Part shown: positions 1 to 64,000 of the stretch, in pieces | Position numbering within the stretch: position 1 is the stretch's first letter | Layout: each line of letters starts with the position of its first letter | Source of the DNA: a virus | Reading direction: 5' to 3' (one strand) | Length of the DNA: 64,000 bases | IMG/VR virus record: IMGVR_UViG_3300045988_172855 | Position numbers and translations under genes: made by a program | The notes under the pieces: model-generated | Told to the model about the DNA's origin: nothing | Databases searched by the model: none | Seen by the model: only the letters and a program-made list of their open reading frames with translations

Positions 1-356
1 TCATCCCAATTCTTACCTTGAGGACAAGCAAGTAGACTTGTAAACATTAAGTTACTCTTTGCTCTTTCGATTTTCAACCACTCAACAAATTGATTAAAAT
101 TTCTCATCGTCTCATTGCGATTGTATAGAACATCTAAAGGAATGACCTCATTCGGTTGAATCTCTTTCGTCAGCTTAAACAACTCTTCGTTAGTCAACAC
201 TTCGCCTTCATCACCAACACCCGAATCCAATATTGTGAAACGACCGTCTGCAATTGCTTTTTTAGTATATTCTCGATACTCAGAACTCTTCTTATACAAT
301 TGTCCTAAGATATAAAAATTCTTATCGCCTAGTTCACTTAACTCTAAATGACTCAT
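1..356 (-). CDS. TGT-fold protein, candidate DpdA-like 7-deazaguanine DNA transglycosylase (N-terminal part only; gene runs off the window start)
   Basis: Hand translation of the minus strand from ATG at 354-356 gives MSHLELSELGDKNFYILGQLYKK...GRFTILDSGVGDEGE...LLACPQGKNWD, open to nt 1. ILDSG and the later PQG resemble the DSG and QGG motifs of tRNA-guanine transglycosylase/DpdA barrels. folE-queE-queD lie in the same window. It is not in the ORF track because it is truncated. Confidence 0.4.
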   Translation of the reverse strand, partial: MSHLELSELGDKNFYILGQLYKKSSEYREYTKKAIADGRFTILDSGVGDEGEVLTNEELFKLTKEIQPNEVIPLDVLYNRNETMRNFNQFVEWLKIERAKSNLMFTSLLACPQGKNWD

Positions 357-376
357 AGGAGGTGTTACAAATACTC

Positions 377-1294
377 TCATTCTTCAACGTTTTTTATTAT
401 AGTTAAATTATCATATTCTTCGTTTATAAGATATTCAATAAAATCATCGAAACCAATTGATTTCTCGCCACTCAAAACATCTTCGAATGATTTATCTTTA
501 TCTTTCGAAAACAATCTCTTTTCAAATCGAAGTCTTCTTTTAGATTTAGGTACAGAAAGATATATTACATGATAATCTTTTTGATCTAAACCTAATGTAA
601 CCCCTTTAAACACTTCAATCTGTCGACAACCTGTAACAATAATGTTCTCACAACCTTCAGAAATAGCTGATTTTATCAAATCGTTAAGCATCTCAACAAT
701 ACTTTCATTAAGACACTTATTAAAAATTCTATCTTGTGTGTTTGTCAAATGACGAACAATATCACCTACTTCAAATATAACATGTTTTTCACCTACATTT
801 TTCTTCTTGTCTGATAACTTTTGAGTAAAATAAGTTTTACCCGAACAACAACCGCCTACAACGAAAAGTATATTCACATTCTGTTTAGAATTACATTCAC
901 TTTGTTGTTCTTTTTCACCATCTTCAGGAACTTTTTTTACAACAGCATAGTTTTCACCATCTTCACTTACTTCCACCTCTTCGAAATCAAATTGCTTTAA
1001 CACTTTCTTAGCAATCTGTTCGCAAGATTGACTTCCGAAATCATATATTGCTGTACCTGCAATGATGGGTGTATTGTGTTTTATATAACTTTCAACTCTA
1101 TTCTTGAGTAATATAAACTCTTCATCACGATTATCGTGATTAACCCGTTTTTTACAATTAAATTTGAAAAGATGACGGTGCGGTTGCTCAAGAAACTTAA
1201 CACCATCACCGTGATTTGCTGAAGCATTTGGATAACAATGCATACCTTCGATTTCGAATTTAATCCCAACCAATGTTTCTAATTTTGTTCTCAT
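377..1294 (-). CDS. QueD/PTPS-like T-fold domain fused to a P-loop kinase-like domain
   Basis: N-terminal FEIEGMHCYP...PHRHLF reproduces the His...HxH zinc-triad layout of QueD/6-pyruvoyl-tetrahydropterin synthase (compare HGHSF in ORF 24556-25146). The C-terminal half has Walker A VVGGCCSGKTYF. ATG at 1292-1294. Confidence 0.45.
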   Translation of the reverse strand: MRTKLETLVGIKFEIEGMHCYPNASANHGDGVKFLEQPHRHLFKFNCKKRVNHDNRDEEFILLKNRVESYIKHNTPIIAGTAIYDFGSQSCEQIAKKVLKQFDFEEVEVSEDGENYAVVKKVPEDGEKEQQSECNSKQNVNILFVVGGCCSGKTYFTQKLSDKKKNVGEKHVIFEVGDIVRHLTNTQDRIFNKCLNESIVEMLNDLIKSAISEGCENIIVTGCRQIEVFKGVTLGLDQKDYHVIYLSVPKSKRRLRFEKRLFSKDKDKSFEDVLSGEKSIGFDDFIEYLINEEYDNLTIIKNVEE

Positions 1295-1295
1295 A

Positions 1296-1550
1296 TCAAT
1301 AAGTTATGTTAAATCTTTCTTTCGCTTTCTCAGGTCCTATACCGTAAGTCTTACATAGACATCTCTTCTTATATTGACATAAATTAACAGGACCTCTATA
1401 AATCACTTTTCCATCAAATACCAATCTCATTATCTTTTCGCCGTTGATATTTTTATTTCTACTTTTACGAAAATTTTTTCGTTCTTCATCAGTCATTGAT
1501 TTCGACCAACCATTTTTATGATAAATGAAATTTTTTAATGTTTCGTCCAT
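1296..1550 (-). CDS. hypothetical protein
   Basis: ORF in the track. The track start at 1556 is TTG. ATG at 1548-1550 sits 2 nt after the upstream stop. No recognisable motif. Confidence 0.5.
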   Translation of the reverse strand: MDETLKNFIYHKNGWSKSMTDEERKNFRKSRNKNINGEKIMRLVFDGKVIYRGPVNLCQYKKRCLCKTYGIGPEKAKERFNITY

Positions 1551-1552
1551 AA

Positions 1553-1882
1553 TCAATCTCCCGGCTCAATTATACATATCGGTATCGCTGGATATTGTAG
1601 AACTAAAGGAATACACCTCGAATCGACTTTAGTATTCTTTCTCTTTAGATCTGCCATTACTTGTGTAAATTTCTCTCTTTCTATTTTAATACACAATGGC
1701 TTAGGTCTATACTTCGAATCTTTCTGAGTCTCAATTCGTTCCATCTGCATGTGAATTTCAAGTGCTTCTTTACAAGGTAGGAATTTTTCAAGACTAGGAA
1801 TCTTATTCGCACTAATTAACATTACTTTATCACCGCGTACCGTTTCATTAATGACAGGTACAAACATCTTTTCTTTTTTCAT
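1553..1882 (-). CDS. hypothetical protein
   Basis: ORF in the track. The track start at 1891 is GTG; the first ATG is at 1880-1882. No recognisable motif. Confidence 0.5.
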   Translation of the reverse strand: MKKEKMFVPVINETVRGDKVMLISANKIPSLEKFLPCKEALEIHMQMERIETQKDSKYRPKPLCIKIEREKFTQVMADLKRKNTKVDSRCIPLVLQYPAIPICIIEPGD

Positions 1883-1988
1883 ATTTTTCACTTTAATTTA
1901 TATAATCATATTCATCGTCATCTTCGAGATCAAACTCTTCAAAGTCACTTTGCGTAGTAATTTCGTAATCACTCATATTCATTTGATT

Positions 1989-3446
1989 TTAAATTGAACA
2001 ATATATTAACTCACGTTTTGCTCTTGTAATTGCTACGAACTTGAGACAATATTCACTATACAGAGCTTCTTGTGTTCTGACCTTATCGCTAGGGATCAAA
2101 CCAGGATTTAAAAAGAATACTCTATCACTTTCAAGACCCTTTGACTTATGTATTGTACTTAATACAATACCTTCAACATCTTCTGTGTAAATCCTTTTAA
2201 TATTTTCCTCCATTATAGAAATATTGTTCCATATACTTGATAATCTATCTATAATGGAACATTTCTCAACAAGATTTTCATAAGATGGTTGTTGAATTGC
2301 TGATGCGCGACTCATACCTTTATCCATCAATTCTTGTATCTTCTGTTTTTTAAGAATTTCAAGATCTTGAAAATTAGTGATCTTATCTAAAATCGCACAC
2401 AGTGCATTGCCGAAGTCTTTATCTTTAATTGTAGCCTTTTTGCTGTTTTGCAAAAGATTTATAAATGCCTCTACAAGTGGTAAATTATTTCTACATAAAA
2501 CAAAATCACCTGAATTAGCCTCTTTTAATTCACCTAATCTTACACAACCTTGAATTGCATTCTCTGAAGCTTCGATACCATTTGAAAAAACAGTTTTAGC
2601 TTCATTTACAATTGACTTAGCGCATCTATATGTTATATCAAGAGGCAATGTCACTGTATTAGCAAGATTTTGTAAAAGTTTAAAATTTGATACACTCGCG
2701 CCCTGAAATGTGTAGATGTTTTGCCTTGGATCACCAACAGCTATAAATCTGCCTCCAATAGGTTTGATATATCTTAATAGAAGTTCTCTCTGAATTGTAT
2801 TCATATCTTGAACTTCATCTGCAACAACAAGATCGTATTTAGGAAAATCGTCTTCGTCAACGAGAATGTATGGAAGATACAACATATCTGTAAAATCCAT
2901 CTCAAAATCACGATTACTATTGATCTTACGAGTTCGCTTTATCCATTCCTGCTCAATATCTACGATATCTTGAACCATTCGATCACGAAATTCAATATCC
3001 TTATCAACGCATATATTGTTTATATCATTTTGATAATCAACGAGTAAATTCATACGAATAGCATTCCATATATCTTGTAATTCAAATAGATATCTCAATT
3101 GCTGCTTTTCAGGTACGTCTTCTAAATTCAATATCTGTCGTCCTATTTTAAAGCATTTGTTTTCACTTAATTTTAATTTGAAATTAAAATTACGAAGCAA
3201 TACTTTAAGTCCTTTAGAATGAAATGTACTTACTTCAACTCTTTCAGGCAATCTAGTTTTCAGTTCTTCAGCAATGCTCTTATTAAACGCTGAAAAGAAA
3301 CACTTCTTATAAGGTGCAGTTCTTCGACAACACTCTACAATCGTTGTCGTTTTTCCGGACCCTGCTGTAGCCTCTATTACTATATTTTGACTCGTTTTTG
3401 CATACGTATCAAAAACTGCATTTTGACGATCACTCCAATTTTTCAT
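1989..3446 (-). CDS. UvrD/PcrA/Rep-like superfamily 1 DNA helicase
   Basis: Walker A ATAGSGKTTT, Walker B/motif II VVADEVQD, TYRC, TIHKSKGLE and VAITRAK motifs occur in the canonical SF1 order. Confidence 0.8.
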   Translation of the reverse strand: MKNWSDRQNAVFDTYAKTSQNIVIEATAGSGKTTTIVECCRRTAPYKKCFFSAFNKSIAEELKTRLPERVEVSTFHSKGLKVLLRNFNFKLKLSENKCFKIGRQILNLEDVPEKQQLRYLFELQDIWNAIRMNLLVDYQNDINNICVDKDIEFRDRMVQDIVDIEQEWIKRTRKINSNRDFEMDFTDMLYLPYILVDEDDFPKYDLVVADEVQDMNTIQRELLLRYIKPIGGRFIAVGDPRQNIYTFQGASVSNFKLLQNLANTVTLPLDITYRCAKSIVNEAKTVFSNGIEASENAIQGCVRLGELKEANSGDFVLCRNNLPLVEAFINLLQNSKKATIKDKDFGNALCAILDKITNFQDLEILKKQKIQELMDKGMSRASAIQQPSYENLVEKCSIIDRLSSIWNNISIMEENIKRIYTEDVEGIVLSTIHKSKGLESDRVFFLNPGLIPSDKVRTQEALYSEYCLKFVAITRAKRELIYCSI

Positions 3447-3913
3447 TTCAAATGATTTTCGTTACCAACTAAAGAAATTATTTGTTGAGAATATTTGAAA
3501 ATACTTACATAATCCTTCTGTCTTTTCAAAGCAATCTTTTTCTTTAAAACACTCATTATATCGGCATAACGAATATCATCTTGACATAAGAATCTATTGT
3601 AATCAAATTCCTTAACAACCCAAACATCAAATATGATTTGATTAAAACAAAATCTAAAATGATTTTCTATTGTTGGATAACGACAGCTATCATCGTGACC
3701 TTGATATGTTGAATTTAGCAATTTCAATATCTTGATTATGTTAGGATCATCTGTTCTCAATTCCAAATCGATATCGTTCGGCTGACAATCAAATCCATGT
3801 TGGTAAAGTGCCAAACTTCCACCAACAATAAAGTCTTTGCTAATTTCTTTTTCAAATTTTTTTAACGCATCAATCATTATCGATACATTAACTGCAATTT
3901 CAAAATCTTTCAT
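3443..3913 (-). CDS. minimal nucleotidyltransferase-fold protein (pol-beta superfamily)
   Basis: GGSLALYQHG...NDIDLEL matches the G[GS]-x9-13-DxD signature of pol-beta-type nucleotidyltransferases. 156 aa. Confidence 0.45.
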   Translation of the reverse strand: MKDFEIAVNVSIMIDALKKFEKEISKDFIVGGSLALYQHGFDCQPNDIDLELRTDDPNIIKILKLLNSTYQGHDDSCRYPTIENHFRFCFNQIIFDVWVVKEFDYNRFLCQDDIRYADIMSVLKKKIALKRQKDYVSIFKYSQQIISLVGNENHLK

Positions 3914-4392
3914 TCTGCTTCAATTTTATCTAGTTCGTATTCAGTAAAATTCTTATAATTAGCTAATATATCAGCTACTGCATTACCATAAACAATTGGA
4001 TCGTTTATATTCTTTTTGTGACCTGGATGCCATATTAATCTTAATCTAAGTTTCTTACGATCTTTGAGTTCCTTTAATATAGCTTTCCACAGATCAACAT
4101 TCATACATCCTTTCCAATCATTATCAACCCATTCTTTAATGTTTTTAACAAGACCATCGACAACATATTGACTATCACTATAAACCGTAGCACTTATAGG
4201 AATATCTTTTCTTAGAGATTGAATTGCTGTCAATAATGCTCTCATTTCACATCTACCAATTGTAGTTTTCTTATAACCTTTTGAAATGAAAGTTTCTTCA
4301 CCGTCACAAATCATATAGACGCCAATTCCTCCCTTTTTGATTTTCCAATAACAGCTTCCGTCTGTAAAAATTGTTATCTCTTTTCTTTCCAT
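3910..4392 (-). CDS. rnhA: ribonuclease HI
   Basis: ITIFTDGSC...GGIGVY...E..A...YSDSQYV...HPGHK...NAVADILA reproduces the RNase HI DEDD catalytic layout. 160 aa. Confidence 0.8.
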   Translation of the reverse strand: MERKEITIFTDGSCYWKIKKGGIGVYMICDGEETFISKGYKKTTIGRCEMRALLTAIQSLRKDIPISATVYSDSQYVVDGLVKNIKEWVDNDWKGCMNVDLWKAILKELKDRKKLRLRLIWHPGHKKNINDPIVYGNAVADILANYKNFTEYELDKIEAE

Positions 4393-4395
4393 GCC

Positions 4396-4426
4396 TAAAG
4401 ATACTACTTTGTTATCGATAAATCAA
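4396..4426 (-). promoter_or_regulatory. promoter-like TTG-N20-TATCTTTA element abutting the RNase H start codon
   Basis: The minus strand reads TTG (4426-4424), 20 nt, then TATCTTTA (4403-4396), followed by GGC and ATG (4392). Only 3 nt separate the box from the start codon. Confidence 0.3.
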
Positions 4427-6111
4427 GACTTCGTGTTCTTATTCTTTGACTTTAACCTCTTAATTAAGGCCCAATCTGTCGATTCGTCGTTATTAGAAAC
4501 TGTATCGTGACCTTTAATTACTGCATTCGTTATCACAGTCTTTTCATCAATAACTTCCTTTAAATCTGCATCAATAGTTTCGCTCGATAATATATAATAT
4601 ATATTCATCTCCTGTTTTTGACCCATTCTATCTATACGAGCTTTAGCTTGATCAAGATCTGAAGGTCTAGGAGGCAATTCTAAAAACAACATATTACTAC
4701 AATGTTCTTGTAATCCATCTACACCTGTAGAAAGTGTTGCAATATTAGCAAAAACAAACTGTTTATCTCTTTTAAATTCTTCAACTCTCCTCATCTTCTC
4801 ATCTGTTGTTTGTTCACCGATCACCAATACACTATCTTTTGCAAATTCTTTTTGCAATTGTTTTAGAGGCTCGGTTCTTACACCAAAAACGATTAATTTT
4901 TCATCTTCTGCAATCTCTTTCCATTCTTTTAAAAATGCGGTAATGAATTTCATCTTACCTTTAATGGATAGATCTTTCAAATTCGCTAATTTAACTAAAT
5001 GTTCAGCTCGTCTCGCTCTCTCTGCAGCCTCAAGGTCTATATCTTCAAGATACTCAATGAAATTTTCTTCGGCTTTTTGATACTCTTTCTTATTCGTTAT
5101 CTCGCATTCGATTGTTTGTTCTATAACATTAGGAAGCTCTTTCAAAACATCGTTTCTTTCTTTTCGATAGTAACAGTAATGTTTCAATATATTGTGTAAC
5201 TCTAATGTGTATGTAGCTCCTGAGCAATCTAATCCAAATCTCGTTATTTTTGCATTACAATATCTATTTAAAAAATATTTCATATTCGGAAATATTTCGT
5301 CAAATCGTCCTAATATCCTTAGAATATTTATAAGCTCTTGAGGTCTGTTCTGAATAATCGTTCCGCTCAATGCAAAGACTTTATGTGCTTTTTTCACAAT
5401 TTTTTCAACAGCCTTCGACCTCATTGTTTTGGGATTTTTACATAAGTGTATCTCATCGAGAATAACACATCCCCATTTTTTAGACAAACTTCTGCTATAC
5501 CTTAATTTTAACTCTTCGCCCCTTTTTGTTTTTTTAAACAAGTAATCGTAGTTTATAATAGTAACGTCTACTTTCCAATCTAAATCATCACCATCTTTAG
5601 AGTCTATAATATGTATTGTCCTATTAGGATTACACCTTTTCCATTCTCTCTCCCAAGATGTCTTGACTGTAGACGGACATATAACTAAACACGGGAAAAG
5701 ATCAAGTAATTCAACTGTTGCAATTGATTGGCGTGATTTACCTAATCCCATAGAGCAACCGTTGATACAATTATCGTGATTTATCATATAAGTTACTCCC
5801 TCAATTTGATAATCTCTCAAATTAAGAGGTAACTTAAGAAAGTCAATTAATTGTTTCACTTCACTTTCTTCAACATAATTGTGTATAGGATTTAATTTGA
5901 TTTCTTGAGGCCGATAAATTCGTTTATTTTCAAAATTATTTTCCTCAAGAAATCCCTTTAATCTAGACGATATCTCTAAATTAAGTTGTAAATACCATTC
6001 TTTAGTTGCATTATTATATTTAGCTTTGAATCTCTTCATAGCTTCAACTAAATGCGGTCTATAATCAAAACCTATATATATCCAATCTTTTTCTCTATAG
6101 TAATATCTCAT
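4423..6111 (-). CDS. SNF2/RAD54-family helicase-like ATPase
   Basis: LRDYQIEGV, GLGKS (motif I), ILDEIH (motif II), LSGTIIQNRPQEL (motif III) and a C-terminal helicase domain with QAKARIDRMGQ. The track start 6135 is TTG and overlaps a hairpin, so ATG at 6109-6111 is preferred. Confidence 0.8.
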   Translation of the reverse strand: MRYYYREKDWIYIGFDYRPHLVEAMKRFKAKYNNATKEWYLQLNLEISSRLKGFLEENNFENKRIYRPQEIKLNPIHNYVEESEVKQLIDFLKLPLNLRDYQIEGVTYMINHDNCINGCSMGLGKSRQSIATVELLDLFPCLVICPSTVKTSWEREWKRCNPNRTIHIIDSKDGDDLDWKVDVTIINYDYLFKKTKRGEELKLRYSRSLSKKWGCVILDEIHLCKNPKTMRSKAVEKIVKKAHKVFALSGTIIQNRPQELINILRILGRFDEIFPNMKYFLNRYCNAKITRFGLDCSGATYTLELHNILKHYCYYRKERNDVLKELPNVIEQTIECEITNKKEYQKAEENFIEYLEDIDLEAAERARRAEHLVKLANLKDLSIKGKMKFITAFLKEWKEIAEDEKLIVFGVRTEPLKQLQKEFAKDSVLVIGEQTTDEKMRRVEEFKRDKQFVFANIATLSTGVDGLQEHCSNMLFLELPPRPSDLDQAKARIDRMGQKQEMNIYYILSSETIDADLKEVIDEKTVITNAVIKGHDTVSNNDESTDWALIKRLKSKNKNTKS

Positions 6112-6134
6112 CACATCAATTTTTATATAAAGCA

Positions 6135-6166
6135 AAGTGGATCTTATTTCACAACAAAATCCACTT
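6135..6166 (-). terminator. candidate intrinsic terminator after the ligase gene
   Basis: Arms aagtggat (6135-6142) and atccactt (6159-6166) form an 8-bp stem with a 16-nt loop, followed on the minus strand by a T-rich tract. Confidence 0.35.
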
Positions 6167-6204
6167 CAATACTCAATTTATAAATTTAAAGCAAAATGTT
6201 AAAG

Positions 6205-8145
6205 TCAGCAGAGGAATTTCTCTTTGAACTCCGTGGCTGTAAAGATCGGAATTCCTAGACTCTCTGCCTTCAATTCCTTTGTCGAATTGCTTCCCTTTTC
6301 TTTTACCACCACGCACGTTGTTTTCTTACTCACCGAAGATCCTATCTTATGACCCATTTCAGTAAGTTTTCTCTCCCAATCTTTATTTCTGAATCCGGTA
6401 AAAACAATTGTCATCTGACCATCAAACGATTTCTCTTCAAGACCGTAATATGTAATAGGAATTGTAAACAAATCTGATGTCCATGACATCCACCAATCCA
6501 TAATCCCCATGATGAAAGCGTAAGCTGTATTAAAACCCACTCCTTCTACACATCCTTCAATCTCAGATGCCCAATTCTCATTACACTCCTTGGCAAAAGA
6601 AGATATGTCTTCGTAAGTATATAGTTTCAATCCATTGAGAATCTTTTGACACGTTTTCTCAGCTATAACTCCTTTAAAAAAATTATAAGCTGTCATCATT
6701 TTTGCAAAATTAGTACCTTTCTTTCTCAGCTCTTCAAATTGTTTCGAAAGTACTTTTGCCGCAACATTACCAAGACCTTCAATGTTTTTGAGTTCATTTT
6801 CATTCAATCTAATAATGGATGTAGGATCTTTATATCCTGCATTAAAAATCTTCTTGATAGTTGGTTCTCGAAACTCTTTAAAGTCAAGTATAGAGAAAAA
6901 ATAAACACATCTAGATAATAATACGCCTTCACATTGCGAATTCGTACACATCAAGTCTACATTATTCGAATCCCACACTAATTCTTTACCACATATTGGA
7001 CAAACTGTAGGAGTCTTTGAATATGTATTTGTATACGAAACTGTTTTAAGATGTTTTGGAATAACGTCTCCTGAACGACATATCACTACTCTTGCTCCCG
7101 GAACAATATTGTTCTCAACGATATAACGAGCATTATATGCAGTACATTTTGATACAGTCGCGCCACACAATTCAATCGGTTCAATCTCAACAACAGGAGC
7201 TAATCTTCCGTCCTTAGAAATTTGCCAACGAACCTCTTTTACAACAGTTTCTTCTCTTTCTGACCATTCAGGATTTTTATAAGCAATAGCATATCTAGGA
7301 TTATTATTCGCAAGTCGTCCTAATTCTCTTCTTTTCTTTGCATTGTTTACATCAATCACAAGACCGTCACATTTATAACCTTTTGTCAATTTTTCAAATA
7401 AACTATTCATAAGATTGACAAAACCGTCTTCGTCTTCAAGTGATTTTACTGTAATTGTTGAGAAATTAACTCTACTTTGTTCGCAACTACACTCGTTTAA
7501 AATTTCGAGTTGCTTCTTCTTATCCCAATCCTCATTGTCACATCCATATCTTACATAATTAACGTATTTTACAAACTCACTAACATTTGGTGAGTTGAGA
7601 AGACCTGCAACAGCATTTCTTGCAGATTTATATCCTGCTTCATCTTTGATTTTCAAAAAATCTGCTGTTTTAAAAATCGCTTCACCGAATGAGAAAATCG
7701 GAAGTTCGTTGTCAAGAGATTGTGTATAAATTGCATTGTTTATACATTTTTCAAAATGTTCAGTACAATTTTGTCCAAATTCTCCATCACCACGAGTCCA
7801 AGCATTTCCAACTGTCTCTAATACACATAATGAAATCCCGTCATATTTAGGTGTAACAATCAATTCATCTGTAGATTTTAAATCAATAGATTTGATCCAT
7901 CTCAAAATCTCTTCGTGCGACTTCACCTTCTCAAGTGAGAACATAGGAATCGGAAGTTTCTCCTTTCTATCTTCAGACACTTTGTCTTGTACACCTTTCT
8001 TAAACCATTCAGAATCCGGATTTAATTCTTGTAATTGATCAACAAGTTGATCAAATTCTTGATCCGTTACTAATGGATTACCTTTTCGATACGCATCATT
8101 ATATCTACGTATCAAACATTCTAATTCTAAAACTTCTTTATCCAT
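6205..8145 (-). CDS. ligA: NAD-dependent DNA ligase
   Basis: N-terminal Ia-like YRKGNPLVTDQEFDQL, adenylation motif TPKYDGIS (KxDG), Cys4 zinc finger CPICGKEL...C..C, helix-hairpin-helix region and a C-terminal BRCT-like IVFTG...K. 646 aa. Confidence 0.85.
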   Translation of the reverse strand: MDKEVLELECLIRRYNDAYRKGNPLVTDQEFDQLVDQLQELNPDSEWFKKGVQDKVSEDRKEKLPIPMFSLEKVKSHEEILRWIKSIDLKSTDELIVTPKYDGISLCVLETVGNAWTRGDGEFGQNCTEHFEKCINNAIYTQSLDNELPIFSFGEAIFKTADFLKIKDEAGYKSARNAVAGLLNSPNVSEFVKYVNYVRYGCDNEDWDKKKQLEILNECSCEQSRVNFSTITVKSLEDEDGFVNLMNSLFEKLTKGYKCDGLVIDVNNAKKRRELGRLANNNPRYAIAYKNPEWSEREETVVKEVRWQISKDGRLAPVVEIEPIELCGATVSKCTAYNARYIVENNIVPGARVVICRSGDVIPKHLKTVSYTNTYSKTPTVCPICGKELVWDSNNVDLMCTNSQCEGVLLSRCVYFFSILDFKEFREPTIKKIFNAGYKDPTSIIRLNENELKNIEGLGNVAAKVLSKQFEELRKKGTNFAKMMTAYNFFKGVIAEKTCQKILNGLKLYTYEDISSFAKECNENWASEIEGCVEGVGFNTAYAFIMGIMDWWMSWTSDLFTIPITYYGLEEKSFDGQMTIVFTGFRNKDWERKLTEMGHKIGSSVSKKTTCVVVKEKGSNSTKELKAESLGIPIFTATEFKEKFLC

Positions 8146-8265
8146 ATCATTTCATTATTTGAGACAATTCTGCTTTTGAATTTTCTTTGATGGGATTTGT
8201 GATATTCTTTACGATAAAATCACGATCTGAATTTGTTAATTTTTGACTTGCCATAATTATATGTA

Positions 8266-8586
8266 TTAATAAACATTTTCTTTATTCGAAATCATCCATA
8301 TATAATTCTCATGTCCAAATTTGAAATCCTTTTTTGGTCTACTTTGAACACGATCTTCAAGAGTTATAGGATTTAATTCTGCCATCTGAAATGGTAAATG
8401 AATTGAAAAATCTGTAATATCTTGAGCTCCTCGAACTTCGTTAAAGAAAACATCTCTCACTTTAGGTGAGAAGCTCTCGACAATATAAGCTCTCAAGTCT
8501 CCAAAAAAATCTATAACGATTACTTGCTTCTGTGTCGCAGCAACAAGTGTCCATAGATTGTCTAATGCTTTTTGACTTATTTCCAT
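8266..8586 (-). CDS. hypothetical protein
   Basis: ORF with an ATG start, co-oriented. No motif recognised. Confidence 0.5.
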   Translation of the reverse strand: MEISQKALDNLWTLVAATQKQVIVIDFFGDLRAYIVESFSPKVRDVFFNEVRGAQDITDFSIHLPFQMAELNPITLEDRVQSRPKKDFKFGHENYIWMISNKENVY

Positions 8587-8603
8587 CTCTTTTATTTTTG
8601 TTG

Positions 8604-8635
8604 TAAAGATACTATTTTATTATGTCAATTGCAAC
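8604..8635 (-). promoter_or_regulatory. promoter-like GTTG-N20-TATCTTTA element
   Basis: The minus strand reads GTTGCAATTGACATAATAAAATAG-TATCTTTA, 17 nt upstream of ATG 8586. It resembles the Bacteroidota -33 TTTG / -7 TAnnTTTG architecture. Confidence 0.4.
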
Positions 8636-8968
8636 TTAATCGAGACCAAAAAATTGTTTAGTTACTTGTTCTCGCTTATGTTTGATGACCTCTGAAATAT
8701 TTTCCTTTTTTAAATTATCTCGATAACGCTTTTTAAGCATACTTGCTTTATCTTCATTACTCTTTGAATTAAACGAAGTAAAACTAACATTTATACCATT
8801 TCCTTTTCGCAATTCTTCTCTATAAGACATCTCTTTTCCACATATAGGACATCTTGGTATATTAGAGAGAACTGTTTCACCATTCTCATACTTAAATTCT
8901 GCTTTAACTAGAATATCTTCTTTAGCATGATTTGAACATGCTTCGTTATTACACCATACGTATATCAT
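8636..8968 (-). CDS. zinc-ribbon protein, function unknown
   Basis: CNNEACSNH ... CPICGKEM Cys pairs. 110 aa. Confidence 0.5.
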   Translation of the reverse strand: MIYVWCNNEACSNHAKEDILVKAEFKYENGETVLSNIPRCPICGKEMSYREELRKGNGINVSFTSFNSKSNEDKASMLKKRYRDNLKKENISEVIKHKREQVTKQFFGLD

Positions 8969-8971
8969 ATC

Positions 8972-9460
8972 TTATAAATTTTTTCTACGACCATATTCTG
9001 CAATTAACAACGAATCTGCAAAATTATCGTCTTCATTTTTACATCTTTCTGTTCTTCTTAAATCTACAGTTGGAAATAACTTGTGACAAGCCATAAAACT
9101 CATTACCTTTTTATCGTCATTCTTAGCAATACCTTGGTGCATCACCTTTTGCCATGTTTTAGGTGCAACCTTTGTATATGGTAATCCTAATGTTGATAAA
9201 GTACCTTCTATCACTCCTACGATCCAACCGAAATTAAAATTTGATTTCGCAGATGAACCAAAAATCGAATGTACGTCCTCGAGTACAACATGACACCTTC
9301 CTTCGTAAATGCTCAAGTCGAATAAGTTTTGACTTATTTCAACAACGTCAACGACTTTTGAATTTTTCAATAAAGGGAAAGATTTAATCACTTTCCCATC
9401 TACGTTTACAATCGATACAAATCCTTTTTGACCAGGATCGATCCCTATATACACTTTCAT
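8972..9460 (-). CDS. RuvC-like Holliday junction resolvase
   Basis: N-terminal VYIGIDPGQKG (RuvC catalytic Asp motif), an internal E, and a C-terminal DDNFADSLLIAEYG acidic motif. 162 aa. Confidence 0.7.
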   Translation of the reverse strand: MKVYIGIDPGQKGFVSIVNVDGKVIKSFPLLKNSKVVDVVEISQNLFDLSIYEGRCHVVLEDVHSIFGSSAKSNFNFGWIVGVIEGTLSTLGLPYTKVAPKTWQKVMHQGIAKNDDKKVMSFMACHKLFPTVDLRRTERCKNEDDNFADSLLIAEYGRRKNL

Positions 9461-11463
9461 TCTTCTAGTCTACTTATTCCGTTTTCTTTTATAATTCGAA
9501 TTTGACTTATCTCTTCATTAATTTTAGGTACATGCGTAACAATTATAGACGATTGTTTCAAAAATTTAATTGAAGAGATGATGTTTTCAATTCCCAACGA
9601 GTCAGCACTCTCAAGTATTTCGTCAACTAACAAAAATTGCATTCCACCATATTGCTTCGTCGCATTGATCATTTGTTGGATTGCTAATATTAATGCAATT
9701 TCTGTTCTCGCCTGTTCTCCTCCTGAGTAATAGAAAAAAGACTCCATCTCATCGCGAAATACATAAGGAGTTATTTCTTCTTTAACTTTTCCTTTTGCAT
9801 CAACTTTAAAACCTTCAATCATTAATCTAAGATCACTTCCCATTGATTTAAGTATCTCGTTAGCACGAGATTGGATATTTTTTAATTGCTCCATAGCGAG
9901 ATACATTTTAAAATCTTTAAATCGTTGTGTCCACCTTTGAATTTTAAAGATTTCATCATTTTTGTTTGTAATCTTCTTACATTGATCATCAATAAGATGT
10001 TCGGTTTCTTTGATGGTGTTTTCAATCTCATCAGTACTTTTCTTTACCACCTTAGTGTTTTTCAGATCCTTAATGTAAGCTAATTTCAAAGAAATTAAAT
10101 TCTCACCATTTTCAATCTCATTTTGCAGTGTCTTTACAAGATTTTCTTTTGATTTTATCTGTTGATCTAAACCTCCTATATTGTGTTCGAGTTCAAGGAT
10201 CTTCTTTTTCAAACTTCTCTGTTGATTTGCAACTTCATCAAACTCTTTATCAGTCTGAGATTTCAAAGACATATATTCATCTAAAACGGAATCAAGCTCT
10301 TCAATTGATTTTTCTGCAATCTTCTTTTCTTCAGACTCTTTATTTAACTCAATTTCAGCAGCTTCCTTTTGTTTTTTAATCTCTTGAACCGTTTTATCTG
10401 TTTTAAGAAAAAACTCGTGTTGACAATTAGGGCAAACTATAATTCCCGAAAGTAAAACTTCTATTTTATTAAGAGTTCTCTTAATGTCAACAATTCTATT
10501 TTGAATAACATTTAGAGAGTTCTCTTTAGTCCGCTTTTCTTGTCTACACACATCTACATCTTCGTCAATTTCTTTGTAAATTGTATCAAAATTAGAAGTA
10601 TCTATGTTCGAGAGTTCCTCTGAAACCTTTGTACGTAATTTTTCCAATTCACTTAAAGAATGCTTTAAACCTAAAGCAGATTGTTGCTCTTTTGAAATAC
10701 GAAGTTCGTTTGATTCAATAGCCTTTTTAACATCTTCAATGTAATCTTCAGCTTTTTTGATTTCTTGAAGCTGCTCCTCTTCAGGATTACTATCAAGAAT
10801 TTCTTGAAGCTGTTCCTGATATACCGAAAGTTTCCCTTCATAAGACGCTTTTGATCGATCCAATGCCTGTTTTTCTTCGTTTAAAACCAAAACCTTATCA
10901 TCTATAATGGATTTTGTTTTATCTAACATAGAGAAGTTTATAAACCGACTTATTAAAGCTAACTTTTCTGTGTTAGATGATCTAAAAAACGAATTATAAT
11001 TACCTTTTGAGACAATATAATATGACTTTGCATCTTCGGCCGAAATTTCAACCCAATTAGCAATATATCTATTACCATCGAGAACTGTTGCAAATTGAAC
11101 TTTCTCGATCTCAATCTCATCACCGTCATGGATCAAATATATTGCTAACACAGAAGATCCTTTTGCTCTTAGCTCTCTTTCGATTTTTAGAGTTTGTCTG
11201 CGAATTGGACAATAAATAAACACGCAGATATATGCCGTATCAAATCCCTTGCGTATTAACTTCTTATCTTGTTTATCACGAAGATTTACTCCATAAATTC
11301 CGTAAAATAATCCTTGTTCTAAGAACGATTTACCTGATCCATTTGACAACTGATCGTCTTGAGTACGATTTTCACCAATGACAGCGATCGCCTCTTGTTG
11401 AAAATCGTACTCAATAGATTCAAATGGACCGAAATTTTTCAATACTATTCTTGTTGGGTACAT
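9457..11463 (-). CDS. sbcC: SbcC/Rad50-like SMC-family ATPase
   Basis: Walker A NGSGKSF, long coiled coils flanking a CPNC zinc hook, signature YSGGEQ, Walker B FLLVDE. Adjacent to the SbcD-like nuclease locus. Confidence 0.8.
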   Translation of the reverse strand: MYPTRIVLKNFGPFESIEYDFQQEAIAVIGENRTQDDQLSNGSGKSFLEQGLFYGIYGVNLRDKQDKKLIRKGFDTAYICVFIYCPIRRQTLKIERELRAKGSSVLAIYLIHDGDEIEIEKVQFATVLDGNRYIANWVEISAEDAKSYYIVSKGNYNSFFRSSNTEKLALISRFINFSMLDKTKSIIDDKVLVLNEEKQALDRSKASYEGKLSVYQEQLQEILDSNPEEEQLQEIKKAEDYIEDVKKAIESNELRISKEQQSALGLKHSLSELEKLRTKVSEELSNIDTSNFDTIYKEIDEDVDVCRQEKRTKENSLNVIQNRIVDIKRTLNKIEVLLSGIIVCPNCQHEFFLKTDKTVQEIKKQKEAAEIELNKESEEKKIAEKSIEELDSVLDEYMSLKSQTDKEFDEVANQQRSLKKKILELEHNIGGLDQQIKSKENLVKTLQNEIENGENLISLKLAYIKDLKNTKVVKKSTDEIENTIKETEHLIDDQCKKITNKNDEIFKIQRWTQRFKDFKMYLAMEQLKNIQSRANEILKSMGSDLRLMIEGFKVDAKGKVKEEITPYVFRDEMESFFYYSGGEQARTEIALILAIQQMINATKQYGGMQFLLVDEILESADSLGIENIISSIKFLKQSSIIVTHVPKINEEISQIRIIKENGISRLEE

Positions 11464-12431
11464 AACTCTTTCTTTACGGTTTCATATATTTCATTAAATA
11501 ACTCTTGATCCTCAATAAGCGATTCGCGAACAGAATCCATACCTTGACCTAATTTATAATCGTCTCCATAATAAAACCACGAACCTCTTTTTTGACAGAT
11601 ACCTAATTTTACAGCTAACTCAACTGCTTCTTGAATTGTATCGAATCCTATTCCGAAACGCAACATCACTTCACAGTTTCTAAATGGAGGAGCTATTTTA
11701 TTTTTAACAACTTTGATTTTTGTTTTATTTGCAACAGCAATGTCACCATCTTTATCCGTTCCGATTCGAGCAAATTCAACTCTTTGCGTTGAATAGAATT
11801 TCAATGCCTTGCCTCCAGGTGTCATTGTTGTTGCTCCTCCAAAACCAAAACCTCCACCAACCTTATCTCTTAATTGGTTAATACAGAATAGTATATTATT
11901 GTTCTTTTTACATACATTTTTCAAGATACTTAATTGAGCTGACAATAGTCGAGCAACAAGTGCTACCTTTGCATCACCACTTTCTCCTTGTAGAGTTGCT
12001 TGTGGTACAAGACCTGCAACAGAATCAAGAACAACTAAACCTATTTCAGGACACATTAACATTTCGCGAATAATTTCCATCGCTTCTTCTGCTGAGTTTG
12101 GCTGCGATAAAATCCAATTATCATTAGAAATATCTACACCAAGTTTTCTCGCATAATCCAAATCTAATGCCTGTTCAACATCAACATATCCTACAGCTTT
12201 CTTCTGTGTTTTTTGTACAGATGCACAAAGATGTAATGCACACGTACTCTTTCCACTACTTTCATTCCCAAAACACTCATGAATTCGGCCTAAAGCCCAT
12301 CCTCCACCAAGAACATTATCTAACGCTAGAGATCCTGACGATACAGTCTCGACTTCTACATTAGTTCCCACAATCGCTTCTTTTCCAAATCTCTTTTCAA
12401 TTCTACCGAATAAATCGTCCAATCTACCCAT
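11445..12431 (-). CDS. recA: RecA-family recombinase
   Basis: SSGSLALDNVLGGGWALGRIHECFGNESSGKSTCALH (Walker A), VVLDSVAGLVP (Walker B) and loop L2-like GG..LKFY. 328 aa. Confidence 0.85.
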   Translation of the reverse strand: MGRLDDLFGRIEKRFGKEAIVGTNVEVETVSSGSLALDNVLGGGWALGRIHECFGNESSGKSTCALHLCASVQKTQKKAVGYVDVEQALDLDYARKLGVDISNDNWILSQPNSAEEAMEIIREMLMCPEIGLVVLDSVAGLVPQATLQGESGDAKVALVARLLSAQLSILKNVCKKNNNILFCINQLRDKVGGGFGFGGATTMTPGGKALKFYSTQRVEFARIGTDKDGDIAVANKTKIKVVKNKIAPPFRNCEVMLRFGIGFDTIQEAVELAVKLGICQKRGSWFYYGDDYKLGQGMDSVRESLIEDQELFNEIYETVKKELCTQQE

Positions 12432-13465
12432 TATAATACTTGCTTTAAAATGTTATAACCTTCTTCGTAATTGTAATCGTTTTCTTTGCACCAATCTTTA
12501 AATTTAACAGCAATATCACTATTAGAGAGAGCTTTCACTTCTTCAGCAACTTCAATTTCTGCAACTTCAAGTTCCTTTGCCTTCAATTTAACATCAATAC
12601 CAAGTTCTTGATAAACCTTCTTATCGATTGATTTTAATTGATCTTGACTACCAACTATTTCGACACGAACATAATCATCGGGATTATTTTCTTTCAGTGC
12701 TTTAATAACCTTATCTACTTGTTTGAAAGTCATTTCATCTAAGTTCACGACCTCCTTTTTATATCTCTTACCATCAGAAGGTATTAAATTATACGAAAGA
12801 TCTTCGTATAATATCCAAAATCCCTTTCTGTCATCCTCACCAAAATTATTTTGAGTAATAGATCCCAAATGGATAACGTTTTTAGTCAACTCTTGATGAT
12901 CATGATAATGACCAAGAAATACTTTACCCCAATCTTTAAATAGAGAAGGTTTAATTTCACTTTCCACTTTAGAACCATCGTTGTTTCTACTACCTTGCAT
13001 TGCAATATGAGAAAACAGTACACTATGACCTGGCCTTTCAATTGATTGATTAGAGATTTCATCTAACCATATTTCGTTATCAAAAAACGGTAAAAAATAA
13101 CAGTGTACACCATTTACTTCACGAAAATCAAACATATCGATAAGATCAAAATTCGGATGATATTTATATACATCGAGAAAAGATTTTTCGCTATCGTAAC
13201 TTGTTTTATCGTGATTACCTGGAATACAGATTATTTTTTGTCCTTCTTCTTCATACATCTCAATTATTTCAGTCAAAGCATCGAGCGTTTCTTGTCTTTG
13301 ACTAATACGCGAATCAAATATATCGCCGAGCCATATATGAGTATCGATACCCATATCTTTAGCTATCCATATCTCTTGACGAGTCAATTCTTTAATGTCT
13401 TCAAGGTTAGAAGGTTTAAGATGCCAATCGGTACTCATTACCGCTATAGGTTTTATTTCTGCCAT
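12431..13465 (-). CDS. sbcD: SbcD/Mre11-like nuclease
   Basis: Calcineurin-like phosphoesterase motifs STDWH, GDIFD, PGNHD, SHIA and GHYH in order. Confidence 0.8.
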   Translation of the reverse strand: MAEIKPIAVMSTDWHLKPSNLEDIKELTRQEIWIAKDMGIDTHIWLGDIFDSRISQRQETLDALTEIIEMYEEEGQKIICIPGNHDKTSYDSEKSFLDVYKYHPNFDLIDMFDFREVNGVHCYFLPFFDNEIWLDEISNQSIERPGHSVLFSHIAMQGSRNNDGSKVESEIKPSLFKDWGKVFLGHYHDHQELTKNVIHLGSITQNNFGEDDRKGFWILYEDLSYNLIPSDGKRYKKEVVNLDEMTFKQVDKVIKALKENNPDDYVRVEIVGSQDQLKSIDKKVYQELGIDVKLKAKELEVAEIEVAEEVKALSNSDIAVKFKDWCKENDYNYEEGYNILKQVL

Positions 13466-14085
13466 AAATTATAAGTTAAAGTTGCTCCTACAAATAAATC
13501 GATTTTTTTAGAAAACATTCCGTAACCAACACCAATAGAAGGTCCAATAGAAAATCTAGGTTTTTTCTGTCTTTCGTTCCAGGTAATTACGTTTTCAATC
13601 TTTCCAGGAAGGTACGAATTTATTTCCAAACGATTATTATCACCAACTTGTTGACGGGTTATAGTAAATTCATTTGTAAGATTAAATATAAGTTTATATT
13701 TCCACAAATGAGAAGACCATATTTTAAGATCATATCCTATTGTATCGGTTTGAATGTTAAAATGATAGAGAGAGTCTTTTTCAATTTGTTTGTCAATAAC
13801 TTCTTCCTTACCTTCGTATTTATATTTATATTCAAATCGAATCGCTTCAACCAAAGCCTCCTTATCTTTCAGTTGCTTATAAAGCTCCTCATTCTTCTTT
13901 TTCAATTCAGAAAATTTAGACGAAGGATATAATTTGGTATATCGATTCAAAGAATCTGTATAAAATTCAATCTCATTTTGCAATGCTTTAATATCTCGAT
14001 CCTTTTTGTTCGATCTGATATTAAAAAACAACAAACCAACGAATAATCCGACTATCAAAATAATAAAAATCCACTTATCTTTCAT
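13453..14085 (-). CDS. membrane-anchored hypothetical protein
   Basis: ATG at 14083-14085 (the track start 14133 is GTG and overlaps a terminator hairpin). N-terminal hydrophobic helix WIFIILIVGLFVGLLFF. Confidence 0.5.
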   Translation of the reverse strand: MKDKWIFIILIVGLFVGLLFFNIRSNKKDRDIKALQNEIEFYTDSLNRYTKLYPSSKFSELKKKNEELYKQLKDKEALVEAIRFEYKYKYEGKEEVIDKQIEKDSLYHFNIQTDTIGYDLKIWSSHLWKYKLIFNLTNEFTITRQQVGDNNRLEINSYLPGKIENVITWNERQKKPRFSIGPSIGVGYGMFSKKIDLFVGATLTYNLWQK

Positions 14086-14100
14086 ATAAATCGAATTTAT

Positions 14101-14120
14101 GGGGAAGAAATTTCTTCCCC
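14101..14120 (-). terminator. intrinsic terminator hairpin after the SSB-candidate gene
   Basis: Perfect palindrome ggggaagaaatttcttcccc lies 10 nt downstream of the stop at 14130 (minus sense), followed by an A/T-rich tract. Confidence 0.5.
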
Positions 14121-14129
14121 ATGATTTTA

Positions 14130-15503
14130 TCACTTCTTACCTCTCTCAGCACGCAATCTTGCTAATTTATCTTTAACAGATTCAGAAACAGCTCTAGATG
14201 CCTTTGTTGCTGCTTTTTCTACAGGCGACTCATCTGCAGCGGCGGCTTCTTGTGAATCACCCTCATCAAAAGGGAGGTCTTCAACAACTTTTTCTTTATA
14301 GTCGTCAAACGGAAGCATCATCCCTTGTTTCATCAAATCGTACCACTTACGCATTTCTACGATAGGTAGATCAGGTAATACTTCAGTTCCTTCGTATTCT
14401 GTTTCGATATATTGTTTCAATTCCGCCTTCATTTTGATCAATGGAGGATAACCTGAAGTTGTTGATTTTGAAGCTGTTTGTGTTGGCTTTGCAGAAGGTT
14501 CGCGTTTGACAGAAACTCTAACTTCGTCCTCTTGCTCATCTTCTTCATCATCATTAGAAGAAACTGTAGTTTTCTTAACGTCTTCAACTTCCGGAACAAG
14601 TGCTTCCAATTGTTCCAAACGATCTAAAAATTCATCGTTTTCAAAAACATCAAAACCATACTTTTCATCAATTCTTTTAAGACCTTCAAGCTGCATATCC
14701 CAATCCTTGCGCGAAAAGACGTCTACATATTGATCTTCTAATGAAGGTAATTGATCTAATACTTCAAGAACTGAATCAGGCACTCTATTAGATTCGAAAA
14801 ACTCATCCCAAGTCTCACCTACTTCAGGCAAACCACAAGAAAGATCGTAAACATTTTTCTTCTTTTCATCCTTGTAATAGTTGATAATCAACGGATACCC
14901 TGTTTCGTGATCAGAAAATACGTCCAAACTCACTGCCTTCTTTGATCTCTCAATAGAGATTGACTTCATAGCCTTCCACCATTGAGGACGAATATCCATG
15001 CGGTGAATTTCCTTGTCATATAAAACATAAGCTACGTAATTCAATGTAGGAGCTATTCCCCATACCCATTCACCGTTTGTTTTACGAAATCCAGTAATAG
15101 GAGCTCTAAATTTCTTACGCTCATCAGAATCCTGAATTTCTGCAGCCATTTTATCTATATATTCAATATATATCGCAACAGCATCTTGACCTTGCATTCG
15201 ATCACTGTGTACATCTGATGTAAAGACGTCTTTCATTCGAATCTCTTTTTTACCAGTATCTTTACCATCTTTGTCAAAAACAGTACACTCGATAGGTAAT
15301 TTTGCACACTTGCGAGGAATATACGGTCTTTGAGTTTCAGAAGGTAAAATTCGAATCTCATAACGACCTTCTTTTGCAAGGGATAAAAAACTTGCTCGAC
15401 CGCCTTGTTTGCCGAACTGACTCATTGTTTCTTGAGCTTTATTCAAGTTTTCATCTACTTCTTCAATGTTAGCTTTTTTAAATTTCGAACGATCAAATGC
15501 CAT
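14130..15503 (-). CDS. candidate ssDNA-binding protein (gp32-like N-terminal motif, acidic C-terminal tail)
   Basis: GRYEIRILPS resembles the T4 gp32 AVIRFLPS strand. The Asp/Glu-rich tail (SSNDDEEDEQEDE, DLPFDEGDSQE) is typical of phage SSBs. It sits between the recombination and polymerase genes. Confidence 0.4.
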   Translation of the reverse strand: MAFDRSKFKKANIEEVDENLNKAQETMSQFGKQGGRASFLSLAKEGRYEIRILPSETQRPYIPRKCAKLPIECTVFDKDGKDTGKKEIRMKDVFTSDVHSDRMQGQDAVAIYIEYIDKMAAEIQDSDERKKFRAPITGFRKTNGEWVWGIAPTLNYVAYVLYDKEIHRMDIRPQWWKAMKSISIERSKKAVSLDVFSDHETGYPLIINYYKDEKKKNVYDLSCGLPEVGETWDEFFESNRVPDSVLEVLDQLPSLEDQYVDVFSRKDWDMQLEGLKRIDEKYGFDVFENDEFLDRLEQLEALVPEVEDVKKTTVSSNDDEEDEQEDEVRVSVKREPSAKPTQTASKSTTSGYPPLIKMKAELKQYIETEYEGTEVLPDLPIVEMRKWYDLMKQGMMLPFDDYKEKVVEDLPFDEGDSQEAAAADESPVEKAATKASRAVSESVKDKLARLRAERGKK

Positions 15504-15507
15504 AATT

Positions 15508-15795
15508 TTAATTTTTTAATTTGTTAATAATTTTATTTACTACTTCGTTACTGATTTCTTTATACTGATTAATATACTCTTGAAATGTTTTAAAATCTTC
15601 CTCTTTTTCAAAAATTTCAAAGTCTGCAATCTTTTTAGAAAGATGTTCAAGCGAAAGACCATAAGCAATTGCAGTTTCAACTCTCACATTCTCCTTTCCT
15701 CCTCGATTACCGTAAGAGACTTTAATCAAATCCCAATTAAAGGGTGCATGTAAACATTGTTCTATGAAAAATGTTTCAGTTAATTTTATCCTCAT
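15508..15795 (-). CDS. hypothetical protein
   Basis: ORF with an ATG start that overlaps the upstream stop by 4 nt. Confidence 0.5.
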   Translation of the reverse strand: MRIKLTETFFIEQCLHAPFNWDLIKVSYGNRGGKENVRVETAIAYGLSLEHLSKKIADFEIFEKEEDFKTFQEYINQYKEISNEVVNKIINKLKN

Positions 15796-16322
15796 TGTTT
15801 CGGTTTATGTATTATAAATGAATTAATTTTGCCTTCAACCAATTCTTGAAAAAATTCCTTTGGTACAACTTTAGGGAGTAAATTATTCAACTTTTGATCT
15901 TTACTTCTGATTGCCCAAAATAAAGAATCGAGTTTATCTCTCTTAGATTCAAGTTCAATCTGATCTAGTACCGCTTTTTGATACTCCTCATTCAAAAGAA
16001 TGATTTCATCAAGACCTTTTTCTGTCAACTTTACAGCTTCACCATCAACAGAAACTTGTCCGTGATTTTTCAGAGCTTCTCTACGATACTTTTTCTTTAA
16101 TTGAGATACAAAAACGTCACAATAAAGTTTAGCTTCTTTAGCTTTTCGCTCATACTCAGCTTTCCACATTCCAACCTTATTTAGCAAAGCTGAAATCGTT
16201 ACAGCTTCACCATATAAGTTTGAATAGTTAATCGTTGTTACTTCATCTAATTCAATATCTTCATCTGCATCAGGTGAATGTAAAACGATTGTTTTATCTC
16301 CTTCTTCTACTATGATATTCAT
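15792..16322 (-). CDS. hypothetical coiled-coil protein
   Basis: ORF with an ATG start and heptad-like charged sequence. No motif recognised. Confidence 0.5.
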   Translation of the reverse strand: MNIIVEEGDKTIVLHSPDADEDIELDEVTTINYSNLYGEAVTISALLNKVGMWKAEYERKAKEAKLYCDVFVSQLKKKYRREALKNHGQVSVDGEAVKLTEKGLDEIILLNEEYQKAVLDQIELESKRDKLDSLFWAIRSKDQKLNNLLPKVVPKEFFQELVEGKINSFIIHKPKQ

Positions 16323-16418
16323 ATCTATCTTTGTTTTATATAGGTAAAATTACTGTTTATTTTAGTTTAATCCAACAAACTTTTCTTGAATGAGTCATTG
16401 TTTGTTTTGAATTTTTCA

Positions 16419-19400
16419 TCAACTTAAAACAGTAAATGACGTATTCAAATTTGTTTGTAGAACATATTCTTGTCTCCACTTGTCAAATTGAATATATCCA
16501 TCTACCAATAGAAGATTGTTTTTACTTTCTCTCAAAAAGTCGGCATATTCAGCGAACAAATCAGGGAAAACAATTACATTTATAAATTCGTAATTACTTT
16601 CTAAAACTATTGTTGCGAACAATCCTTTCTTCGATTTACGCTCGATAATATCAATAACAAAACCTCCGATAATCGCACACTTAGAGCGATCGTTGCCATC
16701 CCAATATTTCAACTCACTTACATCAAAATATTCTGCATCTGAAAATGCATCGTCTGAATGATACTCCTCAATTAGACGTTTATAATCAAAAGACGCAAAT
16801 CCGGATAACTTCTTCTGTTGTAACGTCCACCACCAATCGTTTTTCTCCTTTCTTGCTTTTATAATGTTAGTTAAAAGATCCTTATCTTCAAGAATTTTTA
16901 CTCTCTTATTCTCACGATAAGACTCTATTAATCTCAATCGTTCGTGTGGTGCAGTGATGTTTTCAAGTTTATCGAACGCTCCACTATAAATGAGATTTTC
17001 AATAACTGACTTATTGACTGGCGAACCTTTTACAACACAACGATCAATAAATTCATCTAATGAGAAAAATTCACCATGTTTTTCTCGTTCATTGTGAATA
17101 AACTCTTGAGCTTTATCTCCACATTGCTTCACTGAATTCAAAGCCCAATACATACTACTTGTTTTGACATCAGAAACAATGTTTATATCACTTTTATTTA
17201 TATCAACAGATTTAATTGTAATATTACCTAACTTCTGAATTTCATTGATGTAAAACGGATAATCCTCAATCTTCGCATGTGAGAATGTTACAGACCAAAA
17301 CTCAATGGGATAATGAGCTTTCAGCCAAATGCAGTTATATCCATTTCTCGAGTACGCAATTGCATGACTAAAATTAAAAGCATACTTACCAAACTCCTCC
17401 ATCTGTTTCCAAAGATCTTGAGCATACTTTTCTTCAACTCCAAAACGCTCAACATAACCTTTTACAAATTTATCGCCAAAACTCTTTAATTTAGATGTAA
17501 TTTTTTTACCCATGCAATTATGAGCTAAAATTCCACCTACAAAAGCGTACGGGCTTCTATCAGATGTCATTGTAAAATCATAAACAGGAAGTTTACCAAC
17601 CCTATCGTAAGATTCTACTTTCAAAAAACAGAATTCTCTTTTTAAAATGTTTTCAAGATATTTACTTCTTCCACATCTTTTCAATATTTTTTCAGCTCTC
17701 CTATAAGTCAAGTCAAAAGGACGATTGATTCCGTAATTCAAAATATTCTTTCCTAACAACTCATTGCAATTATATCCGGAATGATCAATGAGATTTTTAA
17801 TAATAGGTTGCCAAATTTCAAAAGGTATTTTGTATTGACTATAAGAATCTAGATCAAAATCCTCTAACTTAAAATTAAATCGTTCTTTAATTTTTGTCGA
17901 ATATGGTTCGAGCATTGCTTTGATCTTCAAAGCGTCTTCAATAGAAGAAATTCCTATATCATAATATTTCTCAGGATATTCTGCAAAACTTCTTGAATTT
18001 GTTGTAGTTAAAACTCCAAGACAACTAAAAAGAATATTTATCTGATCAATCAATTCCTTTGATTTAGAAGAATAACCTATTAATAACCCTCCCTTTTTAG
18101 AAGCAACATAGCCATCAAAATCAATTAATTTCCCAAGAACAAATAATTGACATTCTTCATTTAAAGAAAAAATGTAGTCAGGTAACCTTTTTTCATCTGA
18201 TTTAACAAATTCAAGACCTAAATCTGTAACAACAGAGTCTTTTATCTTTAAGCTCGTACATCCTGTATATTGATTATAATATTCTTTAGGCTCTTCTCGA
18301 ACAAATTCTTTATAACATCTTTTAAATTCACTCAATTCTGACTCATCTTTATTAACAAAATTACACGAACCAATAGTTCCTATAGATCCTTCTGTCAATA
18401 AAGCTATCATTAAATAAAGTTCTTCTTTAGATTTAGATAGTGTTCCAAATCTTCTACTAAGATCTTTGTAAACATAGTGTCCTACACAATCCTTAGCTTC
18501 TAACCAACCAACTTCTGTTAATAATTTATGATCCGGAGTGCATGTAAAGTGATTGTCTCCTTGCATATTCAATTTAATACACTCCTTTTCTTTTTTATAA
18601 ACTCTTCTATAAACCTTATTCCATTTGAAACAACACTCTTTTTCATTATACGTAGTAACGGAAGTAAATGGTTTTATATTTTTAATTTTAACAGCTCCAT
18701 CAGGAGTCCAAAACAATTCTTCACCCCAAATACATTTTCTCACTGAATCTGTCGTTTCTAGGTCAAATCCTGCCAAATGCTGACATAATCTCATTATATC
18801 CTCCTGAGTAATCAATAATCCTAAATGTGGACGAAGAATATCTTCTGCTCCTATAGGATATTCGATTTCACTTTCACCTCTCTTTCTCAAGATATATTCA
18901 TTGTGATAATTATTTTCAATTGGACCAGGACGATATAATGCTGCACATAATCCCATTTCATCGAGACTGTGTGGTTTCATCTGTACACAATACGAAGAAA
19001 GTCCTTTTGCGCCAAAATGAAAAACGTCACCTAAATAACCTTTTTCAATGTACTCAAAAACAATTGGATCGTCTAAAGGAACGTCATTATAAAGATCTAA
19101 TTTGATACCACGATTTTTCTCAATCAATTTTAAAATATCAGCTAATTTATCAAGCTGAGCAATTCCTAAAATATCTTCTTTCAAAAAACCAGCTTCTTCA
19201 ATTTCTGCACCTTCCCATTCTGTCACTACCAGTCCATTAGACTCTCTAACTGGCACCCATTGTGCTGACGATTTCTCATCAGGATATACGACTGTACCAC
19301 ATGCGTGAATTGATGCTGATTTAGGAGAATTCAAACAAACCATAACGTCATTGATTAATTCTGTATGACTTTTAACAAACTCTCTTAACTCTGTATCACT

Positions 19401-19703
19401 GCAGATAACTCTGAAAAAATCTTCAATACTTTTCATACCCTCCTCGTCTCTCAATTTAGAAGTAATTCTTCTAACTGTTCCTATCGAAATACCTTCACAA
19501 CGAGCAAGATCTGTAATTGCAGCTTTTAATTGCATTGTCGTATATGTTCCAAGTGACGTCACTTGCGTTATACCAAATCTTTTTTCCATATACTCTTTAA
19601 CTCGAGGGCGTTGTTGGCCTTCAAAGTCTGTATCAATATCAGGCATCGATCCGAGTTGTCTTATTTCTTGAACTTCTTTTTTAAGACTTTTAATCGTTAT
19701 CAT
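16419..19703 (-). CDS. dnaE: DNA polymerase III alpha (DnaE-type), C-terminal piece: palm/fingers/OB, interrupted by an intein
   Basis: SMPDIDTDF catalytic aspartates, HACG, LKEDILG, YRPGP, (intein), MGKK, AFNFSHAIAYS and a C-terminal OB-like IIGGFVIDI. It begins exactly where ORF 19690-21315 stops matching DnaE. Confidence 0.85.
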   Translation of the reverse strand: MITIKSLKKEVQEIRQLGSMPDIDTDFEGQQRPRVKEYMEKRFGITQVTSLGTYTTMQLKAAITDLARCEGISIGTVRRITSKLRDEEGMKSIEDFFRVICSDTELREFVKSHTELINDVMVCLNSPKSASIHACGTVVYPDEKSSAQWVPVRESNGLVVTEWEGAEIEEAGFLKEDILGIAQLDKLADILKLIEKNRGIKLDLYNDVPLDDPIVFEYIEKGYLGDVFHFGAKGLSSYCVQMKPHSLDEMGLCAALYRPGPIENNYHNEYILRKRGESEIEYPIGAEDILRPHLGLLITQEDIMRLCQHLAGFDLETTDSVRKCIWGEELFWTPDGAVKIKNIKPFTSVTTYNEKECCFKWNKVYRRVYKKEKECIKLNMQGDNHFTCTPDHKLLTEVGWLEAKDCVGHYVYKDLSRRFGTLSKSKEELYLMIALLTEGSIGTIGSCNFVNKDESELSEFKRCYKEFVREEPKEYYNQYTGCTSLKIKDSVVTDLGLEFVKSDEKRLPDYIFSLNEECQLFVLGKLIDFDGYVASKKGGLLIGYSSKSKELIDQINILFSCLGVLTTTNSRSFAEYPEKYYDIGISSIEDALKIKAMLEPYSTKIKERFNFKLEDFDLDSYSQYKIPFEIWQPIIKNLIDHSGYNCNELLGKNILNYGINRPFDLTYRRAEKILKRCGRSKYLENILKREFCFLKVESYDRVGKLPVYDFTMTSDRSPYAFVGGILAHNCMGKKITSKLKSFGDKFVKGYVERFGVEEKYAQDLWKQMEEFGKYAFNFSHAIAYSRNGYNCIWLKAHYPIEFWSVTFSHAKIEDYPFYINEIQKLGNITIKSVDINKSDINIVSDVKTSSMYWALNSVKQCGDKAQEFIHNEREKHGEFFSLDEFIDRCVVKGSPVNKSVIENLIYSGAFDKLENITAPHERLRLIESYRENKRVKILEDKDLLTNIIKARKEKNDWWWTLQQKKLSGFASFDYKRLIEEYHSDDAFSDAEYFDVSELKYWDGNDRSKCAIIGGFVIDIIERKSKKGLFATIVLESNYEFINVIVFPDLFAEYADFLRESKNNLLLVDGYIQFDKWRQEYVLQTNLNTSFTVLS
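17517..18734 (-). mobile_element. intein with LAGLIDADG homing endonuclease inside dnaE
   Basis: aa 324-729 of the ORF. Block A CIWGEELF, block B CTPDH, LAGLIDADG motifs LMIALLTEGSIG and LFVLGKLIDFDGYV, and terminal GILAHN followed by +1 Cys. Exteins rejoin as DSVRK|CMGKK, matching the conserved DnaE RRAMGKK. Boundary codons were checked on the DNA. Confidence 0.85.
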
Positions 19704-21315
19704 AATCTAATAATATATCTCCTTCTTTTAATTCACCTGCTTTAACTATCATCTTTTCTTCGTTTCTAAAGATACGAACAAAACTTGTACAAGGTATAAT
19801 AATAGGTGATGAACTTTCTTCGTTAATGATAACCTCTTCAATCTTATCGTGACGTATCAAACGACCTGTTGTTAAGAATCTTTCAAATAGTAGATCGTAA
19901 TCAAGAGGATTAATATAATTCAATCCTAGTAAATACGAAATCAAACATCCACAAGCTGAACCACGACCAGACCCAATTAGAATGTCTTCTTTCTTACACC
20001 ACTTTACAATGTCTCTAAGCATTAAAAAATAGTCGACTACTTCACCATCTTCGATTACCTTCATCTCTTTTTCAAGTCTCTCAACAACTTCATCTTCAGA
20101 ATAATTTTCAAGTATCTCAGGATGTTCTTCGAGTCCTTTGATTATGAGATCTTCAAACATAGCAATATTATCTTCATATTGTAAAGCCTCTTCGTCAGTC
20201 ATGTAATATACAGGCATGTGTCTATTTTGAGTCTCTATTACAAAGTTACATTCAAAAGAAATTTCTTTCAAATTTTGAACAGCTTTTTCAAATGTATCAA
20301 AAAACGCCTCATCGTCTCCGAACAACTTACCAAGCTCTTCAAAATATTCTTGATAATTTTTCATATATTGATTATCACTTTCATAAGTAACGACCTTCGC
20401 TAAGGTATTCATTTTTCTCTTAATAGGAGACCATTCTTTTTCAACATAATACGCATCACACATTGCAACCGGATTCATTTTACTGTCAAAAAACTTTTTC
20501 AAATTTTTCAAGTAAAATTCATCACGATCATCTTTTTCGTATTCAACTGTATCTAATTGATAAAATGAAATAATTTTCTTGAGTTCTCTTGGAATCTTCG
20601 TATAATCAATTGTTTTAGGATCCCATATAAAAATCAAACCCTCTTCACTCTCAAGAATATCTTTTTCTGTTACATATTCTGTATTAGTCTTGTTCATCAA
20701 TTCATTTAGATGTAACAAATTCTCCCAGCCTTTTTGATTTTTAACAAATGCTTTGATTGTGTAACGAATATCGTTTACTTCATCGGAAACCTTAATCTCC
20801 AAACCTTGAATAGCTCGTATTCCATTTTTCTGACACGCAGTCTGAAATTTCATTGCTGCAGCAAGTGTACCTTTTTCACACAAACCTAAACTAGTGATCC
20901 CTAAAAATTTAGCTTTCTTACACCATTGATCGTATAGACACATTCCATTCATCAATTCGAACGGTCCATGAATACCAAGATATGTATCTATATAAAGACT
21001 TTCGTCTACCAATTTAGCTCTACCGATCCATTTTACAGGTTGTAGCTTTACAGACTCTTCTTTACCTTTTTCTAAAGCATACCAAACAGATCCAAAGCAA
21101 AAAATATAGTAATCGTATTCAGTTCTATCACACGCCCAATTAAAGTGTTCATCAAAATAAACACCTCTTTCATTTTTATCCCACTTAAACGGTTCAAAGA
21201 GTTGATAAACTTTATCGTTTATATCAATTAAAAATTCATCTTCGTCTTCTAAAACTTTATATTCAATAAAATTGTCTTCTAAATATTGTAGAAGTTCGGC
21301 AAACAATTCCCTCAT
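19690..21315 (-). CDS. dnaE: DNA polymerase III alpha (DnaE-type), N-terminal PHP-domain piece, a separate ORF
   Basis: IGSGRGSACGCLISYLLGLNYINPLDYDLLFERFL matches DnaE up to the ERFL motif. About 60 non-DnaE residues follow, then TAA at 19690-19692. It overlaps the downstream piece by 14 nt (ATGATAACGATTAA). Confidence 0.8.
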   Translation of the reverse strand: MRELFAELLQYLEDNFIEYKVLEDEDEFLIDINDKVYQLFEPFKWDKNERGVYFDEHFNWACDRTEYDYYIFCFGSVWYALEKGKEESVKLQPVKWIGRAKLVDESLYIDTYLGIHGPFELMNGMCLYDQWCKKAKFLGITSLGLCEKGTLAAAMKFQTACQKNGIRAIQGLEIKVSDEVNDIRYTIKAFVKNQKGWENLLHLNELMNKTNTEYVTEKDILESEEGLIFIWDPKTIDYTKIPRELKKIISFYQLDTVEYEKDDRDEFYLKNLKKFFDSKMNPVAMCDAYYVEKEWSPIKRKMNTLAKVVTYESDNQYMKNYQEYFEELGKLFGDDEAFFDTFEKAVQNLKEISFECNFVIETQNRHMPVYYMTDEEALQYEDNIAMFEDLIIKGLEEHPEILENYSEDEVVERLEKEMKVIEDGEVVDYFLMLRDIVKWCKKEDILIGSGRGSACGCLISYLLGLNYINPLDYDLLFERFLTTGRLIRHDKIEEVIINEESSSPIIIPCTSFVRIFRNEEKMIVKAGELKEGDILLDYDND

Positions 21316-21323
21316 ATCTTTTT

Positions 21324-21358
21324 CTTTAAAGAAAAGGGGTTGAGTAAACTCATATCAC
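21324..21358 (-). terminator. intrinsic terminator
   Basis: 12-bp stem aaggggttgagt/actcaacccctt with an 11-nt loop, followed on the minus strand by TTCTTT. It lies between the stop at 21392 and the start at 21315. Confidence 0.6.
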
Positions 21359-21391
21359 TCAACCCCTTCAACTAATTTTCAACTTTAACTT

Positions 21392-21877
21392 TTATTTTTC
21401 AACAGCTTCAAAGTGCTTATCGCAAACATGCTTAACAACTGTATAATATGTGCTACATGCTTTTGCAATCTGATAGAATGAACGGCCATCGTTTTTCAAT
21501 AGTTCGTCGTAAATCTTGGAAGAAATTTCACTCAGACCTTCAGGCTTTTCACCTTTCGGTTTCACATTCAAAACAACTTTCGGAGCACGCGGTTTCTTTT
21601 CTTTCGGTTCTTTTGCAGTTTTTTCTTTCTTCGCAACTTCAGGATCGGGATCTTCTGCGTCTTCAGCAACAGTTTTAGCATGCTCTTCAACCATCTGTTG
21701 TTCGTTTGCAACATCTTCATCAGAAGCAATCATTTCTTCGTCAGTAACAGTTGTAATACCAGCTTTCTTCTGTTCAATCAACTTTTCCAGTTCATCTCTG
21801 CTATACTTAGCATAATTTTGAATACCCAATTCATTTGCTTCTTTACGCAACAGCAATAATGATTTTTTTTCAGCCAT
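21392..21877 (-). CDS. Rho_N/SAP-like helix-extended-helix protein with an acidic linker
   Basis: N-terminal LLRKEANELGIQNYAKYSRDELEKLIE resembles the Rho N-terminal/SAP-type motif. The centre is very acidic then basic, and a small C-terminal domain follows. Confidence 0.45.
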   Translation of the reverse strand: MAEKKSLLLLRKEANELGIQNYAKYSRDELEKLIEQKKAGITTVTDEEMIASDEDVANEQQMVEEHAKTVAEDAEDPDPEVAKKEKTAKEPKEKKPRAPKVVLNVKPKGEKPEGLSEISSKIYDELLKNDGRSFYQIAKACSTYYTVVKHVCDKHFEAVEK

Positions 21878-21922
21878 AATTCATTTGTTTTTAAGTTATT
21901 ATTTTTGTTTCTTTTGACGCTG

Positions 21923-21954
21923 TAAAGGTCGATCTATTTCTTCAATGTAGCAAC
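21923..21954 (-). promoter_or_regulatory. promoter-like GTTG-N20-GACCTTTA element
   Basis: Minus strand GTTGCTACATTGAAGAAATAGATC-GACCTTTA-CAGCGTCAAAAGAAA, 45 nt upstream of ATG 21877. The downstream leader resembles that of the 56-bp repeats. Confidence 0.4.
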
Positions 21955-21966
21955 ATGTTGTCGAAA

Positions 21967-22539
21967 TTATTTTTCAGAAAAGACTACCTCCTTTATTTGC
22001 ATCATTCTCTGTTCTACTGTACCCGTCACCCTTAAATGTGGAATATCAGAATTTTTCAAAATCTGTTGAATCTTTTGATCAAAAGATTCACGTAATAATT
22101 CATCGACTAATCTTTCTCCGTCATTCTCTACAGGAAACTCAATAGGTGTGTACACTAGAAGTGATAAATCGTCCTTTCTTCTGATAACTTCTTTTCTTTG
22201 AAAGAACTCTTCTGTACTCATATCTATAAAATCCTCACTACCTACCGGCATCTGATCAAATAAAACAGACGTAAATGCAGCAACATCAATTATACATCTA
22301 TCAGCAACAGAAGGAGCTTCAAACATCTTCGAAAGAATTTCATTATATCGATCAAAAATCATTCGTTGAGTCTCTGAATTACTTTTTTCATTGATCTCAC
22401 GTCCTTCTTTATGAAGATCTCTTACAACATTTGTAAAAAATGACCAACCTTCAAATTGTGGATCCTTTTTCATTGCTTCAATAAGAGTTGTCTTACCTGT
22501 ACATGACGATCCGCAAAAACTTATTTTCTTGTACTTCAT
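21967..22539 (-). CDS. P-loop NTPase/kinase (NadR-kinase/AAA_28-like)
   Basis: N-terminal Walker A ISFCGSSCTGKTTL. Size 190 aa. Adjacent to the MazG and queuosine-precursor genes. Confidence 0.5.
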   Translation of the reverse strand: MKYKKISFCGSSCTGKTTLIEAMKKDPQFEGWSFFTNVVRDLHKEGREINEKSNSETQRMIFDRYNEILSKMFEAPSVADRCIIDVAAFTSVLFDQMPVGSEDFIDMSTEEFFQRKEVIRRKDDLSLLVYTPIEFPVENDGERLVDELLRESFDQKIQQILKNSDIPHLRVTGTVEQRMMQIKEVVFSEK

Positions 22540-22541
22540 AA

Positions 22542-23063
22542 TTATCTTAAATCACCTGATCCGTGTATTACATTTCTCTTTTTACGAGATGCTAATTTTT
22601 CATTATTTTTAAGAGCAATCTCTTCAATCGTTAATCCTAAAGATTTTGAAAGACCGTTCAAATAACTCCAAACATTCTTCCACGCTTCAACAGTCTGATC
22701 TTTTCTGTTTTCTGAAAAATGATTGCATGAATCCTCAGACCAATCATCTCTCAAAAACTTCTTAACTTGCTCAGCAATTTTACCAACTTCTGAAACAATA
22801 TCAAACGGAGACGGCATCCGAACATCTTCATTCCAATTCCAATCGTCTTCAATGGGAAGATTCAGTTCTATGCGAATCATTGCTAAATACCACATCATAT
22901 CTCCAATTTCTAATGCAACATCTTCAATATTCGCTTCATCTTTCATTTTTTCAAACGTCTCACCCATCTCTCCAGCTAAACCAATTACAACATAAGGAAT
23001 CGCTACTTTAGGATTGTATATAGGCGTTTGATTTGCCTTTGCTTCATATTCTTTGTAATTCAT
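22542..23063 (-). CDS. mazG: MazG-like nucleoside triphosphate pyrophosphohydrolase
   Basis: GLAGEMGE...EIGDMMWYL matches the MazG EExGE/E..D..WY metal-binding helices. ATG at 23061-23063 avoids the 23-nt overlap of the longer track ORF. Confidence 0.7.
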   Translation of the reverse strand: MNYKEYEAKANQTPIYNPKVAIPYVVIGLAGEMGETFEKMKDEANIEDVALEIGDMMWYLAMIRIELNLPIEDDWNWNEDVRMPSPFDIVSEVGKIAEQVKKFLRDDWSEDSCNHFSENRKDQTVEAWKNVWSYLNGLSKSLGLTIEEIALKNNEKLASRKKRNVIHGSGDLR

Positions 23064-23067
23064 CTTC

Positions 23068-23703
23068 TTATTTTTTAGAACAATTTTCAATCATTTTATA
23101 CACTTCATCACGGCTTCCAATTTCGTTAGTCTTGAAATAACCTGAACAGTACGTTGTTTGCATTTCCGAATTATCTTCAACACCACGAAGTTTTACACAC
23201 GTATGTTCAGCTCTGATGTGAACAAAAATACCTTGATTTTCACCGAGAATTTCATTCAAATAATCGTGAATTTGTTTACATAGATATTCTTGAGTTTGAG
23301 GTCTTCTTGACAAGAAATCTACAATACGGTTTAATTTAGACAAGCCTATAATATTACCATCTTTTTTCGGAATATAAGCCACATCGCATGTTCCAAAAAA
23401 TGGTAAAATATGATGAGCACAGAAACTATGAACCTCAACTCCTCCTTGAAAGACAATACCATCGTAACCATTTTCATTCGGAAATACAGTAATCTTTGGA
23501 GGATTATCATAAGCTCCACCGCCCAATTCTTTTACAAAAACCTTTGCAACACGATAAGGTGTCTTCTGCATACTTGGATCATTTCCCCAGTCATATCCTA
23601 ATGCTGTTAAAAACTCGCCATAAGCCTTCGTAGCTCTTGACATCATTTCTTCTCTTTCTTTTTCAGACAAAACCATATTTTGTCCTGCTTTAATTTTCAT
23701 CAT
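23068..23703 (-). CDS. folE: GTP cyclohydrolase I
   Basis: FCAHHILPFFGTCDVAYIPK...IGLSKLNRIVDFLSRRPQTQE is near-colinear with the FolE CEHHLLPFFG...GLSKLNRIV..RPQVQE core. Confidence 0.85.
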   Translation of the reverse strand: MMKIKAGQNMVLSEKEREEMMSRATKAYGEFLTALGYDWGNDPSMQKTPYRVAKVFVKELGGGAYDNPPKITVFPNENGYDGIVFQGGVEVHSFCAHHILPFFGTCDVAYIPKKDGNIIGLSKLNRIVDFLSRRPQTQEYLCKQIHDYLNEILGENQGIFVHIRAEHTCVKLRGVEDNSEMQTTYCSGYFKTNEIGSRDEVYKMIENCSKK

Positions 23704-23707
23704 AACT

Positions 23708-24559
23708 TTATCTTTCTTTTTCAGTACCCCAAATCACTATTTGTAAGCGATCGGTATAATTATATCCATGTTCAGCACAATATTCAGCAACCATTCTTCT
23801 GTTTTGATTGAGTTGGTCATTTGTTGCACCTGCCGGCATTAGAGTTATATTCCACGGTTTGATAAATTTCATATCATACCACAATTCTTCCTCATTGTTT
23901 TTGTAAAATGGTTGCCTCTTTTCTCTTCGCTGCGAGATGTCATAATCAATCAATTCACGAATATGTTTTTCAATTTCTTCGAAATCTTCTTGACCTCCTA
24001 CAACATATTTCAATCTGAAATCCTTAGCAAATGTAATCATTGTCCACAGTGCTTCTTTATTGAAACGTTTATGTGAATGTGACTTCATCGCATCACTCAT
24101 TTTTATTCCGAGTTTTTCGCACTTCTCTTGAGTAGGTTCTGATGAACTAAGTTTTGGAGAGATGTTTAAAAGATCAATTCTCTTCAAGAGCTCGCTGTCA
24201 ACTACAATACTTCCATTTGTTTCAACTATAATATACTTATCGTATTCTCCGTCACATATATCAATAAGTTCAGAAACAAATTCAGGATATAAAAATGGTT
24301 CTCCACCTGTTATCGAAACAGAAGGAGTAAGTGGATGTTTCTCTAACAAATTGATCACATCTTGATAACAATACTTACCTTTGTCAGCTTTAAAACTTGA
24401 ATATGCTGTATCACATATACTATTTGCAAACATACATCTCAAATTACAACCTGACAATCTAACGAAAATTGTCGGTTCTCCGGCTGTTACAGATTCTCCT
24501 TCAATAGAATTAAACAATTCTATAATCGGTCTTTTTTCATTTAATTGCATCTTTGTCAT
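23708..24559 (-). CDS. queE: 7-carboxy-7-deazaguanine synthase (radical SAM)
   Basis: IFVRLSGCNLRCMFANSICDTAYS (QueE-type cluster motif with a lengthened spacer), ITGGEP. Sits between folE and queD. Confidence 0.75.
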   Translation of the reverse strand: MTKMQLNEKRPIIELFNSIEGESVTAGEPTIFVRLSGCNLRCMFANSICDTAYSSFKADKGKYCYQDVINLLEKHPLTPSVSITGGEPFLYPEFVSELIDICDGEYDKYIIVETNGSIVVDSELLKRIDLLNISPKLSSSEPTQEKCEKLGIKMSDAMKSHSHKRFNKEALWTMITFAKDFRLKYVVGGQEDFEEIEKHIRELIDYDISQRREKRQPFYKNNEEELWYDMKFIKPWNITLMPAGATNDQLNQNRRMVAEYCAEHGYNYTDRLQIVIWGTEKER

Positions 24560-25146
24560 ACTTGTTTTTCGATTTTAGGATTTTCGAAATACTTTACACC
24601 TTCAGGCATTCCTTCAGCAAAAAATCGTCTGAGTTCAATCGGCCAATCTTTCTGTACTCCTTCTGAAAACTCTGCTTTCAAATCTACCGGTAAAAAACAA
24701 GCGTCATGTTCAAATGCAGTTGCACTTCCTGTTCTTGTTTCATAATATTGTACAGAATGAACGATAACATTCTTTTCTCCGTTATTGAAAATCGTTGCTT
24801 TAAGTATCTTATTTATAACATATAACATATATAAAGATAACATTTCTGCAGATGGATTCACTGGCAAAACTATCCATCTATCAGACCACTTCTTTACGTC
24901 GTTAATGTATTCAGGATAATCTTTTTTCCATAAGACAGTACAGTGATCAAATGAGTCGATAAAACTTTTAATCGTTGTTTTCATAAGACCAAAATCCATA
25001 AGCATTTGACCTCTGTCTTTCGAACTCGCTGTAAAACTCACTAACACTTTAAAAGAATGACCGTGTATAGAGTGGCGGCACCTTTGCGTAGAACAATTTC
25101 GCACAATATGTGCCATTTCTCCTTCAAATTCTTTTGTTATAATCAT
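24556..25146 (-). CDS. queD: 6-carboxy-5,6,7,8-tetrahydropterin synthase
   Basis: FEGEMAHIV...CRHSIHGHSFKV matches the QueD AAH...C..LHGHSF zinc/catalytic motif. Confidence 0.75.
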   Translation of the reverse strand: MIITKEFEGEMAHIVRNCSTQRCRHSIHGHSFKVLVSFTASSKDRGQMLMDFGLMKTTIKSFIDSFDHCTVLWKKDYPEYINDVKKWSDRWIVLPVNPSAEMLSLYMLYVINKILKATIFNNGEKNVIVHSVQYYETRTGSATAFEHDACFLPVDLKAEFSEGVQKDWPIELRRFFAEGMPEGVKYFENPKIEKQV

Positions 25147-25185
25147 AATTCTATCATTTTTAAATGTTGTCTAAAGATACAATAT

Positions 25186-25665
25186 TTATTTGAAAGAATC
25201 GATGGATATGGTGTACAACAACTTAACTTTTATATCATTATAAGGTACCTCTAAAAATCCCTTATTAACCTTAAGAATCACGATATTTTCATTAGGACGA
25301 TTTTCAATTACTTTATATTCTTTTTCGTTATAAATAACAATTTGTCCTTTCTGAAAAAGATAATACGAATCCCAATAAGAAACACTCTTTTCTGAACTAG
25401 GTACATATTGAAAGTTTGGTTTACCTGACTCTCTTAAAAAGTCTTTTTGAAAGAAGAGTTCTAAAGCAATGTCTGAGTCGAATATACTTGGAAAGTGAAA
25501 TTTTGTAGTGAGATCAATTATCTTTGCCTTTTTCTTTTCAGCAATATCACTGCTCATTTTCTTAAAGTGAGGGGTTTCGTATATAATTGCTCTAAGTCTT
25601 TGACTGAGATATTCTAATTGTAATATATTTACAAATTCTTGATTGGTTAAATTACGCGATTTCAT
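25186..25665 (-). CDS. hypothetical protein
   Basis: ORF with an ATG start. No motif recognised. Confidence 0.5.
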   Translation of the reverse strand: MKSRNLTNQEFVNILQLEYLSQRLRAIIYETPHFKKMSSDIAEKKKAKIIDLTTKFHFPSIFDSDIALELFFQKDFLRESGKPNFQYVPSSEKSVSYWDSYYLFQKGQIVIYNEKEYKVIENRPNENIVILKVNKGFLEVPYNDIKVKLLYTISIDSFK

Positions 25666-25763
25666 ATTTTCGAATTTTTCGTGTAAAATAACTAAATTAT
25701 GTTTAAAACAAAAAGAAAGAGCTACTTAATTCGTAACCCTTTCTTCTATAAAACTTTAAATAA

Positions 25764-26120
25764 CTACCAATTAATTTTAACTAATCGACCTCCCCATCCT
25801 TTCGTTGTCGAGCCATTATATCCTGTTGATGAAGTCACTAATTTTCTATCTCTCACAAATAAACCTTCTTTGTGTAATTCTTTTCCGTATCTACCATAGA
25901 TAAATTCTCCTGTGAGAAGAGTTCCGTCTTCTCTATATGCCATTGATGTAAATCTACTTTCTTTTTCAAAATAAACTTTATGTCCTTCATGTTCAATGCA
26001 ATCCATTTCAACTTCACAAAGAAATGATTCATAAACTTCTTTCATTCTTTTAGTCGGTTTTCCATTTCTCATTACTGGAACTTGAATTTTTCTAAGTTTT
26101 GGCATCATCATTGTTTTCAT
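25764..26120 (-). CDS. hypothetical protein
   Basis: The track ORF starts at TTG 26195, inside the 56-bp repeat. The first ATG, at 26118-26120, is preferred (MKTMMMPKL...). Confidence 0.5.
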   Translation of the reverse strand: MKTMMMPKLRKIQVPVMRNGKPTKRMKEVYESFLCEVEMDCIEHEGHKVYFEKESRFTSMAYREDGTLLTGEFIYGRYGKELHKEGLFVRDRKLVTSSTGYNGSTTKGWGGRLVKINW

Positions 26121-26140
26121 AATTTTCTGTTTTAAATTGT

Positions 26141-26196
26141 TGTCCTTTTCTTTTGATGTTGTAAAGGTACACTTTTGATACACGCGGTCCAACAAT
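26141..26196 (-). repeat. 56-bp perfect direct repeat, copy A (contains a promoter-like TTG-N20-TACCTTTA)
   Basis: Identical to 27622-27677. Minus strand ATTGTTGGACCGCGTGTATCAAAAGTGTACCTTTACAACATCAAAAGAAAAGGACA. It starts at the last base of the primase stop codon. Confidence 0.9.
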
Positions 26197-27203
26197 TACA
26201 GTAAATTATTTGCGAAAAAATTTATAGGCTCAATCAAATTGTCTAAAGCATCGAGTAATTCATTTGCAGTTGCATCCCCTGGGTCTTTCTTTTTATCTTT
26301 TAGAAGGGCTATTCTCACATTGAAGTATCTTTGTAGAGAGAGTGAAGCACTTTTAATCATTTCAGGTTTATCAGGATCATACATTAAAATGATATTTCGA
26401 ACACCTCTCTTCTTTCTCAATAGTTTGATCTGATCTGTACCTATGTTATTACCAAATGTGAATATGCATTTGATCTCGTCTGTTTCGTATAAATGCAATT
26501 TATTGTCAACAGATATATAATCAAACATACCCTCAACAATTATCAAAGTGTCAGTGGTATCTGTGATATTATCATATCCACCTATAACCTTAGCAAATCC
26601 ATCGGTAGAGTTTTCATAGCGCAACACTAATTTTTCTTTACCTGCTTTAAATCTCTTCAGATTGCGTTCGTGCCATTCTTTACTTTTTGTTGATCGTGCT
26701 AACCAAGCTACCGTCTTGTGATTCATGGTGAATTGGAAAACAATCTTTTCTTTTAACTTTCTTTCTAAGAAAAAATTCGTTATAGCCGGTTTAAATTCAT
26801 TGTAATATCTTTTATTGAATCCTCTTTTATCTAAATATTCATCTTTATTTAAATACTGTAATTTACTAGGTAATTTACATTCATTAAGTTCAAGAGATTC
26901 TTCAACCTCTTCTTCGTCTTCAACCAACGGAGTCAGCTTAGATGTTTTGATACTATTCTCATAATCTACTTTAGCAAGATCTAATCTAGAGATTTTGGCT
27001 AAAAAAGACCTTAAATTAGTTTTCGTTCCACATTTAAAACAATGAAATGTACCATTATTATTTTGATCATTAAATCGAATCCCCCACTTACCTCCTTTTC
27101 CACAAAAAGGACAGACTTCATCTTTGTTTTGTAACCAACCTGCCGATCCGAATAGAGTTAGTCCTAACTCTTGGACTAACTCCTCTTTGTCAACTCTAAA
27201 CAT
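26196..27203 (-). CDS. DNA primase (zinc finger plus TOPRIM)
   Basis: CPFCGKGG...CFKCG zinc-binding pairs, then a TOPRIM-like LIIVEGMFDYISV and ILMYDPD. Confidence 0.7.
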   Translation of the reverse strand: MFRVDKEELVQELGLTLFGSAGWLQNKDEVCPFCGKGGKWGIRFNDQNNNGTFHCFKCGTKTNLRSFLAKISRLDLAKVDYENSIKTSKLTPLVEDEEEVEESLELNECKLPSKLQYLNKDEYLDKRGFNKRYYNEFKPAITNFFLERKLKEKIVFQFTMNHKTVAWLARSTKSKEWHERNLKRFKAGKEKLVLRYENSTDGFAKVIGGYDNITDTTDTLIIVEGMFDYISVDNKLHLYETDEIKCIFTFGNNIGTDQIKLLRKKRGVRNIILMYDPDKPEMIKSASLSLQRYFNVRIALLKDKKKDPGDATANELLDALDNLIEPINFFANNLL

Positions 27204-27206
27204 AAT

Positions 27207-27593
27207 TTAATTCTCTTTAATTCCAAAAGTATCAAGACCAAAAGTCTCTGCAATATATATTGATTTATCTTCATAGCTCATTCCGCGATACCAACGTTGC
27301 AACTCACATGCAGAAACACAAAGTATATCGGCTACATAACAACTCATCTTCCAAAATGAACATTGGTCGTATGCCCCTATTTCTTTGAGATATTTTTTAG
27401 CAAAGTATTTAAGTGCTTTCTTAAGCATGGAAGTTTTATCTTCTATATCATAACGGTCTGTGCGTAGATAATATTTAAGACTGATGCTATTAACACCTCT
27501 TTTGTTAATCTCATCAAAAACATCTTTTGCCCAATACATTTCATCTTCTGTTAACTTCATTGCTTTTATGTCTTTGCTGTATATCCGTTTCAT
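27207..27593 (-). CDS. hypothetical protein
   Basis: ORF with an ATG start and an AGGAGA 8 nt upstream. No motif recognised. Confidence 0.5.
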   Translation of the reverse strand: MKRIYSKDIKAMKLTEDEMYWAKDVFDEINKRGVNSISLKYYLRTDRYDIEDKTSMLKKALKYFAKKYLKEIGAYDQCSFWKMSCYVADILCVSACELQRWYRGMSYEDKSIYIAETFGLDTFGIKEN

Positions 27594-27621
27594 TGCTTTA
27601 TCTCCTATTTTTAGTTAATAC

Positions 27622-27677
27622 TGTCCTTTTCTTTTGATGTTGTAAAGGTACACTTTTGATACACGCGGTCCAACAAT
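27622..27677 (-). repeat. 56-bp perfect direct repeat, copy B (contains a promoter-like TTG-N20-TACCTTTA)
   Basis: Identical to 26141-26196. It lies 3 nt downstream of the helicase stop (27681) and 28 nt upstream of ATG 27593. Confidence 0.9.
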
Positions 27678-27680
27678 AAA

Positions 27681-29111
27681 TCAGATTTTTTTCGCTTTTG
27701 TCAATTTTTTCTCTTTTTCAGGCTTTTCATTTTTTCGCGTTTTTGTAGGTAAACCATTGAATAGTTGATTGGTTCTTACTCTATCATAAAAACGCCCATG
27801 ATCATAATCCGTTGCGATAGGAATCACTTCTTGAGACTCTTTGAAGTCGCGAACCTTGTCATTGTAAATACGCATTGTATCAGTCTTTTTTTCTTCCATT
27901 GTCATATTACCTGTGAAAACATAAGAAAACGGCTTTACAAGCGTTTTATCACCCTCTGTATAACTTCTATCGATCACTCTCTCGGAATTATCCCAAACCT
28001 CAATAGGAACATCACTTGCCTGAGTTGTTGTAAATCCAACCATTTTAAATTCAACACAAATATTTTTAAATAACTGAGCGCATGTCTGTAATTTATCTTT
28101 TTTGAATTTAGGATTGTTATCTATAATCTTATTTAAACCTGTAGAAACAAGATCTAAAGAATCGAGAATTAAAACTTTTGGATAAAATCCGTTTGCTTTA
28201 TGATAATCAAGAACAAGATTTCTTATATCTACCATAGTAGCTTCGCCAAACTTTTCAAATCCATAAACATCAATGTCTTGTCCATACTCCTTCATCGTTT
28301 GATATGCTCTTAATACAGCCTCCTGATCTTCAGGTTCTAGATATCCTCGCCTAATATCGTTATACTTTTGTCCTGTCCAATATTGATCGTACTTATCAAG
28401 ACATGCCTGGACACCTCCTTCTAACTGGATATGTAAAACAGGATGTCCGTCTAATGCAGCACTCATTCCGTGATGTCTTAATACGGTGGACTTTCCGATA
28501 CCGGACCTCATTATCCACAATACAGTATCTTCTACTGCAGCACCACCATAGGATATCTCATCAAGTCTATCTACGCCAAACGTAACTTTTTCAGGTGTCT
28601 TACTAGTCTCAATTTCACTCCTCTTTCTCTGCATTCGTAAATCGAATCCCTTAAATACCTTTTGAAAAGTTCCTGCATCTTGTCTTAATGAAATTTGCAA
28701 TATTCGCTGACTTTCAGAAGCATTTGTCTGAATTGCTTCTTCTTTTTTTCCATCTTCATACAAATCGTGAACTTTTTTGCTCAACAGTTGGAATTCTACA
28801 TCCTTGATATAAGATTCTAACTGATCAATTATTAATTCACGATCTACTTTATTGGCATTTTTAACTTCTTCAATCGCTTCTTGTACAAAATCATTATCAA
28901 CATACTTTTGAGAGACTGTTCCCAAAGATGGAATAGTCTCTTTATTTGTAAAAATCTCAATCGCTTCTTTTAAAAGAAATTTATATCCAGGCCACTCTTT
29001 AGGTATCAATTGATACGTTAAATTACAGACAGCTATTCTTGTTAGATATGGATCTAAATAAATTAACTTAAATAGCTCTGCCATAAAATTGGCACTTAGT
29101 TTATTCGCCAT
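27681..29111 (-). CDS. DnaB-like replicative DNA helicase
   Basis: C-terminal RecA-like domain with Walker A MRSGIGKSTV and Walker B VLILDSLD, plus an N-terminal helical domain. Adjacent to the primase. Confidence 0.65.
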   Translation of the reverse strand: MANKLSANFMAELFKLIYLDPYLTRIAVCNLTYQLIPKEWPGYKFLLKEAIEIFTNKETIPSLGTVSQKYVDNDFVQEAIEEVKNANKVDRELIIDQLESYIKDVEFQLLSKKVHDLYEDGKKEEAIQTNASESQRILQISLRQDAGTFQKVFKGFDLRMQRKRSEIETSKTPEKVTFGVDRLDEISYGGAAVEDTVLWIMRSGIGKSTVLRHHGMSAALDGHPVLHIQLEGGVQACLDKYDQYWTGQKYNDIRRGYLEPEDQEAVLRAYQTMKEYGQDIDVYGFEKFGEATMVDIRNLVLDYHKANGFYPKVLILDSLDLVSTGLNKIIDNNPKFKKDKLQTCAQLFKNICVEFKMVGFTTTQASDVPIEVWDNSERVIDRSYTEGDKTLVKPFSYVFTGNMTMEEKKTDTMRIYNDKVRDFKESQEVIPIATDYDHGRFYDRVRTNQLFNGLPTKTRKNEKPEKEKKLTKAKKI

Positions 29112-29112
29112 A

Positions 29113-30795
29113 CTATACTAAATTTATCTCAACTTTTACTTCTTTTTCGTCTTCACGCAAACTATTGATACAAATAAATGAGGACATGCAAATATCGTCG
29201 TGTCCCGAACCAGCTTCCAATTTGCCGTTATCGCTTTTAAAAGTAATGGATGAAAATTCTCCGAACATCACATTAACTGCGTCTCTCGTCTCACCAACTG
29301 CATAAGGACATTTTAATTGTCCTCTCTCAAACATTGCAGAAAGACTTGGTAAACCTGTATAAAGATCCTTCTTATTTCCTTCTGTTGTAGTAAAAGGCTC
29401 TATATTTTTCAATCCTCTTTCTTTAGCTAAACCTGAAAGTATGGACTGAAAACCATTCGATTCACACACTATCTTATTCGGTCTAAATAAACGATCTAGT
29501 TGAACAATTTTATCTACTTGTTCATTGTGAGACATACCTCTTTGTCTATAATAATAAAGTAGATAATAATTCTTCATCGAATCAATACCCCAAATTGTAT
29601 AAACCGTATAGTCTGCGCCAATATTACCTGAAACAGCAAAATCGACTCCTATATGCACACGAGTTAATTTGATGGGGAAATCATCAATTGATGTTGCAAA
29701 TCGAATTTGCTCCATTCCTATCGTAGATCTCATAAGATACTCGTAAGGGAATATCGTTGACGAATCGCTAATAGGAACTACAAGATATTCTCGATTAAAT
29801 ACAATTGTCCCCAACTCTTCTTTCTTTTGAAGAATTTGATCAAAAGTATATCTATCAGGAGCAAGTGGACGACCGTCAGGAAAAATTACAGGATATTCAA
29901 AACAATAAAATCGCTTATCAGTTTTCAATACCTGATATAATTCATTGGGCGAAGAAGAATAAGGAGTTCCACATACAAGAAAATAACCGTAAGGTTCTAC
30001 GATAGGTTCTATAGTACCTTTGATTAATTCTTTGATCTTCTCTCTCTGTTCGTCTGAATATAACGAAGATTCATCAGGCATATCGTCACATACACAGGCT
30101 CCAACATGAAGACCGCGAATAAAACCATCTTTACCTCGAACGTGAAGTATTGAACCTGTTTCTGTCGTGATTCCTGTTTCACCGATACTTGCCTTACCAT
30201 TTGGATTAAGTTTTTCTTTTATAAGATCATTTGTCTCAATCTCTTCTCTTACTTTAGCAATCTGCACTTTCGCTAGAGTCATTGTAGATGTGATATAACA
30301 AGTCTCTTTTCGATTTTGATTATCAATTGTATTAGGTATCCATAAAGTCGGTCTACAATAACTCCATAATCTCCATAATACAAATGCGTAAGAGAAGGTA
30401 TAACTCTTACCTGAACCTCGACCACAAAGATAACAACTCCACGGAAACAACTGAATTAAATTCCCCCACTCAATATTTCTCCATCCCATTCTAAAACTAG
30501 GAAGCATAGAGACAATGAAATAATTAAGCGATTGAATTTTTAATGTCGTGTCCATAGAGGCCTTAACATTCTCTATATAATCAAGACTTTCAGAATCAAG
30601 TGTTCGTCCAAGATAAAGAGCTCTTTCAGATTGACAAAGCATCTCTTGTAACATTCGATCAACATCATTAGAATATCCTTCTAATAATTGATTTAAAGCT
30701 CTACCAGGTAGATCTTCAATTATTTTGTCGACAATATCACATAAATATCCAACTTGATTAGCTGATAATAAATCCTTTCCATCAAGTGACGTCAT
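29113..30795 (-). CDS. terL: terminase large subunit
   Basis: ATPase Walker A CGRGSGKSY, Walker B ACVCDDMPDE, and an RNase-H-like nuclease half with IGVDFAVS and SGHDDICMS. 560 aa. Confidence 0.75.
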   Translation of the reverse strand: MTSLDGKDLLSANQVGYLCDIVDKIIEDLPGRALNQLLEGYSNDVDRMLQEMLCQSERALYLGRTLDSESLDYIENVKASMDTTLKIQSLNYFIVSMLPSFRMGWRNIEWGNLIQLFPWSCYLCGRGSGKSYTFSYAFVLWRLWSYCRPTLWIPNTIDNQNRKETCYITSTMTLAKVQIAKVREEIETNDLIKEKLNPNGKASIGETGITTETGSILHVRGKDGFIRGLHVGACVCDDMPDESSLYSDEQREKIKELIKGTIEPIVEPYGYFLVCGTPYSSSPNELYQVLKTDKRFYCFEYPVIFPDGRPLAPDRYTFDQILQKKEELGTIVFNREYLVVPISDSSTIFPYEYLMRSTIGMEQIRFATSIDDFPIKLTRVHIGVDFAVSGNIGADYTVYTIWGIDSMKNYYLLYYYRQRGMSHNEQVDKIVQLDRLFRPNKIVCESNGFQSILSGLAKERGLKNIEPFTTTEGNKKDLYTGLPSLSAMFERGQLKCPYAVGETRDAVNVMFGEFSSITFKSDNGKLEAGSGHDDICMSSFICINSLREDEKEVKVEINLV

Positions 30796-31442
30796 TGCAA
30801 TTCAAATGTATTTCTAAAACGTATTTTCTTCTTATTCGACAATTGTGTCTGACCTTCTCCTCTCAATTTCTTTATATAAGAAATTAAAAGCAAAGCATTG
30901 GCTTTTGTATCTGTCAAAGCTCTATGTGCATCTACAAGATCTATCCCTGCTAATTGACAACATGTACTAAGTTTATAATCCATTTGTTCTAAAGCAGATA
31001 AATGAGCCCACGATAAAGTATCGATCCAATATTTGACATAATTATCAATATTATCTCCCATATCTTCAAAAAAGTTTCTTAAAAAAGGAATATCAAACGA
31101 TATATTGTGTCCTCCCATACTACACATTTGTCGAGGATTTTTGTATTTTTTAAATATGGCACAAACTTCTTTGTAAATTATTTTAAGTTCAACACCATTA
31201 TTTTGTCTCACTTCCTTTTTAATCCCATGTACTTCTTCTGCTTCCTTTGTGTAAATTAATTCTTCTTTATACTCATCTTTAAAAATGAAAGATTTTTCTT
31301 CAATAATTGAAAGATTTTCACAATCAATTACGACTAAAGCTAATTCAACTGCAGCTATATCGTAATATGCTCTTTGTTTACTATTAGGTAAACCTCCTGT
31401 TTCAAAATCAAACATTATAATATACTTAGCAGATGTTTTCAT
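30792..31442 (-). CDS. DnaQ/epsilon-like DEDDh 3'-5' exonuclease
   Basis: ExoI MFDFETGG, ExoII GHNISFDIPFL, ExoIII HRALTDT. Confidence 0.75.
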   Translation of the reverse strand: MKTSAKYIIMFDFETGGLPNSKQRAYYDIAAVELALVVIDCENLSIIEEKSFIFKDEYKEELIYTKEAEEVHGIKKEVRQNNGVELKIIYKEVCAIFKKYKNPRQMCSMGGHNISFDIPFLRNFFEDMGDNIDNYVKYWIDTLSWAHLSALEQMDYKLSTCCQLAGIDLVDAHRALTDTKANALLLISYIKKLRGEGQTQLSNKKKIRFRNTFELQ

Positions 31443-32175
31443 TTATTTCTTGTTTTAAAAATTCAACTAATTCTTCGATATTATCAGATACACTATTCGA
31501 TTTCTCAAGATTGTCTTTTGCCCATAGAGGCTGTAAGTTTCTGTAATTGAAACAGATACGTTGGTTTTCCTCTTTTGTCAAATCGAAATAAGAACACGGA
31601 ATGATATGATCAATCTGCCACTTTCCTTCACCTTTTCCTAAATTATCCCACGTCATTCCAGGTTCAAATTGCATCTCGAGATGAGCTTTCAGCTCATCGA
31701 TCGAGCAACCGAGAAGATTGAGAGTGTGATCTGATTTCTGATTGTTTTTAAGTGCTGTCAGAAGTCTACCTCTTAAATTAGAACTAATTTTATAATTTAT
31801 ATCACTAATTCTCTTTTCCTTGTAATATAAAGACGATTTCCCTAAAAGATTTCGTCTTTTTCTAGACTTTTCGTTAGACTTCTTTCCTTTTTCAGATCGT
31901 CTATACTCATCATTTATTTTTCTATAAACAACCTTACCTTTTTCAGAAGTTCGCCATCGTTTATTCCTCTCTCTTCTCAACAACCTTCCTCTTTCGGAAC
32001 TAACATAATTCTTTTTACAATTTTTACATTGACAATCATAACCATCTGAACAACGTTTGTTCATATAAAAATGATCAAGTGACAATTTACATTTACAAAC
32101 TGAACAAACCTTTAATCCCGTCTCACAATCAAATTTCATCTTTATAAACCTGATTATTTTCGTTCGCAAGTACAT
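31426..32175 (-). CDS. free-standing HNH homing endonuclease
   Basis: N-terminal Cys-rich region and basic repeats. C-terminal WQIDHIIPC...NYRNLQPLWAKDN is an HNH motif. It is a paralogue of 63665-64000. An alternative ATG lies at 32139. Confidence 0.75.
   Translation of the reverse strand: MYLRTKIIRFIKMKFDCETGLKVCSVCKCKLSLDHFYMNKRCSDGYDCQCKNCKKNYVSSERGRLLRRERNKRWRTSEKGKVVYRKINDEYRRSEKGKKSNEKSRKRRNLLGKSSLYYKEKRISDINYKISSNLRGRLLTALKNNQKSDHTLNLLGCSIDELKAHLEMQFEPGMTWDNLGKGEGKWQIDHIIPCSYFDLTKEENQRICFNYRNLQPLWAKDNLEKSNSVSDNIEELVEFLKQEINENIC
31641..31755 (-). repeat. 115-bp exact repeat shared by the two HNH genes (copy 1)
   Basis: aattatcccacgtcattccaggttc...gattgtttttaagtgc is identical to 63886-64000. 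The identity is cut by the window end. Flanks are related but diverged. Confidence 0.9.
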
Positions 32176-32377
32176 TGTACATTCGTATTGTACAATGTTT
32201 TTTAGGAATCACAACAATCTCATTTCCACCAAGATATTCAGGTAAATGTCCTCTTGTTATATAGGCCTGAATGTCATTTCTATTAAATTCTTTACCATTG
32301 TCTTTTTTAAAATTCTCATTCATCCAATGCAACAATCCTTGTGCATTAACCTCTCTTAATAAATACTTTTCTCCCAT
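32129..32377 (-). CDS. hypothetical protein
   Basis: ORF with an ATG start. Confidence 0.45.
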   Translation of the reverse strand: MGEKYLLREVNAQGLLHWMNENFKKDNGKEFNRNDIQAYITRGHLPEYLGGNEIVVIPKKHCTIRMYNVLANENNQVYKDEI

Positions 32378-32378
32378 A

Positions 32379-32774
32379 TCAATTTCTAGCTATTAATAAT
32401 CTTTCAAAATCAACATCTCTTTGTTCTTCGTCTTCGTAAATGATATACAAATTTTTAATAGGATTATCTTTAAACGAAGCTGTTTCATCTTCTAATTTAT
32501 TGATAATTATAACAGGCTCTCCCTTTTTATTATACTCTTTCGATTGAGATATAATAAAACCTTTCAATAAACTAAAATCGTTACCAAAGACAAAATTACG
32601 CTTTTTTATATTACCAGCAAAATTTATCCAATTATCAGCTTCCTCATAAAGTTTCATTTCATTTTCCTTATCAGGAAGTGTTTCGTAATTTTGCAATCTT
32701 GCTGCAAATCTCTTTAAACCTGCACTTTCAAATACTTTGATGCATAGATCAATTATCTTTCTATCTTGATTCAT
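32379..32774 (-). CDS. hypothetical protein
   Basis: ORF with an ATG start. Confidence 0.5.
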   Translation of the reverse strand: MNQDRKIIDLCIKVFESAGLKRFAARLQNYETLPDKENEMKLYEEADNWINFAGNIKKRNFVFGNDFSLLKGFIISQSKEYNKKGEPVIIINKLEDETASFKDNPIKNLYIIYEDEEQRDVDFERLLIARN

Positions 32775-33195
32775 CTCGTTCTTTTTCTAAAAGTTTAAAA
32801 ATCAATTCTTCAGGAATTTGCTTTATAAGTTTCGATCTATCACCAAAATCATAAATATAGTGACAATTTTGACAAGCCAAAACAATATTTTCAGAATCAC
32901 ATCTTAATGTAGGATGTGCTCCTCTTGAAAGAATGTGACTAAAAAATATAGGTTTGGGATTATTTCCCAATCTTTTACCACAATGAAAACAAATATGTTT
33001 TCTAGTTCTCCATATTTCATCGAAAACCACTTGAAGTTCGTTATTTTCTTTTTCAAGAGTATTCTTATTCAAAGAACTTTTCTTTCTATCGTCATCGCAT
33101 TTTTTACAAAGCCATTTATTCCTGTTAAAAATCTTGTGTTCTGTTTTACAACAAACACACGGTCTCACTTCTTCTTTAATTCGCTTTATATACAT
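32761..33195 (-). CDS. zinc-finger HNH-like (NinG-like) protein
   Basis: CVCC...CKKC, CFHCG, then SHILSRGAHP...ENIVLACQNCH (H-N-H arrangement). Confidence 0.45.
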   Translation of the reverse strand: MYIKRIKEEVRPCVCCKTEHKIFNRNKWLCKKCDDDRKKSSLNKNTLEKENNELQVVFDEIWRTRKHICFHCGKRLGNNPKPIFFSHILSRGAHPTLRCDSENIVLACQNCHYIYDFGDRSKLIKQIPEELIFKLLEKERDESR

Positions 33196-33434
33196 TAAAA
33201 ATTTTGATATAATTCAAGATTATTGAAAACATAACACTCTTTATCTCTTATTTGCGGATACATGTAGGATGGGATTTCTGCTATTTTACGGGCATTTCCC
33301 CAATATGATATCTGGTCTTTTACATCAAATAGAAGTTGCGGAGTATCATAAAACAGGTTCAGTTCCCCTTCCTTTTTAACATCTTCATCCCATTTACCTT
33401 CGTCACGGGCGATATATAATTTAAAATTGTTCAT
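33195..33434 (-). CDS. hypothetical protein
   Basis: ORF with an ATG start, preceded by AAGGAGTG. First gene of the higher-GC island. Confidence 0.5.
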   Translation of the reverse strand: MNNFKLYIARDEGKWDEDVKKEGELNLFYDTPQLLFDVKDQISYWGNARKIAEIPSYMYPQIRDKECYVFNNLELYQNF

Positions 33435-33443
33435 AATGATTAT

Positions 33444-33731
33444 TCACTCCTTTAATCTTTTAATTAGTGCATCAGCGCAATTAACCGCATATTTAGCGAG
33501 TGCATCAGAATTACCCCCACAGTCATCTGCTATAACAGCCTTAATAATATCTTTCGCTAATTCGTACCTACGTTGTTCCCAGTCAATAGTTTCACTAAAG
33601 AAATCAAGTTCGCATTCTCTGTAAACCATGTTATCACATACATATAAATAATTATTGTTATGTTGAGAGTTGATGTTTAATTGGGGAGTTACATCTACCA
33701 AAACTCCTGTTGATTTTATTCTTGCTTTCAT
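33444..33731 (-). CDS. hypothetical protein
   Basis: ORF with an ATG start. Shares an MKARIK start and an 18-nt identity with the next small ORF. Confidence 0.5.
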   Translation of the reverse strand: MKARIKSTGVLVDVTPQLNINSQHNNNYLYVCDNMVYRECELDFFSETIDWEQRRYELAKDIIKAVIADDCGGNSDALAKYAVNCADALIKRLKE

Positions 33732-33734
33732 CGT

Positions 33735-33905
33735 TTAATCATTTATTTTAACATAACGCTTAGTAATAGTACCGAATGAATGATACCGATGCCAAACTAT
33801 ATTTCCACGCTGAATTTCAGTAAGCCAATCACAAGCTTTAAAAACTTGTCCTACATTGTATAGGAATGGTCTTTTTTGAATTTTTCTTTTTATTCTTGCT
33901 TTCAT
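33735..33905 (-). CDS. small hypothetical protein (56 aa, not in the ORF track)
   Basis: Hand translation MKARIKRKIQKRPFLYNVGQVFKACDWLTEIQRGNIVWHRYHSFGTITKRYVKIND. The ATG overlaps the upstream TAA (TAATG) and is preceded by AGGAGG. Confidence 0.4.
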   Translation of the reverse strand: MKARIKRKIQKRPFLYNVGQVFKACDWLTEIQRGNIVWHRYHSFGTITKRYVKIND

Positions 33906-34357
33906 TATTCCTCCTTTGTTTTAAAATGTTCAATCAGTTCGTCTACGGTAGCCTTGTGAATGGTATCCGTATTAACATCAATATCACTGTAGACCCAATA
34001 GGTAGAGAACTTGGTTTTAGGACACAGAATCCACTTATCCCCATCCGTAAACCATTGGTACTTGTCTGTATCATCCCTTAATGCAGCGATAGCCAGGAAT
34101 AGTTCTTCATTCGTTCCGCAATCAATACGTCCTTTCTTAGTGACAGTATCTACATTATATATCACTCCATATAAATTACCATAAGACGTTATAATAGCTT
34201 TCCCTTCTTCGATACTTTTATGACTTCCCTTTCCGTCATAATTATGTTCATCTAATGTTGTATTACCAAAATTAAGTATGTTATACCCCAATTCTTCCAG
34301 TCCTATCCGAAGTTCCTGTGTGTTTTTGCGTATAAAGCACGGTGTTGTAAATCCCAT
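33905..34357 (-). CDS. hypothetical protein
   Basis: ORF with an ATG start. AGGAGG at 34365-34370 (complement) lies 7 nt upstream. Confidence 0.55.
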   Translation of the reverse strand: MGFTTPCFIRKNTQELRIGLEELGYNILNFGNTTLDEHNYDGKGSHKSIEEGKAIITSYGNLYGVIYNVDTVTKKGRIDCGTNEELFLAIAALRDDTDKYQWFTDGDKWILCPKTKFSTYWVYSDIDVNTDTIHKATVDELIEHFKTKEE

Positions 34358-34359
34358 AA

Positions 34360-34650
34360 TTATTCCTCCTTAATTATTCGCTCATTTATAATAAACTCTC
34401 CATGAATATCAATGGGAAGCATATTGGAAACACTCGCATGATAAGTCTTACCGTCCATTGCCTTACATAGTGGATGTATTTCTTTAGGCATAGGGGCAGG
34501 ACATTTTTTACAATGTCTTATCATTTCAAAATGTCTGTTTTCCTTATTGCCACAACATTCACAATGAATTGGATAGTAAAAATAAGTACGTTCCAACTGG
34601 GTTTCTTTTCCACATATTTCGCATCTGCCCCATTCTATTGAATTACACAT
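34360..34650 (-). CDS. Cys-rich zinc-binding small protein
   Basis: CEICGKE...CECCG...HCKKC. AGGAGG at 34659-34664 (complement) lies 8 nt upstream. Confidence 0.55.
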   Translation of the reverse strand: MCNSIEWGRCEICGKETQLERTYFYYPIHCECCGNKENRHFEMIRHCKKCPAPMPKEIHPLCKAMDGKTYHASVSNMLPIDIHGEFIINERIIKEE

Positions 34651-34653
34651 AAT

Positions 34654-34854
34654 TTATTCCTCCTTTTCTGTTTTAATATCTGTTACTTTACCACGATTGA
34701 CAAAGCACTGGTCCATGTTTGGGTTTTCATAAGCTATATCGCAAATGATTTCTGAACTATCATCACACTCATTTTGTAATGAGCACTCATCACATATTCC
34801 AACGCACAATTCATGCAACACCCCGTCTATTATTATTCCGTTCTTTATTTCCAT
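34654..34854 (-). CDS. Cys-rich small protein
   Basis: ATG at 34852-34854 (the track start 34866 is TTG), 2 nt after the upstream TGA. Multiple Cys residues (CVGICDECSLQNEC). Confidence 0.45.
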   Translation of the reverse strand: MEIKNGIIIDGVLHELCVGICDECSLQNECDDSSEIICDIAYENPNMDQCFVNRGKVTDIKTEKEE

Positions 34855-34856
34855 AA

Positions 34857-35117
34857 TCAAATACAATTTCTCATATATGTTTTCCTATCAATCATACCGT
34901 TTTCTGATTCTTCTACCAAGCCAAAGAATGTATTAGCATAACAAACATGCTTGTCTATCATTATACATATTCCATCAGACGGATAATATTCACATGAAAC
35001 ATTATCATCCCAATCTATATGTTTTTGTGCTTCTTTGGATATATCATCACAAGCAATCATATACTCTATGTATTTATTAGATGCTTTTCTTATTTTATCA
35101 AATATATTTCCTTTCAT
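34857..35117 (-). CDS. hypothetical protein
   Basis: ORF with an ATG start. Confidence 0.5.
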   Translation of the reverse strand: MKGNIFDKIRKASNKYIEYMIACDDISKEAQKHIDWDDNVSCEYYPSDGICIMIDKHVCYANTFFGLVEESENGMIDRKTYMRNCI

Positions 35118-35127
35118 GGCTTTTCAA

Positions 35128-35382
35128 TTACTCAATATATAAAACAGTCCCTCTATGTATCATATCTTCCAATTCTCTTTCCGAAAACTCATCGAATGTA
35201 TGTTTATCCATAGTGCAAAAATGATACCTTACAAGATGCTTTTCATAATTGATGTTTTTATGATAATCAATCATTACATCACTTATAACCGCCTCAACAA
35301 TCTTACCGTTTACAACAAAAGAAAAACGTGTTCCGACATCATAACACACCTTCTTAAACAAAAGAACTTTACTTTCATTCAT
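35128..35382 (-). CDS. hypothetical protein
   Basis: ATG at 35380-35382 (the track start is TTG). AAGGAGA at 35389-35395 (complement). Confidence 0.5.
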   Translation of the reverse strand: MNESKVLLFKKVCYDVGTRFSFVVNGKIVEAVISDVMIDYHKNINYEKHLVRYHFCTMDKHTFDEFSERELEDMIHRGTVLYIE

Positions 35383-35384
35383 TT

Positions 35385-36233
35385 TCAATCTCCTTTCCCA
35401 TAAACATTTACAAACTCGCTGACATCCATATAGTCTATACCGAAATTCTCGGCTGTTTTCTTGTCACTGTCCGAAAACTGCCCTTCAAGACCGCTTGCAT
35501 CACCAATCATTAGACAATCTTCTACCTCCAAACTGCAATCTTTCCATGTCTTGTAATTATCAAAAAGTTCTTCAAGCATTCCGGTATTCGGCTTTCTCAT
35601 AGGGTTGCTTCTGTCATTGCTTCCGCAATACTTAAAACGCGTATCAATGTTGCAATAATCCATTATACTGTAATTCACATACTCACATTTTACATAAATG
35701 AATGATTCCGGAAACAGACCCTTTTCTATCCCTCCCTGGTTTGTCACGATAAAAATTACTTTAGGATTCAGATTCTTTATTGCATCTAGGACGTCAAACT
35801 TAAACTTCATGTCCCATATACCATTTGGAAACGTCTCACCGCTTGCAGTTTCTATTAACGTCCCGTCCATATCACAAAACAAAACTTTATACTTTTTCAT
35901 TTTTCTATGTGTTTTACTGTTCTTATTCCTTTTTCTGCGTTTCGCAATCTGCTTTCTGACACACCTATCGTCCTTGATACGGCATTTCGTTTTAGGTGAA
36001 TCAAATGAAATCATATCAAAACCTTCAACAACAGGCTTATTGTAATATAGAATAGACGTTTCTTCATTATCAATCTTATCCTTATCCGTTACTATAACAG
36101 CATCACAATCACTGTTTCTAGCTTCCTCAACAGAATCATAACGTTCAAGGGAATATCCTGTTTCCAGATTTTCAAATAGAAGGTATTCGGATGAATTTAT
36201 CATTGAACCTACAACAGCAATCTTCTTAGTCAT
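35385..36233 (-). CDS. PNKP-type DNA 3'-phosphatase (HAD-IIIA) with an N-terminal domain of unknown function
   Basis: LFCDMDGTLIETASGETFP (DxDGT), IFIVTNQGGIEKG, RKPNTGM and MIGDASG follow the HAD-IIIA polynucleotide 3'-phosphatase motif order. A basic linker separates a ~115-aa N-terminal domain. Confidence 0.6.
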   Translation of the reverse strand: MTKKIAVVGSMINSSEYLLFENLETGYSLERYDSVEEARNSDCDAVIVTDKDKIDNEETSILYYNKPVVEGFDMISFDSPKTKCRIKDDRCVRKQIAKRRKRNKNSKTHRKMKKYKVLFCDMDGTLIETASGETFPNGIWDMKFKFDVLDAIKNLNPKVIFIVTNQGGIEKGLFPESFIYVKCEYVNYSIMDYCNIDTRFKYCGSNDRSNPMRKPNTGMLEELFDNYKTWKDCSLEVEDCLMIGDASGLEGQFSDSDKKTAENFGIDYMDVSEFVNVYGKGD

Positions 36234-36382
36234 ATTTTATTATTTTTATAATGATTACAATACTTAGGAGTTTTCCTAGCCGTTATTCTCTTCTGTAAAG
36301 CCATGCAATACATAAACGGACGAATACCTTGATAGTGTATGCACTCACTACAATGCACTCCTAAATTCATTACCTTTGCCAT
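36230..36382 (-). CDS. small Cys-rich hypothetical protein (50 aa, not in the ORF track)
   Basis: Hand translation MAKVMNLGVHCSECIHYQGIRPFMYCMALQKRITARKTPKYCNHYKNNKI. Preceded by AAGGAGT. Its stop overlaps the next ATG (ATGA). Confidence 0.4.
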   Translation of the reverse strand: MAKVMNLGVHCSECIHYQGIRPFMYCMALQKRITARKTPKYCNHYKNNKI

Positions 36383-36387
36383 AACAA

Positions 36388-36738
36388 TTACTCCTTTACT
36401 AGTTCTATCTTAGTGTTCATAAGACAAACATACAAGTTCACCTCCGACATGGTTCCATCTTTCTTCACCTTGCTAAACAATGGCTCAACGTTATCAAGAA
36501 AATCAATTTTATAATCCCTGACATAGGCGTATTGTTTTCTTTCGGGGACAGTAACACTTTCTAAGCTATCTAATTTTGTATATGTAGATGCAGGAGTGGT
36601 AATACACACCTTGCTTCCGATAGGATACTTCACATTGGATTCAATGTACTCTTTTTCTAATTTTATCATTTCGTTCTTCAATTCATTCATCTTTGAATTG
36701 ATAATTTCTCTCTTTGCTTTAAATTCTTCTTTATTCAT
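36388..36738 (-). CDS. hypothetical protein
   Basis: ORF with an ATG start and a coiled-coil N-terminus. Confidence 0.5.
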   Translation of the reverse strand: MNKEEFKAKREIINSKMNELKNEMIKLEKEYIESNVKYPIGSKVCITTPASTYTKLDSLESVTVPERKQYAYVRDYKIDFLDNVEPLFSKVKKDGTMSEVNLYVCLMNTKIELVKE

Positions 36739-37219
36739 ATCTACATGCTTTATTGTATTTACATTCTTTACATTTAATTTCGTTATAAAGAGCTCCTTCG
36801 TATTCGTCGTTACATAAAATGTATCCTCTAGGAGTATTCCAAAATTTATGTCTCAGAAAATCTAAGTATTCTTCTGAAAATCTACTTTGACTTTCTAACG
36901 GATTTCGAAGACCTCTTTGTCTAAGAATTCGAGAAACCATAAACATCTTCTCTGACGTTCTCTCGTTCCATTGTTTTATCGAGTTTAAACACAAACATTT
37001 TGCTAAAGTGATATAGAATATTCCCGAATTCTTTCTATCAGATAAAACAATCTGAAACGACAGATATTTCCATATCTCATCAGTTGTATTGATCTTAGAA
37101 TTTATCATAAACTTATTTATTAAATTTATATTTCTCTGAGATCGTTTCAATTCGTAACCTGGACTATTATTCAGTCTAGCTATCAAATATTCGTATATAT
37201 CACAAAACTCATCTATCAT
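36731..37219 (-). CDS. hypothetical protein
   Basis: ORF with an ATG start and a C-terminal CKECKYNKAC. Confidence 0.5.
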   Translation of the reverse strand: MIDEFCDIYEYLIARLNNSPGYELKRSQRNINLINKFMINSKINTTDEIWKYLSFQIVLSDRKNSGIFYITLAKCLCLNSIKQWNERTSEKMFMVSRILRQRGLRNPLESQSRFSEEYLDFLRHKFWNTPRGYILCNDEYEGALYNEIKCKECKYNKACRYE

Positions 37220-37246
37220 AACAAAATAGTATCTCTTACTCTTAAA

Positions 37247-37275
37247 GAAAAGGACGTTTTGAATTCGTCCTTTTC
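37247..37275 (-). terminator. intrinsic terminator hairpin
   Basis: 10-bp stem gaaaaggacg/cgtccttttc with a 9-nt loop, followed on the minus strand by TTTAAG. It lies downstream of the tail-module gene ending at 37306. Confidence 0.55.
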
Positions 37276-37281
37276 AATGCC

Positions 37282-37312
37282 TAAAGATACAAAAATATTA
37301 TCTATCTACAAC
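37282..37312 (-). promoter_or_regulatory. promoter-like GTTG-N19-TATCTTTA element
   Basis: Minus strand GTTG...TATCTTTAGGCAT. The 14-mer GTATCTTTAGGCAT is identical to the one abutting the RNase H start (4391-4404). Confidence 0.35.
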
Positions 37313-37884
37313 GAATCCTCCCAAATAATTTGTAATTTTAATGTCTCTTCTTGATTATGCACAATAGGTTTATATCTTGATCCTGAAAATGTAGCTAAGG
37401 GGTCTATTTCAGCAACCTTATTGTAATCTATCATAGCTCTCTCTTTATTAATACTTCTTGAAATCCATAATCCGATCATTTGACCAGGTTCAATATCGCC
37501 GATAGTAACTCTAGAATCTTCCGTAGCATCATAAAGCTGAGTATTAAACGGTTTGCTATATATAGAAGGTATTAATTCCATATATTGTTCATCGTTTGTA
37601 CTCTGAGTAAGAACTGTTGCTCCTATTTGAAAATTACAATAAGCATCTTCAGGAACTTCAAACCACATTTGAACATTTGATGCGACTTTATCACTATCAT
37701 TTTGCAAAACAATAGCTCGATATTCTGTTTTTGCGTTCTTAATTGTCAACAAACTTAATTCATCGAATAAATTCGAAAAAACATCGTTAGGAACTTGCGT
37801 TGATGAAGGAAATCCTCCTATCGAATAAATAGATTTTGTTTGAGCTGCCATATATGCTGAGCTCACTGTATATAATAGTTTCAT
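37306..37884 (-). CDS. hypothetical protein, tail-module position
   Basis: ORF with an ATG start overlapping the upstream stop (TAATG). Last gene before the terminator at 37247-37275. Confidence 0.5.
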   Translation of the reverse strand: MKLLYTVSSAYMAAQTKSIYSIGGFPSSTQVPNDVFSNLFDELSLLTIKNAKTEYRAIVLQNDSDKVASNVQMWFEVPEDAYCNFQIGATVLTQSTNDEQYMELIPSIYSKPFNTQLYDATEDSRVTIGDIEPGQMIGLWISRSINKERAMIDYNKVAEIDPLATFSGSRYKPIVHNQEETLKLQIIWEDSL

Positions 37885-38720
37885 TAGCTTTTTGATTTTG
37901 CAAAATTAGACAATGACCAATATTCACTCTTTTTTGTATTATCTACAGAAATAACTCCTCCATTATTTCTTACACGAGCTAGATAAAACTCGTTGTTTGA
38001 TTTTGTAGGAGGTTGATCAAGTGTTGTTTCTTGTACAAGGCTAAATGTGTAATAATCGTAAGTATACAATCCTTCCAACTGAGCATCTGTAAATACCTTG
38101 CCCAAAGGTATCGTTCCTAAGATTATTACTTGTAAATTTGTTTCAGCAACAAAGTCAGATTCTGACGTTAAAATCAAGTTCTGATTATCCACAACATTAA
38201 CGATTTGATAAATCCCATTATTTAACGGTTGTGATCCATCGTCTTTAGCAAAACGGATTGCAACAGGAGTTTTACCTGACTGTCCTCTTACTTTACCACT
38301 AAAATTCACAGTTCCAGTAACAGCTCCTTTTTGGTTGATACTAACTAAACCGTCTTCATAATTTTTAGTCGAATAACTAACTTTCAACCAATAATAAACG
38401 CTATCTGAAGGCACTGCAAAATTGTCATAAATATTTTTGAGATTAATAACTTGTCCAAGTGAGTTGACGGCCATACCTGGAAGTATTTTTATAGTACCTC
38501 CTTGTGTTCCTTGCTCAACTTCAAATGCTTTATTGTCTTCAAAAGTATCATTTGTAACAAAATCAGCATCAAACTTTTTAGGATTGTTTGTTATAATCCC
38601 AAAAGTATAACTTGCACCTATCAAAATTTTACCAAGCAAGGATTCTTGTAAAAATCCTTGCAAATTCATCAACTCCTCTTTTTCTAGAAAAGTATTTCTA
38701 TGTACATTTAATTGTGACAT
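37884..38720 (-). CDS. hypothetical protein, tail-module position
   Basis: ORF with an ATG start, immediately downstream of the 1809-aa fibre gene. Confidence 0.5.
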   Translation of the reverse strand: MSQLNVHRNTFLEKEELMNLQGFLQESLLGKILIGASYTFGIITNNPKKFDADFVTNDTFEDNKAFEVEQGTQGGTIKILPGMAVNSLGQVINLKNIYDNFAVPSDSVYYWLKVSYSTKNYEDGLVSINQKGAVTGTVNFSGKVRGQSGKTPVAIRFAKDDGSQPLNNGIYQIVNVVDNQNLILTSESDFVAETNLQVIILGTIPLGKVFTDAQLEGLYTYDYYTFSLVQETTLDQPPTKSNNEFYLARVRNNGGVISVDNTKKSEYWSLSNFAKSKS

Positions 38721-38736
38721 ATATTATATTTTTTAA

Positions 38737-41700
38737 TTAAAACCAATTAGGAAATTGTTGTTTAAATAAATCGTAATAAGCAGCTCCTGTACAACCACTA
38801 AAACAAGCTGTACTATCTTTAACTTGATCTATTTTAATAATATTTTTAAATATCGGAACAGATACTGTAGATATACACAATGGCATTGATAGAGCAATCT
38901 GTGTATTACCTATACCGCTATCAGAAATCCCTGGATAATAGATTATTTTAGAACAGCCTTCAAAAGCACGATCCCAATACAAACAAGTTGTATAAAGACC
39001 ACTTGTAACTGTCACTTTATCACTTCCTATAGTATATCCAAATAAATCATTAATATTTCCTTCGAGATTTGTACAATTATAAAACATTTGTGAAATACGT
39101 ATAATTTTATTCGCATTGTTAGGTGTAACAGATATTCCAACACTTCTCAAGTTTTTACAAAGAGCAAAACATCTTGTATAGTCAGAACAATCTCTACTAG
39201 TAAAGAAATTTGAAGGAATTTGTGTTACACCGCTATTCATAAACGTTTCGACACAAACATCGGCATTAACTAGATTAATCGTTGATATATTCAACAAATT
39301 TGTTGTACCTAAAAATGTTCTAGTGTAATTATTTAATTCAGTAGATGTGATAGAAAATAAATTAGAACCTACACTTGATAACCTACTGCAATTAGCAAAA
39401 GCTAATTCGAAAGTTGCATTTCGAACAGATCCTGAAAATACACTCGAAGGTATTGATGTAATTCCTGATAACTCAGCAAATTTTTTTGCTATAAAAGATC
39501 CACCTGAATAAGCTGAAATCGTACAAGGCGAAGATAAATTACCGCAACCGCTAAACATATCCTCACAACTCGTAATGTTAACAGCATTGATGTTTGCCTG
39601 AATGTTTGATAAATTACTGAGATTAAACATATTAGACACATCGCAACCTCTAGATGAAGGAGATATTGTTCCGGTAACCGAATTTAAATTCTTAGTATTT
39701 TGGAAACAATACGTATAACTCTCGATATTTGATCCACCTAATACGTCATTCAAATTAATAGATCTTGACAAGCCTGAAGATGCATAAGTATATTTATAAT
39801 TTGTTCCAAAAGAAAGACATCCCTTTGGAACGCTTCTCAAAGAAGAACATCCAAAGAAAAAACGTTCAGTTGAACCTGACATCAAACTAGTAGTCCAACC
39901 CGGTATTGATGTTAAATTTCTACATCCATCAAATGCTGATTGAGACCAAGATGTATTCACTTTCGAAGTAAACCATTTCAAAACTCTAATTAAACTTGTT
40001 TTAAAATTCGAACTTAAATCTCCCCATTGTAACGTAGCATTCATTCCGTTAAAATCAAATAAGATTCTGTAAGTTCCTTGTTTGCTGTACGTATGACTTT
40101 TCTCACCTAAAGTTTGACTTCCATCACCCCAACTTACTCTTAGATTATTTATTCCTGTTGATCCTGTATTTTTAATAGGTAGTACAACGCTACTTGTTAA
40201 GACTTCGAGTAATGCACCGTCACCTTCCATAGTAATGAAAATTGTTTTTGTTGTCTCATTAGCACCTACCGAATAACTTCCTCTTTCTGAAAAATAATCA
40301 GGCGAGGTGGCTGTCCAAGAATAAGATGCTGCACAAGGAACGTACCAAGATACTTGTCCATTACTTCCTGTTACACCTGAACTCACATTGTCTTCAACTG
40401 TTACACCTGAAATAGGCATATTATTGGTATCGACAACTCTATATGTAACCTGACAAACATTTCTTTTCAATGTCAAATTAATATAAACATCGTCGTTACT
40501 TATAGAACCCGATCCATTTTGACTTTGATATCCTGGCTTAAACGCCTGCCAATTAAATGAGAATCCTGACAAATAAGGACCAAAATTAGCCTTACCGTCT
40601 CTTGTCGTATACTTCGTTTGACTGTTTAATTGAATAGTTACATTATCGACAGGAGAACCTGAATCGTCTTTTACAGTAAAATAAACTCCGTAATAATCAG
40701 CACCTAAACCAATTTCAAAACTAGGATTCTCTGTATCGACAACAAATGATTCTGATCTAGCTCGATAAGTAGGTTCTTTACTTGCTGTACAAACTAAAGA
40801 ACTACTTGACAACGGCACATTATAAAATGTCGCATTACCACCTCCATCTGTTACACTAGATGAATTGTTAAAAGATACAGATGCGCCTGAAATTGGTAAT
40901 TTATTATTTAAATCATATACATTAATTGTAACTATAGTCGTTTTTCTGACAAAATTCAAAGGTATATTCATTTTGCCATATACTGAAAAACTTTCTGCTA
41001 AATCATAATAATATGCTCCGTATGTAGCTCGATAATTGTAATTACCTTGTTTTAAAGTCACTTTAGCTTCACCGTCAATATTTGTTGTCAATATTTGACC
41101 TGTATCTAAAGTAATTGTCGCTCCTGAAAGAAAATCGAATCCTTCTTTTGCTACAAATGTAACTTCAAATTCGGGCTCAGGTTGTTGAGAGATATAAATA
41201 GTATATCTATTATCATCTCTCTCTTCTATATTAACGTTACCTGAAGTTGAGTAATAATCTTGTTTAGAACAAGTCCATTGCCATATACCAACAACCAAAT
41301 CCCATGTTTCCGCTACACCATTAATGTTGGTGTATTTTGTTTGGCCATTAATCGTTACCGCAGCATTTTCTAGAAGAGCTTGACTTTCTTTATCTTTTAC
41401 AGTTACAGCAAGTTTTCCTCTAGCTTTTTGTAAATCAACTACAATTGCAATAGATTGATTTGTTACAACTGCAGTTCCTGTTTGGATTTGATAATCCTTT
41501 CTACTTATAGTCCAAGGATAATTACCAGGCACTTTATTAAAAGTAGCGTTACCTTTACCATCAGTCGTTAGCGTTTCTTCATCCTCTCCTATCCCTAAAA
41601 CAATAGGTTGATTTGCTACAGGTTGATTATCAATTCTAACAGTAAATACGATATTATAGGTTATCAATTTCATCGTCACCTTAACAGTCTGATTTGCTCC

Positions 41701-44166
41701 GTTCACAATAACGACTCCTTGTCGAATGTAATATCCTTCTTTGTTTACGGTCCAATTATATGAACCTGAAATCCTTACAAATTGAGCAGTCCCTTCTGCT
41801 TGAGTAGTGATTATTTCTGTTCCGATTACAACTTGTGCACCATCAAGAGGTTGATCGTCCTGATCAACAACAGTAAAGTCAATCGTATATCCTATTTGAA
41901 CAAGATTGATTTCTTTAACGACATCTTGATCGACGACCTCTATAGAACCTTCTTGTGCATAAAACTCAGTCTTAGAAACTTTCCAATTATATGTTCCTGC
42001 AATCTCAACAAAATTTGCACGACCATTATTGTCTGTCTGAATAGTAGCTCCATTAAACGTTACATTACACTTAGATACAGGTAACGAATTATTCTTAACC
42101 AGGAACGTTACATTGTACTTAGGAATTGGTTTAAACTGAACATCAATAACTGCATTACCATATATCTCAAAATCGCTTTCAACTGTAATATAACCAGGTT
42201 TAACTACCTTATAATGATATGTTCCTGCAGCTAGTACAAATCCTGTTGCTAATCCTTGCGCGTTTGACGATCCTGTTTGATCGTTTATACTCTCTCCCGT
42301 TACTAATACAGATGCACCTGAAACTGGATCAACACCATCTCTAATTCTAAACGTTACATTATAATAAGGTATAGCTTCCATTTCTACGATTATGTTTGTA
42401 CTGTCAACAATTTCGATAGTTCTTCTAATCGTATAATAATCTTCTAATTCAGCTACATATTGATAAATACCTGGAAATACATCAAACGTCAATATTCCAC
42501 TTGATTGAGTATATTTTGTTTTCCCTGCAAAAGTCAATTTAACATTTGATAAAGGTTCTTTCGTAATTTTATCTCTTACATTAAACGTAACAACCCTTTC
42601 ATAGGCAGCACCTTGTAATTGAATATATTCTACAGCATCTTCTGTTACTAATAGAGAGTTTTGTACTTCTTCGAAATTTTCAGCCTCAACTTTATATAAA
42701 TATTGTCCTCTAGGAAGAATAATTATTGCTTCTCCATTTACATCTGTTTTCAAAGATTGCCCAAATACTGTTATAGTTGCATTTGGAATATATTTATTTC
42801 TATTTGAAAAAACCTTAAATAAGATTCGATAAGACTCTTCTCCTATATATGGACGAATTAATTCGCTGCCAAAAATATTTTTATATCCTATCAAATACTT
42901 TTTCAAGTAATTTTCAAGAGTTTGTTTTCCTTGATATGAATTGTTCTTATAATATGCTGCAATAATATCTCTTTCTCCTAAATAACCTTGAGAAAACGGT
43001 AGATATAACGGTTTTACTTTAAAATCATAAACATATACATAAGGAGTATTTCCACTCGATCTATCTTGGATAAAAATAGGCGCTATATATTTCATAGTAG
43101 GCATTAATGATAATGCTCTACCTGAAGGAAAATTCAAACTTGGTACATCAACGAATTTTTCGTTATTTGACAAAATAAGTCCTCGTATATTATAATAAAT
43201 ACCTTCATTTAAAAGATTTAAAAATTCTGTCGTATGAAACCACATAGAACTTCCTGTGATTTGTCCATTTTCAATAACTCCCATTTCTATAGGATTTCCA
43301 TCTGTAGTTTCATAGCCTGCTACACCAAACTTGAGATTCTGAGTGTCTGTAGCTGCAGATATCTTAACTTGCAAACTAATTTCATAACTCATATTAGGAT
43401 CAACGATAATCAATTTGTCACGATCAACTCGTCCGTCAATACCAACAACTTGATTGCCGAAGAAGGTCATTGCATTAAAGATCTCATCACCTTCATTTTC
43501 ATCTTGCGTTATACTAACACTTTCTGAAACTAGTAGTGGGTAATTACTAAGACTCTCTACTCCTAAAGTATACTCAAATCCTTTCGTTACATTCATCACT
43601 GTATCAGTTCGATCCCATGTAGGTGAGCTATATCCCATTGACCAACCTGTACTTTCGGGTCTTAATAAAGCAAAGATAAATTCATCTACTGAATTATATC
43701 TTATAAGTCTCAGCAATTCTCCTAGAATCTCACCTTCTGTGTTTATAATATCTAATCTTCCTCTTTTGGAATACTCTTCGAGATAATTATAGAACAAATA
43801 CTCCATTTGTTCTTGACTATCAACTAAAGCTGTCACAAGACCTCTGTCCTGAATAAACAGTTCAAACAAAATTCTATTAGAATCGATTTCTTTATATTTT
43901 CGCGCATACAAAACTACGAGTGCGAACATATGTGTTACCGTACCCCAAAATGCCTTAAAATCAGGATTATCTTTTTTATTGATAAAAGTCGGAAGGATAC
44001 CATTTCCTTCCAATTTTGCCAATACATTTTCAGCCCAACCCATTACAGCTTTATCGTTGACTTCAAAAAATCTGCTGAATATGGTATTGTTATATACAGG
44101 AAACTTTGTCGGTTTAAATAAGTCTCCACAAGGATGTTGTTCTTTCGGATCAAGCGCTTTTTCCAT
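38737..44166 (-). CDS. large tail fibre/host-recognition protein: ~90-aa beta-sandwich repeats plus a C-terminal BspA-type leucine-rich-repeat domain
   Basis: About 9-10 repeats of the pattern Y.VTF.V.D...P..GA.V......TD..G.A.F....G.Y.Y.V.K.GY (CarboxypepD_reg-like). The C-terminal ~480 aa carry F.GC.NL.S.P type repeats (FDGCRNLTSIP, FFGCSSLRSVP, FANCSRLSSV). Confidence 0.7.
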   Translation of the reverse strand: MEKALDPKEQHPCGDLFKPTKFPVYNNTIFSRFFEVNDKAVMGWAENVLAKLEGNGILPTFINKKDNPDFKAFWGTVTHMFALVVLYARKYKEIDSNRILFELFIQDRGLVTALVDSQEQMEYLFYNYLEEYSKRGRLDIINTEGEILGELLRLIRYNSVDEFIFALLRPESTGWSMGYSSPTWDRTDTVMNVTKGFEYTLGVESLSNYPLLVSESVSITQDENEGDEIFNAMTFFGNQVVGIDGRVDRDKLIIVDPNMSYEISLQVKISAATDTQNLKFGVAGYETTDGNPIEMGVIENGQITGSSMWFHTTEFLNLLNEGIYYNIRGLILSNNEKFVDVPSLNFPSGRALSLMPTMKYIAPIFIQDRSSGNTPYVYVYDFKVKPLYLPFSQGYLGERDIIAAYYKNNSYQGKQTLENYLKKYLIGYKNIFGSELIRPYIGEESYRILFKVFSNRNKYIPNATITVFGQSLKTDVNGEAIIILPRGQYLYKVEAENFEEVQNSLLVTEDAVEYIQLQGAAYERVVTFNVRDKITKEPLSNVKLTFAGKTKYTQSSGILTFDVFPGIYQYVAELEDYYTIRRTIEIVDSTNIIVEMEAIPYYNVTFRIRDGVDPVSGASVLVTGESINDQTGSSNAQGLATGFVLAAGTYHYKVVKPGYITVESDFEIYGNAVIDVQFKPIPKYNVTFLVKNNSLPVSKCNVTFNGATIQTDNNGRANFVEIAGTYNWKVSKTEFYAQEGSIEVVDQDVVKEINLVQIGYTIDFTVVDQDDQPLDGAQVVIGTEIITTQAEGTAQFVRISGSYNWTVNKEGYYIRQGVVIVNGANQTVKVTMKLITYNIVFTVRIDNQPVANQPIVLGIGEDEETLTTDGKGNATFNKVPGNYPWTISRKDYQIQTGTAVVTNQSIAIVVDLQKARGKLAVTVKDKESQALLENAAVTINGQTKYTNINGVAETWDLVVGIWQWTCSKQDYYSTSGNVNIEERDDNRYTIYISQQPEPEFEVTFVAKEGFDFLSGATITLDTGQILTTNIDGEAKVTLKQGNYNYRATYGAYYYDLAESFSVYGKMNIPLNFVRKTTIVTINVYDLNNKLPISGASVSFNNSSSVTDGGGNATFYNVPLSSSSLVCTASKEPTYRARSESFVVDTENPSFEIGLGADYYGVYFTVKDDSGSPVDNVTIQLNSQTKYTTRDGKANFGPYLSGFSFNWQAFKPGYQSQNGSGSISNDDVYINLTLKRNVCQVTYRVVDTNNMPISGVTVEDNVSSGVTGSNGQVSWYVPCAASYSWTATSPDYFSERGSYSVGANETTKTIFITMEGDGALLEVLTSSVVLPIKNTGSTGINNLRVSWGDGSQTLGEKSHTYSKQGTYRILFDFNGMNATLQWGDLSSNFKTSLIRVLKWFTSKVNTSWSQSAFDGCRNLTSIPGWTTSLMSGSTERFFFGCSSLRSVPKGCLSFGTNYKYTYASSGLSRSINLNDVLGGSNIESYTYCFQNTKNLNSVTGTISPSSRGCDVSNMFNLSNLSNIQANINAVNITSCEDMFSGCGNLSSPCTISAYSGGSFIAKKFAELSGITSIPSSVFSGSVRNATFELAFANCSRLSSVGSNLFSITSTELNNYTRTFLGTTNLLNISTINLVNADVCVETFMNSGVTQIPSNFFTSRDCSDYTRCFALCKNLRSVGISVTPNNANKIIRISQMFYNCTNLEGNINDLFGYTIGSDKVTVTSGLYTTCLYWDRAFEGCSKIIYYPGISDSGIGNTQIALSMPLCISTVSVPIFKNIIKIDQVKDSTACFSGCTGAAYYDLFKQQFPNWF

Positions 44167-44185
44167 TTTACATTCTTTTAATGCA

Positions 44186-44216
44186 TAAAAATACCAAACA
44201 ATTTTATATCTACAAA
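44186..44216 (-). promoter_or_regulatory. promoter-like TTTG-N19-TATTTTTA element for the 1809-aa fibre gene
   Basis: Minus strand TTTG-TAGATATAAAATTGTTTGG-TATTTTTA, 19 nt upstream of ATG 44166 and 20 nt outside the left inverted repeat. Confidence 0.4.
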
Positions 44217-44220
44217 CAAA

Positions 44221-45696
44221 TTGCTTATTAATTCACAATCAATCACGCTCTATGCCCTCTACATAAGCTCATCAGGGTGGTTTGCTCCTGTGACGAGTAA
44301 GTCGATAGATGTAGAAAATATAAATAATTATTATACAGGTTTACAAGGTAAAGATAAATTAAAAGAAGGTACTTCTTCGTTTGGATATTATTTTGATAAT
44401 CATATCGATTATCGAGGTAATAGTCAACCCATGTTTAGTGTTGCAGATTTTGGTAGAAGTGGTATATCAATTAATTTGGGTTTTTATTATATTAATGAGT
44501 ATAATGAAATTATTTCAGATAGAAGTGAGCAATTTCATGCCAATTCTAACAAAGTTATTTTAAGAGGAAAATTATTGGTAGCTTCCAATCAAATTAACAG
44601 TATGGTTGCTGCTATAGGTTGTGTTTCGAGCTCTGATAATCAATTTTCAAGATCTATTTGGATGGTTTATAAGGGAACGGGTTATAAAGTACGGAGAACT
44701 ACGAACTTTTCCAGTTCTACTAATTTATTAAAAGCGTACAGTAGTTACACTTTACAAAATGCGATATATTGGGGACAATGGAAAGGTAGTGATAATTATA
44801 TAGGAAGTTATTCAGCTAATCCCTTAGGACATTCACTAACAGTTGGGTACATATTATCAGATCCCAATTATGGTACTAGCGGAGAAGTTGATATATCGTT
44901 AGGTGGTATAGTTGTAAATTTTCTCAAGGCGATATTAATAGAAACTGAAACAGTAACGAGTGGAACTGTAGGAATATATGCTAAAATCGTTCTTTTAGGC
45001 ATCCATGATGATCGTAGTAAAACATTGTATTACGTGAAAATACGGTGTTATAATTCAGGTAGTGTATCGTACATTCAAAAAGTAGGTGATATAGTTTCTT
45101 ATAAATCAGTCAACCGTCCAATGGGAGCTAATTTATGGTTTACGACTGATAGAAAATGGATGTTTTTTCCACCTTCAGGTGATAGTTTTTATCCTAAAGG
45201 AATAAACTCATATTATGCTAATGGTCAACAATTGATAGTAGATGGTTCAACTTCTATGCCTGATGATGTTAGTTATCTGAATTCATCTCACACATCTGCA
45301 ATGAGATCTGCTTTGCAAAATGTATACGTATTAGAGATTTTGTTTAACAAGACTCAAACTAAAATGATTGTATTAACAAATACAACTGGAGCTGCATTTG
45401 AAATTGGAGATTTTGAAGGTAATTACAATCCTGATGCTATGTATTGTTTTCAATTGGTAAATAATTCTTGGGTACAAATTTCAACTCAAGCTATAGATAG
45501 ACAAAATGTTTTAGCTTCGTATAATTCAACTGGAAATCAAGGTATCAAGTATAAATCAAGTCTTTCTCTTTGTGATAAATCAAATGATCTCGGTTCATTA
45601 GCTATGTTTGGTAGTCAATATAGTTTTAACTGGGCATTTCCTGCAAATAGCAAACCGACTGTATTTTATACATCAAAAATAACGTGGGGTGAATGA
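44221..45696 (+). CDS. silent alternative C-terminal cassette of the giant tail fibre (no ATG start; paralogue of the region encoded by 45715-47097)
   Basis: The only long plus-strand ORF not nested in a minus-strand gene. The frame opens after TAA at 44179-44181 with no ATG before IR-L (the track start is TTG). The C-terminal ~190 aa align with the giant fibre tail (YPKGINSYY, SYLNSSHTSAMRSALQNVYV.EI.FNKT..KMIVLTN). Confidence 0.7.
   Translation: MLINSQSITLYALYISSSGWFAPVTSKSIDVENINNYYTGLQGKDKLKEGTSSFGYYFDNHIDYRGNSQPMFSVADFGRSGISINLGFYYINEYNEIISDRSEQFHANSNKVILRGKLLVASNQINSMVAAIGCVSSSDNQFSRSIWMVYKGTGYKVRRTTNFSSSTNLLKAYSSYTLQNAIYWGQWKGSDNYIGSYSANPLGHSLTVGYILSDPNYGTSGEVDISLGGIVVNFLKAILIETETVTSGTVGIYAKIVLLGIHDDRSKTLYYVKIRCYNSGSVSYIQKVGDIVSYKSVNRPMGANLWFTTDRKWMFFPPSGDSFYPKGINSYYANGQQLIVDGSTSMPDDVSYLNSSHTSAMRSALQNVYVLEILFNKTQTKMIVLTNTTGAAFEIGDFEGNYNPDAMYCFQLVNNSWVQISTQAIDRQNVLASYNSTGNQGIKYKSSLSLCDKSNDLGSLAMFGSQYSFNWAFPANSKPTVFYTSKITWGE
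44236..44301. repeat. 66-bp perfect inverted repeat, left arm (IR-L)
   Basis: caatcaatcacgctctatgccctctacataagctcatcagggtggtttgctcctgtgacgagtaag is the exact reverse complement of 47032-47097. It encodes QSITLYALYISSSGWFAPVTSK in frame in both ORFs. Confidence 0.95.
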
Positions 45697-45706
45697 TTCA
45701 CCCCAC
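45684..45706. terminator. bidirectional intrinsic terminator between the two convergent fibre cassettes
   Basis: Stem gtggggtgaa/ttcaccccac with loop tga (the plus-ORF stop codon). T-runs follow on both strands (ttctttt on plus, GTTATTTTT on minus). Confidence 0.65.
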
Positions 45707-45711
45707 TTCTT

Positions 45712-48700
45712 TTACCATATTGTATTTGTATAAGATATATAATAATCCACATTATAAGCAGGTTTACCCCAAGAAAGAGTCCAATTACCGTCATTATCCT
45801 GTAATAATAACGAAGGTCTTTTTAAAGAGTCGCTTTCGTTATAAGAATTCCACAAATTAACTCTATCGACAATAGAAGAAACGTTTATCCATGATGCCGT
45901 ATTTGCTTGATAAACAAATGCAAACATTCTATCAGGATTATGAGAATCTCCGTCGAATGTAAAACTATTTGTAACAGCAAATGAACCTGAAACACTATTC
46001 GTCAATACGATCATTTTATCAGACGTCTTATTGAAGATAATTTCCTGTACATAAACATTTGATAATGCACTTCTAATTGCAGATGTATGAGATGTATTGA
46101 GGTAAGAAGCGTTATTTTCAATGTAATTTGTAACATTGCTTGTTATAAATTCTTTGTTACCATAATAGGAATTTAATCCTTTTGGATAAGCAATAGATGT
46201 ATTTTGAGATTTAGGAACAAAAAATATCCATTTTGTATCAAAACTAACCCAAATATTGGGTCCGAGATTTTGATTAAAAACATGATTTGAAGGAGTTTCG
46301 TAAAATGAAGATAAAGAACCTAAATGTCCACTACTATTGACATTGAAATTACCCGTAACAATTTCAAAAATATAAGAATCATTGCCTCTTAATATCAAAA
46401 GTGCTTTTTTATCAGCGAATCCTATCAATTTTATACCATAATAATCACTTGAAATATTGTCAGGAAGTACGTGAGCATTTGTAGAACATGATCCTGATAG
46501 CAATGCTACAGTATTTTCCCTTATTGCTCTTGATTCAAATGCTTTAGAGAGAACTAAACAATAGTCTGAATGATAAATATGACAAAATGCATGAGTACTT
46601 GTGTAAGTATTAAATACTCTTTTTATTGATCTTATACTTGTATCTCCGAATGATCTTGCTGATCGACCTTCGTTTACTCCTCTATATGTAATCGTATTCA
46701 CATAATAAACACTGTTTGCATGCCATGTAAAATGTTTAAATATATTCACACTATAACCATCAGATCCCTTTGAACTATAAATGCATCTTGTTTTAGAAAC
46801 CTGTGATGTTGTAAATTGCGAATAATTCCTAGTATTGCCGCCATCGGACGGATAAAAATATGTATCTATTGAAGAACTTGCATTTGAAACACTAGCTAAA
46901 AATAAACTAGAATTAACGCCAGGTGTATATGGGAAAAAGGCACAACAACTACTAGTATTTGCATTTTCCCTGCTATATCGATTATTATCTGATATACCGG
47001 TATATACTGTTCTAATAGCCCTAGCTACTTTCTTACTCGTCACAGGAGCAAACCACCCTGATGAGCTTATGTAGAGGGCATAGAGCGTGATTGATTGATC
47101 AGAGATGAAAGAAACTGCCGACCCGCTTCGATTAGGAACGGGGAAATTATTTGTTCCAGTTCCTCCCCAAGCAGTCGATCCCCCTGCTTCAGTCCAGTAA
47201 TTACCCGGTCTGATTTTTAAAACCAATTGACCACTTGCGTTAGTTGTTCCACTATAATTTACTGCACTATTATTATTTGACAGTTTTACGATACAACTTG
47301 CAGCAACCAATGATGTATTATCACTTCTCTTTACATTGATAGTTAAATTCATTTCAGAAGGTACTAATTTCAATGTAAAATTAGTTGTGTTCGCGTTAGT
47401 TGTGTTCAGTATATCGTATCTTGATGCACTAATGATATATCTATTAGTTAATCCTGAAACATATACAGTCGTTTGTCCATTTGAATTTGTAGTTAAATTC
47501 TGTGCTGATGCTGACGTAGCGTTACTACCATCTATACCATATACAGTAACAGTTGCTCCGCTAACATTTGCATTTGTCAAACTATTCTGAACCGTTAATG
47601 TTAAAGCCTTAATAGCTGTAAAATATTTTATTCCCGTTACATTGCTAAAATTATATGTAGGAGTGACATTATACATCGTATGAGTTGTCGTTGTACCTGT
47701 TACGAAATAAGCATTTGAAGCTCCCATTGTCGTATTCAAACCAGCTATAAACGTATAATTTGCAATAACATAATTTGAATTATGATCAATTCCTAATGTT
47801 ACAGTGGTAGCTACACCTGCAGTTGTATAAACCGGTTTAAATAAATTTACACCACCTGCTTTTAAATAAAAATCTCTTGATCCTTGAGTAGGTACTCTGA
47901 AATACCATATCAAAATAACATTCTTAGTCAATCGAACAGCACTTTTTTGAATAGAAGCTGTTGGCATTGTAATATCTACAGACTGCGCTCCCCAATAAGA
48001 AGTTCCTCCACCCCAACTCAAAGTATAAGTTCCTTGAATCATCGGACCAAACGAAACTTGACCGGAAGAGTTGGTGTTGCCACTAAATGTAATTGACGTC
48101 TTGTTTTTATTAGTGAGTTTTACAGGACAACCATTTGCATTTCCTTTATCTGCACCTTGATAATTATCTTTAATTGTTATTGTAATCGAAGAAGAAGTTT
48201 CACTTAAAGTTACATTCCAAGGAGAGGCTTGAGTAGCTGGAATCGATCCTGATGCTGTGTTATACAAACTCTTAGAAAAGCTGTAACTATAATTAGGAGT
48301 TCGTCCTCCTCTATAAACCGTAGCGTTACCACTACCATCTGTAGTTACAGTTTGTCCAAATAATGTTGCACTTACGCCACTTATATTCCATCCATAATTA
48401 GAACTCTTCACATTTGCAACGAATTGCGTTTTAGACGTCATTGTCATTGTCCACGATTCACCTTCTCTTGTCCAAACGTGAGTTTGCGTTCCGTTACTAT
48501 AATATCCGGCGTTAGCTTTTGGAGTGTAAGAGTACGTCAATCCTGCATAAACTGTATTTGATTTTCTACCACTTCCATCTAATGTTAACTCAGTTACAGC
48601 TCCTAATACAGTTCTATTTACAATTGAATTTAAAAATGCCCCTGTATAAGTTCCTAACTTTTCCATTACAGTTAGTGTTACTGTAACAGTTGTTCTCGTA

Positions 48701-51700
48701 AATGTTATATTATAAGGAGTAGATTGTCCGTGAGTTACAGTTCCGATGTAAGCATTAAAATAAGTTGCACTACCATTAATAGGTTTGTCTAAACCACTTC
48801 GATAAAATACTGCATTACCACTTCCATCTGTAGTCTTCGTCTGATTAAAATATGTCAATGAAGCTCCGCTAATATTTGTATTAGCAGGTACATTGCTCTT
48901 AACATTTACAGTTATTTGAGCAGAACATGCCAAAGACATATTAAACGTTTGATTAGCTGATGTATAAGTATAACTTTGACTAGGATTACTATAATAATTT
49001 GAATGATCAACTACCGCAAAAGTTGTTGGAATACCAAGATATGTTGTTACTGTAGTTGCACCATTTATATCCAATGTAATTTTAGAAGAACTTCCATTCT
49101 TCGTCATTGTTAATGATTTAGATGCATAAACGTTTGTTCCAGCTATATTCGGAATAGTTTCTACGACCTTTATTGATACAGTCGCTTGATTTCGACTCAT
49201 TACAATATTAAAAGGAGAAGTATTCGAAGGAGTAATTGTTCCACTATAATTTGCATGATATGTAACTGTCGAAGTTATCGATTTATCCAAACCACTTCGA
49301 TAAAATACTACGTTCCCATCCGCACCTGTCGTTTTCGTCTGATTAAAATATGTAACAGATGCGTTAGATAGATTAGCTGAAGGAGCATTACTCTTAACAT
49401 TTACAGTTATTTGAGCAGAACATGTAAGTGTCATATTCCAATTCTCATTGACTGTATTAAACGTATGTACTTGAGTTGAATTATTATAAAAATTAGCATT
49501 ATCTACAACAGTAAATGTCATTTCTGTCCCCAAATAACCGTTGAAAGTTGCGTTTCCTGAAGAGTCAAGAGTTAAAGTTCCCTTTGCACTGCCTGCAGAC
49601 CAATTTATTTTTTTAGAAGCGTAATTCCAGGTTCCTGTTACTCCTGGAATAGATTCTACAACATGAATTTTTACCGGATTGGCTGCACGAGTCAAAATTA
49701 CCTTTATAGGAGAGACCTGATCACTTGTAATTAAACCTGAATAAGATTCTAGAAAATCTGCTGATACAGATATATTCCGATTCAATCCACTTCGATAAAA
49801 TGTCGCATTTCCATCTGTATTCGTCGTCTTAGTTTGATTGAAGTATGTAACAGATGCGTTAGGTAAAGGTTCTCCAGCTGGAACATTAGCTTCTACATGA
49901 ACAACTAAAGTTGTAGAACACGTTAAGATCATTGTCCACGATTCACCTATTGTAGCAAACGTGTGACTTTGACTAGAATTACTGTAATAATTAGGATGGT
50001 CGATTACTGCAAAAGTTGTCGGAATCCCTAAATAACATTTAAATGATATTGCACCATCATCATTTAATGTCAACGTTCCGTTCCCGGCTGCATTCGTATA
50101 CGTGATCTGCTTGTTTGCATAATTTAAATTACCTTCAATGTTAGGAATCGCTTCTTTAACATTAATCGTTACTGACTGCAACTCTCTAAACAATTTGATT
50201 GCTATAGGAGATGAGTTTGTTGCTTCGATATTTCCGGTAGTTGTTCTATAATCATCTTTTGTTACAGAATAATCTTTTGTTAAAGCTGATCGATAAAATA
50301 CTGCATTACCACTACTATCTGTGGTTTTTGTTTGTAAATTATATTGTATATTTGCACCAGAGATATTAACGTTTGAATAAGTATCTTTAACGTTTAATGT
50401 AATCTGTGCAGTTACATTCAAATTCATATTCCATACAAAACCATCTTCTGTCCACGTATACGACTGCGTAGGATTGGAATAAAAATTCGCATAATCATCG
50501 ACTGTAAATGTATATTCTAATCCTTTGATCAATGTCATAACTGCAGTACCATTTTCGTCAAGGCTTATGGTAATTTCACCTGCCTTTGAATTCATCGTCA
50601 AAGTTTTATTTGACAATGCAGCAAATACTGAACTTGATCCGTATAGCTCTCGAACCTCAATCTGAGCATTAATTAACTCATATTGAACCTCTACTTCGAG
50701 TTCTGTTCCTGCTTCTGTTTGCGGATGATCAAAAACTCCTGTCGTAACTTCACCAGCTAATACAGAATATTGATATGTACCCGTCAAAACATTCGGAATA
50801 TTAGCTACACCATCGATATCTGTCGTTCCTTCGTAAACTAAAGATTCGTCTTTAGTATTCGTGATTCGCACTATTATATTTTCAGGAGGCAAAATTCCAC
50901 CAGTAGAAACTGTAAATTTTACCGGATAGCTTTTTGCTTCTAAAGTAAATTCTAATTTCGTTTCTTGTCCTGTTGGCGTTAGCGATCCTGTAAGATCGTT
51001 GTAATATTGTTTTCGGATTGTATAATTCATTGACACAGGAGACAAATAAATATAAGCAATACCTGCATTATTCGTCTCTTGTATTTGATCAACTGACATT
51101 CCTGTAAACGTAACTTGCGCTCTTTCTAAATCTCCATATAAATCACTTGAAACGTGAACAGGAATTCGTTTAGAACATGTATAAGTTAGAGTTATGTTTT
51201 GAGTTGCTCCATTAGAATAATCTAAAGTAAACGGATCTCCTTCTCCTTCGTAAAAACCAACCGGTTGAATCGCAAATCGCTCAGGTAATCCAGCGTAAAC
51301 CGTTTTTGTTACCTGTCCATTTGCATTTGTAGTTAGATTGCTTCCTGAAGAAGTATTTTTTTCAACATAAAACGGTGACAAAACCAATCCCGCTTTTACA
51401 GGATTAGCTGTCGAAGAAATTAACGGAAGAATTTCTTTAATGGTTGCAGTTACAGAAATCGTTCTTCTTACTGCAACCATTTCAACAGGATTATCTAAAG
51501 GAAGATAAATATCTTTAGTTGCAATATCGTAATTATTATTTGCACTACCAATTGTAATTCTATATTCTCCTGGCGGGATATTGAATTGTCCGTTTCCTGA
51601 CGAATTAAAATCTCCATTATCGTCTGTTGTACCTGTAAAAGTGTATTGTTGAGAAGTTGTTCCTCCCCACAAACTAGTTACACTTACAGAACAGTTGTTT

Positions 51701-54700
51701 GCAGAATGTTCGTAAGGAACAGTTGTTAAAACGGATAATTCGAAATTAATTTGACTATACTGAAAAATCAAATCCAAATAATTATTCTGTAAAGGCGGTG
51801 TAAATCGACCACTTAATACTGTATGATCTGCTACTTTTGCAGAATAATTCATTGTTACGGGAGAAATATATATACGAGCAATTCCATTTTCATTTGTAAT
51901 AACAGTTTGATCTAAACTCATTCCCGTCACTGAAACGTCTGCATCAGAAAGCGGTCTCAAAGTATTTGCTTGTTTCGCTCTTAACTCAAGTTGTTTTGAT
52001 GCAATAATTCCCATTTCAACAGTAGGATTGTTTATAAAATCCCAAGTTGAAATAAATAATCCATCGTTTTCATAAAATCCTGATTCAGCTACCGTCAATT
52101 CGTATTGAACTCCTGGCATTACAACGACATTGACTATTCCATTTGAATTCGTTGTATATTGTTTAACTGTATTATCGCGAGTACTCTTGACGTTAATCTT
52201 TAAACCTTCCTTTACAGGCAAGTAATTAATTGATCTCTTTTGATCAACTTGAATACTAGCTGTTATTTGATTGTCACCTGTAGTAACTGTTACATCAATT
52301 GCTGCACTTCTCGGTGTCACATCTCTTGTTTCAGGATTTACTTCTACAGTTGCTTGTGAGCCGTCAAGTGTAATGAATGTCTCAGCCGGAACGGTATTGT
52401 AATTTAATCTAGCTCCTCCATAAATAAAATCGTATGGCTCATCTACTCCACCTTCTTTTAATCTTCGAAAAGTTCTAACATAATCATTTAAATCAAATTC
52501 AGCACCTGAATTAGGAATTATAAGGTTTGTAGGAACATTTGCTATATAAATATATTCGTCTGTACCGGCGACTTCAATTGTATTAGAACCTGATGACCTT
52601 ACTGTAGTCGCATCACCACTTAAATTAGGAATATTTTCTGTAACGAGAACGCTGTTAGTGATCTCCTTTCTTTTCATAATAAAAGGAACTTCTTGATCTT
52701 TTAATTTCTCAAGAGTAATATTACTTGTTACAGGAAGATAGAAATTATGTGTTGCTCTCCAAGAATAATTACCTGCCTCTGCTGCCAAATCGAGAACACC
52801 GATAGCATTAGTCGTACCACTATCTACAATTAAACCAGTTCCAACATTCGTCAACTCAATCAAAACATCTTTAATCGGATTACCTGTTAGCTCATCTGTT
52901 GCTGTATATGTAATTACAGTATCTCTCAGTTCAATATAGACTGTTAATACGACATCCTGATCTTTGATTTCAACTTCACCTGTATATTTTTTATAATTTC
53001 TCGCATTAATAATAAATGTATATGTCCCGTTTCCTAATGTAATATTGGCTACACCATTCACATTCGTAACCGTAGTTATATCTTCACAAACAACTTCTGC
53101 ACCTTGAATATAGTTACCATTTTCAATGTCTCTGACAATCAATCTGAATGTATAAAATGCTTTTTCCAAAGAAATTATCTTCGAAATCGGTGCATCTTCG
53201 ACAACGAGAAAATCTGAATAAGACATGTATCCGCTCTTAAATACAGTATATTCAAACGTTCCATTTGGTAAACTAATAATAGCAACACCTTGATCGTCAG
53301 CAAGATAAGTACTATCGTTTATCTTAATTGTTGCACCGGATATAGGTCTTCCATATTCAGCATCAAGAATTGTAAATTTCACCTCATAAGGAATAGCAAC
53401 CATTTCTATAACAACACAATTAGGATCTTCACCTTGAACAACGATATTTTTTTTGTATTGTTGATATCCCTCTTTATCGACTTTTACTTCGTACTCACCA
53501 ACTTGAAGACCTAATTCAGCTTGTCCTTCTATATCTGTCAATTTACTTTGATCGATAACCTGAATATTTGCTTCAGGAACATATACACTACGCTCTCTAT
53601 CGACTACAGCAAAGTAAACCGGTAAAGTCTCTAAAAACATTCTTTCTATAATCTCAACCGGTTGATTCTCGATAGTGAGAATACTTTCTATCGTCTTAAA
53701 TCCAGCTTTAGAAATTGTATATGTATAAGTTCCTGGCTCTAATTGAATTGAAGCTTGACCTTCGTTATTCGTAAGTAAATTAGATGTACTAATTTGAATA
53801 GACGCTTCGGCTAAAGGAGCATTACCTTCGTAAACTGTAAATGATACCAAATACGGAGTTGCTGTAAAATCGTTTATAGTAATATAAATCGGTCCATTCA
53901 AAACAACAAATTCTCCTGTTTTTTGATCCCAATTTGCTTTATTTAAAGTATATTGATATTCACCATTTTCCAATAACACATTTGCTGTTCCGTTAGCATC
54001 TGTAGCAATAACTTTATTACCGATTGTAATATATGCATTTGGAACAGGAGTGTTCTTTGTATTTGTTACTGTAAATGATACAAGATATTTCTGCGACGCA
54101 ATTGTTGTTTGAGAACCTTTATAAATATCAGATTCTCCTGCTGGATAAAAAATGTTAGATAGATTTGATCCTGAATCATAAAGAATATTTCCTTCAAGAT
54201 CTCTCATTCTAAATCCTTTGATTCTTGGTAACATATTCAAAGGAACTTCTTCATCGTAATATGGGAAAAAATATTCATCAGGAACATACTTCACACCTTC
54301 TGAACTTTTAACTACTTGCAACAAATCGTCCCACTGAACAGTTTTTCCTGCATCCCAAAAACGGAAATCGAGATATTTAGTCATTGCAATTTGAATATTC
54401 TTTCTTACTGTTGCAATATCTGTATCAGAAGAAAGTTCAACTCTAAAATCAACACCATTATTCCCGCCTACAAACATCCATTTGGCGTTCTCTAATACTA
54501 CACCAACCGCTTCACCTTGTAAATTTAATTCGGTTAATCCAAAATAAGGAGTTGCCTTTTGTAATAATGTTTCTAATTCATCATCGGTAAAAAAAGATCC
54601 GTTTTGAGTAACAAGATAGATGTGTGTTTTACCATCTTCTCCTAAACCGACATTCATCACCTTCAATATTCTTGGGTCTAAATCTTGAAAAATCTGAGTC

Positions 54701-55302
54701 CAAGATTCCATTGTCTCTTCAGACAATTTATTATTGTAATTAATGATTCGATTTCTAAATGTTACATCGTCTTCGTAATCACGACCACCAATCGCAGCGT
54801 ATTCGTTGATACATTCGATATGAGTCAATGGACGAGGACTGACTTGTACGATACTATTTGCCTCTACATTTGTTGCTGAGCCTGTTATAGTACTTCTTAC
54901 ACTAACGTAACCGTATCCTGAATTATCAACAGTATAAGGTTTATCTACAACAAAACGTATACCATTTTTTGCTAAAAAAGTTGTTCCAACTTCATATTGA
55001 GTTCCAGGTTCAGCAGAAACTCTAACATAAGTAGATGATCCTAACGCCTGCTTTCTAGGACTTACTCCATACAATGCAGCGGCTTTATCTAAATATTCCC
55101 CTGTTGCTGAAGTAGGAAATATCTGTGCTTCTACAATCGCAATATCTTTAATAGCTTTTTGAGCTACTTTAGCTGTACCAAAAGCCATTGCGTTTAAAAC
55201 TGACCCGTCTGCAATATTAGAGACTTTGTCAGTTTTATTCAAAAACATTTCAACCCATAAATTTTTTAAGTTTGAAATTGTATTATTTACTTTTGTAATC
55301 AT
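45712..55302 (-). CDS. giant (3196 aa) baseplate-J-like / tail-fibre fusion protein
   Basis: The N-terminal ~390 aa are baseplate J/gp6-like (AAIGGRDYEDDVTFRNRI, compare GG.D.E.D..LR.R). These are followed by many ~90-aa beta-sandwich repeats, five 165-aa tandem units, and a C-terminal domain after the IR-encoded 22 aa (aa 2736-2757). Confidence 0.75.
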   Translation of the reverse strand: MITKVNNTISNLKNLWVEMFLNKTDKVSNIADGSVLNAMAFGTAKVAQKAIKDIAIVEAQIFPTSATGEYLDKAAALYGVSPRKQALGSSTYVRVSAEPGTQYEVGTTFLAKNGIRFVVDKPYTVDNSGYGYVSVRSTITGSATNVEANSIVQVSPRPLTHIECINEYAAIGGRDYEDDVTFRNRIINYNNKLSEETMESWTQIFQDLDPRILKVMNVGLGEDGKTHIYLVTQNGSFFTDDELETLLQKATPYFGLTELNLQGEAVGVVLENAKWMFVGGNNGVDFRVELSSDTDIATVRKNIQIAMTKYLDFRFWDAGKTVQWDDLLQVVKSSEGVKYVPDEYFFPYYDEEVPLNMLPRIKGFRMRDLEGNILYDSGSNLSNIFYPAGESDIYKGSQTTIASQKYLVSFTVTNTKNTPVPNAYITIGNKVIATDANGTANVLLENGEYQYTLNKANWDQKTGEFVVLNGPIYITINDFTATPYLVSFTVYEGNAPLAEASIQISTSNLLTNNEGQASIQLEPGTYTYTISKAGFKTIESILTIENQPVEIIERMFLETLPVYFAVVDRERSVYVPEANIQVIDQSKLTDIEGQAELGLQVGEYEVKVDKEGYQQYKKNIVVQGEDPNCVVIEMVAIPYEVKFTILDAEYGRPISGATIKINDSTYLADDQGVAIISLPNGTFEYTVFKSGYMSYSDFLVVEDAPISKIISLEKAFYTFRLIVRDIENGNYIQGAEVVCEDITTVTNVNGVANITLGNGTYTFIINARNYKKYTGEVEIKDQDVVLTVYIELRDTVITYTATDELTGNPIKDVLIELTNVGTGLIVDSGTTNAIGVLDLAAEAGNYSWRATHNFYLPVTSNITLEKLKDQEVPFIMKRKEITNSVLVTENIPNLSGDATTVRSSGSNTIEVAGTDEYIYIANVPTNLIIPNSGAEFDLNDYVRTFRRLKEGGVDEPYDFIYGGARLNYNTVPAETFITLDGSQATVEVNPETRDVTPRSAAIDVTVTTGDNQITASIQVDQKRSINYLPVKEGLKINVKSTRDNTVKQYTTNSNGIVNVVVMPGVQYELTVAESGFYENDGLFISTWDFINNPTVEMGIIASKQLELRAKQANTLRPLSDADVSVTGMSLDQTVITNENGIARIYISPVTMNYSAKVADHTVLSGRFTPPLQNNYLDLIFQYSQINFELSVLTTVPYEHSANNCSVSVTSLWGGTTSQQYTFTGTTDDNGDFNSSGNGQFNIPPGEYRITIGSANNNYDIATKDIYLPLDNPVEMVAVRRTISVTATIKEILPLISSTANPVKAGLVLSPFYVEKNTSSGSNLTTNANGQVTKTVYAGLPERFAIQPVGFYEGEGDPFTLDYSNGATQNITLTYTCSKRIPVHVSSDLYGDLERAQVTFTGMSVDQIQETNNAGIAYIYLSPVSMNYTIRKQYYNDLTGSLTPTGQETKLEFTLEAKSYPVKFTVSTGGILPPENIIVRITNTKDESLVYEGTTDIDGVANIPNVLTGTYQYSVLAGEVTTGVFDHPQTEAGTELEVEVQYELINAQIEVRELYGSSSVFAALSNKTLTMNSKAGEITISLDENGTAVMTLIKGLEYTFTVDDYANFYSNPTQSYTWTEDGFVWNMNLNVTAQITLNVKDTYSNVNISGANIQYNLQTKTTDSSGNAVFYRSALTKDYSVTKDDYRTTTGNIEATNSSPIAIKLFRELQSVTINVKEAIPNIEGNLNYANKQITYTNAAGNGTLTLNDDGAISFKCYLGIPTTFAVIDHPNYYSNSSQSHTFATIGESWTMILTCSTTLVVHVEANVPAGEPLPNASVTYFNQTKTTNTDGNATFYRSGLNRNISVSADFLESYSGLITSDQVSPIKVILTRAANPVKIHVVESIPGVTGTWNYASKKINWSAGSAKGTLTLDSSGNATFNGYLGTEMTFTVVDNANFYNNSTQVHTFNTVNENWNMTLTCSAQITVNVKSNAPSANLSNASVTYFNQTKTTGADGNVVFYRSGLDKSITSTVTYHANYSGTITPSNTSPFNIVMSRNQATVSIKVVETIPNIAGTNVYASKSLTMTKNGSSSKITLDINGATTVTTYLGIPTTFAVVDHSNYYSNPSQSYTYTSANQTFNMSLACSAQITVNVKSNVPANTNISGASLTYFNQTKTTDGSGNAVFYRSGLDKPINGSATYFNAYIGTVTHGQSTPYNITFTRTTVTVTLTVMEKLGTYTGAFLNSIVNRTVLGAVTELTLDGSGRKSNTVYAGLTYSYTPKANAGYYSNGTQTHVWTREGESWTMTMTSKTQFVANVKSSNYGWNISGVSATLFGQTVTTDGSGNATVYRGGRTPNYSYSFSKSLYNTASGSIPATQASPWNVTLSETSSSITITIKDNYQGADKGNANGCPVKLTNKNKTSITFSGNTNSSGQVSFGPMIQGTYTLSWGGGTSYWGAQSVDITMPTASIQKSAVRLTKNVILIWYFRVPTQGSRDFYLKAGGVNLFKPVYTTAGVATTVTLGIDHNSNYVIANYTFIAGLNTTMGASNAYFVTGTTTTHTMYNVTPTYNFSNVTGIKYFTAIKALTLTVQNSLTNANVSGATVTVYGIDGSNATSASAQNLTTNSNGQTTVYVSGLTNRYIISASRYDILNTTNANTTNFTLKLVPSEMNLTINVKRSDNTSLVAASCIVKLSNNNSAVNYSGTTNASGQLVLKIRPGNYWTEAGGSTAWGGTGTNNFPVPNRSGSAVSFISDQSITLYALYISSSGWFAPVTSKKVARAIRTVYTGISDNNRYSRENANTSSCCAFFPYTPGVNSSLFLASVSNASSSIDTYFYPSDGGNTRNYSQFTTSQVSKTRCIYSSKGSDGYSVNIFKHFTWHANSVYYVNTITYRGVNEGRSARSFGDTSIRSIKRVFNTYTSTHAFCHIYHSDYCLVLSKAFESRAIRENTVALLSGSCSTNAHVLPDNISSDYYGIKLIGFADKKALLILRGNDSYIFEIVTGNFNVNSSGHLGSLSSFYETPSNHVFNQNLGPNIWVSFDTKWIFFVPKSQNTSIAYPKGLNSYYGNKEFITSNVTNYIENNASYLNTSHTSAIRSALSNVYVQEIIFNKTSDKMIVLTNSVSGSFAVTNSFTFDGDSHNPDRMFAFVYQANTASWINVSSIVDRVNLWNSYNESDSLKRPSLLLQDNDGNWTLSWGKPAYNVDYYISYTNTIW
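47032..47097. repeat. 66-bp perfect inverted repeat, right arm (IR-R)
   Basis: Exact reverse complement of 44236-44301. It starts at a codon boundary (codon 2736) of the giant fibre gene. Confidence 0.95.
48200..50660 (-). repeat. in-frame tandem repeat array, about 5 units of 495 bp (165 aa), within the giant fibre gene
   Basis: For example, the 32-mer cttaacatttacagttatttgagcagaacatg occurs at 48898-48929 and 49393-49424 (offset 495). Protein units repeat ...YLG..TTFAV.D..NYYSN..Q.HTF...W.M.L.CS.QITVNVKSN...ASVTYFNQTKTT..GNA.FYRSGL. Confidence 0.8.
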
Positions 55303-55304
55303 AC

Positions 55305-56210
55305 TTATATTGGAACATTAATTAAAAAATCTTCTTTCGTTACTGTTACAGCTCGTACTTTCATAAAGAGACTATCTTCTTTCTTTTCTAAACTCAATAA
55401 TTCTGCACTAGCCCATCGATTATCTCTTTGAAACATATTCATTAATGCTTTAAATATAATAGGATATTGAATTGCATTTACTGTTGTTCCAATGAAATCA
55501 GACGGTAAACCGTAATCTTTAAATTCCGGAATACATCCTCTTATAGACTCAAGAATTATTTTCAACGCTTGATCCATAGACGGATGATATTTCACGACAG
55601 AAAGATCGTTATTTTTAAATTCAAATGAAATATCTAGGTCCTTACCAAGGATGTTTTGATCGACTAAAGTATCAACCACATTATCTACATAATTAACTCC
55701 TACGTTCTTTAAATTAATAGCAAATGTGTTGCTACCTTGGTTCACTACATAATCTTCTTCGATAATATACTGAGGAGTAACTATATCTGTCCAATCGTCT
55801 TCAGGTGAAGAAAGTTCTAATTGATTTGCAACAGTTTCAAATGTCTCTCCTGTTCTCAATTGTCTTTCCATCTGTAAAGAATTCGTTCTTCCTATAGATG
55901 CACTTCTTAGCCATCTGTCAGAATTCTTTATAGTCATAAGTTTCGTTTCTATCTCAGTAAAGTTATCAAGAATATCCCACATTGAAATGTCGTTTAAAGT
56001 GTTTTCATGCAATCTAAACAACGGTTCTATAGTATTTATCTGAGCAATCATTTTATCTAATTGATAAAACGAATCTGCATCGATTTCTCCTCCTTGATAA
56101 TAATCGACTATATAAGGATAATTATTATTACAGAAATCCACATACGACTGGAAAAACGCCTTTATGTCGTAACCTGTCACTGTTTTAAATTTTTCAAACA
56201 TATCTTCCAT
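55305..56210 (-). CDS. putative baseplate component (by position)
   Basis: ORF immediately upstream of the J-like gene. ATG at 56208-56210 (the track start is GTG). No motif recognised. Confidence 0.45.
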   Translation of the reverse strand: MEDMFEKFKTVTGYDIKAFFQSYVDFCNNNYPYIVDYYQGGEIDADSFYQLDKMIAQINTIEPLFRLHENTLNDISMWDILDNFTEIETKLMTIKNSDRWLRSASIGRTNSLQMERQLRTGETFETVANQLELSSPEDDWTDIVTPQYIIEEDYVVNQGSNTFAINLKNVGVNYVDNVVDTLVDQNILGKDLDISFEFKNNDLSVVKYHPSMDQALKIILESIRGCIPEFKDYGLPSDFIGTTVNAIQYPIIFKALMNMFQRDNRWASAELLSLEKKEDSLFMKVRAVTVTKEDFLINVPI

Positions 56211-56212
56211 AA

Positions 56213-56986
56213 TCACAATAATCCTGCAATTGTTGCGGCAAGATCATTTACTCCCTTTTGGATTGCACCTGCTGCAAGTATTTTTGTCAACGAAGTTTTT
56301 GTTTTACCTGATTTAACAGACTCTAATGGAGCAATTGCCGTCATACTCAAATTATACTCCCATATCATATTTCTCTGTAAATTTTGACTTAAATTTAAGC
56401 CCGCTGGAGGAACTACAACTAAATAACTCTCTCCTAATGCCATGTTGTAAAAAAATAATTTAAACGGCAATCCTGATTTATCAACTCCATTGCTTTTAGA
56501 AATAATTGCCTGCATCATCTTAACGCAACCAAAACCTGTTTTTATTCCAGGATCAAATTCCGGAGCCTTTAATCCACTTGTACCTTTGCCCGTAATATCT
56601 GTTAAAGAGTATTTTCCTGCAGCTAAACTAAATGCAGAACCCAATAAACTACTTGAACCACCTGACACAGAAAGCAATATCTTAAAAGTTCGTCCAAAAT
56701 CACCTCGTATATTAATTTCTTGAGGAACAAATGTAGGAGAACTCAATACTGTAATACCTCCTGCAGTATTTCTAACAGTCTCTCTCTTAGCATCTGTTTT
56801 AGATATACTATTTGGATTGATAGGAAATGTGAAAAAATCTATCGTATTGTTCTCTGAATCAGCAAGTTCGAGTGCACATAGATAAACTTCAAAATCATTG
56901 GGAAATGCGGCAGCAAGGCCCGCTTTTCCAATCGTTCCTATCATTTCAGTTGCCTTACTAATTACTGCACTTGATGTTTGTCCCAT
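56213..56986 (-). CDS. putative baseplate/tail structural protein (by position)
   Basis: ORF with an ATG start, Gly/Ala/Ser-rich. A TATCTTTA box lies 22 nt upstream (57009-57016). Confidence 0.45.
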   Translation of the reverse strand: MGQTSSAVISKATEMIGTIGKAGLAAAFPNDFEVYLCALELADSENNTIDFFTFPINPNSISKTDAKRETVRNTAGGITVLSSPTFVPQEINIRGDFGRTFKILLSVSGGSSSLLGSAFSLAAGKYSLTDITGKGTSGLKAPEFDPGIKTGFGCVKMMQAIISKSNGVDKSGLPFKLFFYNMALGESYLVVVPPAGLNLSQNLQRNMIWEYNLSMTAIAPLESVKSGKTKTSLTKILAAGAIQKGVNDLAATIAGLL

Positions 56987-57028
56987 AATTTAATTCTTCT
57001 TAATTGCGTAAAGATACAAATTTATTTC

Positions 57029-58084
57029 TTAATCAGAAAAAACTACCTTGCTTTTTATCTGATCAAAATTCAATGGAGATATCCCTGTAACAGAACTCAT
57101 TCCTGCTGATAAACCAGCTTTACCACCATCTGTACCTGGAACTGCTGCGGCTGCTGCAGTCGACCAAGCGTTTTTTAAAGTTGTTATTTGATTTTCAACA
57201 TTATTCAGTAAACTTATTAATGTATTCGCCAAAGTAAGTGGTTCAGATGCATTATTAATGTTCACCTTACTTCCTGTTAATATTTTTATCAAATTTTGCG
57301 CCAATTGAATTTGCTCTTTACCTTCATCAAAACTAATTGTAACATTTTGATCCGACATCTGTAAAGATTCTCGATTATCGTGAAATCCAAATGCAATTTT
57401 TTCATCGTCTATAACAACCAACGTTTCTTTCTCATTAGATTCTTTCGTTTTTCGTCTATACTCAAGTTTATCTAAATCAAGCGTAATTTTACGAGATTCT
57501 TTATTAGGTTCTTTGGCTTCGACTTCTGTATTAATGATTTCAGCTTCAATCTTCTTATATCCTGTTACCTTTACTTTTTCATCTGCAACAACATTAATCT
57601 CACCTGAAGTTTGCACATTAATCTTATTCTCAGTGTTCCCAACCATTCGAATGTTTAAATCTGCTTTCTCTTCTGAGAAAACATTGACGTTCATTTGCTT
57701 ATTTTTAGGATCCATACAAATCATCATTGTGGTTCCCTTGACAGTTCGTCTAAAACGAATAATGTCTTCTGACCAAGCCTGAGTTTCATCGTTTCCCTGT
57801 ATCGTTCCGATAATAACAGGTTGATTTCTAAATACTCCTGAAGCAATGATTACTTGTGTACCTTTCTTTCCTGCCTCTTTAGGAAATGAAATATTTTGAA
57901 TAGCTTCATTCGTAATATAAACATCTGTCTTAAACAATCCACCCTCAATAAGTACACATACACGATTCATTCGAAAACAATTCTGAATATAAGATTCTCT
58001 ATCTACATTTCTAGGGATCATTATATATCCATTTGTTATTGGTGGTAATTCATTTTTCTGAATTCTAGGTGAACCTCCTGCCAT
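57029..58084 (-). CDS. putative baseplate hub/spike protein (by position and beta-rich repeats)
   Basis: The N-terminal domain is followed by short repetitive beta-strand segments (NVNVFSEEKADLNIRMVGNTENKINVQTSGEINVVADEKVKVTG), as seen in spike/needle proteins. Confidence 0.35.
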   Translation of the reverse strand: MAGGSPRIQKNELPPITNGYIMIPRNVDRESYIQNCFRMNRVCVLIEGGLFKTDVYITNEAIQNISFPKEAGKKGTQVIIASGVFRNQPVIIGTIQGNDETQAWSEDIIRFRRTVKGTTMMICMDPKNKQMNVNVFSEEKADLNIRMVGNTENKINVQTSGEINVVADEKVKVTGYKKIEAEIINTEVEAKEPNKESRKITLDLDKLEYRRKTKESNEKETLVVIDDEKIAFGFHDNRESLQMSDQNVTISFDEGKEQIQLAQNLIKILTGSKVNINNASEPLTLANTLISLLNNVENQITTLKNAWSTAAAAAVPGTDGGKAGLSAGMSSVTGISPLNFDQIKSKVVFSD

Positions 58085-58086
58085 AA

Positions 58087-60243
58087 TTATAATCCTCCAA
58101 ACATTTTACGATTTAAAAAATATTCAAATTGACTTTTATCTACTACAGGACTAGATGCTGTAGTTAATTTACCTTGTTGCGCTTCTTCTGCGGCTTTTCT
58201 TAGTGCATCTAAATTCACGATTTTAAAATAAGATGGTTTCCCTTGAACTGTCGGAAATGTATTATCTAAACGTTTAATGCTATTAGTTGCAGTGCCTTCA
58301 AGGATTGGTACGTACATACCTCTTTCGACTTGTAAAATTGTTCTTCTGTCAATACCTCCTTCCATAAACATTAAAGAATTAGAAACACTTGTTACGTAGA
58401 AGAATTCATCTGTCGCTTGATTTAGTATAAATGTACCTGCTTTAATCCTGCGATCTCCATTCAATTCGATTGTTCCAGTTCTTGTAAACGGTATATATGC
58501 ATTACTTTCTACGACATAAATCAGATCGTTTAATAAAGCAGCCTGCATTGTACTGAAATCTTCTTCCTTCTGAGCTCCTTTGATCGTTCTTAATGTAGCA
58601 TAAATATCATTGACTTCCAATTTTCTATTCCCCCACAATTCAACGTATTCACTTAAATAAACAATAGGAACAAATGCTAATCCTGTTTGTTCTTTATCTC
58701 CTAATAAGGCATTGTTTTGAATATGAATCTGAAACCAAGTGTAAATTCTCGAATCATAACTCAAATTGTAAGAAAGTACGTTATCCGGCGTTATTGTTAC
58801 ATACTCTTTATTCGAAAAAGCTGATGTTATTGCTTTTTCGGTAAAAGGAGGTTGTCGAACTACAATATCTATTGTATTGACATAAGTATCCATTAAAAAC
58901 TCAACAAACGGATATTGACAAACTCGATTCATATATTCCATCAGCGTTCCATTAGGATTACCAATGGAAGAGTCTACTAAAACTCTTGTCTGAATTTCAG
59001 AGTCAACGAAACATTTGACTATTTGCCAAATACCGTTTACTGACATAGAATTTTGTCCTTCAACCGAATAACCTGTCGTTCGTTTATCACCCCAAGATGT
59101 AAAAAGACTATTCTTACAAACACCAATGTTCGACATTATATTTATAATAAACCAAACAACTTCATTTATTCTCTTATATTTATAACTCCATAAATAATCA
59201 TAACTACCCGTTATAACGTTTCGTTGATACCACGAATCTTGCGGACGTCCAAGATAAACCCAATGTTCATCACCCTCATCATTCTCTACATCTAACAATG
59301 GAATAAAATAGCTACCATCTTCTTCAAATAATTTTGAAATATCTCGACCGTAAATTGTTGTTGCTCTCGAATTGTCTTCTGCAGAATAAGATTCGTTACA
59401 ACCATCAACAAATCCAATCATATCCCAAACATTATATTCAGTTCCTGTATTAGCTAGTTTATTAGAATCTACTTTAATATTTTCTACATCAATAGAATCT
59501 CTTTCTTTTTCTAACTTTAATCGTTCATAACGAATAAAAACGATATCATTCACGGTCACTACTTTTTCTAGAAAGGATCTGACTGAATAACCTTCTGAAG
59601 TTACATTATTGAAAATATCCCAATAACTACTTCCAAAAGAATTTTTATTTTCATCGCTTCTAAACGGAGCTAATGTTATAGAAAAATTCCCTCTCTGTAA
59701 AGTCTTGTCGGTTGTACAATTCATTACATATTGACTAATATCGTATATAGTATCAGTTGATTTACAATAAATCCATATACGAACATTCATCGGCTGCATT
59801 AATGTACTCAATCCTACGGATTCGTCTAATCCTACAACATTATCAGGAACATAATCAGGATCAAGAATTAATTTTCTAAGATTTTCACTCCAATAAGACA
59901 AAAAATCTCCTTGAATTAAAAAAGACTTACTATTAGAAACATCTTCGATCTGTAACGGAGATTTTGGAATAGGAAACTCTACTTGTGTACCTGCCTTAAT
60001 ATAAGGTAAATTTTTGGCATTATATTCGTCTTCATACTTCTTCTTTTCCAAATCGTCATATTGAGCCCATATTGCATCTAAATTCGAAACACCACTTTCG
60101 TCAGAAGCAACATCCATAAACTCAGCAATAGACATTTTCTCCATATCTTTAGGCAACTTCTGCTGCCACAGACCAATTGCACCTTCAGGAGATATCTCTT
60201 CGTAAATAGTTAATACGTAATTTTTTATTTTTTGTTCTATCAT
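58087..60243 (-). CDS. putative tail tip/baseplate hub protein (by position after the tape measure)
   Basis: Large ORF directly downstream of the tape measure gene. ATG at 60241-60243 follows the TMP stop by 1 nt (the track start 60279 is TTG). Confidence 0.45.
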   Translation of the reverse strand: MIEQKIKNYVLTIYEEISPEGAIGLWQQKLPKDMEKMSIAEFMDVASDESGVSNLDAIWAQYDDLEKKKYEDEYNAKNLPYIKAGTQVEFPIPKSPLQIEDVSNSKSFLIQGDFLSYWSENLRKLILDPDYVPDNVVGLDESVGLSTLMQPMNVRIWIYCKSTDTIYDISQYVMNCTTDKTLQRGNFSITLAPFRSDENKNSFGSSYWDIFNNVTSEGYSVRSFLEKVVTVNDIVFIRYERLKLEKERDSIDVENIKVDSNKLANTGTEYNVWDMIGFVDGCNESYSAEDNSRATTIYGRDISKLFEEDGSYFIPLLDVENDEGDEHWVYLGRPQDSWYQRNVITGSYDYLWSYKYKRINEVVWFIINIMSNIGVCKNSLFTSWGDKRTTGYSVEGQNSMSVNGIWQIVKCFVDSEIQTRVLVDSSIGNPNGTLMEYMNRVCQYPFVEFLMDTYVNTIDIVVRQPPFTEKAITSAFSNKEYVTITPDNVLSYNLSYDSRIYTWFQIHIQNNALLGDKEQTGLAFVPIVYLSEYVELWGNRKLEVNDIYATLRTIKGAQKEEDFSTMQAALLNDLIYVVESNAYIPFTRTGTIELNGDRRIKAGTFILNQATDEFFYVTSVSNSLMFMEGGIDRRTILQVERGMYVPILEGTATNSIKRLDNTFPTVQGKPSYFKIVNLDALRKAAEEAQQGKLTTASSPVVDKSQFEYFLNRKMFGGL

Positions 60244-60244
60244 A

Positions 60245-62935
60245 TTATCTATCGTCAGGTTTAACTGTTTTTGTACCAATTAAAGCTCTTATTATCGCCG
60301 TCGATAATTTTTGAGCAAGTTGAGTTGTTATTAAAGTCGGAGAACCTATTATAGGAGTTCCTTGATCAATAACTTCTTTAGATTCTTTTACAAAATCTTG
60401 AAAAACTGTTTTAGGATCTTCAGGAATTCTACTTACATAATCACGAATCTCTTTTAAGACTTCTGACATACTTTCTGCACCTTGACCTATCTGTCTATTA
60501 GTATCAGATGCAGTCATTCTCGCACCGGCACCGACAGTTCTCGCAGCTTCTTCAGGTTCATAACCTTCTCTAGGTTGCTCTCGAATTCTTTTGAATGATT
60601 CGTCTACCTTATCATAAATTCGATTTATAATAGCGGTAGGATCACCTTCAGCAAATTGAGATCGAATGTCGTTCCAACTTAAATTAGGAAATACACCCTT
60701 TAAAATATTTATAAATTGTTCGTTATTTTGAGATAATCCTTGTAATTGTAAGAGAAAATCTCTCATAAATTCAGGATCAGCGTTACCACTACGTACAGCT
60801 TCAAGTCTTTCCATTGCTTCTGAATACGTACGTACATTAGGATCTGTGCTCGTTAATGTTCTAAGTAATAACGCTTGTGTTATTTCATCTTGAGAGATTC
60901 CTCCTCCTGAAAATGCTGTTTGAACTCTTTCTAATTGTCTTCCCTGTAATCCAGTTGCAGTTCTAATGCCATTCATTACAGCGAGAATTCTACCAGCATC
61001 AAATTCACCGGCTTTCGATAGGATTTCATCTGCTCTTTTATTGAATGTTTCGAGAGACTCTTCCATTGTAGATGCTATTTCACTAAATGGAAGACTTAAT
61101 TCTTTCATTCCTCTCTCAAATTCCCTTATAATTGCAGAGCCTCCATAAGAAGTATTTTCGTCACCAAATCTTAATGAACCTTGTAATCTGTTAATTGCAC
61201 TAGGACTGATCCCGTATAATCGTTCTGCAGCCATTAAAGATTGAGCTTCTCGTCTCGCTGTAGGATCTTCTTCTGTCGCTCCAGGAACACGACCTCCTGC
61301 AGCTCTTGTTAATTCAGTTCTACGTTGAATGTAAGTTCCTATATCAATTCCCAAAGCATTTGCTGCGTAAGAACCTTCTTTCGAAGCTATTCCTAAAACA
61401 TCACTTGTTCTGCCTCCAAAAGTTTGAGCATAAGGAGCAAATTTAGTTTCTGCTTCCATATACTTTTGAACGGTCGCAATCATTCTATCTGCAGCAATAT
61501 TAGCAGGCATCTCAATACCTCGTGCAATTATATCGCCAATAATAGGAATCCAACGGTACATATCTGCTTCATTTGCCGCTTGTACTCGTCTATAACTTGC
61601 GCCAGTTTCAACTGTACCCTGATATTCAGCTCTTAAAGCTGCTTCTTGATTTCTAAAATATCTATCTGTTACAGTATTCTTAATACTATTTAAAATAGCG
61701 GCTCCCCCTAAAAATTTCAAAAAAGATCCCATACCGCTACCCATCATAGCCATAATACCTGCGTCACTACCTGAACTTGACGTTGGTTGTGTAGGAGGAA
61801 TGATAGTTGGTCCTCCGCCTTGATTTCCTCCACCACCTCTTCTTACTTCAACTACCGCTGTTTCAATCTGATCTACATTATCTTCGATCAAAGAAATTGA
61901 ATTAGTTAGAGCTTCAAGATAACGTGTTATAGCTGATTGAGATGCATTTGGAGCTGAATTTTCTTTCTCAATCGATTTTAAAAGTTCTCCAATATTTTGA
62001 ATACCCTTTTCGAATGCCGACTCTAATGAACTAATAGCCTTTAATATATTTTCATCAGAAAAGACTTCTTGTTTTTGTTGCTCTACAACCCTTTCTTCTC
62101 TAACTTCACGTCTTTGCGGTTGTTGAATATCCTCTTGACGTATTTCTCGTCTTTCACTTATAAAATCAGGCTTCGCTTCAACTGGATCTTTTTCTTTTAA
62201 AGGAGCTGTATTTTCGTTGATATTAATTACATTGCGTTCAATGTTCTTAACGTTTTCTGTAATATCTTCTCTATTGTTTTCGTATCTTCTAGAGTTATCA
62301 ACAGTTTCTTCGCGATTATCTTCAATCGTTTTTGTATTATCTACTTTCGTTACAGAATTATCGATATTCTCAACATGACGATTGATTTCACGAAGCGTTT
62401 CATTTGTTGTTTCGCGAACAGTTTCTTTTTTTGGTTTAGCTCTCCATTCTAAAGCATTTGTTTCTTCATCATATTCAGGAGTAACACCTTCAAATAAATC
62501 TTCTTGAATTTTCTTTTTCTTAGGCTTTTTCTTCTTTTTAGGTCTTGGTTCTTCTACTTCTTCAGAAGGAAGTTGTTCAATCTCTTTTGTATCTTCCGGT
62601 TCTGTAGGTTGTTTTGTCAAATCCCATGTAATAGAATTTGTTTCCTGATCATAAACAAAATTTTGTTGCGTTTCACGAATCTGTCTAGTAGGAGTCGGAG
62701 TAGGTGTTGCAATTGCTGCAGCCTGTCTCTTTAGATCAATCAACAATCTCTCAAGTTCGTTCCGATCTTCCATCAACGACAATTGTTCACGAAGTTGTTG
62801 TATATTACGTTCAGTCATCTGTTGATTAGATGAACTTACTTGATCTATATCTCTATATAAAGAAACTGCCTCTTCTCTTAATTGTCTAAGAGGAGTTAAA
62901 TCAGCACTTATCCTAACTCTTTTATCCTCAGCCAT
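60245..62935 (-). CDS. tail tape measure protein
   Basis: 896 aa. Coiled-coil/charged N-terminal half, a Gly-rich hydrophobic segment (GGGGNQGGGPT...MMGSGMGSFLKFLGGAAIL) and a helical C-terminal half. Sits between the chaperone-position genes and the baseplate genes. Confidence 0.7.
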   Translation of the reverse strand: MAEDKRVRISADLTPLRQLREEAVSLYRDIDQVSSSNQQMTERNIQQLREQLSLMEDRNELERLLIDLKRQAAAIATPTPTPTRQIRETQQNFVYDQETNSITWDLTKQPTEPEDTKEIEQLPSEEVEEPRPKKKKKPKKKKIQEDLFEGVTPEYDEETNALEWRAKPKKETVRETTNETLREINRHVENIDNSVTKVDNTKTIEDNREETVDNSRRYENNREDITENVKNIERNVININENTAPLKEKDPVEAKPDFISERREIRQEDIQQPQRREVREERVVEQQKQEVFSDENILKAISSLESAFEKGIQNIGELLKSIEKENSAPNASQSAITRYLEALTNSISLIEDNVDQIETAVVEVRRGGGGNQGGGPTIIPPTQPTSSSGSDAGIMAMMGSGMGSFLKFLGGAAILNSIKNTVTDRYFRNQEAALRAEYQGTVETGASYRRVQAANEADMYRWIPIIGDIIARGIEMPANIAADRMIATVQKYMEAETKFAPYAQTFGGRTSDVLGIASKEGSYAANALGIDIGTYIQRRTELTRAAGGRVPGATEEDPTARREAQSLMAAERLYGISPSAINRLQGSLRFGDENTSYGGSAIIREFERGMKELSLPFSEIASTMEESLETFNKRADEILSKAGEFDAGRILAVMNGIRTATGLQGRQLERVQTAFSGGGISQDEITQALLLRTLTSTDPNVRTYSEAMERLEAVRSGNADPEFMRDFLLQLQGLSQNNEQFINILKGVFPNLSWNDIRSQFAEGDPTAIINRIYDKVDESFKRIREQPREGYEPEEAARTVGAGARMTASDTNRQIGQGAESMSEVLKEIRDYVSRIPEDPKTVFQDFVKESKEVIDQGTPIIGSPTLITTQLAQKLSTAIIRALIGTKTVKPDDR

Positions 62936-63269
62936 GATTCTTTTCTTTTTCTATTTCTTCTAATTTAGCCATCATCTCTGCTTCTGCTCGGAATGAAGCT
63001 ATGTCGTATTCTTCAATTTCAATGGAATTACTTCGTTTTATCCATTCTCCAATATTAGGAATATAAGGATCATTTTCTTTTTCTGTTTTTTCAGTTAAAA
63101 CTTGATTAAACATCATATCCTCTTCAAATTCCATCATCTGATGAATAAAAGAACATCCCCTATGCTCAGGTGACAAAAAAGCTACTCCATGTTTCTTTCT
63201 CCACCAACGATCATAGGGGAATTTATTATTCCATTGAATCATAAAAGTACGTAAATCATCAATGGTCAT
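62928..63269 (-). CDS. hypothetical protein (tail assembly chaperone position)
   Basis: 113-aa ORF overlapping the TMP start by 8 nt. Confidence 0.4.
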   Translation of the reverse strand: MTIDDLRTFMIQWNNKFPYDRWWRKKHGVAFLSPEHRGCSFIHQMMEFEEDMMFNQVLTEKTEKENDPYIPNIGEWIKRSNSIEIEEYDIASFRAEAEMMAKLEEIEKEKNHG

Positions 63270-63290
63270 ATCAGCCTTATTTATTTCGTT

Positions 63291-63632
63291 CTATTCAATC
63301 GGTCGACTAAGTATACGTTTAGTCTCCAAAAGAAACGGAATGATTTCTTTGTCGTAAATTTCGCGAATTTCAGTGTAATCAGCAAGACCTAAGTCTCTAA
63401 AACTTTTTACTTTCATATCCTTCACTAAATCCGGCATCATAACTGTTATTGTTGCTTCGATATCAATCATATCAAGTGCATTCTGAGCTGCAACAGAACG
63501 ATTGCCAAGCATCATGTTATAAAAACCTTTTCCTAAACTTTGTTTTAAGGCCTCAATATCATAATATTGACCTACATTAGGGAAGGAAATTCTGTATTCT
63601 CTCCCTTTTACTACTACGATTTTATCTTCCAT
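63291..63632 (-). CDS. hypothetical protein (tail assembly chaperone position)
   Basis: 113-aa ORF upstream of TMP. Confidence 0.4.
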   Translation of the reverse strand: MEDKIVVVKGREYRISFPNVGQYYDIEALKQSLGKGFYNMMLGNRSVAAQNALDMIDIEATITVMMPDLVKDMKVKSFRDLGLADYTEIREIYDKEIIPFLLETKRILSRPIE

Positions 63633-63664
63633 TTATTTCAGAAATCAATTGTTTGTGTAAATAT

Positions 63665-64000
63665 CTAACTTTCTTTTAGATTAACAACCATATCAATACT
63701 TAAATCTTCTTTGATAACTTTTAACAATTCTTCCCATCCGTCAGGTAGAGAATCTCTTTTTGCATTATTTTCCTTTGCCCACATAGGCTGAAGATTTCGA
63801 TAATTGAAGCAGATACGTTGGTTCTCAGGAATAGATAGATCGAATTTTGCACACGGTATAATATGATCGATATGCCATCTACCACAATTATCCCACGTCA
63901 TTCCAGGTTCAAATTGCATCTCGAGATGAGCTTTCAGCTCATCGATCGAGCAACCGAGAAGATTGAGAGTGTGATCTGATTTCTGATTGTTTTTAAGTGC
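63665..64000 (-). CDS. free-standing HNH homing endonuclease (C-terminal part; the N-terminus lies beyond the window end)
   Basis: HIDHIIPC...NYRNLQPMWAKENN HNH motif. The frame stays open to nt 64000, and the last 115 nt are identical to 31641-31755, so the true start is off-window rather than the track Met at 63919. Confidence 0.7.
   Translation of the reverse strand, partial: ALKNNQKSDHTLNLLGCSIDELKAHLEMQFEPGMTWDNCGRWHIDHIIPCAKFDLSIPENQRICFNYRNLQPMWAKENNAKRDSLPDGWEELLKVIKEDLSIDMVVNLKES

Follow-up and report, generated by a model that had tools for sequence, protein, structure and literature searches.

In this phage the replicative polymerase DnaE is, as judged from its sequence and those of its relatives, encoded as two polypeptides. 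We consider it probable (roughly 75%) that the two chains form a two-subunit DnaE whose halves assemble non-covalently, and that the enzyme retains at the break a Hint relic that no longer splices. In a whole radiation of Bacteroidota phages, marine Cbastvirus as well as phages of the gut, the splicing chemistry appears to have been lost and the break retained. Split inteins are otherwise known for rejoining broken proteins; here a trimmed Hint fragment would be a lasting part of a polymerase, beside its catalytic aspartates.

The window, i.e. the whole stretch of 64,000 nt of viral DNA that was analysed, comes from a gut Bacteroides-type phage, and a megablast search of the locus against phage records gave no match. 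The DnaE gene is broken between LLFERFL and SMPDIDTDF into two minus-strand ORFs, 19690-21315 and 16419-19703 (ORF list and sequence), as the initial annotation had read it from the letters, and both coordinates and sequence agree with that reading. The features of the locus are as follows.

19690..21315, minus strand: DnaE N-piece gene, 541 aa (ORF list; Pfam PHP; DNA_pol3_alpha profile positions 9-98)
19873..19893, minus strand: LLFERFL, the N piece's final canonical DnaE motif, invariant in the alignment
19693..19872, minus strand: tail, residues 482-541, TTGR plus a 56-aa relic assigned to Hint and spanning the block B region
19690..19703, minus strand: 14-nt ORF overlap ATGATAACGATTAA, with the C-piece ATG within the last codons of the N piece
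19650..19703, minus strand: head, C-piece residues 1-18, MITIKSLKKEVQEIRQLG, the putative C-side remnant of the relic
19623..19649, minus strand: SMPDIDTDF, the catalytic Asp motif of the palm, without interruption in the window; Pfam DNA_pol3_alpha resumes at profile position 100
16419..19703, minus strand: DnaE C-piece gene, precursor of 1094 aa, 688 aa without its intein (ORF list, Pfam)
17517..18734, minus strand: canonical LAGLIDADG intein within the C piece, 406 aa (VRK/CIWGEE...TCTPDH...VYDFTM...GGILAHN/CMGKK)

The N piece contains the N-terminal domain, the PHP domain and the palm as far as LLFERFL, followed by the relic tail and a TAA stop (...LLFERFL-TTGRLIRHDK...KEGDILLDYDND-TAA), and the C piece contains the remaining palm, the fingers and the HhH domain. 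Pfam PHP, DNA_pol3_alpha (in two halves), DNA_pol3_finger and HHH_6 were all matched and SMPDIDTDF is intact; the DNA_pol3_alpha profile is divided exactly at the break, the N piece covering positions 9-98 and the C piece 100-260. About 60 tail residues had been taken as non-DnaE, and the tail is indeed foreign, but its length is closer to 56 aa, since TTGR corresponds to NPER/NxGR of unsplit DnaE. Its last residues, ...ELKEGDILLDYDND, lie where split inteins are canonically broken. The frame of the C piece is +1 to that of the N piece and has a TAG two codons upstream of the C-piece ATG, and the overlap of the two genes suggests translational coupling. The LAGLIDADG intein of the C piece, which is missing from the nearest relative (contig G001, reading VRKAMGKK), was used as an internal positive control for the appearance of an active intein.

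A comparison with DnaE of related phages, which the initial annotation had proposed, showed that Cbastvirus phages and over 100 metagenomic protein clusters conserve the split, and homologous N pieces of 510-553 aa likewise occur in more than 100 clusters. Among 755 N-piece-sized homologues, the best ~100 bear the same tail. Tail length differs by clade (43, 56 and 80-95 aa), and only ~35 aa are retained in the clade of L008 and L009. Cellulophaga phage phi13:1 and Tenacibaculum phage Larrie each have an adjacent pair of genes annotated as ‘DNA polymerase III alpha’, with gaps of 1 and 2 nt and unlike frame offsets. Taken over all relatives, frame offsets are +1, +2 or 0 and gaps range from 1 to 148 nt, or whole genes lie between the halves. 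Distant relatives have 1.3-2.2 kb of other genes separating them, and in the long clade the halves are parted by a Pif1 helicase gene, or by a methylase gene together with HNH endonuclease genes. Endonuclease genes lie between the halves in L019 (GIY-YIG) and in L030 and L038 (NUMOD4-HNH); the 152-aa ORF at this place in G001 received no assignment from Pfam, PHROG or PDB. An Rfam search of 12 odd relative loci returned nothing at gathering thresholds, and L059 gave a weak group I intron match only. The junction of the window itself is found again in two independent contigs, L006 and L007. Because the split recurs, gaps and frame offsets vary and genes intervene in distant relatives, we reject a sequencing error or frameshift, one of the options of the initial annotation, and on the same comparisons the genuinely two-subunit polymerase that it had listed is upheld. 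In two relatives, rare among those found, the gene is unsplit and runs through the relic without a change of frame (P0265, in 3 contigs, and P0154); the insert of these contiguous relatives is without splice residues. As the relic persists in these unsplit genes, the mature enzyme probably retains it.

Profile searches indicate that the tail is homologous to Hint. Window-type tails matched the long-clade relic in hhalign (97.7%, E 2e-12), the top five PDB matches of the long-clade profile were all inteins (KlbA, E 0.002), and Pfam Intein_splicing was matched by 10 of 17 long-clade members (best E 7.8e-5); the top PDB match of the short-clade profile was the TFIIB intein (E 0.011). Moreover, a search of 1.84 billion proteins with a profile of natural tails found genuine split-intein N halves with TxxH (E 1e-6 to 1e-4), which terminate fractured RNR and polymerase genes and align end to end with the same break point, and the alignment of the long-clade relic crosses the break into intein block F. 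In the AF2 model the tail alone is a beta-meander with strands of moderate confidence. Inteins are nine of its 11 top Foldseek matches, none of them significant, and for the models of the tail and of P0265 they dominate the low-rmsd matches, never reaching significance. The Hint assignment for the window rests partly on the long-clade link, because direct short-clade-to-intein scores are weak (E 0.01-0.1 by sequence, at least 0.6 by Foldseek). By this path, from the tail to the long-clade relic and from there to genuine inteins, the earlier suggestion of a decayed split intein gains support, and on these alignments the break lies in one.

Homology to the Hint splicing domain was found for the tail only. 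In the natural fusion P0265 the stretch equivalent to the head reads NNIVSKIQEIVKEVVTAG, and it is modelled as a low-confidence helix, not as the first C-intein strand, in a model whose strands have moderate confidence. The head had been likened to the start of the cyanobacterial C-intein; this likeness is weakened by that helix and by a head too short, in this clade, to hold blocks F and G.

Because the nucleophile at position 1, the Thr and His of block B, blocks F and G and the terminal Asn are lost, protein splicing would not be possible at the DnaE break, and the relic, catalytically dead by its sequence, would stay in the enzyme. Position 1 is Leu (...ERFLTTGR/LIRHDK) in place of Cys or Ser (or Ala, as in class 2), and across short-clade tails no conserved Cys or Ser was found. 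The block B site, T-x-x-H in genuine relatives, reads P-C-T-S in the window (T to P, H to S) and x-x-D-A in the long clade. The segment CTSFVRIF had been assigned to block A with its Cys as Cys1, an assignment that we correct: PCTSFVRIF aligns with block B, and its Cys is not conserved, KSSDF, GNTF or EGTVV standing there in relatives. The head of 18 aa ends ...RQLG/S, so that it has neither blocks F and G nor the terminal HN, only the +1 Ser being present, whereas the window's own LAGLIDADG intein ends ...ILAHN/C. The earlier remarks that the whole is too short for a Hint fold (74 aa in total) and that no HN precedes the Ser are correct.

The tail is under purifying selection: its dN/dS is 0.10-0.26 at dS of ~1, compared with 0.05-0.11 for the core. 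Neither the 56-aa tail nor the 18-aa head is junk. Across tails that share only 25-35% identity, the pattern R..(E)..I.A..L.EGD..I..Y is kept. Head sequences are strongly variable, and the ATG-led head itself is conserved.

In the arrangement that we propose, a split intein would formerly have followed ERFLxxxR and preceded S(L/M)PDID, some eight residues short of the catalytic aspartates, and the ancestor of the split may have been a ‘fractured gene’ whose halves were separated by a homing endonuclease. The surviving parts would be the tail, a beta-meander of four to five strands that corresponds to the block B region of Hint, and the short head. The overlapping and probably coupled genes would give two chains, an N piece of ~63 kDa and a C piece of ~79 kDa after excision of its own LAGLIDADG intein, which would assemble without a covalent bond. 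Tail and head may help to dock the two halves, as do the tails of the split NrdA of phage Aeh1, and the relic most likely helps to hold the DnaE halves together without joining them. If so, it would be a natural, minimal heterodimerisation module of ~74 aa made from a non-splicing split intein. Against a docking role, the large palm interface might by itself suffice for assembly.

That the relic is neutral baggage, with the halves pairing solely through the native palm-domain interface, is an unlikely reading. In its favour, the relic has shrunk to differing extents by clade, and head sequences vary strongly. It is opposed by the low dN/dS of the tail at dS of ~1, by a pattern conserved at such low identity, by retention of the relic even in contiguous relatives, and by the essential tails of the analogous split NrdA (PMC3045599). 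Tail and head could instead be extensions left by a MobA-like endonuclease cassette in the style of T4 genes 39/60, their Hint likeness being convergent beta-strand composition. Direct structural scores to inteins are indeed non-significant, and relatives show the corresponding order of an endonuclease gene, a new head in which the SLPDI codons are repeated in diverged form, and a bypass-like insert. We nevertheless regard convergence as improbable, since the profile matches are bona fide split-intein N halves, aligned end to end with the same break point, and the long-clade relic reaches block F across the break. An origin from such a cassette and an origin from an intein are not mutually exclusive.

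Two further readings would restore a single chain. Trans-splicing of the DnaE halves by an atypical but active mini split intein could draw on the +1 Ser and on the Cys1 and penultimate His kept in some long-clade relatives; it is very improbable for a window with Leu at position 1, no block B His, no blocks F and G and an LG/S end, for an unconserved Cys, for a length of 74 aa in all, much less than in any known Hint domain, and for contiguous relatives that retain the insert without splice residues. A single polypeptide could also result from an assembly indel, or from a programmed +1 shift within the 17 nt that separate the C-frame TAG from the N-frame TAA, as the ORFs overlap with the C frame at +1 and recoding seemingly occurs nearby in relatives. 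To this we assign hardly any probability: L006 and L007 repeat the junction, relatives have other offsets, gaps or intervening whole genes, the ATG-led head is conserved, and the junction has no slippery motif or stimulatory hairpin (upstream fold energy -2.2 kcal/mol).

In cyanobacteria the split DnaE intein (DnaE-n and DnaE-c of Ssp and Npu) has its genes far apart and its catalytic residues intact, and the halves are covalently spliced at the site GFNK/SH. The DnaE of the window is similar in that Pol III alpha comes from two genes with putatively Hint-derived sequence at both broken ends, and in a break placed canonically, after block B and before block F. It differs in its site, ERFL/SMPD, and in a relic that is truncated, apparently dead and probably retained in the enzyme. 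Closer in layout are the ‘fractured genes’, i.e. split inteins with a free-standing homing endonuclease, three DnaE loci among them, whose inteins keep Cys1, TxxH and HN plus nucleophile (Dassa et al. 2009, PMC2677866). Likewise, the window is phage-like DNA in which the N and C genes of a replication enzyme lie side by side with Hint-derived sequence at the break, its relatives have endonuclease genes between the halves, and the tail profile matches split inteins of RNR genes; unlike them, it is without Cys1, TxxH and HN and without an endonuclease gene between its overlapping genes. In the literature searched, we found no paper on naturally dead split inteins in phage DnaE.

The split NrdA of Aeromonas phage Aeh1 resembles DnaE as an essential enzyme fragmented by a mobile element, with extra tails at the break and two working chains without RNA or protein splicing. 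The tails of NrdA-a and NrdA-b were shown by experiment to be essential for activity, and they arose with the mobE insertion and were not reported as Hint-derived (Crona et al. 2011, PMC3045599); that DnaE likewise needs its tails is our inference. In T4, a C-terminal extension of gene 39, the endonuclease gene mobA and an N-terminal extension of gene 60 with diverged target codons and a bypass insert follow one another, and one clade keeps the split and the extensions, having lost both endonuclease and bypass (Manning and Atkins 2022, bioRxiv 10.1101/2022.08.31.505936). The state of the window is that of this clade. The enzyme, however, is DnaE and not topoisomerase, the phage group is another, the window has no bypass insert, and the T4 extensions have no known origin, as opposed to the apparently Hint-derived tail of DnaE.

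The window itself has no bypass-like insert, but in ~52 related viral contigs, the nearest relative (91-94% nucleotide identity) included, the catalytic SLPD/ID motif of the C-piece gene is interrupted by inserts of 7-43 nt. Take-off and landing codons are cognate in four of the seven insert types (GAU to GAC/GAU in 29 contigs, GAC to GAC, CCU to CCA, and CCG to CCG) and near-cognate in the others (AUC to GUU/GUC/AUU/AGC; CCG or CCA to UCG), and the take-off codon is followed by UAA or UGA (or CAA). A stable hairpin occurs in the inserts of 24-43 nt (its loop is of the UUCG type in A and B) and is absent from those of 7-8 nt, and 5′ stems of 8-11 bp just upstream are almost exclusive to insert-bearing loci. 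Relatives thus possess these components of a bypass cassette: after take-off a codon that is a stop or is decoded poorly, a hairpin at take-off, and a 5′ stem-loop. Simple readthrough of the inserts was considered and rejected: 27 of 29 type B inserts change the frame, and those of type A contain one or two stops.

Whether the window is the cassette-free allele of a gene-60-like mobile system targeting phage DnaE is, in our estimate, evenly balanced. If it is, insert-bearing phages would get active polymerase only via ribosome hopping, the Hint-derived tail and head would correspond to the CTE and NTE extensions of T4, and split inteins, gene fracture and translational bypass would be joined in one evolutionary series. 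Dozens of natural variants exist among the insert-bearing loci. With them, DnaE may become only a second gene family to need programmed ribosome bypassing, the T4 topoisomerase being the first, and a phenomenon that has long stood alone could be tested in a new host group whose ribosomes reportedly use Shine-Dalgarno pairing little. For annotation, adjacent ‘DNA polymerase III alpha’ genes in such phages should not be taken as pseudogenes. Downstream of the inserts the ORFs remain intact for 656-1191 aa, and a homing endonuclease gene often adjoins the interrupted C-piece gene.

The interrupted polymerase gene of the window is a DnaE on every domain test, and it is carried in two pieces:

19690-21315, minus strand: DnaE N piece, 541 aa, PHP domain and DNA_pol3_alpha profile positions 9-98
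16419-19703, minus strand: DnaE C piece, 1094 aa, DNA_pol3_alpha positions 100-260, finger domain and HhH domain

This ORF pair and the Pfam profile positions agree with the initial annotation, which placed the break at ERFL/SMPDID. The N piece ends in the order ...LLFERFL-TTGR-LIRHDKIEEVIINEESSSPIIIPCTSFVRIFRNEEKMIVKAGELKEGDILLDYDND-TAA, the C piece begins with MITIKSLKKEVQEIRQLG followed by SMPDIDTDF, and the two ORFs overlap in ATGATAACGATTAA; the C piece lies in the +1 frame, with a TAG stop two codons upstream of its ATG. Since two unsplit relatives, Chryseobacterium phage MA9V-3 and protein P0104, read ERFLNEGRVGKSLPDID and ERFLNVGRIQKSLPDID in the junction region, the foreign material amounts to a tail of ~56 aa on the N piece (19693-19872 with TTGR) and a head of 18 aa on the C piece (19650-19703).

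GenBank already lists, without comment, two adjacent 'DNA polymerase III alpha subunit' genes in Cellulophaga phage phi13:1 (also phiST and phi19:2) and Tenacibaculum phage Larrie, all Cbastvirus, with the break at the window's site, gaps of 1 and 2 nt and differing frame offsets. The split gene of phi13:1 neighbours QueD, QueE, GTP cyclohydrolase I, MazG and an ATPase. In 5.8 billion protein clusters, 755 homologues of N-piece size were found, and the best ~100 of these end in a tail of the window's kind, many from 100-108 kb contigs. When 80 viral loci were compared, three gene states were seen: unsplit without insert; split as in the window, with an identical 14-nt overlap in L006 and L007; and a large 'long clade' with a tail of 80-95 aa and a head of ~33 aa. 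Long-clade halves overlap by ATGA or lie 1.3-2.2 kb apart, the spacer containing either the gene of a PIF1-type helicase or that of a DNA methylase together with NUMOD4-HNH endonuclease genes. The helicase gene (PIF1/RecD-like, 440-460 aa) was found between the halves in many long-clade phages (L026, L027, L034, L036, L039, L041, L043, L044, L054), and a DNA N6/N4 methylase gene takes its place in others. The varied gaps, frame offsets and intervening genes are not compatible with an error in sequencing or with one conserved frameshift; this option, raised in the initial annotation, leaves the pattern across relatives unexplained. Conservation in related phages, proposed there as a check, was found in the Cbastvirus pairs and in >100 protein clusters, and on this comparative record the split is judged real and old.

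Tail and head were taken together as the relic of a split intein (Hint) domain. The long-clade N side reads ERFL(L/V)PER-(A/C/G)GL...IIGEDIE..YVEV.LE.G..L.ID.DA.L.V.R.G....VYADEL.EGDDILFDN.D.LFT..E and stop, and the C side MKV..V........V.D.FVD.GYLQG..G/SLPDVD. The five best PDB matches of the long-clade profile are all inteins (KlbA, E 0.002; Pab PolC, E 0.008; PI-PkoII; TFIIB; Aes123 PolB1), aligned from block B across the break to block F, and 10 of 17 members match Pfam Intein_splicing (best E 7.8e-5). With hhalign, a set of 48 diverse tails of the window type matches the middle of the long-clade relic at 97.7% probability (E 2e-12); in PDB, the profile of these tails has the TFIIB intein on top (E 0.011), and inteins make up 6 of its 18 matches. 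A profile built from natural tail sequences only, run against 1.84 billion representative proteins, gave 115 matches with E < 1e-3. Besides DnaE pieces, they include proteins whose C-terminal end is a genuine split-intein N half, among them the ribonucleotide reductases P0182, P0221 and P0214, and also P0171, P0195 and P0184. Such a half typically ends ...IEFEDGNTYEFTYNHKLLVYRNGEEIWIRCDELKEGDDIININE, breaking off where ...FVRIFRNEEKMIVKAGELKEGDILLDYDND of the window does. In this register P-C-T-S of the window takes the T-x-x-H position, so that the Cys assigned to block A in the initial annotation belongs to block B; relatives carry KSSDF, KSTDF, GNTF, EGS or EGT there, and the Cys varies. 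AlphaFold2 gave five strands for the tail alone (core pLDDT 81-89); Foldseek of this model returned no significant match, with inteins as 9 of the top 11 hits.

The C piece also contains a canonical intein, with which the relic can be compared:

17517-18734, minus strand: LAGLIDADG intein, 406 aa, at VRK/C...HN/CMGKK

Splicing features of the LAGLIDADG intein and of the tail and head
Position 1: Cys; Leu
Block B: TCTPDH; no His
Blocks F/G: VYDFTM present; absent
C-terminal end: ILAHN/C; LG/S

HN is thus missing before the Ser, as had been remarked. The long-clade relic, although fuller, also has DA at the TxxH position and ends in GG/S, HG/S or HA/S rather than HN/S. Read from these residues, the window relic lacks four of the five features that define an intein as active, and is predicted to be unable to splice. 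In two rare relatives the relic lies in frame inside a single gene:

L138 3001-7527: P0265, 1508 aa, contiguous DnaE, three contigs, with DnaB, primase and ligase genes alongside
L140 3001-6774: P0154, 1257 aa, contiguous DnaE, relic of long type

P0265 reads through as ...LRIVRDNNIIYINASKLENGDVFSGNNIVSKIQEIVKEVVTAGSPPDID..., and P0154, which ends GKP/SMPD, retains Cys1 and lacks TxxH. Because splicing residues are missing in both, the relic must persist in their mature enzymes. Uninterrupted relatives of this kind had been named as evidence against both split and splicing; they disfavour splicing, while the split stands as the rule in >100 clusters.

The relic appears to be under constraint: tail dN/dS was 0.10-0.26 at dS ~0.7-1.2 (upstream core, 0.05-0.11), head dN/dS was 0.16-0.36, from 18 codons only, and the tail motif is conserved despite an identity of just 25-35% between sequences. 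In the model of the natural fusion P0265 the strands have pLDDT 76-84 and the head is a helix only (pLDDT 48-60); Foldseek aligned inteins to the strands only. Since the tails are essential in NrdA of phage Aeh1, which is split by mobE (PMC3045599), we infer that the relic may dock or position the halves beside the catalytic aspartates. The window would share the two-chain solution of Aeh1 and differs in that its tails are Hint-derived; from the classical 'fractured gene' (PMC2677866) it differs in having no endonuclease. A literature search found no paper describing a two-gene phage DnaE with a dead split-intein relic.

In ~52 viral contigs, untranslatable inserts of 7-43 nt lie exactly at the SLPD/ID catalytic codons of the C piece; the window has no insert of this kind at its SMPDID codons. 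The nearest related record, G001, has flanks 91-94% identical to the window in nucleotides, no LAGLIDADG intein and a diverged head, MITIKTLRKEDREEIRLGSLPDI, directly followed by a 24-nt insert, TAACCCCTTCGGGGGAAGTAAAGC, and then GATACAGATTTT (DTDF). Type A inserts (18 contigs) are 24 nt long and comprise AUC, UGA/UAA and a CCCC-UUCG-GGGG hairpin; type B inserts (29 contigs, frame-shifting in 27) comprise GAU, UAA/CAA and a 9-bp hairpin, 39-40 nt counting the GAC or GAT codon. Individual inserts, with their flanking codons, are:

L017 7303-7310: GAC to GAC, 8 nt
L019 7289-7331: CCU to CCA, 43 nt, with hairpin
L033 6840-6846: CCG to CCG, 7 nt
L030 7279-7285: CCG to UCG, 7 nt
L038 6036-6043: CCA to UCG, 8 nt
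Others: L003 (G001) 2454-2477; L010 1086-1109; L008 6632-6670; L009 6632-6671; also L087-L137

In all cases a skip from the first codon to just past the second restores S-L-P-D-I-D-x-D exactly, and the downstream ORF is intact (656-1191 aa) in the 31 loci with enough sequence and open to the end in the rest. The codon after take-off is a stop or CAA, longer inserts contain a hairpin, flanking codons are synonymous or near-cognate, and a strong 8-11-bp stem-loop upstream ends at the take-off site; the equivalent stretch of the window has a fold energy of only -2.2 kcal/mol. Between two type A variants one A-U pair is replaced by C-G, a compensatory change, and type A landing codons are near-cognate only (GUU in 13 contigs, AUU in 1, GUC in 1, AGC in 3). 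Homing endonuclease genes lie immediately upstream in L019 (GIY-YIG/NUMOD3), L030 and L038 (NUMOD4/HNH). Ribosome bypassing would be the best reading of these inserts, at about even odds or slightly better. The insert-bearing relatives have the same layout as the T4 mobA/gene 60 cassette, namely C-terminal extension, endonuclease, N-terminal extension with re-coded target, and bypass; in one clade of that family (Manning and Atkins 2022) the endonuclease and the bypass are both gone and the split is retained. Between its DnaE halves G001 carries a 152-aa ORF (L003 1921-2379) with no match in Pfam, PHROG or PDB, and its position, the re-coded head and the insert suggest an unrecognised homing endonuclease.

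The LAGLIDADG site is empty in G001 (VRKAMGKK), so this intein is polymorphic, and that of the window is probably still mobile. P0265 has an HNH-containing intein-like insert at GFNK/SH, the cyanobacterial split DnaE intein site. Three N pieces of 662-675 aa (P0063, P0065, P0074) carry an extra mini-intein in the GSGRG/SAGS motif with complete catalytic residues (C...HN/S); with the other sites, mobile elements have thus invaded this polymerase in at least four places. A further interruption, at PPD/IDTDF, occurs in a DnaE that is otherwise unsplit:

L059 6188-6912: insert of ~745 nt with an HNH endonuclease ORF inside

A group I intron match to this insert stays below threshold (18.7 bits, E 0.034). 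Window and G001 form a mosaic at the junction: the tail (19693-19872) is near-identical (dS 0.014), dS rises to 0.48 in the upstream core (19873-20190), and the two heads differ strongly (dN 0.34), which suggests recent recombination or gene conversion.

Follow-up and report, generated by a model that had tools for sequence, protein, structure and literature searches.

Two separated gene blocks suggest a phiST-type 7-deazaguanine DNA modification pathway in a metagenomic phage of ~106 kb

Introduction

In cells, FolE, QueD, and QueE are used for the synthesis of tRNA queuosine, and the biochemistry of these families is established: together, they convert GTP into 7-carboxy-7-deazaguanine (CDG). 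Genes for all three lie side by side in the window analyzed here, a 64,000-nucleotide stretch of phage DNA of metagenomic origin (IMG/VR), in which no QueC is visible. What becomes of CDG in this phage, and does the gene block belong with the transglycosylase-like gene at the window edge? A reading of the sequence alone had offered two explanations, either completion of the pathway with a host QueC or a gene outside the window, or installation of a carboxy-type or otherwise uncommon base. By analogy with Cellulophaga phage phiST, we consider it likely that a DNA modification system of the phiST type, which makes 7-deazaguanine (dDG), is encoded in the window in two halves about 21 kb apart.

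Results

Precursor gene block

The first block comprises five genes:

21967..22539, minus strand: P-loop kinase, AAA_28/NadR-kinase-like, 190 aa (PF13521, E 2e-15; phrog_2107, E 5e-25)
22542..23090, minus strand: MazG-like nucleoside-triphosphate pyrophosphohydrolase, 182 aa (phrog_229, E 3e-22)
23068..23703, minus strand: FolE (GTP cyclohydrolase I), 211 aa (PF01227, E 4e-46)
23708..24559, minus strand: QueE (radical-SAM 7-carboxy-7-deazaguanine synthase), 283 aa (phrog_2076, NCBIfam)
24556..25146, minus strand: QueD (6-carboxytetrahydropterin synthase), 196 aa (PF01242, phrog_2389, TIGR03367)

The sequence-only reading had recognized FolE, QueE, and QueD as contiguous genes with MazG and a P-loop kinase beside them, and the Pfam, PHROG, and NCBIfam matches bear out these identities and positions, including those of the two neighbors (phrog_229 and AAA_28/phrog_2107). 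Neighbors among the five either overlap or are separated by 2-4 nt, suggesting that the block is one transcription unit. QueD matches PF01242 (E 3e-19, 69.6 bits for a cut-off of 22.4), the QueD-like phrog_2389 (E 6e-23), and TIGR03367 (E 2.5e-16, under the curated cut-off), and the motif C-x4-HGH can be read in its sequence, a variant of CxxxHGH. QueE matches phrog_2076, annotated 'QueE-like radical SAM' (E 5e-46), and its top five NCBIfam matches are all QueE models. QueE and FolE share 30% (E 4e-36) and 44% (E 2e-58) identity, respectively, with their phiST counterparts. The MazG-like gene follows FolE, as in phiST, and its product is the ortholog of the phiST MazG, CGPG_00068, with which it shares 34% identity in an alignment of 187 aa (E 3e-23).

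The AAA_28 kinase adjoins MazG also in a complete relative (G017, described below), and in Flavobacterium phage immuto_2-6A a homolog, gp203, lies within the 7-deazaguanine cluster; relatives of this kinase are annotated 'thymidylate kinase' in phage records. As a specific marker of G-replacing phages, this family was rejected: 63 of its 89 matches are in Streptomyces phages, and Samisti12, the single one of these that was checked, has neither FolE nor QueC.

DpdA3 transglycosylase

The second block lies at the window edge:

3..380, minus strand: DpdA3 (TGT-fold 7-deazaguanine transglycosylase), predicted; N-terminal 126 of 261 aa, the window edge cutting off the rest
377..883, minus strand: predicted NMP-kinase-like P-loop domain, aa 138-305 of ORF 377-1294 (PF13238, E 2e-7)
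929..1294, minus strand: DpdL domain, aa 1-122 of ORF 377-1294; QueD-like, signature LEQPHRHLF

A TGT/DpdA-like ORF had been proposed at this edge from the sequence, at 1-356. Its identity stands, given the match to phiST DpdA3 (CGPG_00065; 35% identity, E 3e-29 for the fragment) and the TGT fold described below, and its coordinates are corrected to 3-380. The full-length protein was taken from the near-identical contig L004 (9708-10493), whose first 126 aa are the same as those of the window; it aligns end to end with phiST DpdA3 (38% identity, E 3e-61). Its predicted structure has a pLDDT of 95, and the best match among viral structures is that of phiST (M4SLA5; TM 0.93, rmsd 1.3 Å). In a Foldseek search of the PDB, TGT, ArcTGT, and the DNA preQ0 insertase DpdA (7ui4) lead the matches (E ~1e-5, TMq 0.5-0.67), with class II aldolase barrels interspersed among them. 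As modeled, DpdA3 has the TIM-barrel fold of the TGT type.

The fold comparison was needed because links to solved structures by sequence alone failed. The profile search that had been proposed as a check on the edge ORF gave no match to PF01702 (the Pfam TGT family) above threshold, and it is Foldseek that recovers the TGT fold. A DpdA3 profile aligned sensibly with the single sequence of E. coli Tgt in hhalign, at an insignificant E of 0.21, and matched no TGT chain among solved structures in HMMER. Within the family, one of 66 members matched PF01702 (E 0.04) and three matched DUF6610, the DpdA4 family; matches of 16 members to PF24680 (SH3_Hsr9) were treated as spurious.

Three DpdA3 motifs, LDSG (D52), HFLGQGDP, and STDSC (D204), parallel TDSGG (D89), YLMGVGKP, and MFDCV (D264) of E. 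coli Tgt, the last two being 19 residues apart in both proteins. D52 and D204, invariant in the 66 DpdA3-family sequences, are the putative base-binding Asp and nucleophile Asp, respectively, a match at the level of motifs. The zinc site CxCxxC...H of tRNA-guanine transglycosylases is absent from DpdA3, which has no conserved Cys cluster. Fold, motifs, and homology all point to 7-deazaguanine exchange as its probable reaction.

A DpdL domain fused to a kinase

Directly upstream of the transglycosylase gene, ORF 377-1294 encodes a 305-aa fusion of an N-terminal DpdL domain, which had been missed in the sequence-only reading, and an NMP-kinase-like domain. DpdL is a QueD paralog in which LxxxHRHxF replaces CxxxHGH, and it has been proposed to be a CDG decarboxylase (Cui et al. 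2023, PMC10516641). The signature LEQPHRHLF (aa 35-43) fits LxxxHRHxF, which is invariant in 12 diverse DpdL homologs, and the domain is 44% identical to phiST DpdL (CGPG_00067; E 2e-25). The strand/helix/strand order of its model is consistent with a T-fold. A DpdL profile matched no QueD chain among solved structures in HMMER, and its hhalign alignment with the single QueD sequence of the window is sensible, though weak and insignificant (E 0.035).

The fused kinase domain is the ortholog of phiST CGPG_00066 (29% identity, E 2e-14), a separate gene in that phage. Its Walker A motif is GGCCSGKT, and its best Foldseek matches in the PDB are UMP, AMP, CMP, and TMP kinases (TMt 0.55-0.66); APS kinase and polynucleotide kinase score as well, making a (deoxy)nucleoside monophosphate a candidate substrate among others. 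The modeled domain has a P-loop and an NMP-kinase fold. The DpdL::kinase fusion is kept in 22 loci and 67 protein clusters, and a DpdL::MazG fusion exists in another protein, P0188.

With DpdL present in ORF 377-1294, the pathway does not have to borrow QueC from the host, and a carboxy-type base is not needed either. The suggestion of an uncommon derivative appears right in general.

Search for QueC and QueF

The sequence-only reading saw no queC, queF, or amidotransferase gene in the window, rightly so. The SGGxDS motif does not occur in the six frames of the window, and Pfam gives no QueC match in the 40 ORFs scanned; apart from two large structural proteins (3196 and 896 aa), every ORF that reaches 150 aa is among them. 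The phage genome measures ~106.6 kb, its extent having been rebuilt from two near-identical contigs: G001, which is 99% identical to the window where aligned and has 56% of the window's sampled 31-mers in common with it, and G002, which contributes 42.6 kb lying outside the window. PF06508 (QueC) has no match in either contig. G002 carries a flag for terminal repeats, but ~9.5-31.5 kb of the window, the FolE block among it, is missing from this contig, which thus falls short of a complete genome and was not used alone as proof of QueC absence. QueC was not found either in 19 related phage records, among them a complete syntenic 106-kb genome, and a search for QueF gave no match. The possibility that queC sits just outside the window is thus answered in the negative for the remaining genome, as covered by G001 and G002, and for the clade, as represented by the 19 records, and the canonical preQ0 route, with QueC as ATP-dependent nitrile synthase, is not what this phage encodes.

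As a positive control, the PF06508 search recovers QueC in Campylobacter phage CP220 and in immuto_2-6A, and Bacteroides thetaiotaomicron also scores. Those two DpdA3 phages encode QueC and are not among the DpdL matches, and QueC is likewise absent from the DpdL phages phiST and MA9V-3, the latter a cultured Chryseobacterium phage with the same gene set. QueC and DpdL appear complementary in their occurrence across the sequences compared.

Split arrangement in related phages

The gene order in the window is QueD-QueE-FolE-MazG-kinase, then ~21 kb of replication genes, then DpdL::kinase-DpdA3. The complete 106-kb relative G017 shows the same order and the same split, with protein identities of 38-86%. 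The ~21-kb distance is a conserved feature of the clade and no sign of unrelated functions. DpdL adjoins DpdA3 in every relative examined, and three distant DpdA3 loci (35-40% identity) each have a DpdL gene within ~2 kb; two of the three have no kinase nearby. In the locus L043, a MazZ-type dGTP diphosphohydrolase domain adjoins DpdA3.

Dozens of contigs and protein clusters belong to the clade, whose phages measure ~100-107 kb. For a few relatives a source is stated, which is human faeces, and the phages probably infect Bacteroidota. When the cluster was compared with 50,697 phage records by megablast, no match and hence no close cultured relative was found.

Discussion

A probable phiST-type route to 7-deazaguanine

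In the reading that we favor, FolE, QueD, and QueE would convert GTP into CDG, the DpdL domain of ORF 377-1294 would remove the carboxyl group to yield 7-deazaguanine, in place of the QueC route from CDG to preQ0, and DpdA3, small, zinc-less, and of TGT fold, would swap guanine for 7-deazaguanine. The pathway has conserved accessory enzymes in the MazG-like pyrophosphatase and the two P-loop kinases; their most probable role is in the nucleotide pool, where they would remove dGTP, phosphorylate the modified nucleotide, or both. Four characteristics of the phiST type are found here: FolE, QueD, and QueE, with which CDG can be made, no QueC, a DpdL protein, and a transglycosylase of the DpdA3 subfamily. 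In phiST DNA, where dDG takes the place of all dG, 302,000 dDG were measured per 10^6 nucleotides, and a dG peak, dCDG, and dPreQ0 were all absent (PMC10516641, Table 1). We infer dDG in the present phage only from orthology with phiST, and by the same analogy most or all dG of the virion DNA is expected to be dDG. Decarboxylation of CDG by DpdL is a proposal of Cui et al. 2023, and dpdL plus dpdA did not reconstitute dDG in E. coli (PMC10516641). We found no later literature on DpdL or DpdA3. Avoidance of restriction sites was examined as an indirect sign of modification: several G-containing palindromes are still depleted in the genome (CATG, O/E 0.55; AAGCTT, 5 observed and 26 expected), which would not be expected of a phage fully immune to restriction enzymes that read G.

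An unlikely alternative is that CDG itself is inserted, the final base being dCDG, or dDG if DpdL decarboxylates after insertion and acts on a nucleotide or on DNA. When queC is mutated, a DpdA2 does insert CDG, though inefficiently (PMC10516641), and both fusion partners of DpdL, the NMP-kinase-like domain here and MazG in P0188, act on nucleotides. Nevertheless, dCDG was not detected in phiST DNA, and the published DpdL model was judged to suit the free base (PMC10516641).

We regard it as very improbable that the phage stops at CDG and leaves it to host QueC, and perhaps QueF, to supply preQ0 or preQ1 for insertion by DpdA3. Bacteroidota hosts do have QueC, as the score of B. thetaiotaomicron indicates, and other DpdA subfamilies insert preQ0 (PMC10516641); phiST, however, has the same gene set and neither dPreQ0 nor dPreQ1 in its DNA (PMC10516641). 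Moreover, a dedicated DpdL is kept beside DpdA3 in all relatives examined, and the DpdA3 phages with a QueC-dependent base (CP220 and immuto_2-6A, among those checked) carry their own QueC. That FolE, QueD, and QueE are auxiliary metabolic genes for host tRNA queuosine or pterin supply, as their ~21-kb distance from the transglycosylase and their use in cellular queuosine synthesis might suggest, is hardly credible, given that CDG without QueC is a dead end for queuosine, that a complete relative, whose proteins are 38-86% identical, keeps the split arrangement with DpdL::kinase-DpdA3, and that phiST has these genes contiguous with DpdL and DpdA3.

Possible exchange before replication

Within the phiST-type reading, we tentatively raise a further possibility, which we hold to be less probable than the published one of exchange in finished DNA: that DpdA3/DpdL systems replace guanine in the nucleotide pool before replication. 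MazG would convert dGTP into dGMP, DpdA3 would carry out the base exchange on free nucleotides or nucleosides, and the two dedicated kinases, one of them fused to DpdL, would phosphorylate the product back to a triphosphate that the phage DnaE polymerase can use. If so, this would account both for the complete replacement of G and for the lack of dDG from dpdL and dpdA alone in E. coli.

Several circumstantial observations are consistent with this possibility: the DpdL::NMP-kinase fusion in 67 protein clusters, the DpdL::MazG fusion P0188, the MazZ-type dGTP diphosphohydrolase domain beside DpdA3 in L043, the kinase and phosphoribosyltransferase within the immuto_2-6A cluster, and the small, zinc-less DpdA3 itself. 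Against it, the AAA_28 kinase family occurs also in Streptomyces phages, of which the one checked (Samisti12) is devoid of FolE and QueC, and no kinase lies near two of the three distant DpdA3 loci. Furthermore, to our knowledge every DpdA enzyme so far tested acts on DNA.

Significance

If the phiST-type reading is right, total G replacement of this type, so far seen in a few marine and Campylobacter phages, extends to an abundant clade whose genomes measure ~100-107 kb. DNA with 7-deazaguanine would blunt many restriction enzymes and other G-reading defences, and cloning such phages or sequencing their native DNA may give odd results. That DpdL is consistently fused with a nucleotide kinase also offers a concrete hypothesis for the failed reconstitution, with MazG and the two kinases as candidate additional genes.

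Comparison with known systems

Base replacement before replication is known from T4, which makes hydroxymethyl-dC with the dCTPase gp56, gp42, and the dNMP kinase gp1, and from Z-genome phages, which use MazZ, PurZ, and DatZ. The enzyme classes are the same there and here, a base-modifying enzyme being encoded together with an NTP pyrophosphohydrolase and at least one nucleotide kinase; the central enzymes are not homologous, and the analogy is one of function only.

DpdA1 and DpdA2 systems (Enterobacteria phage 9g and Escherichia phage CAjan) and bacterial DpdA/DpdB, all of the preQ0 type, likewise make their precursor from GTP by this pathway and employ a transglycosylase of TGT fold. These systems need QueC and put preQ0 into finished DNA at only 0.1-32% of G (PMC10516641). 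In the DpdA3 of our phage, the CxCxxC zinc motif known from E. coli Tgt is missing, and the protein is shorter than the solved DpdA (261 residues compared to 413).

Phages of the CP220/immuto_2-6A type share FolE, QueD, QueE, and a DpdA3-family enzyme with this phage, DpdA3 being 24% identical to the Campylobacter phage homologs. They also have a homolog of the AAA_28 kinase, which in immuto_2-6A lies inside the modification cluster. They encode their own QueC and are not among the DpdL matches, whereas this phage has DpdL and no QueC, suggesting that amido or aminomethyl derivatives, and not plain 7-deazaguanine, are the end products in those phages.

The closest system is that of phiST (Cui, Hutinet et al., NAR 2023, PMC10516641), every component of which has an ortholog here. 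Its order, QueD-QueE-FolE-MazG-DpdL-ATPase-DpdA3, is contiguous and internally the same as in our phage; DpdA3 has the same length and fold in both, the DpdL signature and a DnaE-type polymerase are present in both, QueC is found in neither, and Bacteroidota hosts are probable for both. The differences are that our phage is metagenomic and ~106 kb in size, compared to 79 kb for the marine phiST, that its module is divided into two blocks with replication genes between them, that a single protein of 305 aa combines DpdL with the CGPG_00066-type kinase, for which phiST has separate genes, and that a second kinase, of the AAA_28 type, follows MazG. The gene set itself is the one already published for phiST.

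Precursor genes

Five closely packed genes on the minus strand, whose neighbours overlap or lie 2-4 nt apart, include the three needed to make a 7-deazaguanine precursor. Matches to Pfam, PHROG, and NCBIfam models agree with the identities assigned to all five in the sequence-only reading:

24556-25146, minus strand, QueD (PF01242, E 3e-19)
23708-24559, minus strand, QueE (phrog_2076, E 5e-46; the top NCBIfam matches are all QueE models)
23068-23703, minus strand, FolE (PF01227, E 4e-46)
22542-23090, minus strand, MazG-like pyrophosphatase (phrog_229, E 3e-22)
21967-22539, minus strand, P-loop kinase (AAA_28, E 2e-15; phrog_2107)

FolE, QueD, and QueE together convert GTP into 7-carboxy-7-deazaguanine (CDG).

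DpdA3 and a DpdL-kinase fusion at the window edge

The ORF at the window edge, earlier proposed to resemble TGT/DpdA enzymes, does exist: it begins at 380, is read on the minus strand, and leaves the window at base 3, encoding 126 aa. On a near-identical IMG/VR contig (L004) the full protein has 261 aa, with residues 1-126 identical to the window fragment, and shows 38% identity end to end with DpdA3 of Cellulophaga phage phiST (E 3e-61). The family comprises 120 homologs, with identity down to 32%, almost none of them annotated. DpdA3 gave no match to PF01702, sequence models by themselves missing the family, and a few stray members touched TGT or DUF6610 (DpdA4 family) profiles.

An AlphaFold2 model built with 66 homologs as input was confident (pLDDT 95.1, pTM 0.91), and the fold matches bear out the proposed TGT likeness. 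The top PDB matches are eukaryotic, bacterial, and archaeal tRNA-guanine transglycosylases together with DpdA (7ui4), the DNA preQ0 insertase (E ~1e-5, TMq 0.5-0.67). Among viral models, the best match is the phiST protein M4SLA5 (TM 0.93, rmsd 1.3 Å), with phage proteins named queuine tRNA-ribosyltransferase lower in the list. Invariant residues of the family include D52 (LDSG), G185 and E191 (HFLGQGDPxE), and D204 (STDSC). In E. coli Tgt the corresponding motifs, TDSGG (D89), YLMGVGKPE, and MFDCV (D264), follow in identical order, and the last two lie 19 residues apart in both proteins; the Tgt residues have catalytic roles. The CxCxxC zinc motif of Tgt has no counterpart in DpdA3.

The adjacent ORF 377-1294 (305 aa) shares 4 nt with the start of the edge ORF. 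The one feature that Pfam detects in it is a P-loop in the C-terminal half. The N-terminal 122 aa contain LEQPHRHLF, the LxxxHRHxF signature that marks DpdL, the proposed CDG decarboxylase, as opposed to the CxxxHGH of QueD (Cui, Hutinet et al., NAR 2023, PMC10516641). This DpdL domain had been overlooked in the sequence-only reading. When 50,697 phage records were searched in translation, the best matches of both ORFs were in phiST and Chryseobacterium phage MA9V-3. Each of the 22 related loci keeps the DpdL-kinase fusion, as do 67 protein clusters (43-96% identity), and the kinase domain of the fusion most closely resembles UMP, AMP, CMP, and TMP kinases. The kinase is a separate gene adjoining DpdL in phiST, MA9V-3, and locus L042, and one protein (P0188) has DpdL joined to MazG instead.

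A third kind of DpdL fusion occurs in MA9V-3 (11458-12339), where DpdL makes up the last 115 aa of a 293-aa protein. The part before it has Cys and His residues and, in our reading, resembles an HNH or zinc-finger-type region.

Absence of queC

The SGGxDS motif is absent from every frame of the window, and no QueC match was found among the 40 window ORFs scanned, in two near-identical contigs (G001, 99% identical to the window where aligned, and G002), or in 19 related records, which corroborates the earlier failure to see queC. The suggestion that the gene might sit just outside the window did not hold, as G002 adds 42.6 kb beyond it, giving ~106.6 kb together, without a match. Among the related records is G017, a 106-kb genome that has terminal repeats, is rated 100% complete, and is syntenic with the window throughout (QueD-QueE-FolE-MazG-kinase at 41.7-44.9 kb, DpdL-kinase fusion and DpdA3 at 70.6-71.9 kb). 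QueF and canonical TGT were likewise not found. The QueC search did recover the gene in Campylobacter phage CP220 and Flavobacterium phage immuto_2-6A, and gave no match in phiST or MA9V-3. The pattern is therefore one of DpdL present and QueC absent, and lacking queC is a defining feature of the phiST-type 7-deazaguanine deoxynucleoside (dDG) pathway, not a gap.

Proposed pathway and a possible nucleotide-level step

DpdL would decarboxylate CDG to 7-deazaguanine, and DpdA3 would exchange G for this base; both steps are proposals from the literature, here backed by orthology. We infer that MazG and the kinases work as part of the system, because the DpdL-kinase fusion is conserved, its kinase resembles NMP kinases, the kinase adjoins DpdL elsewhere, and DpdL is joined to MazG in P0188. 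In addition, a dGTP-diphosphohydrolase-type domain directly precedes DpdA3 at locus L043, and the 7-deazaguanine cluster of immuto_2-6A includes a homolog of the second kinase, adjoining DpdA and a phosphoribosyltransferase. Cui et al. mention no kinase, and dpdL plus dpdA alone yielded no dDG in their work (PMC10516641). The kinase and MazG observations and this missing dDG are compatible with a nucleotide-level step, a fit rather than a proof; DpdA3 may thus act on nucleotides or on DNA. Nevertheless, Streptomyces phages also have members of the AAA_28 kinase family, and Samisti12, the single such phage checked, has neither FolE nor QueC; no kinase lies within 6 kb at two of three distant DpdA3 loci.

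Repeats, a possible invertible segment, and a split polymerase

A 2.7-kb segment (44236-47097) is flanked by a 66-nt inverted repeat without mismatches (44236-44301 and 47032-47097); in G002 the segment is reversed relative to its flanks. The sole plus-strand gene (44221-45696, 491 aa) has one arm of the repeat at its start, and the other arm falls at about aa 2735 of a 3196-aa minus-strand protein among the tail genes. The segment looks like an invertible cassette that swaps the C-terminus of this giant tail-fibre-like protein and would thereby switch host range. In the gene of the 3196-aa protein, a unit of ~497 nt stands in three or four diverged copies in tandem (48779-50355), which indicate repeated protein domains.

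The DnaE-type polymerase (16419-21315) consists of two ORFs overlapping by 14 nt, the split falling in the NTPase domain (at positions 98 and 100 of a 260-position profile). Residues 522-579 of the second ORF also form a LAGLIDADG homing-endonuclease domain, which we read as probably part of an intein. In G017, window ORF 31426-32175 (249 aa, no family match) has its homolog between the two DnaE halves; given this different site, the ORF may be a mobile gene. It contains one copy of a ~270-nt direct repeat, partly 100% identical (31484-31755 and 63741-64000, 32.2 kb apart). The repeat sequence also makes up what appears to be the terminal repeat of G002, a contig missing window ~9.5-31.5 kb. 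Two genes of the replication module have at their ends the copies of a perfect direct repeat of 56 nt (26141-26196 and 27622-27677, 1481 nt apart), possibly a regulatory element present twice.

Comparison with phiST

In phiST the genes run in the order QueD-QueE-FolE-MazG-CGPG_00067 (DpdL)-CGPG_00066-CGPG_00065 (DpdA3).

Window proteins compared with phiST proteins by direct BLASTP
DpdL domain and DpdL (CGPG_00067): 44% identity, E 2e-25
Kinase domain and CGPG_00066: 29% identity, E 2e-14
Edge fragment and DpdA3 (CGPG_00065): 35% identity, E 3e-29
MazG and CGPG_00068: 34% identity, E 3e-23
FolE and FolE: 44% identity, E 2e-58
QueE and QueE: 30% identity, E 4e-36

The gene order and these matches show that the whole phiST set is present in the window with the same internal order. 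Three features differ from phiST: replication genes spanning ~21 kb (UvrD-like and SNF2 helicases, RNase H, NAD ligase, RecA, an SbcCD-like pair, and DnaE polymerase) separate the set into two blocks, DpdL is joined to the CGPG_00066-type protein, and an additional kinase follows MazG. In phiST, dDG replaces all dG, and dCDG and dPreQ0 are absent (PMC10516641). The carriers of the window system form a large clade of metagenome-derived phages, the few relatives with a stated source coming from human faeces. The system is real but of an ordinary kind: a new addition, split and partly fused, to the published phiST-type dDG pathway.

Follow-up and report, generated by a model that had tools for sequence, protein, structure and literature searches.

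The window is the whole 64-kb stretch of phage DNA analysed here, and its positions 33195-36738 hold an array of small genes between two conserved genes. The features are given below in the direction of transcription; SD stands for Shine-Dalgarno, and D1 for a repeat family.

33195-36738, minus strand: accessory cassette array inserted between two conserved genes; 11 ORFs, or 12 genes with the fused one taken as two
36731-37219, minus strand: conserved flanking gene on the transcriptionally upstream side; 162 aa, found in almost every relative (28-99% aa identity)
36388-36738, minus strand: cassette 1, 116 aa; present also in L003, L004 and L034
36390-36396, minus strand: SD AAGGAGT in the 3' end of cassette 1, spaced 7 nt from the ATG at 36382
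36230-36382, minus strand: cassette 2, 50 aa, Cys-rich
35385-36233, minus strand: fused ORF, 282 aa, two cassettes joined in frame
35385-35900, minus strand: putative PNKP/HAD-IIIA 3'-phosphatase of stand-alone type, the C-terminal part of the 282-aa ORF; motif DMDGT
35389-35395, minus strand: SD AAGGAGA within the final codons of the phosphatase gene (GKGD-stop), spaced 6 nt from the ATG at 35382
35128-35388, minus strand: cassette, 84 aa (start ATG at 35382) or 86 aa (start TTG at 35388)
34857-35117, minus strand: cassette without SD, 86 aa
34654-34866, minus strand: cassette, 66-70 aa, Cys-rich; ends ...GAA AAG GAG GAA TAA (EKEE-stop)
34653-34665, minus strand: joint copy AAGGAGGAATAAA, K-E-E codons, stop and SD of the 96-aa gene; D1
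34360-34650, minus strand: cassette, 96 aa, 10 Cys; ends ATT AAG GAG GAA TAA
34359-34371, minus strand: joint copy AAGGAGGAATAAT; D1
33905-34357, minus strand: cassette, 150 aa; ends AAA ACA AAG GAG GAA TAA (KTKEE-stop)
33904-33916, minus strand: joint copy AAGGAGGAATAAT; D1; stop overlaps the following start (TAATG)
33735-33905, minus strand: chimeric ORF, 56 aa; codons 1-6 repeat the first six of the following gene
33444-33731, minus strand: cassette, 95 aa, phrog_28300 (function unknown); ends AAG GAG TGA (LKE-stop)
33445-33452, minus strand: SD AAGGAGTG; the ATG at 33434 follows after 10-12 nt
33195-33434, minus strand: last cassette, 79 aa; stop overlaps the start of the NinG-like gene (TAATG)
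32761-33195, minus strand: flanking gene on the downstream side, 144 aa, NinG/HNH-type nuclease, in nearly all relatives

Comparison with relatives showed that 33195-36738 is an insertion at a hotspot, with mosaic exchange. Homologs of every ORF, from 33195-33434 to 36388-36738, were absent from about 75 relatives that keep both flanking genes, and in about 70 related phages these two genes are neighbours; with respect to them the block is an insertion. In about 55 of 75 relatives, 21-160 nt separate the flanking genes. At this hotspot, members of the window's clade carried inserts of 2.3-3.8 kb with differing contents, and at the same position about 17 relatives from other clades had an insert of 1.26-1.38 kb, a TnpB gene in all three that were examined. 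The insertion limits derived from the relatives, 33195 and 36738, agree with the edges at 33.2 and 36.7 kb that an earlier note on this DNA had proposed. The 162-aa flanking gene (36731-37219) had no match in Pfam or PHROGs, and the product of 32761-33195 matched phrog_5034 NinG/Rap (1e-7) as well as HNH families. The block had also been placed at the junction of the tail and replication modules; baseplate and tail-fibre-type genes do lie upstream, but the downstream side, with nuclease genes, an exonuclease and the large terminase, is not a replication module proper. The phage is a tailed one of roughly 73-78 kb and probably infects Bacteroidales.

The 11 ORFs (12 genes) include several Cys-rich products and one of PNKP type, much as had been described (about 12 short ORFs). 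The N-terminal 111 aa of the fused ORF (35901-36233) correspond to a separate 112-113-aa gene in L156, L126 and others. Its phosphatase part (35385-35900) matched PF08645 (1.2e-20; 74 bits against a cut-off of 22), HAD-IIIA and DNA 3'-phosphatase in NCBIfam, and the PNKP phosphatase domain in PDB (1e-6). The 120 homologs listed for the 282-aa ORF covered only this C-terminal part, and nearly all were about 170 aa long; L003 has the phosphatase as a separate 171-aa gene. The small array proteins, the phosphatase apart, had no match in Pfam, NCBIfam, PADLOC or PDB sequences, and their only PHROGs match was one family of unknown function; the predicted PNKP-type phosphatase is thus the sole functional assignment among them. 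An anti-defence or host-takeover role, such as the earlier note had tied to blocks of this kind, is possible for the others. The 150-aa cassette (33905-34357), with no Pfam or PDB match, belongs to an uncharacterised and very abundant family (4682 clusters at 90% identity). The 174-nt unit of the 56-aa ORF is flanked by an exact 18-nt direct repeat (D4; 33714-33731 and 33888-33905), and the 56-aa and 95-aa proteins share the N-terminus MKARIK. In other contigs, the 95-aa gene directly follows a joint.

Starts were called SD-led when the energy of the duplex with the anti-SD was -8 kcal/mol or lower. SD-led starts numbered six of 11-12 in 33195-36738 against 2-3 of 51 elsewhere in the window (Fisher p = 3-5e-4, around 4e-4), which confirms the SD cluster described in the earlier note. 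The six motifs that it quoted are all present on the minus strand at the coordinates given, with AAGGAG at 36396, 35395, 34665, 34371, 33916 and 33452, and a start codon follows each AAGGAG(G) by 3-12 nt. The SD-led starts elsewhere are 58084, weakly 27593 (the one that the note had named) and, doubtfully, 14133 (a questionable GTG start of ORF 13453-14133). The coding strand of the window has 38 copies of AAGGAG; all six island copies lie at gene junctions, and the remaining 32 are nearly all gene-internal.

Roughly half of the array's cassettes follow one another head to tail through a joint, ...AAG GAG GAA TAA (Lys-Glu-Glu-stop), 2-9 nt and ATG. This spelling puts the canonical SD AAGGAGG within the final codons of the upstream gene, with 5-9 nt left to the next start. 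Cassette 1 (36388-36738) ends in ...GTA AAG GAG TAA, the SD for the next gene. Three exact or near-exact joint copies (D1) lie inside 760 nt, intergenic gaps in the array range from -10 to +10 nt, and no promoter or terminator signals above chance were found within it. The nucleotide sequence of the SDs is under selection. In the window, Lys-Glu was spelled AAG-GAG at 10 of 178 internal sites against 5 of 5 C-terminal sites of the island (p=6e-7); over 160 loci, this spelling was used at 69/87 tight junctions against 121/985 internal sites (p=2e-40). Spacing between SD core and ATG peaked sharply at 7-8 nt, the SD was retained where it is intergenic and not coding (L147, L159), and an ATG stood within 2-7 nt after the joint even at sites without a called gene. 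Where the gap was -1 to +10 nt, 37-41% of starts were SD-led, versus 10-17% at longer gaps; an SD core also precedes 13% of the genes that lie behind long gaps, and the signal is therefore not limited to coupled junctions.

A conserved SD joint is odd here, since Bacteroides-type ribosomes are reported to ignore SDs. Addition or removal of an SD made no difference in a Prevotella bryantii reporter (PMC3155529). Flavobacterium johnsoniae ribosomes have their anti-SD sequestered by bS21, bS18 and bS6, and even during elongation they make poor use of the prfB SD (PMC7797042, PMC10798248). Host genomes do offer a precedent for functional SDs: in the class Bacteroidia, a strong SD precedes only 1.7% of genes but is common on rpsR, rplI, rplE and rplF (PMC7797042). 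Homologs of bS21, bS18 and bS6 were not found in the 64-kb window; the one match to bS21, of 25 bits, lies within the DnaE gene.

The earlier note had explained the SDs by recent acquisition from a lineage with SD-dependent translation; on this view the block would come from phages whose hosts depend on SDs, for example Firmicutes, and the SDs would be leftovers that have yet to decay. The element AAGGAGGAATAA-N-ATG indeed resembles a typical ribosome-binding site of low-GC Gram-positives, and the GC3 (G+C at third codon positions) and tetranucleotide usage of the island deviate from those of the remaining genome. The compositional step described as a higher-GC island was not significant in total GC, which was 0.343 in 33230-36650 versus 0.329 for the remainder of the window (89th percentile of same-size windows; Mann-Whitney on 60-nt lines, p=0.15), with higher peaks elsewhere, such as 0.385 near 61 kb. 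It did appear at synonymous sites: GC3 averaged 0.290 per gene in the island and 0.234 outside it (p=0.0025), and six of the 11 genes in the island lay above the maximum of all non-island genes. The tetranucleotide distance ranked 6-7 among 121 windows. Recounting the G+C of the five 60-nt lines that had been counted by hand gave 26, 27, 16, 12 and 11, differing only in the fourth (13 had been given).

Distant homologs of array families also occur in two contigs from MAGs labelled Coprobacillaceae and Bacilli, as an imported cassette set might leave, but both contigs are SD-free (0/19 and 0/12 genes) and have 28% GC, and are thus unlike Firmicutes phage DNA. Among the 158 cassette-carrying loci scored, the SD-led share was mostly 10-40% and in none (0/158) above 55%; large genes in such loci were SD-led in only 8-21%. 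With all scored loci SD-poor, a donor lineage that depends on SDs is unsupported. Two cassettes used as protein queries against 50,697 phage records matched only Bacteroides phages and human faecal phage records, so that among cultured phages only Bacteroides phages were hit; the cassette pool as a whole has matches in several of them. The cultured Bacteroides uniformis phage C3_41T2LP carries the same SD-joined arrays (9/21 genes SD-led in its small-gene array versus 8/68 in its first 50 kb), with genes 82% and 56% identical in aa to the 96-aa and 95-aa cassettes. More distant homologs of these families, in Bacteroides fragilis phage BF503P1 (0/21 SD-led) and in Bacteroidales MAGs, lack SDs; the SD is therefore dispensable for the protein families, which weighs against the functional reading favored below. 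The SD spelling has been kept against codon bias over many diverged copies, unlike a decaying relic. We consider the import very improbable: because of the SD-poor loci, the Bacteroides-phage matches, the C3_41T2LP arrays and the SD-free Firmicutes-binned contigs, the SDs are a maintained feature of a cassette pool inside SD-poor phages and not the relic of a foreign host.

Near-identical relatives, whose flanks share 95-100% nucleotide identity, differ cassette by cassette, with breakpoints at 36375, 36230, 35126, 34654, 34357 and 33435. Segments of 200-600 nt match unrelated contigs at 95-99% nucleotide identity, and many of them start or end at joints. These data bear out the proposal of a hypervariable, recently exchanged accessory block. 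Homology with L004 breaks at 36375, just past the joint at 36390-36396; at the joint at 34359-34371, homology with L034 and 17 other contigs stops at 34357-34359, and that with 4 contigs begins at 34371. Gut phage contigs that are otherwise unrelated carry genes of the array, with amino-acid identities that reach 100%. Thus the 34857-35117 cassette is 95-98% identical in nucleotides to copies in unrelated contigs, cassette 2 has a homolog with the same SD joint in the Odoribacter MAG contig L244, the 79-aa cassette (33195-33434) recurs in L003, L004 and L034, and the 96-aa cassette has copies of 100% aa identity in dozens of other phage contigs. Of 59 contigs with the last of these, 52 have the ending ATT AAG GAG GAA TAA, and at least 7 different genes come next.

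Such a pattern could mean that the joint is mainly a DNA-level recombination linker, a short conserved boundary that permits swaps without damage to ORFs, or a neutral hitch-hiker, and that its SD likeness has no role in translation. The breakpoints on both sides of the 13-nt joint, the clustered D1 copies, the variety of genes after one cassette with one joint and the reported SD-blindness of host ribosomes all fit this idea. A linker, however, needs neither a fixed 7-8 nt to the ATG nor a match to the anti-SD, and variants that keep only an AGGAG or GGAGG core, with other flanks, still stand at the right spacing. Moreover, 12-15 nt is short for homologous recombination, and the joint-ending families had no clear excess of downstream partners over a similarly sampled joint-free family. 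We therefore regard this idea as quite unlikely.

We favor, with a probability of roughly 60%, a hypervariable array of promoterless cassettes in which the SD is a functional ribosome-binding signal, likely acting in translational coupling. The cassettes belong to a pool in circulation among gut phage contigs that are otherwise unrelated, and the SD would keep every downstream cassette translated on one long polycistronic mRNA, whatever its upstream neighbour, probably through translational coupling or through re-initiation where stop and start meet. Cassette exchange may, in addition, use the 12-15 nt that the joints share as microhomology. That the SD is selected and functional is most likely; that the host reads it, and does so by coupling, we infer, and with Bacteroidia ribosomes reported as SD-blind this role requires an anti-SD that is accessible under some condition.

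The last point leads to a variant in which the SD times or gates accessory expression rather than merely coupling it, the SD-led cassettes being translated efficiently only by ribosomes with an exposed anti-SD: 30S subunits without bS18 or bS21, immature subunits or ribosomes remodelled by infection. F. johnsoniae ribosomes without bS21 acquire SD use and translate the SD-led rpsU better (PMC9976891, PMC13000453), and Jha et al. proposed bS18-depleted subunits as readers of the SDs that are frequent on rpsR in Bacteroidia (PMC7797042). The SD cores before 13% of long-gap genes, and an SD-led share of 10-23% of gene families in most prevalence classes of the window's phage family, well above the host baseline of 1.7%, are consistent with such a regulon. 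Against it, the window encodes no homolog of the three ribosomal proteins named above, and coupling is the simpler account of the enrichment at tight stop/start junctions. We hold conditional reading to be possible but unlikely.

The predicted phosphatase resembles the PNKP-type (HAD-IIIA) 3'-phosphatases of mammalian PNKP and T4 Pnkp in PF08645 and the DxDGT nucleophile motif, but it has no kinase domain, and its listed homologs are stand-alone proteins of about 170 aa. Integron gene-cassette arrays, too, are series of small ORFs that lack promoters, move individually and point the same way; unlike them, the array has no room for attC sites because its gaps are -10 to +10 nt, no integrase was seen adjoining it, and exchange appears to proceed by general recombination. 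As Arbiol and colleagues are said to have described in 2010, T4-type hyperplastic regions are built of promoter-stem-loop (PeSL) cassettes. The array is like such accessory regions (morons, T4-type regions, lambdoid boundary-sequence mosaicism) in its small genes of unknown function at a fixed hotspot, contents that vary between near-identical genomes, genes common to unrelated phages and breakpoints at gene boundaries. It is unlike PeSL regions in that no promoter or terminator was detected for individual cassettes and hardly any DNA lies between the genes, and its recurring boundary element is a 12-15-nt stop/SD joint inside coding sequence. For the rare SD genes of Bacteroidota, reading by ribosomes with a liberated anti-SD has been proposed or shown. 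These genes (rpsU in Flavobacteriia; rpsR, rplI, rplE and rplF in Bacteroidia) also have strong SDs in an SD-free setting, whereas the array consists of phage accessory genes rather than ribosomal protein genes and has no autoregulatory logic. Classical translational coupling in SD-using bacteria and phages differs in its setting, since the probable Bacteroidales hosts are reported non-SD-users and only a minority of the genome's genes is involved here; the array shares with it the SD in the last 2-3 codons, the spacing of 5-9 nt, and stops that lie 2-9 nt from the ATG or overlap it (TAATG).

The features on which the analysis turns, each small gene of the array being called a cassette, are as follows.

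33195-36738, minus strand: array (the island) of 11 ORFs, or 12 genes if a fused ORF is split
36731-37219, minus strand: flanking gene of 162 aa
32761-33195, minus strand: flanking gene for a NinG/HNH-type nuclease
34360-34650, in the array: 96-aa Cys-rich cassette
33905-34357, in the array: 150-aa cassette
35385-36233, minus strand: 282-aa fused ORF
33735-33905, in the array: 56-aa ORF

The earlier note had reported six Shine-Dalgarno (SD) motifs before starts in the island, and all six were confirmed at the positions named there. Judged on the energy of the anti-SD duplex, 6 of the 11-12 island starts were SD-led (preceded by an SD), compared with 2-3 of 51 elsewhere in the window (Fisher p ~4e-4), so that the claimed excess over the rest of the window also held. 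The island SDs, AAGGAGG or AAGGAG, complement the anti-SD of 16S rRNA (CCUCC core) with -8.2 to -12.1 kcal/mol. AAGGAG itself is not rare, with 38 copies on the coding strand of the window; all six in the island precede starts at gene junctions, and the other 32 are nearly all gene-internal. The clustering of the SDs is genuine and far from random. SD-like hexamers within the window genes showed no avoidance, and such unavoided gene-internal AAGGAG fits a host in which internal SDs cost nothing. Each of the six island SDs lies in the coding sequence of the ORF before it, at its end.

AAG GAG GAA TAA (KEE-stop): 3 times in the island
AAG GAG TAA or AAG GAG TGA (KE-stop): 2 times in the island
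AAA GGA GAT TGA: 1 time in the island

At these junctions the next ATG lies 2-9 nt past the stop codon or overlaps it. A 13-nt joint of the first type (AAGGAGGAATAAT/A) is present in 3 copies within 760 nt. Elsewhere in the array, genes meet in overlaps (ATGA or TAATG) or across short A-rich gaps, and intergenic gaps range from -10 to +10 nt.

Of 178 internal Lys-Glu pairs in the window genes, 10 use AAG-GAG, compared with 5 of 5 C-terminal pairs in the island (p=6e-7); the C-terminal spelling runs against codon bias. In 160 loci with cassettes, each distinct junction being counted a single time, AAG-GAG made up 69/87 Lys-Glu pairs at tight junctions and 121/985 internally (p=2e-40). The distance from SD core to ATG peaked at 7-8 nt in 346 distinct junctions, and the random-position baseline for SDs was 3%. 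Tight stop/start junctions had 37-41% SD-led starts, compared with 10-17% otherwise. SDs that seemed to have no gene close behind all had an ATG 2-7 nt past the stop, which the gene caller had missed. Upstream of the 96-aa cassette, AAGGAGG is constant among contigs and the flanking codons vary; in two contigs this SD is intergenic, not coding. We conclude from these sequence comparisons that the SD is maintained by selection at the nucleotide level. A prfB-like SD that stimulates frameshifting was rejected from the sequence: the SD abuts the stop, a slippery codon is lacking, and the ORF that follows has an ATG of its own. A promoter for a phage RNA polymerase was also rejected: junction variants conserve only the 7-nt SD core, at a fixed distance from the ATG. 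The joint closes the 96-aa cassette in 52 of 59 contigs, with at least seven different genes next; that the joint is a purely DNA-level linker, with the spacing to the ATG and the spelling as described, is the less likely reading.

We compared every protein of 27.7-44.2 kb with 80 related loci by tblastn. The genes either side of the island are conserved across the phage family, and the ORFs from 33195-33434 to 36388-36738 were each found only in the four closest relatives. Most of 75 relatives have the homologs of the two flanking genes separated by 21-160 nt; in the window's clade an insert of 2.3-3.8 kb lies between them. By this comparison the block is an insertion, as had been proposed, and the description of it as hypervariable and accessory was borne out by differing contents among near-identical genomes. 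In the closest relatives L003, L004 and L034, the flanks are 95-100% identical to the window and the cassettes differ: L004 and L034 lack several window cassettes and have others, and L003 has two extra cassettes in place of a 252-nt replacement in the window. Homology with the closest relatives breaks at 36375, 36230, 35126, 34654, 34357 and 33435, all gene boundaries. The site accepts two quite different kinds of insert, since two other clades have there an insert of 1259 nt or 1364-1377 nt, which in 3/3 loci examined encodes a TnpB-type protein (OrfB_IS605 plus Cas12f1-like TNB).

L014:7092-8270 and L019:6338-7552, island site in related phages: TnpB insert of 392 or 404 aa

We conclude that the block is an accessory array at an insertion hotspot, exchanged recently and repeatedly. 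It marks a well-defined hotspot, holding a cassette array or a TnpB element, in an abundant, uncultured gut phage family. The 96-aa cassette, intact in the window as in many unrelated contigs, is frameshifted in two of the closest relatives (L003:6821-7110 and L034:7144-7433; ORFs of 87 and 43 aa), a sign that single cassettes decay or are replaced. A free-standing EndoVII/HNH-type nuclease gene (31426-32175, minus strand) lies about 1 kb past the island on its downstream side; only some relatives have it, with 36-59% identity. It resembles a mobile homing endonuclease, which could favour the exchange of neighbouring DNA. On the other side, at 37220-37260, an element AGAGATACnATTTTGTT directly 5' of the ATG of the 162-aa flanking gene is conserved, being kept at homologous positions in divergent relatives.

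The island had also been described as richer in GC. This stood for third codon positions: GC3 was 0.290 in the island and 0.234 elsewhere (p=0.0025), and in 6 of 11 island genes it was above that of every other window gene. For total GC it was marginal and not significant (0.343 vs 0.329, p=0.15), the island being at the 89th percentile of same-size windows and exceeded elsewhere in the window; the contrast that had been seen owes partly to two AT-rich flanks. In deviation of tetranucleotide usage the island ranks high within the window, but not first. The strongest deviation is at ~46000-49500 (minus strand), inside a 3196-aa gene that has repeated carboxypeptidase-regulatory-like domains elsewhere along its length.

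The cassettes belong to a pool shared among phages. Copies of the 96-aa protein with 100% aa identity occur in dozens of otherwise unrelated IMG/VR contigs (35-95 kb), and cassette segments of 200-600 nt have 95-99% nucleotide identity to otherwise unrelated contigs of 40-140 kb. IMG/VR contains >582 relatives of the 150-aa protein, and the protein collection groups its family into 4682 clusters, none of which has a Pfam domain. One locus (L247:562-2194) has three paralogs of the family in tandem, whose N-terminus (…TPCFIRKNTPELRKxLEELGY…) is shared and whose C-terminal portions differ; the family may be built of a constant and a variable module. Among cultured phages, two cassettes searched as proteins matched only phages of B. 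uniformis and B. fragilis, and island DNA also matched a B. salyersiae phage and a mouse crAss-like genome. In species-representative genomes, cassette relatives were found in Bacteroidales and Odoribacter MAGs; two further relatives were on small contigs binned as Firmicutes, with 28% GC and zero SD-led genes. Joint-bearing families had 11-25 downstream partners and a similarly sampled family without the joint had 12, a comparison confounded by locus collection, and we therefore make no claim that the joint speeds shuffling.

Transcription signals were sought within the array. No minus-strand terminators were found inside it, terminator matches being at chance level. Promoter-like matches were ~2 standard deviations above the shuffled mean for a sigma-70 consensus, which misses Bacteroides-type promoters, and the Bacteroides -7 motif TAnnTTTG was at chance level, without enrichment. 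Morons, each gene with its own promoter and terminator, were rejected on the gaps of the array, on the lack of terminators and on promoter-like matches that barely exceed expectation.

The sole cassette that can be named lies at 35385-35900 and is a predicted PNKP-type HAD-IIIA 3'-phosphatase (PF08645, 74.3 bits vs cut-off 22, residues 116-272), with the catalytic motif DxDGT present as FCDMDGTL and a TIGR01662 HAD-IIIA match above cut-off. A bifunctional Pnkp was rejected: TIGR01663 covers the phosphatase part only (41.9 vs cut-off 502.8 bits), and there is no kinase domain. The N-terminal 111 aa of the 282-aa ORF had no family match. In this ORF a 111-aa (112-aa-type) cassette is fused in frame to the phosphatase cassette, the two meeting at an A-run on the cassette boundary (…CATAGAAAAATGAAAAAG…). 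As the halves are separate genes elsewhere (compare L003:5571-6086 and L156:2351-2689), the fusion stems either from a recent junction event or from a homopolymer error. The 56-aa ORF is a chimera between exact 18-nt direct repeats (33714-33731 and 33888-33905; ATGAAAGCAAGAATAAAA on the coding strand), and the first six codons of the ORF are therefore also those of the following gene; the repeat looks like a recombination scar. Four of the remaining cassette proteins are Cys-rich. Searches of the small proteins against PADLOC (defence systems), Pfam, PHROGs and NCBIfam gave nothing except one PHROG of unknown function, and PDB sequence searches with three small cassettes gave nothing credible (best E=0.005, a designed repeat protein). 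An AlphaFold2 model of the 150-aa cassette (18-sequence alignment) was unusable, with mean pLDDT 35; the alignment was too shallow because the homologs used were all >=87% identical. The large family of small proteins (>4600 clusters) offers candidates for accessory or anti-defence functions.

The window has a GC of 33.0% and is nearly all coding, and its minus strand carries all but two of ~63 ORFs. Its landmarks are as follows.

29113-30795: large terminase
within the window: Baseplate_J-containing protein of 3196 aa
within the window: 1809-aa protein with carboxypeptidase-regulatory-like repeats
16419-19703, minus strand: DnaE-type polymerase (DNA polymerase III alpha subunit, 1094 aa) with LAGLIDADG insert

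Megablast of 20000-44000 (24 kb) against 50,697 phage records gave no backbone match, the sole match being 91 nt within the island. IMG/VR holds ~80 related contigs (55-108 kb), 3 of them of the same species as the window, with an identical terminase protein. The nearest cultured terminases (37% aa) come from Bacteroides thetaiotaomicron phages, from which we infer that the host is a member of Bacteroidales; the A-rich, SD-less leaders of most window genes are consistent with this host. In the DnaE-type protein, residues 522-579, which lie between the finger and HHH domains, match LAGLIDADG_3; this suggests an intein or inserted homing endonuclease. In related loci L043-L081, the terminase match (10001-12112) covers residues 1-560 in 2112 nt rather than 1680 nt, implying a probable insertion of ~430 nt (intron, intein or endonuclease) in the large terminase gene; in L038-L042 the terminase matches in one piece over residues 131-560 only. 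The sole long plus-strand gene (44221-45696, 491 aa, without Pfam match) lies between two giant tail-region genes, where GC skew flips sign.

The earlier note had suggested that the island came from a lineage with SD-dependent translation. This was not supported by the scoring of 158 cassette-bearing loci, none of which had >55% SD-led genes and most of which had 10-40%. In cassette-bearing loci, 27-29% of small genes and 8-21% of large genes were SD-led. C3_41T2LP, a phage of Bacteroides uniformis that has been cultured, has an array of small genes beside its DNA polymerase in which 9/21 genes were SD-led, several of these with the same TAAGGAGGAATAAAT-ATG joint; in the first 50 kb of its genome 8/68 were. 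The other Bacteroides phages BS162P1 and BF503P1 had 3/25 and 0/21 SD-led genes, and their more distant homologs of cassette proteins were without SDs. In the window's phage family, 10-23% of gene families were SD-led in most prevalence classes, and SD use as a mark of rare (accessory) families was rejected on this ground. From the loci, the three cultured phages and the prevalence figures, we conclude that SD use is a minority feature of these phages, concentrated in one cassette sub-pool. That the SDs are a relic of a foreign host, to which the raised GC3 of the island might point, is a less likely explanation beside the cassette-bearing loci scored here and the selection on the SD spelling.

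Bacteroidia are the textbook case in which the anti-SD is kept and unused. To our knowledge, the only SD with a proven function in Bacteroidia is that of rpsU of Flavobacterium johnsoniae, a similar role having been proposed for a few others. The genes rpsR, rplI, rplE and rplF are operon-internal. In class Bacteroidia, a strong SD is found on just 1.7% of genes, and SDs are on 66% of rpsR, on 82% of rplI and often on rplE and rplF (PMC7797042). The 16S rRNA of Bacteroidetes retains the anti-SD (PMC3155529, PMC7797042), and in a Prevotella bryantii reporter the addition or removal of an SD was without effect (PMC3155529). In F. johnsoniae, bS21, bS18 and bS6 bury the anti-SD (PMC7797042), and ribosomes without bS21 recover SD use (PMC9976891, PMC13000453). 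The prfB SD is poorly used, elongating ribosomes included (PMC10798248). The Bacteroidia literature predicts little or no SD effect for ordinary initiation; the selection on spelling argues that the phage SDs do something.

The simplest mechanism for the island SDs would be coupling or re-initiation in a polycistronic mRNA, which is favoured because SDs are enriched at tight stop/start junctions and because no transcription signals were detected within the array itself. A live alternative is that the SDs are read by ribosomes with an exposed anti-SD, as the recovery of SD use by bS21-less ribosomes would allow; no phage-encoded bS21, bS18 or bS6 was found in the 64-kb window, with ~10-14 kb of the genome outside it, and the candidate match (25 bits) was rejected as lying inside DnaE. 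tRNA and Rfam scans were empty. A stronger proposal is that the mobile gene pool of gut Bacteroidales phages needs true SD/anti-SD pairing, the anti-SD, normally hidden in the host ribosomes, being exposed by infection or in a sub-population of bS18/bS21-deficient or re-initiating ribosomes. We consider this unlikely, at about one chance in five. If it were true, the SD joint would be a private, portable translation channel that works wherever cassettes land, and the SD-blindness of Bacteroidia would be conditional, with phages exploiting the exception.

Under coupling or re-initiation, the joints would be a putative way for promoterless cassettes to remain expressed while shuffled among unrelated gut phages. 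Canonical, correctly spaced SDs stand before phage accessory genes in hundreds of contexts, against codon bias and also in a cultured Bacteroides uniformis phage, and the joints offer a concrete, cheap test case for SD pairing being functional at all in Bacteroides. Searches of the literature on SD use in Bacteroides or crAss-like phages brought up no description of this pattern. An integron cassette array was rejected, there being no room for attC between the ORFs; an integron also needs an adjacent integrase, whereas the genes beside the island encode nucleases, an exonuclease and a terminase. The array falls under kinds already known, namely accessory hotspots and translational coupling; what stands out is a portable stop/SD joint that is under selection in phages whose hosts are regarded as SD-blind.
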